Of a DNA stretch of 64,000 nucleotides, positions 1 through 64,000 are shown in pieces (positions within the stretch are counted from its first letter, which is position 1; every line of letters begins with the position of its first letter). A program made the position numbers and the translations under genes. The stretch is from Adineta vaga. Taxonomy: Eukaryota > Animalia > Rotifera. The notes under the pieces are model-generated. The model was given only the letters and a program-made list of their open reading frames with translations. It searched no databases and was not told the origin of the DNA. Location of the stretch: contig CP075493.1 in the NCBI GenBank assembly GCA_021613535.1, positions 14,570,001 to 14,634,000 of the forward strand. The letters run 5' to 3'.

Positions 1-454
1 AATACGATCGAAAATCTCTTGTGAATAATTTTTATGTGGATCTTTCATTTCGTTTTCAAGTTCATTTGGCTTTTTTATTGTCTGTTTTTTATCATCAAGA
101 TATTGACAATCAAGCCATGATTTATCTATAGCGAATATATCAATATAATTCACATTGTCCTACACGAATGATCTTACCTGTTTGAAATTGACAAGCCGTC
201 GAATTTGTTTCCATTGATGATCCTATTTATTTAAAAAAAAACAAAGTTCTCAAACTGAATATTTGAAATAAATTACCATAAGAATCATCTGATGTTATTT
301 CCACTGGAGAATGAGATTCCGGTTCAGTATGTGATACTAATTTTTCACTATGTTCATTATTAAAAGAAGAATCTACTGATGATGTTTCATATTCGAATCC
401 TTTTTGTATAGATTGAATATCACTAATGGAATTCTCATCAGCAGAATTTGCCAT
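1..454 (-). CDS. 5' part of an unknown spliced gene with an acidic, Ser-rich N-terminus; runs off the window start
   Basis: ATG at 454 (MANSADENSISD...). Two short GT-AG introns (~223-279 and ~126-178) give an open frame ...DKSWLDCQYLDDKKQTIKKPNELENEMKDPHKNYSQEIFDRI to position 1. Confidence 0.6.
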
Positions 455-1588
455 ATCAAACTTATCTGAAGAAAAGATACAGTTATATTGAGAAACAACG
501 TGGTATTAAATAATATTAATATAATAAATATATGTGATAAGATTTGTTTTATTTGCATAGGTTAGACGACGAGTAATATAAGAATAGACGAGAATTTTTT
601 GATAAAAACAACTTCATTCATATTCATGTCACTACATGTAAATAAAAGTGAAATATTCTTTGATAGAAATTCTTGGTGGTATATGATCATAAAGACTTAG
701 ACAACGAAAACTTTTATACAAGGATTACATAACCTTCACTGTTCTACTTTGATCAAGATAAAATAATTGAAAACAATAATATTTCATTTGAATGAAGAGA
801 AAAAATTCTTACAAATGTGAATAGTCGTTGAAATAAAAATGAGATTAATCGTTAATCTTTTGTGGTTAAATATTGTTTGCTCTAGACGACTGATTATTTG
901 AATAAAACAATGAAATTTCATTTTGAAGAGAGCTAAAAAAGACTACTGTAATAATACATGTTTTACCATTTTATTTTTCTTTCATTTTTTTTCAACAGTA
1001 ATAAAAACACTTCAATAAAAATAATCTTTCATTAGACGTACGAGACGAATCATCGAAAATCTCAAGAGAATATATGAAGAAGAAAAAAAACTATTGACAT
1101 TAAAGAAAGAGAAAGAGAAGTAAAGACATGTCTCTTTTTTTTCAACAGATGAATTTTTCTTTTCAGCCAAAAGAAACGAACAAAAATATAAAGAATGTGT
1201 TTTCGATTACCGTCTGAATAAATACAATTATTTGATTAAAATTCCAATGAGGTTTTTTTTTCTTGATCAAAAATAAACTTTCATAAAAAAAAGAGTTTGT
1301 TTTTTTGCATCATATTCTTTTAATTTAATAATCTTAATCAAAGACGAAACTTTTACTCGATGCTCAAAATTTGCATGAAATTGTTAATCATTGTATTCGA
1401 TTAGAATTGAATTTCTGAAACAATATGTTTTATTAGAAAAGAATTTTGAAGATTAAAAACGTAACTAATAGAACTTTTTTGTTGACTTGAATGTAAAAGA
1501 AAGACTATATCTTATCTTTATCTAAAGAACTTTCGATTGTCTATTTTCTCATTTGTATGAAATCTAGAGATTTTTGTTGTTGCATCAA

Positions 1589-4078
1589 ATGTATTTAAAA
1601 TTCGTTGTTTATGTTATATATTTGATATTCATTGAAAATTGTTCAACAATAAAAGATATTGAATATGAACAAGTCATAAGTGATCGTTATCTATATTCAA
1701 TAAATCGAAATCAATCAAATTATTGGAATATATTACCTGATATTCGATCATCATGGCAAGTTTGTTCATTACCACAATATCATCATCAATCGAATGAAGG
1801 TGTTTGGTTATTTATTCAACGAGAGAAACAAGAAAATCTTTATCAGATGTCTTTTTTTTCAATATTTAAGAATGGAACATTAAATATTCTATCGAATATT
1901 GAAATTGAAAATAATCAAACATATTTCGTTACTTCACATGATGAAACGACGAAAGAAAAATATACTGGTGCATTAATAACTTTAAATAAAATTCAATTAA
2001 TTTTGTGTAATCAATTGAATGCAACAAACTGTTCAATTATTCGTACAATTTCATTTTCTTCGTTTTTTATTACAAATACGAAAAAAATCAATACAGGATT
2101 TTTTATTTCTGATTTACAATCATTATATATTGGAACAGATTCTGGTTTACATCGTTTAAATTTAAATACATATGAAATTATTTATAATCTTAATCAAATC
2201 AATCAATCGGTATCTTCAATATCATTATCATCAAAATATCAAACGATATTTATTGGTACAGAAGCAAAATTATGGATGGAAAAATATTCCAATGAAACAT
2301 CGGAATGGCGTTTTGAACATGTTGATGGATTAATTGATGCACCGATTACTTCATTAGTTTATGATCATAGTCAAGATCAACTGTGGATTGGACAAAATAC
2401 TGGAATAACATTACTTTCACCAAAAATTCTATCAACAGGACGTTTAGTTTGGTATTTTACAAGATTATCAGGTTATAAATCAAATCCCGGTTCATACAAT
2501 AGTCATCTACCATTATCAAATATAACAACATTAATGATGAGTTATGCAAATCCATTCGATAATAAAATATGGTTAGGATCAATTTATGGTTTAGTACGTT
2601 ATCATTTCAATACAACTGAATCGAATACATGGAGAGTATTTAATAGTGCAAGATATATGCCAATGTATTCATCAATAGTTAATATATCATCGATTGGTAT
2701 AGTTAATAGAATGAAAAATTGTTCTGATAATTTAGGAAGTTCAGTTGTTGCAATAACAAGTAATGGTCTTAGTGTTCTTCGTTTTGAAATGTGGTCATTG
2801 GAAAAAAAAGCAGAATATTTTCAAACATATCTTGATCAATCAAATCGACATATTCGATATGATTATGTTTCTGATTGTGCAATGACAAGACAAGGAGATC
2901 CAAATAGTTGTGTTAAAGGAGCAAATGATAACGATGGTCTTTGGACTTCAATGTATTTATCCAGTCAAATATTTCGTTATGTTATAACAAACGATTCACA
3001 TGTTCAACAAACAGCATGGAAACATTTTCAAGCATTATATTTTCTTAGTAAAATAACAGGTATATCTGGTTATCCTGCACGTTCCATTGCTCGAAAAGAT
3101 GAATTTCCTCCAACCGATGGTTGGTTTCCATCACCTGTAAATGCCAGTCTTCAATATCGAGGTGATACATCATCCGATGAAATTGTTGGACATGAATTTA
3201 TTTATCCATTAGTTTATGATTATTTATGTCAAAATTCTGATCAATGTTCACAAGCTTCAGAAGTTTTACTTAATATAACCAATCATATTTTAACACATGA
3301 TTGGTATTTAATTGGTGAAAATCATACGCATACAACATGGGGAATCTGGAATCCCAAGGAAATTAATAACGATCCTTATTATCAAGAAACTCGTGGTCTT
3401 AATAGTTTACAAATACTCGCATTTTTATTTCAAGCATACAGTTTTACCAGTGATGATCGATATTTAGATGGAATCGATGAATTAATTCAACTTTATCAAT
3501 ATGATGTAAATCTAATCAATCAAAAAATGATTGCAGTGTGTGATATTGATTTTTCTGATGATGAATTAGAATATTTATCTTATTTTACTATTATTTATGC
3601 ATTTCATCGAATCAAAACATCTAAAATACAAAATGAACGTGTCAATAAGTTAATTCAATATTTCAAAGAATATATCTTCATCGGAATTGAACTTTCACAT
3701 AAATATAAACAAATGGATAAATCACCATTTTATAATTGGATTTATTGTTATGTTTTAAATCAGTTGAATTCAACTATGTCAAATTGTGACGCATTAATTT
3801 ATGATGGTTTATGGTATTTACAACGTTTTCCATTAGAATTAGTTAATTGGAAACAATACAATACTATTAGATTAGATCTAGAACTCAATCAATTGGCTTC
3901 TTGTTTATCAGATGAATTGTATTCAAGAAAAGTTCTACCACCAGATGAAAGAAATATACATAAATGGAATGGATCACCGTTTGGTTTAAATCAAGGTGAT
4001 GCTTCCTATGAAGAAGATCCGTCGATTTTTTTAATCAGTTACTGGGGCATGAGATTTTTTCGTTTCATTGAAAATTAA
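1589..4078 (+). CDS. Intronless secreted protein: N-terminal beta-propeller-like repeats plus a C-terminal helical-barrel-like domain of an uncharacterised bacterial-type family (probable HGT)
   Basis: Single long ORF; first ATG at 1589 gives a hydrophobic signal peptide (MYLKFVVYVIYLIFIENCS). Repeated LYIGTDSGL/IFIGTEAKL/LWIGQNTGI/IWLGSIYGL propeller motifs. C-terminal DNDGLWTSMYL, TGISGYPARS, GDTSSDEIVGH, GLNSLQILAFL and LPPDER motifs, which I recognise from bacterial hypothetical proteins. Confidence 0.85.
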   Translation: MYLKFVVYVIYLIFIENCSTIKDIEYEQVISDRYLYSINRNQSNYWNILPDIRSSWQVCSLPQYHHQSNEGVWLFIQREKQENLYQMSFFSIFKNGTLNILSNIEIENNQTYFVTSHDETTKEKYTGALITLNKIQLILCNQLNATNCSIIRTISFSSFFITNTKKINTGFFISDLQSLYIGTDSGLHRLNLNTYEIIYNLNQINQSVSSISLSSKYQTIFIGTEAKLWMEKYSNETSEWRFEHVDGLIDAPITSLVYDHSQDQLWIGQNTGITLLSPKILSTGRLVWYFTRLSGYKSNPGSYNSHLPLSNITTLMMSYANPFDNKIWLGSIYGLVRYHFNTTESNTWRVFNSARYMPMYSSIVNISSIGIVNRMKNCSDNLGSSVVAITSNGLSVLRFEMWSLEKKAEYFQTYLDQSNRHIRYDYVSDCAMTRQGDPNSCVKGANDNDGLWTSMYLSSQIFRYVITNDSHVQQTAWKHFQALYFLSKITGISGYPARSIARKDEFPPTDGWFPSPVNASLQYRGDTSSDEIVGHEFIYPLVYDYLCQNSDQCSQASEVLLNITNHILTHDWYLIGENHTHTTWGIWNPKEINNDPYYQETRGLNSLQILAFLFQAYSFTSDDRYLDGIDELIQLYQYDVNLINQKMIAVCDIDFSDDELEYLSYFTIIYAFHRIKTSKIQNERVNKLIQYFKEYIFIGIELSHKYKQMDKSPFYNWIYCYVLNQLNSTMSNCDALIYDGLWYLQRFPLELVNWKQYNTIRLDLELNQLASCLSDELYSRKVLPPDERNIHKWNGSPFGLNQGDASYEEDPSIFLISYWGMRFFRFIEN

Positions 4079-5945
4079 ATAGATTTTTCTTTCTAAAATA
4101 AACTTCAAATGATTGAAATATTCTAATATAGGATTATAACAGAATACCACTGTATAATAAAAATAAGAGAAACAAATGATTTTTAATCTGTAGTCGATAT
4201 TATGTAGAAAGTTTAATTAAGCATCGATTGATAATCGTGCCGCATCTATTAGTGAATTAATTTATTATGTTCTTGAGAATGCTTGTTTCATGAAGATTCT
4301 AAATGGTCGCTGTAATCTTAGTCATGCAATGATACTTATCACTGTTTATATTCTTATCACGATTGATTATCATTTTCAATGCACTATGACTATCAATATA
4401 CTTCCACCCATCTTCTCTCGTCGATGATAGATTGTATAATGCCTTAAGAAAAGGTTTTTAATATTGAAATCATGTTCTATAAGATCATCTCGACATTCGG
4501 AATAATATATAAGCTTTTATGAGGATGTTTATCATTGCATTGTATAGAGAGATGAAATGCACCTAATTCCTTAGAGTTAAGAGTATCGACTAGATTTTAC
4601 GAATTTTGTCGAGTTATTCATATCTTTTGATCAAGATAATGTAATGATGATTTAATCGCTTAGATGGCTTCTTCAAGTGATAGAAGTTCGTCTTTTTTCA
4701 TAATCTTCAAAAGAAAGAAGTATTCGAGCGCGTCAAAAGCAGACTAATGTCATTAATCTCGTTCATTTTGTTCCTGTGCGTGATACAACACTATTTCTTT
4801 AATCATAAAATTCTACTCAAGACATAAAATATAAGAAGAAGAAGAAAAAAGAAACGATTATGGCTGGATAAATGATATCAGAATGCGTGGAATCTTCTTA
4901 AAATGTGCATCCAGAAGAAATCTTACCATATTTTTTCATGAGAAAAAATTGCAAAGATACACTTGATATATATTCGGATTAATCATATACAATTGTAATC
5001 GACTTATTATAAATACGTACAAAATCATGCTTCTATAGAAAATTTGACTATGAGTTTTATTAATAGAAGTTCTCGTGCAAATGATTATATCTGTTGTATG
5101 ACTTTGTGAATAGATCTTATATTTTGTATTGAAAAAAGAATTCTAATTATATACTTATGTTCTTTTTCTGTTAGATTAATATAATCAGGAGAAAAATAAA
5201 GAAAGAAACCCTAATACAATATAATTTTTTGAAGTGAGTCGAATTATACGAAAATTATTCATTCATCTAAAAATATCTTGGATAGATAATCCAGTAACAA
5301 TTCTCTTTCCATGACTAGCACGACTTTATAGCCATTTGTATTGAATGTACCTGTTAATCTTTACGCACTCTTTGGAATCAATATCGTAAAAAGAGTTCAC
5401 AATACAATAGTATAGAAAATAATGTTGATAAATTAATTGCCAATGGTCTTATTTCTCTAGTTCTAGTTGATGTTAGGGAAGTATTGAATAGAAGTGAGTA
5501 TGGAAGGATATGTGTTTTTCAATGTAGAACGGAAATTGGTGTCAGAAAATATTAATATTCTATTGATAATATTAAGTAGAAAGTTCATTGAATCAAAATT
5601 CATCTGACAAAATCAATGATTGTCAGTTTTTAGTCAGATTTCTATTTAAATATAAAATTTGTTCATAAATATATTTATCTAATAGAAAATGATCTTTTGA
5701 AGAAAAAAAAAGTAATGATTAATGAATATTGAATAGAATCTTTATTGATAAAAAAAAAAAACGGAATTCCGTTTTGTTCTTCGTTCTTTTCTATTCTATT
5801 TAAAAGAGAGAAAAATGAACAAGAATTCTGTTCTTTGTTTTCTAAAGAGAGAAGAAAGAAAACAAGGAGAAAATATATGAATAGACATACCATCATTATT
5901 AATTTATTCTGCTATTCATATCGTTCTTTTTTATCTTAAACATTG

Positions 5946-6899
5946 ATGATGATGAGTTCTCCAATCAATACCAATACTTTTATCCTCATTACGTTAATAA
6001 TCAATCTTATCTTTATCAATGGTATGTTTATACTTAAAAGAAAATTCTATGAGAAGAATAATTTATAATGTATTACTATTAATTCATCAGTGAAAATTTT
6101 ACAGTTAATTCAAAATTTTTCGAATTGAATTTTTTAATTAAAATATGTTTGTTTGTTTTTTCAAAGGTCAACATGTCTCCAATACAAAATGTGATGAAAA
6201 TTTGGTAAACATGCATATGCTTGAATGTTATAAGAAACATATAGATAATAAAATCGATACCAGTTCAGTTGAAAATGCTTATTTTATGGAAGGATCGAAT
6301 CTTTGCCAGTTTGTTATTTATTTTTGAAAAAAAAACTTTTAGTTCTATTTTTTTCTAATGAACTGTATAGAGCCTATAATCAAAGTTCACCATATCGTAA
6401 ATGTTTATTTTCCATCTTTGGTCGAAATGAAATTTGTTCATATGAACGATATCAATATTCATATCAATATTTTAAAATTTATTGGAAATTAATCCTTACT
6501 TCATGTCTTATAGAAAACAGTAAGTTTGCTATTGTTTTTTCACTAACAAAAGAAAAAAAGAAGTTTCTTCTTTTAATTTGATGATATTTAGATGAACAAT
6601 GTTCACCTTCACATTTAAGTGAAAAAATCATCAATAAATGTCATTATTCATTTGATGAAAGATTTCCAACTAAATGCAAGTAAGATTTCTTCTTTTTTTG
6701 AGAAAAAAAAAGTTTGTAAAGAAAAATTATTCTTTGAAGAGATTTTCTACGTTCTATGAAATGTTTGGAAAGACATGAACATGATTTAATTCCATCAACA
6801 TTTGGAACAAAATGTTCAAGAAATCAAGGCTTTTATTATTTCTTTGGAGATCTTGCTGCTCGTCTTCAATTATCAATTAATATTTGCGAAAAAAACTAA
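5946..6899 (+). CDS. Small Cys-rich secreted protein of unknown function (5 exons)
   Basis: ATG at 5946 followed by a hydrophobic signal (MMMSSPINTNTFILITLIINLIFING). GT-AG introns at ~6022-6166, 6309-6370, 6520-6591 and 6680-6739 join the ORF-track fragments (TKCDENL..ECYKK..NLC / RKCLFS..EICSYE..TSCLIE / QCSPS..KCHY..KCK / MKCLE..TKCS..NICEKN*). Confidence 0.7.
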
Positions 6900-7399
6900 T
6901 TTGATTTGTTTAATATCAAAATAAAAAAAACCGAACGTACTCAATACATAATTGTATAATATATATTTTGCGAGACTCTTCTATATTATCATATTTTCTC
7001 TCTGTTCAAAAAGATCAACTGAATATTTTTCCATGCAACTTTTAAACATCAACAAGAATATTATAAACAATATCGATGATGTTGATGTATTCGTAAATAA
7101 AATATAAAGAAAAATGAATGCTTTTATCTCATACAATATCAATTAACTATCTTTTCGAAACAAAACGAATTGTGAGAAGCTAGAAGATAATATGAATGAT
7201 AAATAACACAGTAGAAGTACGATATTTTATTGATTTCATACATGCTCACGAAAAATACAGTATTTATAGATATTGACATTAGATACCTACCATTCAAAAC
7301 GAAAGTCATTTAGTATTTAGGGTGGGTGTGGGTATTCCCTTAACCCTCACCACAATGTCTCAATCGAATAGTGAATCTAGAAGAACTCTTATTGACTAT

Positions 7400-8000
7400 T
7401 ATCGTTGTACGTTTTACATTTATTGATGGCAACTCATTAGAGAATGATATTGTTAATCATATGCTACATTTAATGAAATTCGTATTCAGTATTCATATTC
7501 GTTCAGTTGTGAATCATTTTACAGAATTACCATCAAGTAAAGATATACAGGGTACATTCGCAAGTCTTTTTAACTATCAAATTATTTCTTACATGGATTA
7601 TTTCGAACGCGAACGATTTAGTCAATGTCATATGTATTCACAAAACCGTTTATACAATGAACTATGTCCTTTTAAGCACGAATTCTTCTTTCGAATTTCT
7701 CAATCATTTCTATTTCTAAAAATATTAGTTGCGTGGAATGACTTTTCACAAAATCATAACGAATCTCGTCAACCAAATGATAATAGTCGAAAAATACTAG
7801 TCATGGAATACTCTAATCTAAAGCAATTTTATTTATCGGGTGCTCGTGATACATGATGTCAAACAACTTCTTAATGATACCAAAACGTGTTTCTCAAATT
7901 ATGTTGATCTTTGTGTAAAGTATTATTCTCTTCGAAAAGTAACACAAAATAATTGTTCGAGAATAAAAGATTTATTGGATATTTTCCACATTTAGGAAAA
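7400..8000 (+). pseudogene. 3' remnant of a rotifer-type F-box/LRR-like family gene
   Basis: FVFSIHIRS..ELPSSKDIQGTF..QIISYMDYF..QCHMYS and PFKHEFFFRISQSF motifs match the C-terminal half of the family seen elsewhere in this window. No proper start; stops follow. Confidence 0.65.
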
Positions 8001-8536
8001 CTTGAATAAAATTATTGAGACACTCTTTAATTTATCTTTAATAGAGAATATAGTCTTTGACCACTGTTCAGAATCTTAAAGATAATAATAAATATTTTGT
8101 CGCGAGTATATCATTTGATTGACCAATGTATTTTCGTTTTGTGTAATTAAGCGAAAAAATTTATCAAACTAAAATATTCTACAACGTCTCCTTGTTCGTT
8201 AGATCATGTGCATTTCTCAATCACTATAGATGTCACTGGCTTATGGTTGAATAGTATTCAATAAGGGAATAAATTATTTAACATAAAAAATAATATTTAT
8301 CAACAAAAAAAAAGAAATTTTAATAGTTTTTCTTTGAATCAAAAAAAAAATCTTTTCATAATTGTTACTTCAATCTCCAATGAAAAAATCATATACGAAA
8401 CATCAGCTGTTCTATTCTTTCTATTTTTCCATTGACATAAAAAAATTCTTCCACTAATACTTATATCATTCTCACTTATATGAGAAAAAAATCGATCAAA
8501 CTAAGTTTTAGATGTTAAATCAAATCTGAAAAAAAA

Positions 8537-9633
8537 ATGGAAAATGTTGAAGAAATCGAAAGCCTTCTTTCACTACATTGGCCACATATATTTTCATCCA
8601 TCGATCCATCAACATCCATTACTCTCACGAAATTATCTCGACATAATTGGTTAATCAAATGTTCAGAACAACTATCATATGTACTCAAATCATCACAAAC
8701 AAATAATTTAGACCTTGAACTCAAATATCTTGTCGATCTAAATCAATATTTCAATCAAGAATATCGTGTTCCTCTACCTATCTTAACAATTAAAAATGAA
8801 AGACATGTTAATGGAAAATATTGGCTATATGAATATATTCATGGCAAAGTTTATAATGATTGTGATTCATGTGAACATTTATTTGATGAAAAACAACTAA
8901 TTCTCTTAGCGAAACTTATTTCCAAATATCATCAATTTCTCATTACAAATTCCTCGTCTTTATCAACAAATAAAAAATCCACAACTCGTGAACATCTTCT
9001 CAAAGAATTCAAACAATCCATTGTAAGTTAAATGAGAGAAGTGAAGTAAATTATCTTTATTTCTTAATATAGGATGTAATCAATGAAGCGCGAAAAGAAA
9101 GAATTGATTTAGTCAATGAATATTATTTGGGATGTTATCCATTGCTAAAACGATTATTAGAAGAATCATTATCAAAACAAGAAAAAAGTCATTCAAATCG
9201 AAATTATCTTATTCATCGAAATCTTCGTCCATCAAAAATCGTTTGGTCAACAACAAATGAAAGTGCACAGATTATTGGCATATTAGATTTTGAAAATCTC
9301 AATTATGATACCTTGTGGCGAGATCTTGCTGTTTGTTTATCAACATTTTGTACATCATCATCACCATCGATCATCACAGATGTTGATCGAATGAGAATAT
9401 TTATTGGTGAATATATGAAACAAATCTCAGGTGGTGTTGCCAAAGTTTCATCGCAAACCGAACAAGAAGTATTTCATTTAATTGTTGACGAGATAATTTT
9501 ATGTGCTTGTGAAGATTTTACATTTATTTATTGGCAATATCAACATCAAAATGAATTATTTCAAGGAATCAAAGCATTAGAATTTTATTATAAACGAGCT
9601 TTATGGCATGCTGATCATGCACTTAAAAAATGA
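8537..9633 (+). CDS. APH/homoserine-kinase-II/choline-kinase-like phosphotransferase-fold protein (probable HGT, possibly a pseudokinase)
   Basis: Two ORFs joined in phase 0 by a 50-nt intron (GTAAGT at 9023, AG at 9072). Motifs YVLK, E..YL..L, VPLPI, LYEYIHG, LAKLISKYH, IHRNLRPSKI, GILDFE and DLAV. Confidence 0.8.
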
Positions 9634-12022
9634 AACCTTATTTTTCTTTTGTTATGTAGGTTATTTGATTTTTGTGTAATAAAGTAAATCTATAACTTAA
9701 TTGAAGAAATTCAATTGTTCTATTATTTATATAACGAAATATAATGATCATTGGATAAGAGTCGTTTCAATGTAACATAATTTATCAATGGATTTAAAAT
9801 ATGTATCTTGTTATTTCATTTCTCATTGAATTATAGATTAACATTCAATTTTAAATGTATTTTCATGTATACTGTATACATTGCTAAATCTTTTTTTAGT
9901 TCTGATCGATATTCATATCGAATTGTGACAAACCATTTGCATATATGTTAAAGTATTTTTTATCAACAAAAATCAAAACACGTATATATTCATTTCGTTT
10001 TAATATTGATTCACTTTCAATAATAGCTGATAGATAAAATTTTCTAATAGAGAATTAATCAATGTTATTTCTACTATTCATTCATTGTTTTGTGCGAATT
10101 TGTTATTTAAATATCTAAGATTAATGTATAATCTGAACATGAATCGATGTATCGTACATTCTCGATAAACCTTCGAATATCTACAAATATCGATACTTAA
10201 TGATTACCACCAATTTTAGTTTTGTTGTGCACGCTATGCATGTCTACATGTACATGTAGAATCGTGGACAGAAGCATTTGCGCTTATTTGACATTTGCTG
10301 ATCAGCAGAAAAAGAAAATGAATGAACATCGATGTGTTGTGTCTAATGGTGTAACGCATGACATGTTATATTTTGACTTTTCTTTATGACAGCTTCTTAT
10401 TACTTTTGCTTGAGTATTTCACTTGCATTTATATAAAGACAATATAGACTGTCATCAAGTTAAAAATTCTGATAAAAGTCGTCACATCAAAAGACAAGAA
10501 TTAGTTCATCTGTTGGGCTGATTACATATGTGAGTGTATGTTCTAGAATGATATTATCTTCTTTAAAATTCAAGCAATATTCATAAGAATGAGTAAGGAT
10601 TTGTTCTCTTTCGTTTTTTTCCTTTCTGTTTGAGATTGTAGGTTTGCCTATCAGATTGATGTTACTTACCCATACCCTCAAGAAAATCATGCGAAATAAT
10701 AGTCACATACAGATTCCATCTACAAAGAAAGCATGATGCGCGTATGATTAACTGAACAAAGGACAAAATAAATCATTTCCAGATAAGAAAATCAAAATAT
10801 ACTTATACACATGACTATGAGCATCGATTTATGTAAATAGTTTATTCACTGCATGGAAATTAATACTCTACTTTCATTTACGAACTGCATAGCAATTTAT
10901 TGTCTTCTTCAGCAACAAACAATTGATTTTTCATTTGAGTTTTAACAATTACATTCACTCTTATCATTTACGACTATATTTTAAAGAAGCAACACTGAAA
11001 ATGTCTGTCGTTGCTTTATTTTCTGTGGTTTACCGCAAGTGAAGCAGCGAGTAAATTGATGCAAAAATGTCCGATAATTTTCTCGTCAATGTTCCATAGA
11101 AACCATATTTTTCTAAGTATTTTTTCAAGGTCAATTTAAATTAACGCACAGAAATGTTTTTTTTTATTCATTATATTTAGTCGCTTCGATTTATATAAAA
11201 ATCATAAGCACTGAGTGAACGTTATTATCTCTCATCCTTCAGAACTGTGCACTCCTTTCTTTTTCGTACGTCCGAAATCGAAATATTACTCTTTCTGTCG
11301 CCAACAATAGAAAAAAAAGACAAAAAGAGAATGGCGATTTTTTTCCATTATATCAGACGGTCATCGATTCGATATGCCGTCTATATATCCATGGACTAAG
11401 ATTTTTTCAGTCAAATTCGTTTAGTTCATAAGAGAGAAATACGAATTTTTGCTTTTTTTGTGTATATAACTTTTCAAACTAAAAAATAAGGGATAATCCG
11501 ATCATGCGCTTTTGTTTTCTATATTGACACTTTAGAAATCAATTAATCTTCTATTACTTGCACAATTTTATATTTCAAATCGTTTCCTCTTGGTTACATG
11601 CCACTTAATAGAGACTAAAATAGAGTGCTTCACAACAAATAATACATTCATTAGAAGTTTTTCTTTAGAAAATATCTTTTGTACACAAGTTTATTTTCGT
11701 TGTGGGCTGAAGTATTTGTTTTAACCCTGCTTTTACCAACCGATCTTTAGCAGAGTTTTCTAGACAACTTTAAAATTACTACTGACATACGGAATTTTAA
11801 TAGTGCAAGACTTACTATATCGCAATACTGTTCAACTTTTTATTCTTCATTCAATAGGTTTTCATTAATTTTGTATGTTGAGTTATTTCGATTTGAAATT
11901 AGTTTCAAACTTGAAGACTCCTATAAAATTTAATATAGTATTGCATTTGATCAACAACGAAAAAATATTCGCCTAAACTAATATAAAAAAAAACTCATAA
12001 TCTATCTTTATTTTTAGACCAA

Positions 12023-14167
12023 ATGATTAGTAAAATGGAAATACTACCTAACGAAATTCTTCTTCATATCTTTTCTTCTCTGACGTGGTACGATATGCTA
12101 ACGTCTTTTTGGTCATTAAATACTCGCTTTAATTCTCTTATATGTTCAACTCTTTCGATGAATAATAATCCGTTGACCAGTGGTCTTTTTATCACACATA
12201 GTTTATCTTATAACCAATGTTATTCAATGTTAATTACTTTCAAATTCATCATCTCTCTCTTCTTCTATTCAACATATTTATTTCGATGGAACAAATTCAA
12301 GTTCTTCTGATCTTTGTTATGAATGGTTATTTAATAAAAATATTCTTCGTTTTCCTCGTCTTAAATCACTCATTGTTAGTCGATGTGTGGCAATCGAAGT
12401 AATATTTCAAAGTTTAATTTATCTTATCAAATATCAATTGGATGAACTCACATTAACATTTGATAGAAACACATTTACACGGTTGTGTTTTCATCGAAAT
12501 AATTGTTAGTATTACGTTTTGCTTTTCTTTGTACTAAGATGTAAATTTATTTTAGACAGTTCAGCGATGACAAAAGATGAAAATGAAATATGTGGAAAAG
12601 TACTGGCTCATCTCATTTCAATGACTGTACAACTCAAATATCTTCTAATTGAAAGATTCGAATGGCTTTTACATGTTATTGAATATGTAAGATATATATT
12701 GTTTGACTATACGTATAAATATTCGTATTGTATATAATTGATTTGAATGATCAAATCTGTAGCAGTTGAGGACTAGAGACTTTTTACAGACAGCGCTGAA
12801 TTTCAAATAATTCCATGCATTCTGAAAAATATTCAAGCGACGTAAATTGTTGTCTCAGATTTCTATTTAAAATATTTTGATTTGAGAAACTAAATCTGTA
12901 GTAGGTAAGTATGATTTACTTGGTTATTGTTGGTTTTCTATTTAAGCATCTGATGAATTAAGAATAAACGCATTAAGTACTGTACGATATGCTGAATTTT
13001 ATCTTCCTAGTTGTCATAGTGGTTATGAAACAATCTATATTGGCAAAGGACTTGTACCTTTTCTTAGCACATATATGCCTCATTTACAAACGTTGCGTCT
13101 TTGGCGACCAGATGATTTTCCTTGGACAACTAGTAAGTTTACTTTAGATAAACACAAAAACTTTGTCACAATAAAATTTCCTGATGAGCTGTGACAAAAA
13201 AGCGAGATAGACAAATGTATTTTATCCTGCAGTAGTACTTGTACTTTTATTTAAGAAAATCTGCTTTACTTTAGAATATTAATTAAGTTTAAAAGTCTTC
13301 TAATAAAGAACAGTGATTAAGCGAAAATCTCAGGTATAAAAATCTCATTCTTAACGATCTTTTTTCTCAATAGAATTGAACAAACAATCAAATGAAACTA
13401 ATCAATATACTCTATAAAAATCGAAAAATTCTTAAGAGATCTTTAAAGAACTCATATTAGTAATCTGCATGAATATTCTTTTCAGCAAAGGAAATTGAAA
13501 CAATGATCGATCTAATGAAATAAAAAAAGTTAATAGAACACTACAAATGAAAGGTTTATATTGACAATGTTCACTATGATTCTGATTGTACGATCATAGT
13601 TTTAATATAATACAATAATCCTAAACGCGATCGTAAAAATCCAATCACTCTAACCACTAACTCGTATGGAAAAATATTAATAAGACTTCTTCACATATAT
13701 TTTTGGAATATTTTATCGATCTGTCAGCGGTATTTTCATTGTTAACAAAAAGAAAATTTATTATGACAACTATGAATAAATAACTTCTTATCTTATATAA
13801 CTGTTCTAAATATTATGTTTCTTTATTTCAGTTCGACCAAATTATAAAAAATATCGTGATGGATTTTTATATATACAATGGTTAAACTCTTTAAAAACAT
13901 GTGAATCGATTGGTATATACATAACAATACACCTATTTTTGACGAGAAATTCAATTAATAATATAATTCTCTTTTTTAGCTCAACAAGTAATTGTGTTTG
14001 AACAAGATCTTTGTCAATTAGTGGATAAATTAAAAGATTTAACTTTTCTTGATATTTATGGTGAAATTCATTACGAAAAAGTTGAACCGTATCGTTTAAC
14101 GGTTCAAGCTCGTTTTCCACATAGTCGAGTAGATGTAGATATATCAAGATTTCGTCTATGGCTTTAA
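12023..14167 (+). pseudogene. Rotifer-type F-box protein gene, frameshifted and fragmented
   Basis: N-terminal F-box (MEILPNEILLHIFSSLTWYDMLTSFWSLNTRFNSLI). Frameshift near 12230. Later exons FLSTYMPHLQTLRLWRPDDFPWTT and VFEQDLCQLVDKLKDLTFLDIYGEI...SRFRLWL*. Confidence 0.7.
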
Positions 14168-14569
14168 TTTTCTACGTTTGATCTGTACAATCGATACGTG
14201 TTAATAGACTATAGCTGTTTTTTTCCTGCTATTGTGTTTCTGTGATATTATAAATTGTAAGAAACTTACTTTCATTAACGAAATGTTAGTATTGTATTCT
14301 GGTGAATTCTAATTTTGCTATTGGAGAGATTTATTATTTCTTTGAGCGTCTCTATCGAGATATTTTATTGACTAGAGAGTACAACATTCTCCTGATAGTA
14401 TATTTAGAGAAACTATACAGTAAAACTTGTCTTGAGCACCAATAAGACTTTTCAAATCGTCCACATCACATAAGCAGTGGAATAGTCAAATCATCGGGAA
14501 AATTTGTCTTTATGTATTTTTTTTCTCTATTGTATGGTTCTTTCTTATACTTTACGTGTTTATTAAATG

Positions 14570-14700
14570 ATATATACCTTCCAGTTCCTTGAAGGAAACT
14601 GACATGTGCCCACCAGTTCTTTGGAAGGAACTGATACGTGCCTACCAGTTTTTTGAGAGGAACTAATCTATACCTAACAAATCCTTTAAAGAGAGCTGAC
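14570..14700. repeat. Degenerate ~32-bp tandem repeat (4 units), each with an internal inverted repeat CAGTTC..GAACTG
   Basis: Units begin ~14570, 14604, 14636 and 14668, e.g. atgtgcccaccagttctttggaaggaactgat and acgtgcctaccagttttttgagaggaactaat. Confidence 0.75.
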
Positions 14701-15049
14701 CTCTGAAAAATGTTCTCTCAAAATCTTGCACTAATGAGTTGTTCTATACAGTTCAGTTTCTTTGTGATCCGCCATTTATTTCTTTTTCTTTTATAGTATC
14801 TGAAGACGTACAAAATGAAATAATGATTATTATTACATCTATTACATAGATAAGAATTAGTTTCTTTTGCTTTACTTAGACTTTTTAACACATATTGAAA
14901 TGCATAATAGATATTTTCCTGTAGAATAATCAATACATTTGTGGTCATGAAGATATGACCACTGAAATAGGTATGGAGAAATCGTCAAGTGTTAAAAGAA
15001 AACATTTATTCTGTAACAAGTCAATATTTATCCGATCGATCTTAACTGA

Positions 15050-15640
15050 TTGAATGTGTTTCACAAATTTGAAATGATATGACGATAAAACAATGCGGAT
15101 GAATCGATTCGTTTGCTTGATGACCATTCTTGTAAGTTACAAAAGCAGAATAATTTTCGTTCGATAGGATAACATAAACATAACACTGAATCAATGTCAT
15201 TGTCTTCCATTTGTATTTAACATGTTCAATCATGTTAAAACTTTAGTTGCTAATGATTATATGCCTTGGGAAGATATTTCCTTCAATCAAATTGCTGAAA
15301 GTTTTCCTTTTATCGAGACATTAGTGATTGCGAATTCAAAACCACAGAAAAACAAATTACAATTGAATAATGAAACAGACAAGTTGAAAATAACTACATT
15401 TTCTCGATTGATGGAACTTCGTGTGACATTAGCACATATGGATTATATTGAACGATTGATGTTCAATCGTTGTACACATCTACCTCGTCTGTGTCAACTG
15501 GAAATTGACTATAAATAGCTAATCACATTGACAAATAATTTCACAAACACAATTTAATTGTTTACAAGTACAGCATTTGCTCATCGATATGAATGTTTTG
15601 TTCGTTCAGAAAATTTTTGTTTGTTTCTCCCTTTATTATA
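15050..15640 (+). pseudogene. 3' remnant of a rotifer-type F-box/LRR-like family gene
   Basis: MFNHVKTL..DYMPWEDISFNQIAESFPFIETL..LMFNRCTHLPRLCQLEIDYK* resembles ORF 20726-21109. In-frame stop before the usual LTNNFT tail. Confidence 0.65.
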
Positions 15641-15838
15641 ATAAACAAATAACTAAAGAACATAAGTTTGAAGTTGAAGAAATTAGTCTAATTAAATGAC
15701 TCCTAAAATGCTAAGATATCTTATGAACATACAAAGAAACAAATCGAAGGGTATAAGAAAAACCCAGTTATTTGTCATGTGATAATGTTTATTTCAAATT
15801 TATTTATTCACTAAAGCAAAAACGATGAAAATGAAGTG

Positions 15839-17345
15839 TTAATCTCGTTCTGGTGGATTAATATTATGAATAAGCATTTCTTCATGTGGTAAAATAATGG
15901 ATAATTTAAATAATTGGTCTTCATCTAAATCGAAACTAGATGAAACATCAAATAAATGTTTAAGAATTCTTTTAAATCTATCAGCTAAGAGATCAATTGT
16001 TTTTTGTTCAAATAATTGATTTGCATAATCAAAGTAGAATTCAATTGTTTTTTTCTCTAAATTACATCGAACAACTAATGTTAAATCAACTGGTGTTAAT
16101 TTTGAATCACGTGGAAATTCTTTATGATTTGTTAGAGGTATTTGATTTAAAACTAAATTCTGATCAATATCAAGAATCCATTTTTCATCATCAATATCAA
16201 CACGAAGGCCAACTTGAGAAAATGGATGTTGATTTGAACCACATTTTCTTGCATATGCAATTAAATTTTGATATGGATAAGCCGAATGTTCTTTGATTCT
16301 TGTACATAATTCATCAATTTTTTCAACAAATTGATTAAAACTTTGATGTGGATCAAGAACATGTCGATAAATAATAAAATTTTCTAATGGACCAATAATA
16401 GAAGTTAATTGTGGTCTTGAACGATTTGGTGTTACTCCAAGAACAGAAAAATCAGTATCTTGAGTTATTTTGAATAGATAAAAATAAACGAAAAAAATTG
16501 ATATTCGTCTTTTGTTCATAACGAAGTATTTGTCTTGTTAATGATGGATCAATATCAAATGAATAATATGAACCAGATGAAATAAATATTGCTTTATTAT
16601 CATATGGAAGATTGATTCGTTGTCGAAAATCATAATCAGCAAATAAATCTTCCCAAAATTCTTCCGATTTACTTAAATCCAATTGACGTTCATAATATGA
16701 AAAATCAATGAATCTCAAAAGATTTTGATCTTTGTTAGTTTTTTCATTTTGATATTCCAATGTTAATTGTTTGACAAATAAATATTTGGAATGATAATCA
16801 ACAGCTGAATGATGAAAGATCAATAAGATATAATCATTTTTTTTCAAACGATTCTTTTCTTTTTCATTTTCTTTCAATAAACAACAACGAAAGATGTGTC
16901 CTTTATTCAAATCAAAATCTTTTCTTATTTGTTCTTTGTAAATGACTTCATCTATCTTTTCTTGATCTGCAACATCCACTGTTGTTATATCAAATGAATA
17001 CATATCTTTATTGAATGGATTGAGTTTCTGTTGAATGCAATGTTCTTCTAAATCATAATCCAGTTCAGTACCAAAGATTTCATTTTGACTCAGAACATTT
17101 TCAATAGCTTGACGAAAACGATTAATTGCTAAATATCCATCTTGAATTTGATAGAGTAGAATGGAATTATAATTGAATAATTTCTCGTCTTTGCTTGTAT
17201 ACGTTGCACGAATTGATTCATCAAGCCAAATGCGTTCTTGGCTGTAGGAAGTTTTACCTATATAACAAATTTATAATAAAAACTTTCTTTTTCTTGAAAT
17301 CAAACCTTTTTTGATGTTTAATCGTTTCCATTCTTCATCGGCCAT
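15839..17345 (-). CDS. Stand-alone NRPS condensation (C) domain gene with one intron and an internal frameshift (possibly a pseudogene)
   Basis: ATG at 17345, 48-nt intron at 17258-17305. C1 motif SYSQERIWLDE, active-site HHSAVD, FIDFSYYER, FW, LPYD, NRSRPQLTSIIGPLEN, YPYQ, DLTL, YANQLFEQKTI. Frame switch near 16470-16490; stop after LSIILPHEE..N. Confidence 0.85.
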
Positions 17346-18186
17346 TTTTGATTAAATGATTTTCGCTTATCTAAAACACAATAAAACATGAAGGATACGA
17401 AAAACATAAAACAATATGTCCTTGTTGTGCATTCGTCGTTCTTGTACTCATCATTTTATCAATACAAACGATACAATCCATTTAAGGAGTAAATCGTATG
17501 ACAATCGATTTTATACCAAACGAAAAAAGAATGTTTTTTTGCATTGCGAACAAATATACCTTAAAATGATCAATGATCCGTATCAACTACTCAATTCAAT
17601 GAGATTTATCTATTTGTTAAATTCGAATTCATTTTTTTTATTTTTCATCAAGTTAATTTGTTTGAAAAACATAATAAGTTTTTAGACGTAATGATAATAC
17701 GATAAAAATTTCATGTGAATGTCTTCAAACGACATCTAGCAGAATGAGAAAAAGAGTAGTTTTTTTTCCTTCTTTGTATTTCTTTTTTATCCAACTGAGA
17801 TTCTTTTAACATTTTCTTAATTAGAAAAAAAATAATCGTTGAAATGAAATTTTATTCTTACGAAGAATTCCTATAAAAAGAAATGAATTTTTTTTCATTG
17901 AGGTCTTTCTAGTTTATCGAAGTAAGCTTTGAAAGTTCCTACCGAACAAAGAAAAAGAAAATGATTCCATATTTTCTGTTATATGTGTGAATAAATGGAT
18001 GGAGATGAGAGACGAGCCAATGAGATATTCGTTCTTTACGCAATGAGTTACATATTATCACGTTCTGTGGTCATATTGGACCTTGATTCCCCTCGTAAAA
18101 TAGCATTCTTTGTGTTTATTCTTTATGGTATTTTATCGAATAAAAAGGTATGAAATATTTCATTTGCGTTTATTTTTTAGATAAAA

Positions 18187-19813
18187 ATGCAAGAGCATAA
18201 AAAATCGAAAGAAAATTTAACACAATCAAGAAAAATTCTTCGTTATGCTCTCTTTTTGTAAGTTATTTATTTTTTTGAAAATAGAATAAAATTAGAATCT
18301 TTTTTTAAGGTTATTTGGTATTGGAACATGGTTGAATTTAAATGGTATATGGATCCAACTACCTTTATTAATTCCTCGATTATCAGAAGGATGGGGATTA
18401 TCACCACAATTAGGAATGGCTAGCAACGTTGCAAATATAGGTCCATTAATAATTGTATTAATTCGTTATTTAACTAAGCAATCATCAGTTTATGAAGTTC
18501 CATCTATATGTGTGATATATCTCGTTGGAATTACTGTCCCAATTGTATTATCATTTACATGGTTTAATCAAGTTTATTTCTTAGGAACAACTCGTTCATT
18601 ATATTTATTAGTTCTAAGTTTTTTTCTTGCATTAGTGAATTGTACATCATCCGTAACATATCTTCCATTTGTCAATCGATTCGATTCCAAATGGTTAAAT
18701 ATTTATTTTGCAGGAGAATCTTTATCATCATTAATTCCAGCATTACTTGGTCTTGCGCAAGTAAAACAAGTTTTTCCTAGATTTGTTTTTCGTCTATTTT
18801 TCTTATTTATTTTTTAAAAAGGGCGTTGGAAAAAAGGCCGAATGTATTCAATCGACAGACAATCCATTAATACTTACTGAACGTCATTATCCACCACGAT
18901 TTTCTATTGAAATTTATATGTATTGTCTTTCGATTATAATGCTTTTATCATTTGTTGCATTTTTATTCCTGTGGAGAACTCAACCAAAACAGAAAAAAAC
19001 AGTTAAACGAGACGAACCAGTACAAGAAGTCTTATTGAATGAAAAAGAACAAGAACAAGTACAAGTACAACTACAAGAAATATTTTTGAATGAAAAAGAA
19101 CAAGAACAAGTACAAGTACAACTACAAGAAATATTTTTGAATGAAAAAGAACAAGAACAAGTACAAGTTGAAGTAGTTAATACACAGGAAAAAAAATTTA
19201 CAAAACAAACCATTATTTATTTATTTATTATTTTATGGACAAGTATTCTTTTAATTGGATGCATTCCATCAATTAATTCATATTCGCTTAATCCTTATGG
19301 CGCTGCAACATTTCATTATGTTATAATTTTATGTCAATGTTGTTATCCATTTGTTTCATTGATATCAACTTTATTTCCGAAATTATTTCAAGTATCAACT
19401 ATTGGAATAATCGTTTCAACTTTATCAGGAACTTTAGCTTTTATTTATATATGTTTTACAGCATTTTTATCGCCATGTTCACCTTTTGTTGAAGAAACAT
19501 ATGGAAAATATATTGTGGTAAGTTCATATAGAGAAAAAAAAAGATTATGTGATTTCGATAAGATTCTTTTGTGAAATAATATTTGTTTGAAATATTTCAG
19601 GCAGTTATGTGGCTTTTAGTTTATTTAATTTTTTATTATGAACGAATTGCATTAGGAAATTATCTCAATAAAACATCCGGCCATCGAGGTTTATTCTGGT
19701 ATGGATTTTTAACGCAAGCAGGAGCATTTACTGGTGCATTAACTGTTTTTACATTAAATGCATTTGAAGTATTTAAAGAACGAAGTTTATGTGGCGAATA
19801 TGTTTGTCATTAA
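18187..19813 (+). CDS. SLC52A3: Riboflavin transporter, SLC52 family
   Basis: LFGIGTWLNLNGIWIQLPLL..EGWGL..ANIGPL, LALVNCTSSVTYLPF, YFAGESLSSLIP, YSLNPYG, SPCSP and TQAGAFTG match SLC52. Introns at 18258-18309, ~18761-18821 and ~19518-19600. The paralog number is not resolvable. Confidence 0.9.
19021..19168 (+). repeat. Coding tandem repeat, 3 x 51 bp (17 aa, QEIFLNEKEQEQVQVQL), in the central loop of the SLC52 gene
   Basis: Units start at 19021, 19072 and 19123; copies 2 and 3 are identical over most of their length. Confidence 0.95.
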
Positions 19814-20230
19814 GTCCGTTTCTTCTTTTTAGTCATCTTTAGTCTTTTTCTGTAGTGAATTAATTTTTCGTATAGCACTAATATTTCTTTATCTTTTTCT
19901 ATTGTCCGGTGAATAATTTTCACATACATGTCTTTTTCTTTTTAACACTTGAATAAAACTGAACAGTACTCAGGCATAAATTTTATTATGTGGTTCAGAG
20001 ATTACACATCCAAGTGAATTAATATATGATGATGATAAAAATAATTTGAGTATGATGGTAAAGAAACATTCTCGCCTTCATTCTTACTCATTGAAATGAA
20101 TATACTTCGATCGGATCGAGTTTTTATGGATATTTTTACTTTTGATGAAAATTGTTTTTGTTGAAACAAATCACTTCAATGAACAAAAGTTTCTTTGAAT
20201 TTCTCATCTATACGAATGAGAGGAAAACCT

Positions 20231-20444
20231 TGTCTTTTTTCATTTGAAATTGTCATGCTTGTACCGCTCATGAAAAGGACTACCAAGAACAAAATCTGTT
20301 TAACCATATAACGATTCGTGAACAGTTAGATAACACGTTCAAAATTCCTGTTTTTTCTTCGTAATTGACCAAAATTAAGTAAACTAATGAAGATACTGAA
20401 GTAATTGCTGTGTCATCGAATAATAATTCAACATCACTTTGATT
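20231..20444. repeat. Left arm of a long inverted repeat (partner at 22829-23042)
   Basis: Reverse complement of 22829-23042, with 8 mismatches in 214 bp by manual comparison. Weaker gapped similarity extends outward to ~20130. Confidence 0.95.
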
Positions 20445-20725
20445 CTATTGATATTCATATATATATATATATAAAGATCTTTTGTATAATCTTAACAATA
20501 GATACACATCAATCGATTTCGATTAGGAGCATGTAGATGTTTGTTCTTTGTATATTCTCATGCACACCCACACCGATTATATATCTTCAAAAGACAAAAT
20601 GTCATAAAACTTATTTCAATACATCCAATCATTTATACAAGCGTGGTTTATTTATTGTAATTGAAATATATTAGCTTTTAGTCGCATTTGTTTTTATTCG
20701 AACAATTTATACAATATTATAATCT

Positions 20726-22008
20726 TTATAGGGAGGGAAAATATGAATCAAAGTTTTTTGAACCAATCGTTAATCCAGGTGCGAATAAACCTCTGAGATG
20801 AGCGCATTTGGAACGTATTACATCGTTAGTAAAATTATCTGTTATAGTTACTAGTGTTTCGTATCCAATTAGAAGTTCTTTCAAACAAGGTAAATGAGTT
20901 TTATCTGAAAGAAATTGTATGGCATAGTCATTATGTGCATTGACAAGATTGAGTGTGAAGAGACGACGAAATGTAAGCAATTCTAATGAATGACTTTGTT
21001 TATTTTCTTGTACTTGATGATTGTTAATAATTATTAATTTATTAAGAAAAGGAAAATCTTGACAGATAATTTTGAATAACGGCTGTTCAAATGGGCGTGT
21101 ATCACGCATTAATAATGTTCGAACTGTATCGAATATACGTCCACCACGAAAAGATGTAACATTCGACGAAGTAATGGAAGAACTCGTTTATCATAATAAT
21201 ATGTATCACACTTTGTTGTCAGTGAAAAACATTTTAATTTGATAACTTTTTCCTGAAAAATGAAAGTAATGAATAGATTTTGAAGAGAAATTTATTTATA
21301 TGCGATAATTACTGTATTGTCCATCATTGATAATGAACGACGAATTTTATCGATACAAATGTTTAACGTTAATAAACATGGAAGACGATGATCAAGAAGA
21401 AATAGACATTCGTTCAAAGTATTAACATCGATTTTCAATTTGGTAAGAGTTGAAGATAAAATTCTCGGACGTTAAAAAGTTAAAGACGAAATTGTTATCC
21501 ATTTTTCTGAAGACCATTGAGCAAAGGTAAAATCTTTTAAGCATTTACCGTACATTAGTATTTTTCAAAGATATTTGACTCAGTTCCATTAAATGTTTCT
21601 GGTTCGTCAGAATAAATTTCGACCCTAAGATTCATAATTTGATTATCAAGAAGACGCAATATAGGGTCACCTGAAATGTAATTGAGGATAATTGAAAGAA
21701 CCAATAGATTTCATAAAAAATGGACTACTAGTCAATTTCTCTATCTTCGCAGAAATTCTAGGTAAGATTGTCGAAAAAATTCTATCGAGAATATCAGTAC
21801 TCATCGAAGAATTGGAAATATCAGATTGTTCTTCCGAAAAATTAAGATGATAGATATAAAGAGGATCGAATACTAACTGATTAAATCGTTCATTTATATT
21901 TACCAATGAATAGAATATATCTATCGTACTCAGTTTATTGAAAATAGCACGTAACAATTCATCTGGTAAATCTAATATATTGATATCATGACCATTTGAA
22001 ATATTCAT
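20726..22008 (-). pseudogene. Rotifer-type F-box protein gene with a disrupted middle, enclosed by inverted repeats
   Basis: N-terminal F-box (NILDLPDELLRAIFNKLSTIDIFYSLVNINERFNQL) and C-terminal DTRPFEQPLFKIICQDFPFL...NFDSYFPSL*. The intervening sequence has stops and frameshifts. Confidence 0.75.
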
Positions 22009-22828
22009 GTCTATTATTTTTTTTCGATGTTTCTATTCCAATACTCGTTCAATCTGTATATATATACATATATATAGAAGGAGTGATTTTTCTCGCTGCC
22101 GTTCACAAGAATAATACAGAGACAATGATGCTATGTTAAGGCGAGAATGTCTGATACTATATTTTTCCTGCCAAATATTTCTTTCACTGATAAGAATAAA
22201 AAGCGACACGGCCATTTTTCATTACAATAACCTTGTTTAGATTGTATTGAAATAAAGCACTCAATACTTGAAATAGTTGATTCTTGAATTTTTTCATCAA
22301 ACACAAGTGTTGCTATGCTTTGTGTCAATCTTAGAGATGCTGCATTATCATACCCACTTGCAGTGTATAAATTTTATTCATTCAAACATTTTCATACGAT
22401 TTATTTGTGCATCTGCAATACATTTTTTAAGTTGGTGTTCGAAATATTTGAAATAGAAATATTATTAAATTTCTATCACTTTTCATAACATGAACAAATT
22501 GTTGTCTAATAGAAGTTCGAATGTAAATGATGATTTTGGAAAAATACCCACACACACGAAAATGAAACTATTCGTATCTTTTTCTATCCTTACAGATAAA
22601 CATTGTATATGAATTCCAAGCATATCTAAGGAAAAAGAAATGTACTTTTATCCTGTCAATTAGAAACCATAAATACGCACATCTATATAATCTTAAACAT
22701 GTTTATCAGTTATAACGATCAATGAGACTCTATACATACCGATAGGAAAGTTGAAATCATATATTATTTCTCTAATCAAACATTTTCAAAAGTTAAAATC
22801 TCGAAGATGAATGTGTATGAGAATATCA

Positions 22829-23042
22829 AATCAAAGTGACATTGAATTATTATTCGATGACACAGCAATTACTTCCATATCTTCATTAGTTTACTTAATT
22901 TTGGTCAATTACGAAGAAAAAACAGGAATTTTGGACGTGTTATCTAACTGTTCACGAATCGTTATATGGTTAAACAGATTTTGTTCTTGGTAGTCCTTTT
23001 CATGAGCGGTACAAGCATGACAATTCTAAATGACAAAAGACA
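22829..23042. repeat. Right arm of a long inverted repeat (partner at 20231-20444)
   Basis: Reverse complement of 20231-20444 (~96% identity). Weaker similarity extends to ~23110. Confidence 0.95.
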
Positions 23043-23416
23043 GACTTGGTCTTTTTGTTGATTGAAGTGATTCATTTCGAGAAAAGAAAAGTTTTATTGA
23101 AAAAGTTTTTCCAGTAAATAATTGTCTGAAAGATTTCTTTTTGAGATCTATTTCTGTTGTCGACAAGAGGATTCTTTTAATTGTGTTACAATATTTGCTA
23201 CTTCTGAAGGAGATCCACCTTTTCTCTTTTCCACATCAGTTAATCGGCAGTCTAAAGATGATATGGTGAAAGAGGAAGTCATGAGACACGTGCTTTTTCT
23301 TCTAAAACTGTTACTACTCTTACAGAGATGCTGGAGGAGAAAACAAGAAAAGAAGAAAATGAATCAGTATATGATATAAAACGGACAAAGCAGATAAATT
23401 CATCTTCATTTCAAAT

Positions 23417-24410
23417 ATGGTTAATAGTACGTTATACGAAGGTTTAACAGCAAGAGTAAGAGCTGAATTTCGAAGTTTTATTGAAGTGTTCTAAACCATT
23501 GATTCTTTTCTAGATTGATGCTGGTCGTTTACTTGAAGATATTCAAATTTACAACTTGATTACAGCACGACCGGAAGACAATGAAAAGGAAATTGAAAAA
23601 TCAAGATTGTTAGTAAAATTTATCAACACAGCATCAAATGCAACTTTCGAAGAGAACGTGAAAATTGAAGGTAATACGATACAATTTATGATTGTATGAA
23701 ACATTTCTTTTCATAGAACCTGTTAATTATGATGACGACGAAAATGATAGTGGTGAAGAAGACATTCAAACAAATCTCCTGGTTTATAGTTTTCGTCATA
23801 ATTCTAGTAATTTATTCTTAATTGTTTTATAGAAAAACTCGACAACGAACACAAAAACAAAGTTCGAACTTTTGGTGGTTTTATAAACTTTAAAAAGTCG
23901 AAAGAATTTCTCAAAGATTGTATACAACTAATCTCTGAAGAAACAATTTATGATATGGTCTTGTGGGCCATAAATATGGAAATGAGAGATGTAAAATCTG
24001 CTTTTTAATCTTATTTTATCCAATAAACAAAACTTATTCTAGGAGTTCACATCAACCGAACGCATTACACATCAAACGATGGTCCTCGAGTTTATTTTGA
24101 AATTAATGAAAACTAGTTCATCATTAGATCCATTTGATTGTGTACGAACATTCTTTACCAAGTAAGATCCATTAATCAATTTTATTCCAAAAGAAAAATG
24201 AACGTTTTGCTTAGAATGACGGCTAATGATGATCAAGAATATTCTAAAACACTTAGGAAGGAACTTCGTAAGCTTCGACGATTTGTTCATGATTATGCAA
24301 GAAAGAAAAATGATGAACTTGTTGAAAAAGAGTGGGTAAACACAGTCCAGTCAGACGAAATCAATAAAAATGCTTTTTTTTTTTAGATAAGAACAAAAAC
24401 ATTCAAATGA
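23417..24410 (+). CDS. Divergent Cdc37-like protein (Hsp90-binding middle domain)
   Basis: Spliced exons give KVRTFGGFINFKKSKEFLKDCIQLISEENNYDMVLWAINMEM..ERITHQTMVLEFILKLMKTSSSLDPFDCVRTFFTK..DQEYSKTLRKEL. This aligns with the Cdc37 M-domain pattern (IKHFG..SQKYL..LVCEE..LVIWCIDLE..VAHQTIVMQFILELAK..DPRACFRQFFTK). Confidence 0.75.
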
Positions 24411-24728
24411 AAAAATCTGACTTTCATTATCTGATTTTATTTCTAAGCTTTCTTTCGTCTTTGTCATATTATTTATCTGCAATAAAAATTCTTTTAATCT
24501 TCATAACTGAACATTATTATAATTCATATGCATATACATATATATGTACATATTTATGAATTCTACAAAAAGTACATCTAAAGAAAATCATGACTACATA
24601 GTATGACATCTATATAAATTTCTTTGCAAGCATTTTTTGATTGGTTCAATAAAAACTAAATAAATGACAATTGAAGTGAATTAATGACGCTGATAATAAT
24701 AATAATAATTTCAAAGAAAAAACAAGAG

Positions 24729-25579
24729 ATGGAGTTTGATCAACAGTGTATGTTTTATTACTTCAATAAAATATTTTTCTAAGAATTAACTTATTTATTT
24801 ATTAGTATTTATTAATGAATTAAGTCTAATAAAATCCAATAAATATATTGATGAATTAAATTTAACTAGTAAATATTCTACAGGAACAATTAATGATGAA
24901 AATGATAAAGATTTAAATATTAATATTGTTCAATGTTTAAATGAAGAAGTTCATAGTGTAAGACCATTTATTCAAACAACAAATGATGATCAGATTGTAC
25001 CAAAAAAATCATTTTTTCATCTAATTATTTACCGATCCAAGCAATTGTATCCTGTAAAATTCAATTTTTTGAATGAACTTTATTTCTTTATCTTTATTTA
25101 GATTGAAGGATCATTATTAAATGTAAATCAATGGAATAAATTAATCAGTTGGAATGTAAAAAACTTAAATAAACATTGGAAATTATTATATCAAGGAAGT
25201 CGTGATGGTTTTCATTCGAAAGATTTTCATCGTTTATGTGATGATCAAGGACCAACAATAACTGTCATTCGTACAAAACAAGGATATATTTGTGGATTTT
25301 CAAAATGATTCACATGCTTTTCTTTTTGCATTTTCAACAAATTCAGCAATAAAATATCCATTGATCGATCGTCATAGTAAATATTCTGTATGGAATAGTC
25401 CAACATATGGTCCGACATTTGGTCGTGGTGCTGATCTATTTATTTGTTCGGAAAGTAATTTAATTGGTGAATCATATTCAAAATTTCCTTCTTCATATCG
25501 TGATACGACTGGTCTAGGATGGAAATCCTTATCTGGAAAACAACAATTTCTTATTGATGAGATTGAAATTTATCATTAA
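24729..25579 (+). CDS. TLDc-domain protein with a frameshifting deletion near 25295 (possibly a pseudogene)
   Basis: WKLLYQGSRDGFHSKDFHRLCDDQGPTITVIRTKQGYICGF, then a frame change to DSHAFLF..YGPTFGRGADLFI..F.IDEIEIY*. Introns at ~24748-24805 and ~25054-25101. Confidence 0.8.
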
Positions 25580-25615
25580 CAGTTTTTTTAACGAAAGGTT
25601 TTTATTGTTTTAGAT

Positions 25616-27783
25616 ATGATTTTAGACGATAATTCAACTTCATTAGTTGTTAATCTTCTAATCGTTGGATTTCATCATAAGAAAGGACATCAAGTAATTT
25701 TAATTTCCTTTTCAAATCATTACATGAAAATTGAATCTATGTCATCTTTAGATTGAATATAGTTATCCATTAATAAAAGAAAATTTAGATGAACAATGGT
25801 CAAATATATTATCATATGCATTACCAGATGGTGCACATAATCGAGATAAAGATTTAATTTATTTTCATATTCCATCATTAAATCAAGAAATGAATTCTCA
25901 ACAAACATTATTTGGCATTGCTTCATATAGACAAATCGATGCAAATGTACTTTCATTTGTATTTTGTTCGAAGATATTTCAAATCTTATGTTTTTCTTTA
26001 GTGTATTGTTAATAAAGAAGCAGATATAACAAGAAATTCCATTCAAAAAAGTGTCTGTCTTCTTTTAAGACAAGTAAAACTTTTGATTCATTCGTTTTCA
26101 TTTGACAAATTTTATGTTTATTTTAGCCTTTGTACGGAAATATAAGTGAAGAACTTGAATTATTAACTGAAAAATATTTCGAAGAAAAAGATTTTAGTAA
26201 AACAATAATCTTTGAAGAATTTGTTCAAAAATTGAATCTCAATTCACCAGTATTTGATATAAAATATTTTTCTGCTAAAGATTTATTTATTCGATATCGA
26301 CGAAAAACTTTAATTCTTTTTAAACTTATTTTATTACAAAAAAAAGTTCGTATTTTTATTTTCATTGAGTTGATTTATTTCATGTTTATTCTATAGGTTT
26401 TATTTATGTTATCACCAATTGAAAATTTAGTCAAAACAATTCTTACTCTAGTCTCATTAATTCCTGGTAAGAATTCCTGTTCATCAATTTTTTCCACTAC
26501 TTCTACTATCTTATTCTTATAGAATTGATTCCGCATGGTCTAAATGAATGTACATTACTTGGAGAAAAAGAAAATCTTCCACGATCGATTAGTTTAAATG
26601 ATACAGAAGATATTGTTTTCGATAAAAATTTCAATCAACAGTTAAATTTTGATCAAATTAAATTGAAAACTAAAGCAGATGACAATGATGAAGAAGGAGA
26701 AGTTTCATCCATCGATACGCAAGACAAAGAAAAGGAAGGTGAAGAAGAAGATCAACAAATAAAATTGAATTTAATGAAACGTGCAACATCACTGTCAGCT
26801 AAGTTATCTGATACATTCAATCGATTAACAACAACAACAACATCCACTCCAGCAAATCTTATTGCAAATTATTCACAAGATTATTTAAATCATCTTGATC
26901 AATTGCAGTTTCCATTACAATTATTTAACAAGGTTTGTTTAATCTTTGTACTTGTTCTAACATAAAAATTTGATGAAATTTAGAATAATCTTCTTCATCC
27001 ATATTTACCATTGAATAATCTTGATATATTAACGAATCGTAATGTTAGTTCATATATAATTGGTGCAAGTAATGGATTATTTCGTCAACAAACAACACAT
27101 GATGTTATTATGGTTGATAATGATGAAGATTTGCTTATTCAATCACCACAAGTAAAAAGTGAACTTCAATTAACAACAGCTGATTTGAGATTTTTACAAT
27201 TATTTGAAGAAGAAAATTCAGGTGTTAAAAATGAAGAAGAAATTCGTCGTTTATTTATAAATTATCTTTTATCATTAATGGCTGTTGCTCAAACACCAAG
27301 TTTGTTTTTTTTCGCAAAGAAATTTTCTTTCTTTTTAAAAAATGAATTTTTAATTGAATAGATGATGAAGCGATGAATGATTTTAATTATTCATTTGTGA
27401 AATCATTTCAAACTACAGAAGCATTTCGTTTGTGGCAATCGAAAGGACCATATCCATATTTTGATCAAATTATTCCAAGACATCCACAAGCTGGTCAACT
27501 TAATGTCACTGATGTAAAATTGCGTGTTGCTCAGTAAGATGTCATTGTATTTGAAGTATTTAATTTAAAATTTATTCTTTGTTTCAGTGTACTCGATGAT
27601 ACAGAAACGGGAAGAAAATTAAAAGGAGCATTTGAAGATACATCACATTTTATGGGAGAAAAATCTCGTGCCGCAACAAAAGTACTTGGTCAAGCAAAAA
27701 ATTCGATCTTTTCATCAGTTATTGGAACAATTAATCAAGGAAAACAATGGTTAAATAAACCACCACAAACACCATCCGAATAA
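25616..27783 (+). CDS. AVL9: Late secretory pathway protein AVL9 homolog (DENN-like)
   Basis: IVGFHHKKGHQ|IEYSYP..ALPDGAHN..YFHIP, FGIASYRQI, ITRNSIQKSVC, LFKLILLQKKV, HPYLPL, IGASNGLF and LTTADLRF. Many ~50-60 nt introns. Confidence 0.92.
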
Positions 27784-28529
27784 AGGAAAACGTGCAATTT
27801 TCTTTCTTTTTTTCTTCTTCCAATAAATTTTAATTCTTTAACATCAATATTAGAATGTCTTCAAGTAATAAAAGATGATACTTTTTTTTGATTATCTAGA
27901 CAAGAACTAACTAGCAACATAAATCCTCGTCATCTAGTTATTTCTTTAAAATAGAAAGCAAGCTTCTGTTTCTTACACAATCGATAATCATATGTTAAAA
28001 TTGCTGTAAGAAAGGATAAAAGAAAATAATACATGCATACAGAAATATTCATGGTCATACTTCATTGAGTGTTTTCCTGAAGAAAACTGTAATACATAAG
28101 TTCTATGTGGATCTATTTTATGTATATATAAAATAGAATTTATTGGTATTTCATTCATTCTGATCAGTTTTATTATTTTCTTCTTGATTTAGTAAAGGTC
28201 TTTTATCAATAAAAGTATATTTTACTGCAAATATTATGATTTAATGCTGATCAAATAGTTCTTGTTAAAAAATAATTCACATAGAAATAGAAATATATCT
28301 CTATTTCTTTTATTAAATGTATTCTACGAACAGAGGATTTATACGGAATTTGACAAACTAACTATGTTGCCAAGAATTAGAAGTAGTTTTCTTTCTCTCA
28401 TTGCTATTGTCGAACATTGAGAATGAAAAGTATCTGATTAAGAAGAATTTCATCATTATCTATTTTAGAAAAATTAATGATATTAATTGTTGTTCATAAG
28501 TTTTAAGAATATGATCACAGCTATAAACT

Positions 28530-28941
28530 TTAGTTGCTGAGAAAGCTTTTGAGTATAATGCTATATAATGAGACCATGATGGCAGGTAATGGAGCAGCAG
28601 GTTGGTCCAATTGCTGAAAAAGACGTCCCAACTGATATGTTGCTTCTTGACCAATTTGTACAGCAATAACATGACCAATAAATACACATATCTGGACTGT
28701 TATTGATGATAATGAAGGTACTATCGATAAAAGCATTAAATTGAGTATGAAAAAATCATCGAGACCGAGACATGCATTATCACCTTTTACATGTAATATA
28801 TTTTCATTAGGATTCCAAGTAATGTAATATTGAGCTGGTCTTGATGTGTCGTCATTGGTTAAATCCGATGTATCGACAGGTGGTGAATCTTCGATTGTTT
28901 TCGAACTATAATAAGCTCCTTCAGGATGCAGACATTGAAAT
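28530..28941 (-). CDS. Exon of an unknown gene or pseudogene; upstream exons unresolved
   Basis: Open frame after an AG acceptor near 28942: FQCLHPEGAYYSSKTIEDSPPVDTSDL...LLSIVPSLSSITVQICVFIGHVIAVQIG.... The upstream splice donor is not clean. Confidence 0.35.
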
Positions 28942-29445
28942 CTATATATATGAAAAAGAAATCTTCTAAAAAGTAAAATAATCGATGGGATTCATTTTCT
29001 TTGATAATCAGTTCACATATAATGTCTTTCCTAAAAAAATGAGTTCCATCTGATAGTGCTATCGATTGGAAACATTTCTTATAATTTCACGTAGAAAAAT
29101 ATATTAGATATTTACATCATATACAAATAATTCATCTTGTTGAGAAAACATTTGACTCTTAACAAGTAAATGTCGATCGGAACTTCTGATCGTATAGCGA
29201 TTGCAAAGTATATTCAAAACAAACAGTAAAAAATTGATTATTCATCGAATAGACTATGGTGATTATCATAGAAATAATTGTCTATTCAAGATAACAGGAA
29301 TCTTTTATTCGAATCTATGGAAAGTATAAAATCCATTTTTTCTTTTTATATTTATTTCTCTCGAATACAGTATTAACCATCTTATGCCTAAAAATTGACG
29401 TTTTTCGAGTTTTTTCATAGAAATCTTAATTAACTTCTTCAATAC

Positions 29446-30060
29446 CTACATGTCTCTAATAGAAAACATCCAAAAATATACCCAATGAACATGTGATGGA
29501 AAATAAGAAAATAAAATATCATAAAAAATCCATGCGTTACAGGACATCAATAAACATAACCATCCTCGATAGAGAGTTAACGATGATATTAGCAATTCTT
29601 CTAGTTCCCATTTATCAGTAATAAACATCAATTGCCAAATGAATACATACATGGTAAATATATCAAGTTTATAATCAAGATGATAATTGTCGAAAAAACG
29701 AGCCAAACAGCAATTATTGTATATATTAAAGGATAAATATAATATAGTATTTTCTTCTTATCGAACAAATAGAAAATTGTTAATAATAAAATCATTATTA
29801 CTCTAAATAAATTGCCAAAAATCTTCGGATCAATATCCCACACATATTCACATGAATCTTTGTTTACTACAAAATAACAAAATGTGACAAAAAGAACAAA
29901 ATATTGTTGTGGTAAATTCACTTTGATTTTTATTTAATAAACAGCGTATATAAAGACACATATCACGTATTGAATCGACGAATAGTCTTTGAAAAATGAA
30001 ATTAGTTGCTCGTGTATTTTTCAAATTATACTTCAATAAAAATGTTATTGTCATGCGCAA
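29446..30060 (-). pseudogene. Frameshifted multi-pass membrane protein gene, probably an old divergent paralog of the 211-aa genes
   Basis: Three overlapping hydrophobic ORFs of similar total length. Same position relative to an ADA2 3' end as the 211-aa genes. Similar C-terminus (VHWVYFWMFSIRDM vs VQWFCVQFWCNPNFKM). Confidence 0.45.
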
Positions 30061-30668
30061 TTTGAAGCAACGTCAACAATATTGATATTTATCACAAAGC
30101 GGATCAGTTAGCTTTTTTATTTAAATAATTGTTGGTAGAAATAAGGTGGATAATTATAATTTTTATCATAACAAAAGGATCAATACAACTATACCTAAAG
30201 ATTTTACTTTTCAGTTGAAATGCCATGAAAACATTGGATTATTCTTTTCTGTATCAGATTCCCTAGAGAAGATATTCTTGCAAGTTTTTTATAAGCATTA
30301 TATCAAGAGAAATTCTCCGTGTCGATGCTGTATAATTCATATCGACATGTGAAATTCACAATTTTGCAGAATTCTAGTGATTTTTCCATTTACAAGTTCC
30401 ATTAAGAATGCATATAAATAAGAACTCACAATTTGTGTTTAAAGATACATTCGTCAAGTAATAAATACATTCATAGAGATATCTCCGATAAAATAGAAAT
30501 CGTTCAAATGTACTAGCAACAATCCTTACTACTGCATACAAGCTCTTAAAGTCTATTTCAATGTGTCTACAGTTTAGAAGCTCTAATATAAATAAGTCCT
30601 AATGGTGAAACATGTTTGTTTTTCAAATAATAATTGACAAAAAATTTACAAGTGAACAATGATGAGAT

Positions 30669-31079
30669 TTAAACATCATAGAATTGTTCATCCATTGAAT
30701 TTGAATTCAATTTTCTTCTTTTATTTGGTGATGTTTGTTGAACAACAAGTTGATGTCGTGTTAACATTCGATTCGTCTTTGGTGTCGATTGATCCGATGG
30801 ATCAAATCTAAATTTTCAAAGGAGAACATTTTTTACACGAAATATTTATCTTCTCTTTGCCTTACTTTGTTCCACCATTTGTATGATTAGACGATTTTTT
30901 ATTATGTGGAGAATTTCTCTACAAGATTTAGATCAATAGAATGGAAAAACATAAAGTCGAATCAAATACCGTTGGTTTTTTCTCTGAATTAGGATGAGGT
31001 GGTGTGTGACTTCGTGTTCGTGAAGCGACCGTTGATTGATTTTCACCTATTCGAGGTGTTGATAATTGATCGGTTTCAT
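30669..31079 (-). pseudogene. 3' fragment (last exons) of the ADA2-like gene; third copy
   Basis: Nearly identical to 33721-34130 and 38362-38772, including introns. Truncated at a TTTCAT junction. Confidence 0.9.
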
Positions 31080-31343
31080 TTTGTTTCCTCTGATAAATTT
31101 TCGTGCGGCTACTTTATCGAACACCTTTTAGAAATGATTCTAGGTAATTTTTAAAGTTTTAGATTTGATTAGTTCATTCTACTATTCAAGAAATAATTGA
31201 CAAAATCGACAATATGATCTGATCATTCGTTAGAAGAATTTATGTTTTTTTCTAAAAGTAGTCTTGGTTCTTTATTGAAATAGTAAAATAAAAAAATGTA
31301 TGTGTTTTCAGAGAACAAGAAGAAATGAATGTCAGCTCATATT

Positions 31344-31899
31344 CTATTTGTCTACGAAATGCATCAAATAAATAGACATTAATAATTTGATTAATGTAAC
31401 AGATATTAGACCAAGAAGTGATATTCCTGTATTCCATATTGTTTCTGTAGCGTTTAGACCACTGCGCACGATATTTTGACGTTTATATTTAATTTCCATG
31501 AATCTATTGACCAATTGATCCAATATATATCCCATCAACCAGTTGATTGCAAAACTAATAATAGGAATAGGGATTAATGCATCCATTAATAATTCAATAA
31601 TAAGAAGATCAAAAAAGGATGCAATTAATATGATAAATCGAAAAAGTATGTTATATTTGAAAAGCACCTTCATATGAAATTGAATATCAAATGTATTTAA
31701 TTTATCTTGTGCGTTTCTTACGATAACCAGTAATTTTCGATAAACATGATAAATCACTATGATGATATACTGAACAAAAATGAACAATACGATAATAAAC
31801 CAATGTAGGTTTTCTTGTATGAATTTTGCTGCTCGTTCGTAATTCTAAAAGACACGACAATGTTTAATGTATTATTCAGCATAAAATACTTTTTACCAT
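31344..31899 (-). CDS. Orphan membrane protein TMa, copy 1 (167 aa)
   Basis: ATG-only first coding exon (31897-31899) and a 52-nt intron (31845-31896), then MNYERAAKFIQENLHWFIIVLFIFVQYIIIV...; about 4 hydrophobic segments. Same exon structure as the homolog at 35978-36522. Confidence 0.75.
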
Positions 31900-32382
31900 T
31901 CATACAACGTGGACCTGAATGTGAAATGAAATCTTCTATCTGAAGATATATGAAAAGGAGGAAAATATGGATATAATTAAATAACGAATGAAATTCTTCT
32001 TCGTCATACTTAGATGACAGTATATGTATAGATAGTGTTTTCCTTTCATATTCTTCTCATGTAAGAAAAGCAGCTGATAACTAGATTCAAATCGACTTTT
32101 TCGTCACAAAAAACCGAAAATCGATTAAAAATATTGTTGAAAAAATTTTTCTGAAAAATTTGATTTTAAATAGAGAAAATTCGACATTCTTATTAGTCAC
32201 ATATAAACGTAATTTCTATCTGATAAAAAACTGTAAAAATTTAAGTACAAATTCCAAATATCAGTGCATGTTGATGAGAATTATCTCTAGTTTATTTTGA
32301 CAATACGAATAATATAAAGAAACAATCATCACTTCAAGATTTGAATTTATTTTTACAATTTCATCTAATTAAATGACTTATA

Positions 32383-33018
32383 TCACATCTTGAAATTAGG
32401 ATTGCACCAGAACTGGACGCAAAACCACTGGACACCATTGATTGCTGACAAAGGGTGTGTTTCGGCATATCGCATTCCAATGAATAGTAGTACTTTTTGT
32501 GCAATTATCAAACGATGAGCTGACGGTCTAGGTAGGTTGGAGGGGTTAAAATCAGATAAAATGTCGGATAGATCGATCAAGACGAGCACAAATGATAGGC
32601 CAAAAGAAGCTTCTATTATCCAACGATAAAAAGTCATCAGCGTGATAGTATGAAAAGTGTTGGTGCACCGCATCCATGAGCACAAAGCTGCAGCGATCAC
32701 ATAAACAAATATTAATGCAATTTGTTTTAACAAAATATAACAACGAAAATGAGGATATTCTACATTTGAATTAATTCTATCAAAATCAATTTCGTGTGGA
32801 GGACGATCGCAAAACATTTCTTTGTAAAAAACATTAATAAAATATATCGGCATAGTTATACAATTTGAGAAAAAACATTCAATAAAGAATGAATACATAA
32901 TTTGTGATTGTAGCCACAGATACATATTTGTGAAACATATTGGCAATTCGATCCTTGTTTCATTGTTTGTTGCTTCATACGTATTGAGAACCATATTCAT
33001 TCTGTTATCGAACAACAT
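32383..33018 (-). CDS. Orphan intronless multi-pass membrane protein TMb, copy 1 (211 aa)
   Basis: The ORF is preserved at identical length in both duplicate units despite 31 amino-acid differences. Several hydrophobic segments. Confidence 0.75.
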   Translation of the reverse strand: MLFDNRMNMVLNTYEATNNETRIELPICFTNMYLWLQSQIMYSFFIECFFSNCITMPIYFINVFYKEMFCDRPPHEIDFDRINSNVEYPHFRCYILLKQIALIFVYVIAAALCSWMRCTNTFHTITLMTFYRWIIEASFGLSFVLVLIDLSDILSDFNPSNLPRPSAHRLIIAQKVLLFIGMRYAETHPLSAINGVQWFCVQFWCNPNFKM

Positions 33019-33720
33019 TGATCAGAGAAAAAAATGAATGTCAAATTGAGTGAGTTCATACTATATATATGAATTCCTTTGTGCTTATTCGTCTGCATCT
33101 TTATCAAGAGGTAACATTGTTGACTATGCCGACCAGACTGAACAAAAACAATCCAATGGAAACATGCGATATATATTCGTCGGCTAACTTACGTCACATT
33201 CGATAGCAATATTATTTACGACATCATGTCAATATCAAACGAAGCACAACGTGTACAACGTAATAATATAATTTTTTCCTTCAAACTGACTTCTGCAGAT
33301 TCATATTTTTAGCTGTGCCATAGAGAAGGCTAAAAGAAAGTCATTATTTTCAATCTATTGTAATAGGAAATTTATTTTTCTTTTATTGAAAATCAGTGAG
33401 GACGTTAAACCATGTATCCTTAAAATTGAATTTTTATATTTTTAATTAAATTATTAAGCTGAATCACGCTTCAGCATTTAACTCAACTGTAATCAATAAA
33501 AAACTTCCGGCTGATGCGATAGTTATAGTAAATCACCATGGAAATATCATCAGGTTCGTCTTGATTCAACCTACACCATCTTTCAATCAGATGATTATAT
33601 GTCCAAATAAGATCAATATCTACGTCTTATCGACGTTAGTTATAAGGAAAATCTGTTTATTTGTTTTTCAAATAATAATGGAAATGAAATGTACAAGACG
33701 AAAAGAAAAATGATATGTAT

Positions 33721-35548
33721 TTAAACATCATAGAATTGTTCATCCATTGAATTTGAATTCAATTTTCTTCTTTTATTTGGTGATATTTGTTGAACAACAA
33801 GTTGATGTCGTGTTAACATTCGATTCGTCTTTGGTGTCGATTGATCCGATGGATCAAATCTAAATTTTCAAAGGAGAACATTTTTTACACGAACTATTTA
33901 TCTTTCTCTTTGCCTTACTTTGTTCCACCATTTGTATGATTAGAAGATTTTTTATTATGTGGAGAATTTCTCTACAAGATTTAGATCAATAGAATGGAAA
34001 AACATAAAGTCGAATCAAATACCGTTGGTTTTTTCTCTGAATTAGGATGAGGTGGTGTGTGACTTCGTGTTCGTGAAGCGACCGTTGATTGATTTTCACC
34101 TATTCGAGGTGTTGATAATTGATCGATTTCATCATCTGTTGAGTCCCAACTAATACTTTTGAAATGAAAAGATAAATATTTTGATTTGGAACAAAAACTG
34201 ATTTTCTTACTCAGATGTTGTTAATAGATTTCCAGTTGATCTTGTCGTTCTTTGTGAAATACTCTAGAAAAGAAATTCAATATATATCTTTATAGAAAAG
34301 AAAATAACTCAAATACATTTTGATCCGATTGATTAACTCTTCGTCGTGTATAAAGTAATTCTTTAACATTTGTGGCTTTTGATGAAGTATTTGTTGTTGA
34401 TGATGACGAAGAAACACGTCGAACGGAACGTCGTTTTCCATTTAGAAGTTTTCGATCAGTGATCTCTTCACTTTGATCACTCGATGAAAGAGATGAGTTT
34501 GATTCAGTTGCATTTGATGATAATGTTGAAGATGATGAACATGATGACGATTCATCAACAACAATTGATCTACATATAAGATCAAAAATCTCATTTTAAA
34601 CAATTTCTTGTTTATAAAAAGAAAAAACTAACGAAGCACGACGACGACGTTTTTCAGAATTCATTATATTGATCAGCAGAAAGAAATCGACTAATTTGAT
34701 GAAGATCCATTCTAAAAATAAACAAATAATCAACAAAAAGCAAAGAAAAAAGTAAACTTACGGTTGATCAGGTGAATAATTAAATCCAAGTGCATAATCT
34801 CGAATAAAATGTTTCAATTGTAATCTTCTTTGTATGGTTTGTTTATATGATCTTAATAAAACTAATTTAGCTTTATTTAATAATATTCTTGAACCATCTT
34901 GTTGAATATCTTCAAGAAAATCTTGATCATTTGTTAATATTGGTAAACGATTTTCATCTTCATTTAAATATTCTCTTTCATATTCATCTCTATGTGGCAT
35001 ATATGTAAGAGTCTTTTGTTGTTCACTATCGATTAATAATGGTGGATAAATAATTGATTGATTTGGAAAATCTTTATCATTGATTTGATTTTCACCAATT
35101 AATTGTTTTGTATTTCGAAAAGTTTGAAAATAAATTGAATATGGATTTGTTAAATGTGATAGATACATTTCTTCAAAATGAGTTTGACAATCCGATGAAG
35201 TTCGAGATAATTTCGAAGCAATATCAATCCAATTTCCTAATCCACATGTTTCAATCGCTTCAATTAAATTCATTTCATCATTACATAACCATTCACTGTT
35301 TCGATTATTATCTAATGGAATATCATTTAACTAAATAGAAATTCAACGAGATTTATTTTTAATTTATGAACTTTTAAATAAAAATTTACTTTATAGGTTG
35401 ATAGTGGATGTTGTTTTGAATGTTCTCGTAATTGATTAACAGTTATTGAACATTTTATACAAATTTTTATCGAACGTGATGGACTACATTTTAAACAAAC
35501 TATTTCTAATGATGATGGACGAATACAGCGATAATCATATTTAGTCAT
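33721..35548 (-). pseudogene. Duplicated ADA2-like gene with ZZ cysteine substitutions and a frameshifting ~220-bp deletion
   Basis: MTKYDYRC vs MNKCDYCC in the intact copy. The deletion at ~34667 gives ...ADQYNEF-stop. Native upstream region absent. Confidence 0.85.
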
Positions 35549-35977
35549 CTATAAAATTTCATATCAAATTATTGATTCTTTTCAGAGATTATAATTGCAT
35601 TATCAGTGAATATACGTTCGACTATGTATGAATATTTTAAATGAATTTCATTTTGTTTTTTTCTCATAAATTTTCGTGCGGTTACTTTATCGGACATCTA
35701 TAAAGAAATTACTTTAGTTAACATTAATAGCTTAAGATTCGATAAATTGATTCTGCAATTGAAGAGAAAAATAATTGAAAAAATAACAATAGTGTGGAAT
35801 CATTTTTAAAAACAGTTCATGTTATCTTTCTCAATGAAGAACAAGACTTCTTGTTGAACGATCATAAAAATAAAAAATAAAAAGAGTTATATAAATGTGT
35901 TTAACAAGCTAGTATGAATATCAATGTCAATGATCAACAATAGAAGATATTCAAAAACGTTTATATGTTCCATTGTC

Positions 35978-36522
35978 CTAAATTGTTAACATAACGACCA
36001 TGATTAATGTTATTTTACAAATAGCTATCACTGTAAAAGGAACAACAGCCATCCAACATTTCCATACAGTATCAGCAGCAGCAGCAACGGTATTTTTTAA
36101 ATAATTATCTTGTTTATATTTCTTGTCAACGTATTTATCGGCTAGTTTGTCAGTTAAGTATCCAACGACCCATGTGATCGCAAAATTCACAAATGGATGA
36201 AATGATAATGCATCAAAGAATACTTCATTCACACACAAATCAATGAACATAGTAATTGCATTTGATAAACGAAAAATAATCATATGATTCCTGACAAATT
36301 GTACTTGATTCGAGATAAATGAACCACGCTCATTTTTTCGAACTAAACTTAATAGTTTTCTACCTATACAATGGACTAAGATTATCACATATTGTACAAC
36401 GAGAAAAATAATGATTAGTACTAAACCGAAGTAATTGTTAATCCATTCAGTACTTCGTTCGTAACTCTAAAATTTAGTAAGAGTTTTTATTTTCTTCTTT
36501 AAGATAAACTATTGTTTACCAT
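35978..36522 (-). CDS. Orphan membrane protein TMa, copy 2 (163 aa)
   Basis: ATG-only first coding exon (36520-36522) and a 53-nt intron (36467-36519), then MSYERSTEWINNYFGLVLIIIFLVVQYVIILV.... Shares YER, VQY, RKLL, FR, DL..E...DAL, FAI.W..GY and KYK with copy 1. Confidence 0.75.
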
Positions 36523-37024
36523 TTTGTTTCTTTTAATAAAGTGAAAAGAAGAATAAATGAAAGAAAGTAAATAAAACTTTTCTAAAAGTATATGAAAAGG
36601 AGGAAAATATGGATATAATTAAATAACGAATGAAATTCTTCTTCGTCATACTTAGATGACAGTATATGTATAGATAGTGTTTTCCTTTCATATTCTTCTC
36701 ATGTAAGAAAAGCAGCAAATCACTAGATTCAAATCGACTTTTTCGTCACAAAAAACCGAAAATCGATTAAAAATATTGTTGAAAAAATTTTTCTGAAAAA
36801 TTTGATTTTAAATAGAGAAAATTCGACATTCTTATTAGTCACATATAAACGTAATTTCTATCTGATAAAAACCTTGAAATATTTCAGTACAAATTCCAAA
36901 TATCAGTGCATGTTGATGAGAATTATCTCTAGTTTATTTTGACAATACGAATAATATAAAGAAACAATCATCACTTCAAGATTTGAATTTATTTTTACAA
37001 TTTCATCTAATTAAATGACTTCTA

Positions 37025-37660
37025 TCACATCTTGAAATTGGGATTGCACCAGAACTGGACGCAAAACCACTGGAAACCATTGATTGCTGACAAAGGATGT
37101 GTTTCGGCATATCGCATTCCAATGAATAGTAGTACTTTATGCGCAATTATTAAAGGATGAGCTGACGGTCTAGGTAGGTTGGTGAAGTTGAAATTAGATC
37201 CATTATCAGATAGCTCGATCAACACGAACACAAATGATAGGCCAAAAGAAGCTTCTATTATCCAACGATAAAAAGTCATCAGCGTGATAGTATGAAAAGT
37301 GTTGCTGCACCGCATCCATGAGCACAAAGCTGCAGCGATCACATAAACAAATATTAATGCAATTTGTTTTAACAAAATATAACAACGAAAATGAGGATAT
37401 TCTACATTTGAATTAATTCCATCAAAATCAATTTCTTGTGGAGGACGATCGCGAAAGATATCTCTGCAAAACAAATGAAATAAAAGTATCGGTATGACTA
37501 TAAAATGTGAGAAAAAACATTCAACACAGAATGAATACATAATTTGTGATTGTAGCCACAGATATATATTTGTGAAACATATTGGCAATTCGATCCTTGT
37601 TTCATTGTTTATTGCTTCATACGTATTGAGAACCATATTCATTCTGTTATCGAACAACAT
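37025..37660 (-). CDS. Orphan intronless multi-pass membrane protein TMb, copy 2 (211 aa)
   Basis: About 85% amino-acid identity to 32383-33018; ORF intact. Confidence 0.75.
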   Translation of the reverse strand: MLFDNRMNMVLNTYEAINNETRIELPICFTNIYLWLQSQIMYSFCVECFFSHFIVIPILLFHLFCRDIFRDRPPQEIDFDGINSNVEYPHFRCYILLKQIALIFVYVIAAALCSWMRCSNTFHTITLMTFYRWIIEASFGLSFVFVLIELSDNGSNFNFTNLPRPSAHPLIIAHKVLLFIGMRYAETHPLSAINGFQWFCVQFWCNPNFKM

Positions 37661-38361
37661 TGATCAGAGAAAAAATGAATGTCAGGTTGAGTGAGTTCAT
37701 ACTATATATATGAATTCCTTTGTGCTTATCCGTCTGCATCTTTATCAAGAGGTAACATTGTTGACTATACCGACCGGGCTGAACAAAAACAATCCAATGG
37801 AAACATGCGATATATATTCGTCGACTAACTTACGTCACATTCGACAGCAATATTATTTACGACATCATGTCAATATCAAACGAAACAAAACGCATGTTAC
37901 GTAATAATATAATTTTTTGCTACAAACTGACTTCTGCGGATTCATATTTTTAGCTGTGCCATAGAGAAGGCTGAAAGAAAGTCATTATTTTCAATCTATT
38001 GTAATAGGAAATTTATTTTTCTTTTATTGAAAATCAGTGAGGACATTAAACCATGTATCCTTAAAATTGAATTTTTATATTTTTAATTAAATTATTAAGC
38101 TGAATCACGCTTTAGCATCTAACTCAACTGTGATCAATAAAAAACTTCCAACTGATGCAATAGTTATAGTAAATCACCATGGAAATATCATCAGGTTCGT
38201 CTTGATTTAACCTACACCATCTTTCAATCAGATGATTAGATGTCCAAATAAGATCAATATCTACGTCTTACCGACGTTAGTTATAAGGAAAATCTGTTTA
38301 TTTGTTTTTCAAATAATAATGGAAATGAAATATACAAGAAGAAAAGAAAAATGATATGTAT

Positions 38362-40429
38362 TTAAACATCATAGAATTGTTCATCCATTGAATTCGAATT
38401 CAATTTTCTTCTTTTATTTGGTGATGTTTGTTGAACAACAAGTTGATGTCGTGTTAACATTCGATTCGTCTTTGGTGTCGATTGATCCGATGGATCAAAT
38501 CTAAATGTTCAAAGGAGAACATTTTTTACACGAACTATTTATCTTTCTCTTTGCCTTACTTTGTTCCACCATTTGTATGATTAGAAGATTTTTTATTATG
38601 TGGAGAATTTCTCTACAAGATTTAGATCAATAGAATGGAAAAACATAAAGTCGAATCAAATACCGTTGATTTTTTCTCTGAATTAGGATGAGGTGGTGTG
38701 TGACTTCGTGTTCGTGAAGCGACCGTTGATTGATTTTCACCTATTCGAGGTGTTGATAATTGATCGATTTCATCATCTGTAGAATCCCAACTAATACTTT
38801 TGAAATGAAAAGATAAATATTTCGATTTGGAACAAAAACTGATTTTCTTACTCAGATGTTGTTAATAGATTTCCAGTTGATCTTGTCGTTCTTTGTGAAA
38901 TACTCTATAAAAGAAATTCAATATATATCTTTATAGAAAAGAAAAGAATTCAAATACATTTTGATCCGATTGATTAACTCTTCGTCGTGTATAAAGTAAT
39001 TCTTTAACGTTTGTGGCTTTTGACGAAGTATTTGTTGTTGATGATGACGAAGAAACACGTCGAACAGAACGACGTTTTCCATTTAGAAGTTTTCGATCAG
39101 TGATCTCTTCACTTTGATTACTCGATGAAAGAGATGAGTTTGATTCAGTTCCATTTGATGATAATGATGTTGAAGAACTTGATGCAGTTGAAGCTGATGA
39201 ACACGATGATGATTCATCAACAACAATTGATCTACATATAAGATCAAAAATCTCATTTTAAACAATTTCTTGTTTATAAAAAGAAAAAACTAACGAAGCA
39301 CGACGACGACGTTTTTCTGAATTCATTATTGGTGATCGTTTTCCTTCAAAAAAACAAAACAAAACAATATAAATTGTAAGAGAAAGATTATATATTACTT
39401 GGTTGTGATTGATCATGATGACCATTCGATGATGTTGAACAACCAAGTTCTTCTAATAAACTTCGAATACCTAAAAATCAATTCAAATCTCAGTATAAAT
39501 CTACAAAAAATTGAAATACACGTCGATGATTGAAGATTAATCTTTCATATTGATCAGCAGAAAGAAATCGACTAATTTGATGAAGATCCATTCTTAAAAT
39601 AAACAAATAATCAACAAAAAGTAAAGAAAAAAGTAAACTTACGGTTGATCAGGTGAATAATTAAATCCAAGTGCATAATCTCGAATAAAATGTTTCAATT
39701 GTAATCTTCTTTGTATGGTTTGTTTATATGATCTTAATAAAACTAATTTAGCTTTATTTAATAATATTCTTGAACCATCTTGTTGAATATCTTCAAGAAA
39801 ATCTTGATCATTTGTTAATATTGGTAAACGATTTTCATCTTCATTTAAATATTCTCTTTCATATTCATCTCTATGTGGCATATATGTAAGAGTCTTTTGT
39901 TGTTCACTATCGATTAATAATGGTGGATAAATAATTGATTGATTTGGAAAATCTTTTTCATTAATTTGATTTTCACCAATTAATTGTTTCGTATTTCGAA
40001 ACGTTTGAAAATAAATTGAATATGGATTTGTTAAATGTGATAGATACATTTCTTCAAAATGAGTTTGACAATCTGATGAAGTTCGAGATAATTTCGAAGC
40101 AATATCAATCCAATTTCCTAATCCACATGTTTCAATCGCTTCAATTAAATTCATTTCATCATTACATAACCATTCACTGTTTCGATTATTATCTAATGGA
40201 ATATCATTTAACTAAATAGAAATTCAACGAGATTTATGTTTAATTAAGGAAATGTGAAATAAAAACTTACTTTGTAGGTTGATAGTGGATGTTGTTTTGA
40301 ATGTTCTCGTAATTGATTAACATTCATTGAACATTTTATACAAATTTTTATCGAACGTGATGGACTACATTTTAAACAAACTATTTCTAATGATGATGGA
40401 CGTATACAGCAATAATCACATTTATTCAT
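38362..40429 (-). CDS. TADA2: Transcriptional adapter 2 (ADA2/TADA2)-like protein: ZZ zinc finger, SANT domain and S/R-rich tail
   Basis: CDYC..CLKC..ICIKC..H...H ZZ finger, SANT (WLCNDEMNLIEAIETCGLGNWIDIASKL.RT..DC..HF) and ADA2 box YMPHRDEYEREYLNEDE. Multi-exon. Confidence 0.85.
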
Positions 40430-41088
40430 CGAAAGCAAGAATAATATATCAAATACGTTAACTAGAATAAAATTGAACCGTTCTTTTTTAATTATCTGAA
40501 ACGATTCATAATACAAAGGTCAAAGATTTCGACCAATGACATTTCTTCTAGGAATTTTTTATATAATACAGAATATAAGAAAAGATGTCGCTAATTACAA
40601 TTAGATTTCAATCTTTTTTTTACGTATGTTTTTGAAGAAAGATACAATAATGATTTCAAATGAATATAGTAACTCTCATATCACATTAGAAAATTCTTCT
40701 CCGATGTTTGTATAGTAACAATAAAGTAGAAATATTTAACCTCAAGCAATATCGGTAATAAAGTTTGTTCAAAGAAAGAAAAGAAAAGAAAAGAAAAATT
40801 GAATGAACAATTATCTGAAATAAATTATTAGAAAGATGAGAAAAGAATCAGAACGGTTGTTATTGACATTTCAAGATGTTGATTTGAAAGAAAAGAAAGA
40901 GAAAAGATTAAGAATCATTATTTGTGTAAATTTTCGAACAAAAAAAGAAAGAACGAGAACAGAAACATTTCTTTTTCGTTCTTGATTCTTTTTCTTTCAT
41001 TTAAACTGTTACTTTTTCTCTTCTACTTGAAAGAGAATTTTTTGTCAAAATAACAAACATAGTTAACGAAAGAAAATACGTTGAATAT

Positions 41089-43100
41089 ATGTCCGAAGAA
41101 AATTCATCGACGATAACCAGCGATCCATCAAATGAGAAAAAACAAGCCAAAACGAATGTCAGAAGACGATCAAGTCGAAAACGACATTCACTTTATGTTG
41201 AACCCAAACCCGTTTGTTTTATTGGACCAGGAAATAATGCTGAATTGTAAGTTTGATCTACATTCTTTTCTTCACGACACAATTATTTCTTTATTCCAAA
41301 AAGAATCGAAGAAATATTAAAATCAGCTGGTTATCAAAATCATCCGGAAAGAATTGATGAATATAAATTCAAATGGGTACAATGTAGTTATGAAGTGAAT
41401 TGGAATTTATTCAAAGATGGTGAACAAATTGTCAATCATATTCAAGGTGAAGATTATTTTACAAATAAATTACAATTATATCAATCATTACAAACGTATG
41501 AAAATACATCTCAAACAATAACGAAGCGTCCTTTGTCTTTTTTATCGATCAATGAATATCTTCCTCAAACATTCAAATTAGATGAAAAACATGATCGAGA
41601 TATTCTTTTCAATCTACATAAACGTTTGTTGATATAAATAGAATATAGTAATCACGATTAATTTGATTTGTTTTTATTTTTAGCTGGTGATGTTTGGATT
41701 TGTAAACCAAGTGGACTTAATCAAGGTGAAGTTTTTTACAATAAATATCATTTAAAAAAGAACTAAGATTTCATATTAGGAAAAGGAATTTATATTGTTC
41801 GAGATATTACTCAATTAAAAGAAAAATATGATAAATTAGAAGCAAATCCTAGATCAAAATCAAGTACATTTAGACAACAGAATAAACTCATTGTTCAACG
41901 GTTTGTTTTTATTTTTGAACAATGTTCCATCGATTTCTGTTTTATTGTTTTCAGTTATATAATGAATCCATTATTAATTCATGGTAAAAAATTTGATATT
42001 CGATGTTATATGTTAATTTCAAGTGTTCAACCACTTCTTGTTCATTATCATTCGGGTTATATTCGACTTTCAATGTTTGATTTTGATCAACATGATGAAA
42101 ATCTTCTAACACATCTTACTAATCAGGTTTTTATCTTATTCAAACTTTTTTTTTCGTTTACAATCTTTGTTTTATTAAAGTATATGCAGAAAAAAGATCC
42201 AAAATATCTTGAAATGAAAGAAGATACAGCATGGACTATGGAACAATTCAAGTAAGATGAATAAATATCATTGAAAATTAAAAAAATTGATTGTATTTTC
42301 TAGTGATTATATGAATGCATATATATTACCGAAGAAAAATCTTCCTCCAAATTGGGTTATGGAAGTTTTACCTGTGGGTGAATATAAGACTTTTTCTTCG
42401 CTAAATGATTATTTCATTTGTATTGTATAGAAACAAATTGAACGTATTATGTTAAATGTAATTGAAAGTATTCGAATGCGATTAAAACGACGTATTGGTT
42501 GTTTTGGTTTATATGGATATGATTTTATGATTGATCAAGATCTTAAAGTTTTATTGATTGAGATAAATGTTAATCCAGCTTTATCAACAAACACAAATAC
42601 ACTTGTTCAGGCAATTCCACCTGTTGTTAGAGAATCGATTTGTAAGTGAAATTGTTTATTCTCTTCTTTTAATTCTTTTTTCTTCATTAGTAATATCAAT
42701 TGAATGTTTTGACAAAATTCATCATGCTGAAAAAATATTTCCATTAAAATCTTTAACAACATTTCAATGTATTTATAATGAATTAGAAAGAAAATCTTCT
42801 TTGCCACCTATTCGACATAAACGTCAACTATCACCTTTTAAAGTTCCAATCAATCTGAACGAGAAAATTCTTCGAGAAAAAACAAATCTTTTTCAATCAG
42901 ATTCATATGAAAAAGAATCATCTAAAATATTGCAAAGATCTTTAACAAATCATCAATTATTGAGAACGTCAAAATCAGTAAATGAAATTCATCAACCAGA
43001 AAATAATCATCGACTATTAGCGAGAACAAAATCTGTTCGATCAAGATCTAAATCTTCGAATAGACTGAAACCAAATCAACCAACTCAAACGTCCTCATAA
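41089..43100 (+). CDS. TTLL10: Tubulin-tyrosine-ligase-like protein, polyglycylase TTLL10-like
   Basis: FIGPGNNA, FKDGEQIVNHI, WICKPSGLNQGKGIY, VQ.YIMNPLLIHGKKFDIRCYMLI, HLTNQYMQKKDPKY...KEDTAWTME and GYDFMIDQDLKVLLIEINVNPAL. Confidence 0.85.
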
Positions 43101-44667
43101 CCAAATGTTTTATTCACATTGAATATACAATCATCCAAATTTTCTTAATATATGTTTCATTATTTTAAAAACAAAAAAAGGTTTTTTTTTTGACATTGTT
43201 AAACAAAAGACGCAGTATGTGCCAAATCATTATTAATGTCAATTTCATATAAGATTAGTTATAATAGCAAACTGATTTGCAATCTATTGATTGATTGAAA
43301 ATCTATGCTTTTTTTCAACTCTTTTCTTCTTCTGATGAGTCCATTAATCTTTCATCGTATAAAGAAATCTTTCTACATGAAGCTATAATACTGCTGAGCA
43401 CTAATGATCTCATGGTTTTTTTTAGAAAACAAAAACAAACAAAGATGACGGGAAAAGAATGATGATGACGACTGAAAAAAATGACATAGATGTACAATTT
43501 TATTTTCAGAATTGAACAAAGTCAGAAAAGGCAATATAAGAATCTACAAACAATAAAGACAAAAAAATCTTGAATTAGTCAATATATCTTTTTCAGTTTT
43601 ACAATATTACCGTTCGTTATAATATTTAGAAGAAGATTTCGGTTCCGAACTTCGCAACCGCTTGAAACCGATCCGGAAATTCCAGAAATCACAAGATAAC
43701 CATGAAACTGATCGGTTCAGTAACTGATTTGTCGACATATGATATCTCTCTTTTGACCTTTTTCAGTAAAAATGTTTTGAATAAATCAATTTCGTCGGGC
43801 TAAAAAGAAATAGCATTAATTAAGGATAAGATATATCCAACAAAAAGATCAGAGGTATCGTAGATCTATTAACTTAGGACTGATTACTTTATAGCAAGTA
43901 ATCTAAAAGATTCAATAAACCATGCGATTACTTCTCTACATTACTTTAACTTTAATGAATTGACGTTTCGTATATTTCTACTAGTAATTACGTTTATTTT
44001 AAATCGATTATTAGATATATAGATAAAATTTCGCCGTGAATCTATCGTTTTGTTACGGTTTATGTTTCGAAAACGTATTGTAAACGGCTACGTTTTAATT
44101 GTTCTGAGTAAGAATGAATTTTACTACTTTTCTTTTAGTTCGAATCTTACAGATAAAATAAAAATATTTGCAATCGCACTTTGTTTTCTCATCGGCAATT
44201 AACACACACTTCGACAGATTCTTAATTAAATATTAAACAATCATTTTATTTTAAGACAAGAGAAATCTGTTCGATCAAAATCAAATTAACCTTTTCAACT
44301 CTCAACATATGTAAACGACGTTCTTTTCTTTTTCATTTTAATTATTTATAAACTACACTTATTAGACATATTCAACTATTACTCTAATTTATGATCACAA
44401 ACGCTCACAGCAAATTGCAAACATTCCTTTTACATGATAATGAATATAGTTAGTGATTGAATTGAATTTGAACATCTAATTTCTAAATAGATTTTCTTCA
44501 AAATTAATTAGAGAATGTCAATTGATAAAATCCATGAAAAATTATCAATATTTCTTTTTTTCAAAAGCATTATTTTCATTGGATGAGAATATATTCACTC
44601 ATATCACGTCGATAGATAAAGTCATTTATTTGTTTTTCATCTCTTTTTCTCCTACAATATATACTTA

Positions 44668-46068
44668 ATGGATAAAATTGAGTTTTTCGATGTTATTATT
44701 GTTGGTGCTGGTTTTGCTGGTCTATCAGCCGGAAAATATTTATCATCAAAATCTGTTCAATGTCTTGTAATTGAAGGTCGACCTCGTATTGGTGGACGGA
44801 CATTAAGTGAAAAAGTTTTTGATGAAAAATGGACAATTGATTTAGGTGGACAATGGATTGGACCACAACAAAATCGAATTCTATCTTTAATTGATCAATT
44901 CAATCTTCATCTAATTGAGCAAACATGGTATCATCAAGATCCAACACATTTAGGACAACAACTCGGTTTATCACCTTTAAATACTGATCAAATAGATAAA
45001 ATTGAAAAAGTGTGTCGTCAATGGGATGAAATGTCATTAGAATTACCAAACGTTGAAAATGCTTTAGAATATGAAAAAAGTTCTCAATGGTCACAAATAT
45101 CTGTTGCACAATTTATTCATGAACATCCATTAGTGATGAATGATGATCGAATAGAACAAGAATTAAAATTACATATATTAACATTAACTGGTAAGTTATT
45201 CATATTCGCTGTTATAAAACTATTTGAAAGATAAATTTTTTTCTTTTGAAAAACAAAAGCATGTGATGCAGAAAATGTTTCATTACTATATTGGTTGATT
45301 TTGATTCGTTCAATACCAGGCGGATTAAAAAATCTGGATGATGGTTTAAATGGTGCTCAACATTATAAGATTTCATCAGGTACTCAACATCTTTGTCAGC
45401 GAATATCAGAAAACCAAAATGTTCGTTTAAACGATCCTTTATTATCAATCAATTATCAATCTAATGATCAACTTCTCTTAACATTGAAATCAGGTGCACA
45501 AATTCGATGTCAACGTGTTCTTTTAGCATTTTCTCCATCATTACTTTCGACAATTGAATTTCTTCCATCGTTATCATCCGAAAATTATTCGTCAATGACA
45601 ATGGGACAATGTATTAAAACAATATTTATTTATGCAAAACCATTTTGGAGAAATATTTTAGTTAATCAAACCGATCAATTCGGTCCTTGTTCAAATATAT
45701 TCGAGTCAAATTATCCAATTGCACTTATTGGATTAGTTTTAGGTGAAAGAGCGTCTTATTGGTGTAAAAGAGATCAAAATGAACTAATTGAATCAATAAT
45801 CGAACAATACTCAATTCTTTATAATACAGATGAAAAACCATTGCAAACATTTGTTCAATATTGGCCAAAAGAAAGTTTAAGTAAAGGTTGTTATGCTGCT
45901 GTCTATCCTGCAAGTTTATCTTCGACATGGAGAAATCGAACAAAACCTTTAATTGATGGACGAATTTGGTTAGCAAGTACAGAAATGGCTCTAGAATGGA
46001 TTGGATATATTGAAGGTGCAATTGAAGCGGGAGAAAGATTTGCACAACAAATTCATCAATCGCTCTAA
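44668..46068 (+). CDS. Flavin-containing amine oxidase (MAO family), 2 exons
   Basis: DVIIVGAGFAGLSAG, EGRPRIGGRT, DLGGQWIGPQQNRI, YAKPFWR and ASTEMALEWIGYIEGAIEAGER. Intron 45191-45259 joins the two ORFs in frame. Confidence 0.93.
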
Positions 46069-46515
46069 TTCTTTCTATTTTTTGATTTTCATAAATGCTT
46101 TCAACTAATGAATGAAATAGGGTGTAAAACCACTTTAAAGAGATAAAAAAAATGACACAAGTTTATCATCTAATTGCACCAATTAAAATAGTTATAAATA
46201 TCATTTCTTGTCAATTTATCTAATCAATCGAAATGCTCGTAGTTGAATTTAATGAAAAAAAAACAATTCATTTGAGAATAGACAAGGTTTTTGCCAAAAA
46301 TAATATTCCCACAAGAATTATGGATGATCAAAATACACAGGAAACTGAGGAGGCGATAAGTTCTTGTTTCGGAAAAAGATATTTCACTATAATTATCGAG
46401 AAAGAAATAGATTTTGACAAATTCTTTTTTATTTCGATGAAAATTGAAGGGTTTCAAATATGTTAAAGACATAATCAATGTGGGAAACGCAAAAATTTCT
46501 TGTCTGATTAGAATT

Positions 46516-46842
46516 TCATGTTTTTTTGTTTTTCTTATTGGATTTTTGAACTTGTTTTTCTTGAAGGCAATTGATTATTTTTGTTGATATATCATTTTTC
46601 AATGGTCGAAGTATAAATGAACGTAAACGACGAACACAATTTAATACTTCACTTGTTTTCCACTTTTTTTGGTTCATTTCTGCTGGTGAGGATGAACTAT
46701 CACTACCTAAAGATATAAATAATAAATATAAATGAATTCTTCTAGGAAAAAAAACGAGATTGTTTTAACCATCTATTGGGATAGTGAACACTTGTTGTAT
46801 AATAAGAAAGAGGAGAAGAAGATACGCAAAACGTTTGTCCAT
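46516..46842 (-). CDS. Small secreted cationic peptide precursor (87 aa, 2 exons; absent from the ORF track)
   Basis: ATG at 46842 and a 63-nt GT-AG intron (46707-46769) give MDKRFAYLLLLFLIIQQVFTIPIDGSDSSSSPAEMNQKKWKTSEVLNCVRRLRSFILRPLKNDISTKIINCLQEKQVQKSNKKNKKT*. Confidence 0.65.
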
Positions 46843-48983
46843 TTGTATACAAATGCGCAAGAATATATGTTATCATTCTGATCGAGCACTTGTCATGTCT
46901 AAACAAATGTATACAGATAAGAATATCATTATTCTTCAGATGAATATCTTCGTCTCGAAATAGAATCTGTGGATGTATATTAATGAAATAAGAACGTGCT
47001 AAGATGAAATGTATATATGATTATTAATTATTCCTCGGAGAATTTTATTCAAATTGACGCCTCTCTCGACAGATTAAGATGCACGTAAGATTTATATCGG
47101 TCTCTTTTTCTTCGGTTTATTTTATGAGATATACATGAAAAGTTGTATTTAATATAGTTTATCTTTCAATTCGAATAGATAGTGGATATAATGTATACAC
47201 TTGTTTGATTATCAATTCAATCTTTAACAATTACAAAGAAAAATTTGATTGGAAAATAAGATAGAGAAACGTGAAACTTGTTCCTCACCCGAAGATTTTC
47301 CTTCGTTTTCTGTCAAAAAGAATTAAATAATTTGCAGAGATTTCATCATCAAAGACTATTCGTCATACAATCTCTTTTGACAATGTCACGGAACCAAAAA
47401 AAATTATATATATGTTCGCCCCTTTCCTTTCCTTTTTTTCTTCCTTTTTCTCAGTTTTCTTCCCTCTATATTCTTGTTTCTTTTCTTATTCATTAAGAAA
47501 GAAGAAGAAAAACCAAGAATTACGATTGGGAATCGGTTTCATTACATTAAAAACAAACAAAGTTTATTATCATTAACAAGTAAGATTCTAAAAGAGATTT
47601 TATTATTCATTTATTTTTTTCTTCCATTCGAATTAAGTCGAATAAAATGTTTGATAAGATAAAAAAAATCTTGATGAGATAGAAATTGTCTATTGAAGTG
47701 TCTATCTCTATCTGTCATCTTTCAGATTTGATTAGAAATCCACCCTTCAGATCGTATTTTGCTCGTATATGTCATCACCTATCATCAATATTACTTTCTT
47801 CTTTCTCCTTTCTTTGTTTTACTTCTTGTAAAACTTATAGAAGAAAAAGGTGTTTGATCTCATTCTTGCACTCAAGTTAATAATGACAAACGGCTTTTTT
47901 AATTGTTCGTTTTTTGCATTTTTTTTCTCTTCGCCTTCTTCTTCTTCTCCTCGTTCGATTAAAAAATCATGTTTTGTCGTGGTGACGAAGATGATGATCT
48001 TCATCATAATTGTCGTCGTTCAAAACACAATTAAAGCGGAAATGACAAGAAACTACTTGGATGATGATTTTCGTATAGATGTATGAGAAAATGTAACGAG
48101 AAATGCCTTTTTCTTCTCCTTCTTCTTCTTCTGCTTCTTGTCGTCGTTTATAATGAAAAAAAACACGATGATGATGATGATCAGAAAAAAATACACAACG
48201 ACGAAAATGAACGAGTTTAGTTTACTCGATTGAACTATGGTTCAAATAAGCCGAATAATTTAATCAAAATGTCATTTCAGTTCATTATCGTCTCAACAAA
48301 ATCTATTTTGAAATTTGGGAGAAAAAAGATATTGTCTACAATTAAAAGTAACAAGAAACAATTGATATTGGTTTCGTGTTCATCTGACAAATAAATATAT
48401 ATGTATGTATGTATTTAAATGAATGACATGTGTCTTTTGAGTATAGAAATGTGCGTGACAAACAAGTGTCGGAAGTCAGCTGTTGCTTATCTTTATATTG
48501 TTAATCAAATCATTTTCTTCGGTCTCTTTCTTCTTCTATACATATTTACCATCAATTTTATCGATAAAATCATTGATTTTTTTACCTCATCTTTATTTCT
48601 CAAAGAAATGTCAAAAAAGAAGAAGAAGAAGAAGAAGGCGAAGAAGAAAAAGAGGAGAAAGCAGAGAAACATATTCTAGCCTGAAGACTTACTCACATCA
48701 ATTATAATATCTCGAAAGAAACAGATAGAGAGAATGTGTCGATGAAAGAACATGCTGAGAGAAAAGATATTGAAGAGAACCTATCGAAGATTATTTTATA
48801 TGAAAAAGAAAACTCATAGAAAAATCTCCCAATGACACACTTGGGAATATAGGAACTGTTTTCTAGACTAACTGATCATCTCATATATCATCTACTCAAT
48901 CAATAACAAACATTTGTTTTGAAAACCGAAAACAAAACAAACTCCGAGTATATTTATCTCGATTTAATGAACATAAAAAAAAT

Positions 48984-51900
48984 ATGATGAAAAAAACAAA
49001 TGATATGAGCAAGATTGAAACGCAAAGACATTCAAATGGAAATGATATTAATTATGAAACAGGTTAGGTTCTCTTCTTTTTTTTTTCTTTTTTTTCTTGC
49101 AAGAAGAAAAAGACGAAGGAAAAATGTCAATGAAAAAAAAAAGGAAAAAAAAACAATTTTTGGATTATTTTTCTAAAGAGTTTGTTTAGTTAAGAAAAAA
49201 GAAGATGGAAACGATTAGCAGCCGAGTATTATCACATGCTGATACTAAAGACAATAGGAGGGGAGAGAAAATATACTTCTGATCCATTCTAAAGAAAGAG
49301 AAGATGATAATCGTATTGATTTTTATTTAGAAAAAACTCTTAGTGATCAATCAATCAATATTATCAAGGAAAATTTAAATTCAAAAATTTGTGAAGACGA
49401 AACAACAACAGAAATCAAATTAAGTCTACTATCGGCAAGCAATTCATCAAATAATCGTCATCGTTATCATCCAAAAACTTCATCAAATGTTCAAGGAGAA
49501 TTTACATTACCAACAAATCCACCCATAACAGTCACAATTCAACCACAAAATAATTTAACAAATGAAAGTTTTGAAAGAATTCATTCATTTCATGATGATC
49601 ATATCTATTCACCTGATCAAATTCATCAATTAATCAATGAACATCGAATTAGTAACGATACTTCACTAAGAGGAGCATCCACTATTGTTAATTATTTTAT
49701 GGATCTATTAAAACCAAGTGATAATAAATTAGCTATGAAATTATTTGGAAGTAAAAAAGGTCTTCTAAAAGAACGTTTACGACAACAAAGATCTGGTCAT
49801 TGTATAATTCATCCTTGTTCAAATTTTCGGTAAAAAACAGAAAATTTTCTTTTTTTGCCTTTTTTAACGTACAAAATTTGAATTTATTCTTTAGTTTTTA
49901 TTGGGATTTAGTCATGTTAATATTATTAATAACAAATGTTATTGTTCTACCAGTTGCTATTGCATTTTTCAGTGAAGAGATCAATTCATTACGATGGATT
50001 ATTTTCAATGTTATTTCAGATGCTTTTTTTCTTTTTGATATTGTAGTCAATTTTCGAACAGGTGATATTTGATCCTATTAAAGAAAAGTCAGTTATTGTG
50101 TTTTTCTCTAGGTGTTTTAAGAAATGATTATATTGATGAAATTATTCTTGAACCACGTTTAATTGCTATGCATTATGTAAAAACATGGTTTATGATTGAT
50201 TTATTAAGTTCATTACCAGTGGATTATTTATTTTTATTTCTCGATACTGGTGATTATACAGGTGGTTATTCAATAGCTCGAACTGGACGAGCGATTAAAG
50301 TTCTACGACTTGTTAAATTACTTTCATTATTACGATTACTTCGATTATCACGTCTCGTCAGATATATTCATCAATGGGAAGAGGTTTGTATTGAATAAGT
50401 AAATATATACATATATGTATATTGAAAGTAACGATCCATTATCTAATTCATTTTTCATAACGGAAGGAAACATTAATATATTTTTTTTTCGCGTTGATAA
50501 AAATGTCGAATCACGTTCGATTAAGAAAATACTTTCAAGAAAGAAGAAAGACGACTAGAATAATGTTTTATATTCTCCTTTTAGTTTTTATCAATAGCAA
50601 GTATGGTTATGCGTATATTAAATCTATTAGCATTAATTATATTATTAGCACATTGGAATGGATGTTTACAATTTATGATTCCAATGTTTCAAAATTTTCC
50701 GTCAGATTGTTGGGTCGCACTTAATGGCCTACAGAATGCACCATGGACTGAACAGTATACAGTTGCATTATTCAAAGCACTTTCACATATGTTATGTATT
50801 GGTTATGGAAGATATCCTCCACAAAGTTATGTTGATATGTGGTTAACAATGCTTTCAATGGGTAGAAAAATCTATTCTTTTTGATTTTTTTAATTAATTT
50901 TTTATCAAATAAATTTAGTTATTGGTGCAATGTGTTATGCAGTAACTATTGGTCATGTTTCTGCACTTGTTCAAAGTTTCGATACATCAAGAAGATTGTA
51001 TAATGAAAAAGTAATTAAAATTGTTGTTTAATCTTGTTTTTTTTTTGGTATTAAAAAAGTTCATTTAGTTCAAACAAGTAGAAGAATATATGGCTTGGAG
51101 AAAATTACCACGACAGATGAGAAATCGAATATCGGATTATTATGAACATCGATATCAAGGGAAAATCTTTCATGAAGACACAATTCTAGTTGAACTTTCC
51201 GAAAGATTAAGATTGGTTTGTTTTGTTTCTTGTTTTCAAAAAGAATATTCCTCTTCGATTTTCAAAGGATGTTATTAATTATAATTGTCGTTCACTTGTC
51301 TCATCAGTTCCATTTTTTGCCAATGCAGATCCGAATTTTGTTTCTGATGTTGTTACTAAATTACATTTTGAAGTCTTTCAACCTGGTGATCAAATCATTA
51401 TTGAAGGAACAATTGGTAATAAAATGTATTTCATACAGGAAGGTGTTGTTGATATTATTAAATCAGATGGAACAGTTTTAACAACACTTTCCGATGGATC
51501 TTATTTCGGAGGTTTGTACTTTTCGCCTATTTTTTCTCTTATTTCAGTTCCATTTTTCTTCTTTAGAAATTTGTTTATTAACACGAGCAAAACGTGTTGC
51601 AAGTGTTCGTTGCGTAACTTATTGTAATTTATATTCATTAGATTCCTCACAATTTGAATTAGTTCTTGAATCTTATCCATTAATGAGACGAACAATGGAA
51701 TCAGTTGCGGCTGAAAGACTTAATAAACTAGGAAAGAATCCATCAATAATTTCTACACGTCATGATTTAAAACGCGATGCAGCTGTATTAAAAAATATGA
51801 TTGATCATGCAACTCCTCAACCATCAAGTGATTCATCATCGGATAGTGATTCATCATTTGAAATGTCCAATCTAAATAAAAAAAGTGATTTTAAATCATC

Positions 51901-52099
51901 TTTATCACATTTACATGAAGAATTTAAAAAATCTTTTATTGTTAATCGTTTAAGTACGGATCGACGAAAATCAACATCGGAAGATAAGAAAATGAAATGT
52001 GTAAATAAAACGTATTTGACTGCACCAAATTCCAATCAAAATCAAATAAAAAAATCTCCGTCCACACCTATGGACATTTACAATAAAACTAATCAATAA
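48984..52099 (+). CDS. HCN: Hyperpolarization-activated cyclic nucleotide-gated channel
   Basis: [27 protein letters not shown]4 segment [27 protein letters not shown], pore [10 protein letters not shown], and CNBD FQPGD..FGEICLLT..RVASV. The first exon (48984-49062, spliced to 49295) is less certain. Confidence 0.96.
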
Positions 52100-54285
52100 A
52101 CATTTCTCATTTTATTTTCTCGAATTTATTAGATTTTTTTCAAAAAAATGAATAAAAAATAAACAGTACGGACTGAAATTTGATTCTTCTTCTCGTCTTT
52201 TTATCGATAGGCTATATGTACTCGTTTGTTGAAATTGGTTTCGACATTGAACAAAACGGATGTGGAAAAGGAAACGGAATTGAGCTTCCGGATTTGATTT
52301 TTTTTCTTTGAGAAAAAAAATTTTCTATTACGTCTCATTTCATTATTCAACAAATAGAACTTAACTAATCTTTCACACAAATAAGTTCTTAGAAATTCTA
52401 AAAGATACGTTTTTTTCAATTAAATAAATTCTTCTTTTCAACGAGTCTCTTACTTATTCAATAAGAAATCATCAATAACTATTTTAACAATAGATTTCAT
52501 TCATTATTCATCTATAGATCTTTTATTTTCATGAGTATAATACTCTAATAAACATTAATAGAATATTTATTGTACCATGAATGATTACCTTTCAAATTCT
52601 ATTCTCTTTTATCTGTTGAAAATATCTTATTTTTTCCAATTGATTCTTATTTGAAATACAGAAATTTGTTGAACTATTCAATATACTAAAAACAATCGAG
52701 ATTATCTATGTGTTTGAAAATAATCAAGTTTCGATCTTCTCAAGTGATTGATTGAATAATAATATCTTGGTTGTAGGTATAGAACAAATACCCACACGTT
52801 GTACTTTTACAAAGAAAAGAAGAAAAATATTGGTCGCGAACAATGTATAAAAAGTAGAAACGAGGCTAGGACAATTCGTCGCAAATATATACTAATTAAT
52901 CTACAATAAATAATCTCTCTCTCTTATTATAATTAAGATAGTTACATATGTAACTCAATTCATAAAAAAATTACACCATCATCGACAAGAAAATATACAG
53001 ACTAATTTGAAGACTTCGCAGAAAATCTTTTAAAAGTATCAAAAGCTAAAATAGAGAACTTAAACTACCAAAACAATTTGTTGCAGTCTTTAAAACGGAA
53101 ATGTTATTCATTCAATCATGAGACAAAACTTTTATCTCACTTGTGACGTAGAGGTTTTTCAACATCCTCTATTAAATATAAATTAAAGCAAACTTCTACT
53201 CTACATAGATGTTCTACAAATGAGCTGATTATTTTTAGCATACCATCAACAATAAACATTCATACGTATTAATAAAAATCCAAATTTTTTTTCGTGAAGA
53301 TCAGAACTGTTCGCAGCATTGATCGTTACGTCGGATGTATATAAAATGTTATCAAAAATTTCTTTTCTTATTCATGAAGTCTTAAAAATTTCTTGCCTAA
53401 ATCGTCTTGAATGAAAAGCAAATCATGTTGTTCAAAAGCGTAAAGTATTCTTCGCTTATTTTTTGCTAAATTTGTTTGGAGATTTCTCATTTTTTCATTT
53501 CAGACATATCTCAAATTGTTCTTTTGATTAAGCATATTCATCAAATCATGATGTCAATTTTTTACTGCACACGATGGTCATTGATTTACCAGATATTTCA
53601 AATCAAAATACTCATATTGAAAAGACAAGCTTATGTGTTGCAATCGAAAATAGAGTCAATGATAAAGTCATATACATTTCTGAAAGAAAAGATTTTCGTC
53701 TGGCAGACATTAATAAAACATTTAGACAATTGGTTGTACAAGTTTTGTTAAAAGAACTTATGGTTTATTTTCAAACGAATTCGTTTTTTGGATCATGTGG
53801 ATTCAATTTACATAATTTGATTCATTAATGATTTTATTTTTAAGAAAAAGAACTCATGTCGAAAAGTCTAACGCGATGCCGGTCCGTTCCATAGAGGTCG
53901 GAATCATCGTCTCGATAAGGATAAAAAAAGCTAACATCAATTTGTCTTTTTGATTCTATTTCAAAACAATAGTCAAATTTTTTAAGATTGATCTTTGTAT
54001 GAAGAAATAAACTTCGTGAGTATTGATGTGTTACCTGTATAATATAAGATGTGTTGGATAGATAAATAGAACTAGTTATGATACTAAAAGCGTATAAATT
54101 GTCAAAGATATCTTCGTCGTCGTCGTCTTTATATAGATGAAAAAAGAGGTCAGTCGTTAAGGTTGAGTGCACATTTGTTTTAAACTATGTTCTTTTTATT
54201 AAAATGAAAAGAAAAGCTCTACTAAATAAAAGAAAGTTTGTTTTTTTTTGAAAAAGAAAATTCAAATCAAAAGAGAAAAAACGTT

Positions 54286-54828
54286 CTAAAATTGCATAGG
54301 TGGTAAATATCCATAATTGGATGGAGACATTGGTTGCCATTGTGCTTGTTGATATTCATTTATTGGTTGTTGAAATGGTGAACGATTATTAGCTAATGGT
54401 AATCCTGTGTTCCAAGCAGGTGATAAATTCATTGCTGCAATTTGTCCACCATTAAATGGATTAGCTGCAAATGTTCCCGGAGTATATTTGCTTAAATCAA
54501 ACGGTTGAATCGGATAACGAACTTGTGGCATTCCATTGGGTGGAATAACATTCGCTGCAGCTAAAACATTTGGATTAATTGTTCCGACCATAGGTGAATT
54601 GAAAACATTGGGTCCTTGATAAAATCCCTGTGAAGTAGGACCAGTCATATTCGGATTAGCACCACGCATCATAGGTGGTTGAGACATTGCACGCGCTGAT
54701 GGTTCACCATGATGTGAACGATGTTTTGATGAACGACGTCTTGTTGAACCTTGTGGAACATTATAATGCCGTTCGTATTTACTAACTTTTTCCACTTTTT
54801 CATTTTTTCCACTATTGAATAAACCCAT
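54286..54828 (-). CDS. Low-complexity P/N/Q/G/M-rich protein with a putative N-myristoylation motif
   Basis: 180-aa ATG-initiated ORF, more GC-rich than its flanks. Starts MGLFNS, followed by a basic patch. An acceptor-like TACAG lies just upstream. Confidence 0.75.
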   Translation of the reverse strand: MGLFNSGKNEKVEKVSKYERHYNVPQGSTRRRSSKHRSHHGEPSARAMSQPPMMRGANPNMTGPTSQGFYQGPNVFNSPMVGTINPNVLAAANVIPPNGMPQVRYPIQPFDLSKYTPGTFAANPFNGGQIAAMNLSPAWNTGLPLANNRSPFQQPINEYQQAQWQPMSPSNYGYLPPMQF

Positions 54829-56972
54829 AACTGTATAGATTTCAACACTACTTGCTGTACTAGGTGACGAAGATTTAGTATCAGAGGCCAGTCTTTACTT
54901 CTGATCAAACTATCAAACTAAACAAAACTCACCAATTTAAATGAATATCATTTCTTTTCACTCTCTTTTTTTCTTCTCCTCTCTTTCTCTCATTTGTTCA
55001 TTCACGGTCTAATGAACACGAATATTTCTTTCGTCTTTCGTCGTTTTTTTTCTTGGGTATGGTCCAATATCTTTTTCTTTATGTTAAATTTCATTTCTCA
55101 TTATGAATTGTGTTCAAAGTGAACATCATTTTACGACAATTCAACCGTGACAATGAATATATCTTGCGTCAATCATCTTCAATATATATTCATTAGTCAA
55201 GCAAATAGAACAAACCATGTCTATCATCAAATCATACAAATAAGAAAAAATCTCTCGTATAGCGATTTTTCAATGGCAATATTCACTTTGACAAACTAAT
55301 AATTATCAATTTAATATAGAAATATTCATTTTCTTTAAGAAGAACAATTCTTATCATTTCTATTAACATGAGACAATTTTTCCAGTCTGACCTTATATTC
55401 GACCTAGACAATAGAAAATGTTAGATGAATTCATAATATTGATTTTCTATACATCTATTAAATTGTGTAGTCAAGGACATGAGTCGATTTTCAAGGTAGA
55501 AGGACCGGTGATGACATCTAGAAAGGTTTGAGTGCATATTTTATATGTTATTCTTTAATATAAAATACATCACTTAAACATCAAAAGAATATTTTAAATT
55601 CTTCGTTTTAATTTAATTGTTCTAAATTTATTAATTATATCATTTATAATCCATCGAGAATTTTTATATCTTTTTATGATATATAGAAACAGTTAAGATA
55701 TCGATTGTAAATGTTTTAATTTCTATTAATAAACTAAACATATCAATTATTACTTACTTTACTAATTGACAAATTAATTTAAAAGATAGTATCAAATAAA
55801 TACATACAATAACGAGGTTGTGCATTCTAATTCGCAGAAATATTGCGTATTTATTCTATTTTAAGGAAAAAAGTCAAAATAATTTAATTTCTCGTATATT
55901 TATACAATAAAACTTTAGTAGATTTAACAAAATCAATGAAGAATAGATTCAGTTTCCAAAAAAAATTTCAAGATGCTAATAGCAACAGTTGAAATAAGAA
56001 CTTGAAATTCTTCATGAAAAAATTCGTCGGTTTAAACATACTCTTCAATTTCAAAATTGTCGAATCAATGAACGATCGAAAGTACTGATTGATAGTATGC
56101 CAACAAGTACAAAATAGCATCACGAATACTATAGGAAAAGAAAAAGATATAATCCTCGATCATACAATGGATCAAATTTTTGTTTATTAGATCTTAAAAT
56201 ACCTTAGAAATATTTAGAAAAAGCTCATTTTTTATATTGCATGCATAGCCTTTCTGACTATATATTGATCACATTTCAAATAAATCGAATTTGTTTCGTT
56301 AGCATAACTTGTTTCTTGTATAAATGCTGATAAATTGGCAAGAAATTTACTATAATTATGAACAAAGCAATATATAATATTATTATAGAATTTATCTGAA
56401 AATACAATTCATAAATGGTTGACAAAATAATCAAAATACTTACACCATATATCAGAAGATCAATGTATAAATTTTGCTCTCGTCTTTTTTTCTCTTTCTA
56501 CGAGAGAAAAAAAACAGACATATATCATAGACGAATTTCTTTCATGACACATGGAATTATTTTAAACGACTCATACTTGCAAAGTTACAATGAAACTGTA
56601 AATTCCATACCTATTGTTGTCATAATCCATCATATTGGTGAGCTTTTGCAGATGTTCGCTTCCATATTTGATAGAATATAATATACAAAACGTATCGTTT
56701 AATAATTTGTATAATATGTCGTCAAATAAAAACTTTTAGTATGACTAAATGATTAAGTACACGAGTATGAACACATACAGACATCTGTTCTCGAATATAT
56801 CGATTTAATAGACAAAGTCACCCAATCAAAAAATTTTATCGATTCTTTGATCCTGGTATTCTTTGTTGATATCTTTTATTTCTGTTGGTCACACGTATTT
56901 CATTCATATTATCTATTTATTAAAATAATAACAAATATGGCATCTGATTATACAACATCAAATAATGATCAA

Positions 56973-57295
56973 CCCAGGTCGACCAATCCGATACTCGGAT
57001 CCGATCGGATCCCATGCCGGATTCAATCGGAATCTGATGATCCGGCAATATCCTATCGGATCCAACATAGGATCCTATAGTTCCCAAAAAACGGATTTCG
57101 ACGGATCCGATAGGTGGCCATAAGACCGTAATAAAATATAGTTTAAAAGAACGCTTATAAAATTTGCAGCCTCCGGCGGAAGTTTTGCTGGCGGAATCCA
57201 ATACAGATCCGTCACCAGGAATCCGATAGGATTTTGTAGGAACGTTGAATCCTATAGGGTTCTATCGGATCTAATATCGGATTTGTCGACCTGGG
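56973..57295. mobile_element. Non-autonomous TIR element (MITE), ~323 bp
   Basis: Terminal inverted repeats CCCAGGTCGACCAATCCGATA... and ...TATCGGATTTGTCGACCTGGG. GC-rich against the background, with internal GGATCC/ATCGGA sub-repeats. Flanks are AA and TA. Confidence 0.9.
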
Positions 57296-57863
57296 TACAT
57301 TAATATTAATACTTTATATTCACTTCTATCATTTTGAAATAAAAATGACTTTTCTTAAAATAAAAAAAACTTGTGTAGCTAAATTGATTGCAATGAAATA
57401 TTTTTTCTTATTGAAGAAAATGTTGTTCTCATTTCCATTAAGAAAATATCTAAACTAGGTGTGTATGAAGAAGAAGAAAAAATTGTGCTCAATTTGTTTT
57501 GATGAAATCAGAAAGAAAACATTCAGTCTTAGAAATATTGTGATGGCACAATTTTGAAGAAATTTTTGAAACTTTGATAGACATAAATGACAGAAGAAAT
57601 TTATTTTTCTTGTGAAGAAGAAAAGAAACTGAAGTTGTTGAGTTTTTTTCTTTTTAGTTGTTGTCAAAATCAATGTGAATGGTTGCTATCGGTAATTCTT
57701 CTTCTAGTTGTCATGGTTTATATTGGCTTATTCTTTTTCTTTTTTTTCTTCTATTCTATCAATCACTTATTTACTCATAGAAATCAACAAAAGAACAAGA
57801 AGAAATTACTTTGCTGTGACTATTGATACGAATAATTATTTTATATTAGAAAATTATCGAATC

Positions 57864-58657
57864 ATGTCGTGGGAAATGGAATTAGATGAAAATATCTTAG
57901 AAGATTTATATCTATGGATTGATAGTTTACCTTTATCAAGACCGAAGAAAAGAATTGAACGAGATTTTTCTGATGGTAAAAGCATTTTTTAACCGAATTT
58001 TTTATATTCTATGCTGTTTTTGTTCATGTTAGGTACATTAGTCGCTGAAATTATCCGTTATTATTTACCGGATTTAGTTGAAATGCATAATTATACGCCA
58101 GCACATTCACTTCAACCAAAAAAAGCCAATTGGGGAATGTTAAATAAAAAAGTTCTGTCACATTTTGGACTTGATTTACCTGATGTAATTATAACTGGTC
58201 TTGCGAATGGAAAACCAGGACTTATTGAAGTTCTTCTTTTTAATTTAAGAATGAAGATCGATGAAGAATTAGAACTACAACAAAAAATGTATCAACACCA
58301 ACAACAACAACAAAATCCACATCATCCTGCACAACAAATCATATCACCACGACAATCTTCTCTTTCGCATTTAACGTCCTTATCGAAAACGAATCAAGTT
58401 CCTTTAATATCAACGCGCTCAAATAAATCAAGTAAAACTAGTAAAACAAATCAAACTGCTCATCGAGACGTGTCTCGCTCGAGTATGAAGAAGTCAAACA
58501 GCAATGTTTCCAACAACAAGAAGAAATTGAAGTACTTCATGCAAAAATTCGTCGACTTGAACATGTTCTTCAACTTAAAGATATTCGAATAAGTGAATTA
58601 TCAAAAGCAGTAGAAGATAGTAGACCGACAAGACCAACTGCAGTTCAGAAAAAATAA
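57864..58657 (+). CDS. SPEF1: Sperm flagellar protein 1 / CLAMP (CH domain plus C-terminal coiled coil), with an apparent 1-nt frameshift near 58478
   Basis: LYLWIDSLPLSRPKKRIERDFSDG|TLVAEII..LVEMHNYTPAHS..K.ANWGMLNKKVL. The conserved tail EVLHAKIRRLEHVLQLKDIRISEL lies in a shifted frame. Confidence 0.9.
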
Positions 58658-58829
58658 TTTCATCTTCATGTTCTTTTCATATTGAATAAATATTTGGTTG
58701 AAATTATCAGCGATATATAAGCTTTTATTCAAAAGGAAAGATCGAGTAATCGAATACTTTTCCAGATGTTTTTTAAATTATGACTTCAAAAGAATATAAA
58801 GTGCAGAAGAAAAAAAAACAAATAAATGC

Positions 58830-59375
58830 TTAATCATTTGAAATAATTTTGTCACATTTAACATCCATAAGAAGAGTAGCTTGAGGTGGAATCACATCAC
58901 CAGCTCCAACATCTCCATATGCATATGATGGTGGTATAATCAATTTTCTTTCTTCACCTTCACAGATACTTGAAAAGAAAAGAAAAGAAAAGAAAAAAGA
59001 AACGAATGCAAATCAAATTAAACAAAGATCAAATGTCTTTTGATATACTCGAGTAAACCTTGGTCCCATCCTTGAATAGCTTGTCCATGTCCAATTTTGA
59101 AAATAAATGGATGACCACGATCGTACGATGAATCAAATTTGACTCCATTTGATTTTAAAACTCCCTGAAAATATCGGAATAAATTGTTTTCTTTCATAAA
59201 CTAAACATACCGTGTATTGCATGTGTAGAGTATCTCCGACTTTTGATCTTTTCGAACAACTAAGGACTTTTTTTGTTGTCATGACTTGTAATTTTTCTTG
59301 AGCAAACGATGAAACATTTGAAAAGAAATTGACGATAAATATGAACAAAACAACGAAGATTGTAATAGATTTCAT
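58830..59375 (-). CDS. FKBP2: Secretory-pathway FKBP-type peptidyl-prolyl isomerase (FKBP2-like), copy 1
   Basis: Signal peptide, then [16 protein letters not shown]|[36 protein letters not shown]|.[28 protein letters not shown]; two short introns. Confidence 0.9.
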
Positions 59376-60559
59376 TTGAAATATTATTTTCAAATGAACG
59401 ATAAAATAACTACAGTGATTGCATCATACAAAGAGGTCACTGTACAAATTTTGCTTTCTGTGAAGGAAAAAGAACAAGCATATATCAGTCCATGTTAGTT
59501 CATGTTAACAATAACAAAAAAGGATTAACGAAATTGGTATGATTGTTTGTTTATATCAATATAAAGACATTGTCTATAGATCTAATCATTTTAAACGATG
59601 TCGGATAAAAGAATTTTAAAAAATCTATTTATTTAAATATAAAACTTTTTTAAAGATTATTTATTAAATATCAAGGTTTATATTTTTCAGGTCTATATAG
59701 AATGGTGTTTATGCGTTAAATAAATTAGTTAATACTGTAGAAAAAGTAATCCTACTATGAGTAGAGATCATCAAAGGTTAAATGAATTTACATAGTTGAG
59801 AACAAGAATATATCAATCGTTATTATTGCAATAGAATTGAACAAATGCTTCGAATGTTAAAGACATCATTATATTAAACTATGTAGGAGATTATTAATAA
59901 TAATCTATGAAATTCATTCAGTCTCGGAATATTATCTTTGTAGACATTGGAATTGTGTAGTAATACAATTTTTTTTTAAATATTTTTCTATTATCCAAAT
60001 GAAGTTATTATAGATAATCAAGTTGAGTTGTTTCAAGTTTCATTTCAAGACGTTTTGTATTCTTTTTCAATTGTATTTCATAACTAATAAACATAGAGAA
60101 GTATATTATTCAAATATGAATAATTCTGTTTTATTTAAACATGAAGTTTCAATTGAACATATCAAGAGAAATTTTTTATTTTTAATGACAAATATTCAAT
60201 AATCGTTGAGACAATTGAGGAATTTGTCTTTGCTCTCAAGAATGATGATAAAACATAAACCTGTTTTAATTGGTTCAACACACAGTTATTTAGTCAAACT
60301 CAATTAAATATATACAGGTATGTACTTTTACACAAGTTATCTTAAAAAAACCATTCATAACTATGGAATACTTAAGAAATTAGGTGATATTAATCATTCT
60401 CTTGTGTCTAGTGTTATAATAGACCACTTACATAGTTAGATATATCAAAAATCAATCAGTTACATTTACATTGAAAAGCTCTGGTAAATAGTCTCGTCAG
60501 ATTAATTCATCTATACAAGTCTTTTGTTAAAATAATTCATTACCAATGATTGGCTATCA

Positions 60560-62290
60560 TTTAGACAATACATGTCAAACCTAAAGTGTTATTACTTTGT
60601 TCTATTATCACTATTGGTAATAATCGTTTAGAAAAACTTGCATTTGATATCGTGTTATCCAATTAATTTAATTTTAGATTATTTTCAATCATCATATCAA
60701 TTTATTATGCCTTGTATTCTTAATAATATTGAATCATTAACATTAAGTATTCAACATATTCCAAATATGATTACTTTTGTTGAAAGATATTGTCATGAAC
60801 ACTCTTCCAAATCTGACATATTTGAAAGTAATAATGGATCGAGGAAATTCTATGACAGACACATCTTTTATATTAGGTCAACTGATTAACTAAGGCTTTA
60901 GTTCATCTTCTACTTAAGAAATGGGAAAAATTCTTAATTTACTTAGATATAGAAGATTCAAGTCATTTTCTAGAAACATTTAAACAGATTATTATAATAT
61001 TTAAAGTTCATATAGTGGTCTAATAGTTCAGTAAGCTATAGACAAACATTTAAAGAATGGATTATTCAGTATATGACCACATATTCATTGCGATAAAAAT
61101 ATTATGGTCCTTAGAAATCTTTTATTTTGATCATAATGCATTAAAAAAATGTCTCATTAGAGAATCTACCATAGTATATTGACATCTTATGTTTGATCAG
61201 AATAGGATAGCTTTAAATATTAAAATAACCTCGATGATTCTTTTCCTTAAATGTTCTTAAAGGCAATTGAATATTGTGATATTTGTATATATTATTAGGC
61301 AACCATCTTTACGATCTACCACGATGTTTTATACTCTTCTCAAATATACCTCAAATTTATGTACTGAATAAAAGCGATATTGCTCGCAATTAAATCTAAA
61401 TTTCTTTGTTCATTATCTGTACCTTCTATTGTACCGTTTGAATTGCATGATGATTGTATTTTAACGAATATATTTCAAGATGATGGTTTATTTTTTCATG
61501 AATCAATTCGGCTCACAATTATGGTCATTTGTTGTAAACATGATGCTTTTTTCTGTACTAGATACTGGAAATTTTTCTGAAATTAAATCAGTAAGAACAT
61601 TTATTAATTGCAAATCTCTTTTAATTAATTTGTATAGATTTCAAGACCTAATTTAAAACGATTGACAATGATAAGTTATCGTAGGGTAACTAATTATGAA
61701 AATGTTTTTCTTCTTGTGTTTCACCGTTTATCAAATGTCGAATATTTAATATTATTATTGACTGTTAAATAGAAAATAAATATATCCGAACATTTTATCA
61801 TTTGGATAACGTTATTATTTCATATATATATCTCATTTATGTCAATTTCATTTTCATATTCGTTCAATCTTACCAAATGCTTCTCATGTAGAAATCGATA
61901 CAATTCGTCAAAGTTTTAGAAAACAAAAATTCGTTAATTGTTCAATCGATTATTTTAATAATGATCATGGCCAATGTCAAATCTATTCACTTCCATTCGT
62001 AGGTACTCATCTTGATTTTATTTCAAATCGATTTTCACTCTTTGCTACTGATAAAACATTTTCGATGACATTCATTGGGATTATGCTAAACAATTACTTT
62101 GTCGAAGTCAACTTCCTTCTCTTATTAAACTTGCCATTGACAATAATATATTGTTAAAACTAACCACTCAAGATCAACAACAAGCAAAAAACATTTATTC
62201 TAGAGTATAGGAACTCTACGAACTTTACATCCATTCTACCATTCAAAAGATAAACTTCGAAATTTTTTTCTATCAGATTCCTATGTTGAA
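60560..62290 (+). pseudogene. Heavily decayed rotifer-type F-box/LRR-like family gene
   Basis: Recognisable fragments (IRQSF...SIDYFNNDHGQCQIYSLPFVGTHLDFISNRF; YAKQLLCRSQLPSLIKLAID) broken by stops and frameshifts. Confidence 0.6.
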
Positions 62291-63041
62291 CATCCAAAAG
62301 AATAAAAATACGTAAATTATGTAAAAGTATTATAACTATTGTAAAATCTGAGAATCCATATGGAATCAACTATTTTCCGTTGTATCTAAATAAAAATATA
62401 TATCGTGACAGAATGAAATCTAATGGAACGTGATTTTCAGCCATCTATTGAACTGATTGATCGTGTTAAACTAAAAGTAAAGTATTTGAGAAAAATATAA
62501 AAATCTCTTTTTTTTCTATATAAGATGACATCTATCGTTGAAACGATAAATAGAATTTAAATATATAAAATTTGTCTTCATTGTCTGTAATTACTACGAA
62601 CTCAAATAGTATTTCATCAATTTCAATAAAATGAATATTTTTAATCTTGTGCAATACAAAACTGCGACAATCTCGTATACATGCGCTGTACGCATGCTAT
62701 TTCTTCTTATACCCTTACTTCGGTACATATTGTTGTACTTCAGTATTATCTTTCCTTTCCTTCTCTTTGACAGAAGAATATATAAGCGTGTGTTTTGTAT
62801 CAGAAAGACGCAATTTAAGAGGAAGAAATAAATAAAGGCGTATAGTTTCATCAGTGCATACATCTCTTCCATCAGAAATCGTTTCAAAAACTTTTCGAGA
62901 TCTTTCTCAATTAATTTCATGATGATATAGAAAGAGAGAGAAAAGCTTCTGTGTTTATCTTTTTCTTTTGTTAAATCAATCAAACAAATAAACAAACATA
63001 TTAAATGAATACTAAAATGAATATATTTTGTCAAAGAATGA

Positions 63042-63570
63042 TTATTCATCCGAAATAATTTTGTCACATTTAACATCCATAAGAAGAGTAGCTTGAGGTG
63101 GAATCACATCACCAGCTCCAACATCTCCATATGCATATGATGGTGGTATAATCAATTTTCTTTCTTCACCTTCACAGATACTTGAAAAGAAAAGAAACGA
63201 ATGCAAATCGAATTAAAAAAAGATCAGATGTCTTTTGCTTTACTCGAGTAAACCTTGGTCCCATCCTTGAATAGCCTGTCCATGTCCAATTTTGAAAATA
63301 AATGGATGACCACGATCGTACGATGAATCAAATTTAACTCCATTTGATTTTAAAACTCCCTGAAAATATCGGAATAAATTGTTTTCTTTCATAAATTAAA
63401 CATACCGTATATTGCATGTGTAGAGTATCTCCGACTTTTGATCTTTTTGAACAACTAAGAACTTTTTTTGTTGTCATGACTTGTAATTTTTCTTGAGCAA
63501 ACGATGAGACATTTGAAAAGAAATTGACGATAAATATGAACAAAACAACGAAAATTATACAAGATTTCAT
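63042..63570 (-). CDS. FKBP2: FKBP2-like peptidyl-prolyl isomerase, copy 2
   Basis: Near-identical direct duplicate of 58830-59375, ~4.2 kb downstream, with the same introns; ends ISDE* rather than ISND*. Confidence 0.9.
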
Positions 63571-64000
63571 CTAAAATAATCGCAATGATTACATCATACA
63601 ATAGAGGTCAATGTACAAATCTTACCCTCGTCTTCTTTTTTCTTTCTGCAAAAGAAAAAGAACAAACATCTACATGAGTAGATATTTATTTATCTATATA
63701 TAGAACAACTCTTTTTCTTTTCCTTTCTTTCCTACAAATTGTACATAGTTAGATAGATGTCTCTCTGAGAAAGTACATATGATATATACGATGATTCTCT
63801 GTAGTAGCGAAATTCATTGGTGAAATGCAACATACAGAATCGATTGAGATGATTATCTCGATTAAAAAAATATTATTCGAAATACAATTCTCAAACATGT
63901 TAATTTTATGCTGATTTTCAGTCAATTAAAAATTTTTATCGATCCGTTAGTTCTAATGTTTGTTCATTTCTTGTATTTTCCTGGAAAACAATACAATGAC

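What the first reader, a model, noticed from the sequence alone, without database searches (positions are those of the whole stretch)
29446..40429. Tandem array of a two-gene orphan membrane-protein cassette that diversifies while its neighbours stay identical: candidate recognition, defence or toxin-antidote system
Seen: the minus-strand order ADA2 > TMb (211 aa) > TMa (~165 aa) recurs with a 4.64-kb period over about 2.5 units. ADA2 (1 amino-acid difference in the 171-aa exon ORF) and intergenic DNA are nearly identical between units. The two TMa genes are only ~30% identical by manual alignment, yet both keep an intact ORF and the same ATG-only first exon and intron. The two intact TMb genes differ at 31 of 211 residues, and a much older, broken TMb-like copy lies at 29446-30060. 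The extra ADA2 copies are broken, so the retained function of the duplication appears to be the TM pair. Inference: tightly linked, co-oriented, fast-diverging membrane-protein pairs that are stacked as different variants are typical of allorecognition, immune receptor/executor and toxin-antidote loci. I recognise no family for either protein.
Basis: partly seen in the sequence, partly recalled or inferred. Interest (0 to 1): 0.8.

Follow-up and report, generated by a model that had tools for sequence, protein, structure and literature searches.

The report
Repeated block guarding divergent membrane genes
In what is likely a bdelloid rotifer, a three-gene block is repeated almost letter for letter except for one expressed gene of no known family, predicted to encode a membrane protein, whose copies share only 30% of their amino acids, likely because selection keeps several versions, possibly for recognising microbes.

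Summary
The tandem array is real: two ADA2>TMb>TMa units plus a 465-bp ADA2 stub, with junctions bridged by DNA contigs. Units are 95-98% identical up to a splice-acceptor-like site just above TMa, then fall to about 55% across the TMa transcript. Both TMa genes are spliced and expressed, and RNA holds a third variant. Rough depth suggests about five units per diploid, with TMa1 on both homologues, so TMa1 and TMa2 are now paralogues. TMb is a real reading frame but is mostly homogenised with ADA2 (85% protein identity, dN/dS 1.0), so the two genes do not diverge in step. The 'old TMb copy' at 29446-30060 scores no better than shuffles. In another bdelloid-like genome ADA2 abuts AVL9 with no cassette. 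No family or fold was found for either protein. Best reading: an RCCX-like, concertedly evolving module whose TMa copies are likely kept distinct by selection, possibly as variable recognition proteins. No dN/dS is significantly above 1, so neutral escape from conversion is a strong rival. A toxin-antidote pair is unsupported.

The parts
38362..40429 (-). ADA2 copy 1 (transcriptional adapter 2; ZZ exon, SANT/ADA exon, Ser-rich exons), intact and spliced
   Evidence: Pfam TADA2A-like_3rd E 3e-11, ZZ_ADA2 E 4e-5, below cut-off; RNA joints at 40211-40271, 39592-39643, 39468-39520, 39231-39295
37025..37660 (-). TMb1, 211-codon single ORF, 2-3 hydrophobic helices, no known family
   Evidence: homologue P0002 57% identical over 61% of the query; longest ORF in 300 shuffles of local DNA 132 codons
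36581..36610 (-). 5' edge of the divergence peak in unit 1: pyrimidine tract ending in AG, a likely splice acceptor
   Evidence: 97% identity in the 200 bp above, 38-61% below; acceptor role inferred from sequence
35978..36521 (-). TMa1, 163 aa: ATG-only exon 36521-36519, 52-bp intron, exon 2; strong hydrophobic helix at 14-32
   Evidence: equals stored protein P0003; RNA contigs in 3 of 4 runs; DNA contig depth 0.99-1.02 of the flank
35550..35834 (-). TMa1 3' flank (73-77% identical to the TMa2 flank over 35834-35646) and junction to ADA2 copy 2
   Evidence: junction bridged by DNA contig 34666-35659 in run X1
33721..35548 (-). ADA2 copy 2, broken: C4Y and C7R in ZZ, 218-bp deletion at 34666/34667 giving an early stop
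32383..33018 (-). TMb2, 211 codons; differs from TMb1 mainly at codons 45-81 and 145-174
31344..31939 (-). TMa2, 167 aa: likely acceptor at 31940, ATG-only exon 31900-31898, 53-bp intron, exon 2; 4 hydrophobic stretches
   Evidence: equals stored protein P0001; spliced RNA joint 31844-31897; depth 1.5-1.8 of the flank
30615..31079 (-). ADA2 copy 3, 3' stub joined to the TMa2 flank at a short microhomology
   Evidence: its outer end is bridged to unique flank by contigs 29000-30696 in 3 of 3 DNA runs
29446..30060 (-).

Best explanation
This is a real tandem module (ADA2>TMb>TMa) that is likely kept uniform by unequal crossover and gene conversion, while the expressed TMa gene, predicted to encode a membrane protein, is likely shielded from that homogenisation by selection for carrying several distinct versions, possibly as variable recognition or target proteins against microbes. 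Shown: the array, its junctions, the broken passenger ADA2 copies, expression and splicing of both TMa genes, a third TMa variant, and a divergence peak that begins at the TMa 5' acceptor-like site and fades through the 3' flank. Inferred: conversion and unequal exchange (patchy identity among three variants), copy number of about five units per diploid, and selection on TMa. Speculative: the recognition role, which rests on the evolutionary pattern and hydrophobicity only. TMb is a coding passenger with at most one fast-changing segment (codons 45-81).
For: Identity is 97% in the 200 bp above the acceptor, 55% in the TMa coding exon, 61% in its intron and 73-77% in the distal 3' flank. Both ORFs and the exon-intron plan survive at pS 0.64, pN 0.43, dN/dS 0.44, p=1e-4, so both copies are constrained. 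RNA contigs cover TMa1 and TMa2 in 3 of 4 runs; they carry a TMa2-type variant with 23 listed differences in 31263-31479 and only 1 in the 5' half, giving 10 changed residues, all in residues 125-164. DNA contigs show further patches where a variant differs from two near-identical window copies (13 substitutions in 32097-32176). The two ADA2 passengers in the window are broken while the TMa copies are intact. Depth relative to the flank: TMa1 1.0, TMa2 1.5-1.8, ADA2 5' part 2.5-2.6, one-allele contigs 0.5-0.8. A divergence peak in converted duplicates is a described sign of selection (PMC3924837, passages).
Against: No comparison gives dN/dS significantly above 1: TMa1/TMa2 0.44 (near saturation), TMa2 vs its variant 0.60 (0.82 in the C-terminal part), TMb 45-81 3.7 but Fisher p=0.23 and chosen after the fact. 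A whole-gene island, intron and UTR included, is also what arises when old paralogues become too different to convert. Silent divergence of TMa1/TMa2 (pS 0.64) exceeds that of ADA2 between this window and four other organisms' loci (0.28-0.52), so the split may simply be old. Differences between ADA2 copies 1 and 2 are mostly silent in two exons (11 silent, 4 replacement), which fits recently joined functional haplotypes better than a long-dead passenger. Contig depth is not a true copy number (tool's warning). No family or fold supports a recognition role.
Confidence: 0.45

Rival explanations
1. Ordinary cluster turnover. TMa1 and TMa2 are old paralogues that drifted past the point where conversion can act, and the near-identical ADA2-TMb-promoter parts come from young duplication or ongoing conversion. 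The peak needs no selection for diversity.
For: dN/dS below 1 in both TMa comparisons; intron and UTR as divergent as the coding exon; other lineage-specific blocks also interrupt synteny in this window, e.g. 20231-25600; an earlier unchecked scan note read a similar diatom pattern this way (e1-9545751).
Against: The boundary sits at the transcript's 5' acceptor-like site and the 3' flank is partly eroded (73-77%), as if exchange pressed in from both sides. A third, younger TMa2 variant changes 10 residues in the C-terminal part only. Passenger ADA2 copies decayed while both TMa copies did not.
Confidence: 0.3
2. Allele capture. TMa1 and TMa2 were ancient balanced alleles of a single ADA2>TMb>TMa locus, and unequal exchange stacked them on one chromosome, fixing the heterozygous state in an animal that otherwise loses heterozygosity.
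For: Flank divergence (1-4%) is in the range of bdelloid homologous divergence (1.4-4.6%; PMC5916493 passages). ADA2 copy 1/copy 2 differences are mostly silent, and an intact copy-2-like ADA2 is transcribed. Loss of heterozygosity by recombination is reported in A. vaga (PMC8494291 passages).
Against: Depth and run-to-run SNPs put TMa1 on both homologues in 3 of 3 DNA runs, so no single-unit haplotype was seen. pS 0.64 would be extreme for alleles. Conversion from the homologue can also give silent-biased ADA2 differences.
Confidence: 0.15
3. Cognate two-gene system (toxin-antidote or sensor-executor): each TMb variant neutralises or triggers its own TMa, with TMb codons 45-81 as the specificity segment.
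For: Both genes lie together, co-oriented, in each unit; both have hydrophobic helices; TMb 45-81 has 20.5 replacement and 1.5 silent changes against 15 and 8 elsewhere (p 0.02-0.07).
Against: TMb is 85% identical where TMa is 30%; the third TMb variant is silent-biased (7 of 10 new sites among the 40 of 183 rows shown; p=0.0014); linkage follows from co-duplication with ADA2; no third TMb copy; no linked pair outside this organism was found (0 of 9 loci, only 3 long enough).
Confidence: 0.08
4. Assembly artefact: two haplotypes were joined end to end.
For: Unit divergence is at allelic level; no laid contig spans the whole array.
Against: A DNA contig runs from the TMa1 flank into ADA2 copy 2 (34666-35659, run X1); others link TMa1 and TMa2 to the shared upstream DNA and the stub to the unique flank; repeated parts have 1.5-3.4 times flank depth. 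The TMa2-to-stub junction at 31079 was not among the rows shown.
Confidence: 0.02

Closest known systems
Human RCCX module (STK19-C4-CYP21-TNX; PMC8362596, passages read)
   Same: A multi-gene segment repeated in tandem, with truncated or frameshifted passenger copies (STK19B, TNXA; here ADA2 copies 2 and 3), unequal crossover and conversion, and likely unequal segment numbers on the two homologues.
   Different: C4A and C4B differ by four residues, whereas TMa copies differ at 70%; the retained genes here have no known family; no homology is implied.
Divergence peak under gene conversion (red/green opsin exon 5; Teshima-Innan model as reviewed in PMC3924837, passages read)
   Same: Homogenised flanks with a sharp island of divergence in tandem duplicates.
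   Different: The island covers a whole transcript including its intron and UTRs and is near silent-site saturation; selected sites are not identified.
Caenorhabditis hyper-divergent haplotypes (10.1101/2020.07.23.218420, abstract only)
   Same: Punctate deep divergence in a little-outcrossing animal, in genes suspected of environmental or pathogen response.
   Different: Those are alternative haplotypes; here the divergent versions sit side by side and TMa1 appears on both homologues.
Nematode toxin-antidote elements (peel-1/zeel-1, sup-35/pha-1, mll-1/smll-1; PMC11601442, passages read)
   Same: Two linked genes in a divergent region.
   Different: No killing, rescue, carrier/non-carrier split or co-divergence shown; their drive depends on crosses, which are at best rare in bdelloids (PMC7749112, abstract).
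Arabidopsis RPW8/HR cluster (PMC6684095, search listing only; size and tandem layout recalled)
   Same: Small helical proteins in a variable cluster tied to immunity (recalled).
   Different: No Pfam match of TMa to RPW8 or any other family above cut-off.

Membership tests
ADA2/TADA2 (neighbour gene) | ZZ finger plus ADA2-type helical domain | tested here: met
   TADA2A-like_3rd 43.6 bits over cut-off 27; ZZ_ADA2 E 4e-5 but 24.1 bits, under cut-off 27.5
RCCX-like tandem module (works-like) | Multi-gene segment repeated head to tail | tested here: met
RCCX-like tandem module (works-like) | Passenger genes truncated or frameshifted in extra segments | tested here: met
   ADA2 copies 2 and 3
RCCX-like tandem module (works-like) | Segment number varies between haplotypes | tested here: inconclusive
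   contig depth suggests 2 TMa1-type and about 3 TMa2-type units per diploid; depth is not a true copy number
Selected divergence peak under gene conversion | Low divergence in flanks, sharp peak at target | tested here: met
   97% to 55% to 73-77%
Selected divergence peak under gene conversion | Ongoing conversion between copies | tested here: inconclusive
   mosaic patches among three variants; no phased haplotypes or outgroup orthologue
Selected divergence peak under gene conversion | Selected sites under the peak | tested here: inconclusive
   dN/dS 0.44, 0.60, 0.82; none above 1
Toxin-antidote element | Two tightly linked genes | tested here: met
   TMb stop to TMa start about 0.5 kb in both units
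Toxin-antidote element | One product kills, the other rescues | not testable with these tools
   needs expression or crosses
Toxin-antidote element | Partners diverge together when stacked as cognate variants (expectation, from my own knowledge) | tested here: not met
   TMb 85% vs TMa 30%; third TMb variant silent-biased; one 37-codon segment is the exception
Toxin-antidote element | Carrier and non-carrier haplotypes in the population | tested here: inconclusive
   3 of 3 DNA runs carry both TMa types; they may be one clone
Hyper-divergent balanced haplotypes | Divergent versions are alternatives at one locus | tested here: inconclusive
   in tandem in the window and TMa1 at two-copy depth; past allelism not testable here
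Known small helical or membrane protein families (any Pfam, PHROG, PDB) | Profile match above cut-off | tested here: not met
   best Pfam E 0.02-0.09, all under cut-off; PHROG E 0.027; PDB sequences 0 hits at E<=1
Known small helical or membrane protein families (any Pfam, PHROG, PDB) | Shared fold | tested here: inconclusive
   models of low confidence (pLDDT 54 and 45); Foldseek no E<=0.001; best Z 7.6, rmsd 4.2, 113 aligned, a generic helical bundle

The most novel reading that the evidence does not exclude
TMa is a variable recognition locus of bdelloid rotifers whose ancient, balanced versions have been stacked side by side in a copy-number-variable module. A clonal animal that loses heterozygosity by recombination would thus keep several specificities permanently, with TMb codons 45-81 as a possible matching partner segment.
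Probability: 0.17. Interest if true: 0.82.

Novelty: new variant of a known kind. Interest (0 to 1): 0.5.

Why it matters
How bdelloids keep up with parasites with little or no sex is a long-standing question, and my searches listed no paper on a variable recognition or incompatibility locus in them. A small expressed orphan gene held at three versions inside a homogenised module is a compact, testable candidate: population sequencing can decide selection versus drift, and the genes are short enough to express. If it is neutral turnover, it is still a clean example of a whole transcript escaping concerted evolution, but of modest interest.

Tried and rejected
Old TMb copy at 29446-30060 and an old TMa copy at 28200-29200: not above shuffles. 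Another reading frame for TMb: the other five frames hold 7-18 stops. An intron inside TMb codons 42-66: the candidate acceptor keeps frame in copy 1 only (read by eye). TMb as a dead ORF: two open copies alone prove little (neutral simulations keep both open in 11-20% of trials), but the silent-biased third variant and homologue P0002 argue for coding. My first reading that TMa1 is on one homologue only was withdrawn once one-allele contigs set single-copy depth at 0.5-0.8 of the flank (notes). No RNA contig covered either TMb in 4 of 4 runs; contigs show presence, not absence, so this is not counted. Homologue searches: TMa2 found only itself; the TMa profile over 1.84 billion representatives found 4 proteins, the two TMa and two fragments of 88 and 63 aa; TMb found only P0002 (lengths near the query only, so fused forms were not searched). 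TMb relatives were not found in metagenome, viral or prokaryote contigs (339, 141 and 71 pattern matches, 0 confirmed) or phages. The TMb model (pLDDT 45) was not sent to a fold search. The complex prediction and the ESM Atlas were not available, so binding and feature-space relatives are untested. No whole genome is held, so other TMa/TMb copies elsewhere in this genome could not be sought. Earlier-findings searches by place and sequence were blank. No supplementary files were opened; gene lists in bdelloid infection or desiccation studies may bear on TMa expression.
Full report
Setting. The window is 28% G+C, with 50-63-bp spliceosomal introns, F-box genes and a condensation-domain gene. From my own knowledge these features fit a bdelloid rotifer; no call names the organism. 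No whole genome is held.

Anatomy. Self-blastn shows 31939-34667 matching 36581-39329 (95.3%) and 34666-35549 matching 39547-40430 (97.6%), a 465-bp third piece at 30615-31079 (95%), and a 74% match between 31074-31256 and 35646-35834. On the minus strand this reads ADA2-1 > TMb1 > TMa1 > ADA2-2 > TMb2 > TMa2 > ADA2 stub: two units and a stub. ADA2-2 has lost 218 bp, stops three codons after the break, and has C4Y and C7R in the ZZ finger. The stub joins the TMa2 flank at a short microhomology. The supposed old TMb copy at 29446-30060 sits where a third TMb would be expected, but it scores no better than shuffles in three tests.

Is it real? Contigs of three DNA runs from three studies were laid on the region (24 of 324 piece rows shown). 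One contig runs from the TMa1 flank 110 bp into unique DNA and on through ADA2-2. Others tie TMa1 and TMa2 to the shared upstream DNA, and the stub to the unique left flank. The junction at 31079 was not among the rows shown. Relative to the left flank, depth is 1.0 for TMa1, 1.5-1.8 for the TMa2 5' part, 2.5-2.6 for the ADA2 5' part, 2.9-3.4 for the ADA2 3' part and 0.5-0.8 for one-allele contigs. If one-allele contigs mark one copy, flanks and TMa1 are two copies, TMa2-type about three, and units about five per diploid. The tool warns that such depth is no copy number, so this is rough. SNPs in TMa1 that differ between runs also point to two TMa1 alleles.

Expression. Four runs guessed to be RNA show spliced joints with GT-AG ends, so they hold RNA. 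TMa1 and TMa2 are covered in 3 of 4. The TMa2 intron is skipped in 2 of 4, and exon-1 letters follow the TMa1 acceptor in 1 of 4. The TMa2 contigs differ from the window at 24 listed sites, 23 of them in 31263-31479 (40 of 46 rows shown). In the coding part these give 10 replacement and 5 silent codons, all replacements in residues 125-164. This is a third TMa version, identical to TMa2 in its first half. In 2 of 4 runs a contig matching the ADA2-2 big exon splices into the exon that ADA2-2 has partly lost, so an intact copy-2-like ADA2 exists off this haplotype; only the X18 contig covers sites that tell copy 2 from copy 1.

The peak. Identity between units is 97% in the 200 bp above a pyrimidine tract ending in AG, then 38% in the TMa 5' UTR, 61% in the intron, 55% in the coding exon, 41% in the near 3' flank (many gaps) and 73% in the distal flank. 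The break falls within a few bases of the AG in both units, so the two TMa genes share upstream DNA and differ over the transcript. TMa1/TMa2 dN/dS is 0.44 (pS 0.65, near saturation; p=1e-4), so both are constrained proteins. Their silent divergence exceeds that of the ADA2 exon between this window and four other organisms' loci (pS 0.28-0.52), though ADA2 has extreme third-position bias (GC3 0.08), which limits the comparison.

TMb. It is a 211-codon frame, against at most 132 codons in 300 shuffles, with one homologue, P0002, that starts near codon 62. TMb1/TMb2 dN/dS is 1.03 overall, 0.47 in codons 82-211 and 3.7 in codons 45-81 (p=0.23 against sites; 0.02-0.07 against the rest of the gene; segment chosen after seeing the data). 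ADA2 exons give 0.06 and 0.15. Among the 40 of 183 difference rows shown for DNA contigs, 14 fall in TMb; 10 are new letters, and 7 of these are silent against 22% expected (p=0.0014). TMb is therefore coding and mostly conserved, and it is homogenised along with ADA2 instead of diverging with TMa.

Relatives. A profile of the two TMa proteins over 1.84 billion representatives returned 4 proteins: the two themselves and fragments of 88 and 63 aa. No Pfam, PHROG or PDB family passed. Models are all-helical and of low confidence, and the TMa fold searches gave only generic bundles. Hydropathy gives TMa one strong helix at 14-32 and one to three weaker ones, and TMb two to three, so 'membrane protein' is a prediction. 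An ADA2 motif scan of metagenomes gave 9 loci. Three (L003, L004, L006; apparently one organism, 61% ADA2 identity) extend past ADA2. They keep the order riboflavin transporter, AVL9, ADA2, TTL, amine oxidase, but AVL9 ends about 0.14 kb from ADA2 where the window has 10.6 kb. None of the 9 loci hit TMa or TMb at E<=0.05. The cassette is thus not a fixed part of this neighbourhood, though those loci could be the second, paleo-duplicated copy of the region.

Mechanism. The layout works like human RCCX: a multi-gene segment that expands and contracts by unequal crossover, with broken passengers and conversion tracts (PMC8362596, passages). A sharp island of divergence within converted duplicates is a described mark of selection (PMC3924837, passages). 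I give 0.45 to this reading with a likely recognition or target role for TMa; the role itself is the weakest step. Allele capture (0.15) is favoured by allele-level flank divergence (1.4-4.6% in bdelloids; PMC5916493, passages) and by silent-biased ADA2 differences, and would matter because recombination erodes heterozygosity in A. vaga (PMC8494291, passages). A cognate toxin-antidote or sensor-executor pair (0.08) keeps only the linkage and the 45-81 segment. Artefact 0.02.

Novelty. The architecture is of a known kind; the whole-transcript peak with a boundary at the acceptor and the two unassigned protein families are the new part. Searches pairing bdelloid with allorecognition, toxin-antidote, balancing selection or positive selection (listings only) showed no paper on such a locus; subscription journals and supplements were not covered. 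Interest 0.5.

Noticed in passing
window 29338-29650: RNA contigs of 3 of 4 runs land here with foreign letters before 29338; a TTAA followed by a possible transposon-end motif lies at 29373 with no partner in the window. Possibly a dispersed repeat end.
   Followed up: partly
window 32863 and 31692: DNA contigs in 2 of 3 runs carry the TMb 5' part (to codon 52) or part of TMa2 and then run on into unrelated DNA: possible partial copies or insertions elsewhere.
   Followed up: no
window 40605-40852: All 3 DNA runs hold a form in which 246 bp upstream of ADA2 are replaced by 21 other letters, likely the other haplotype.
   Followed up: no
window 40430: An RNA contig ends at the ADA2 start with 8 foreign letters that resemble, from recall only, the end of the bdelloid spliced leader; copy 1 has CG and copy 2 has AG just before the ATG.
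   Followed up: partly
window 28530-28991 (-): 153-codon ORF with a hydrophobic C-terminal part, no Pfam or PHROG match, not TMa- or TMb-like, inside the block absent from L003.
   Followed up: partly
window 20231-25600: F-box gene(s) and a 226-bp inverted repeat (20231-20456 / 22821-23042, 95%) form a second block missing from the syntenic locus L003.
   Followed up: no
window 15839-17270 (-): Condensation-domain (NRPS-like) gene pieces, a type known from my own knowledge as horizontally acquired in bdelloids.
   Followed up: no
window 35690-35650 and 31125-31080: A roughly 50-bp block about 90% identical at the far end of both TMa 3' flanks, more conserved than the DNA around it; possibly a regulatory element.
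   Followed up: no
window 58825-59383 and 63037-63578: A 559-bp direct repeat at 93% identity.
   Followed up: no
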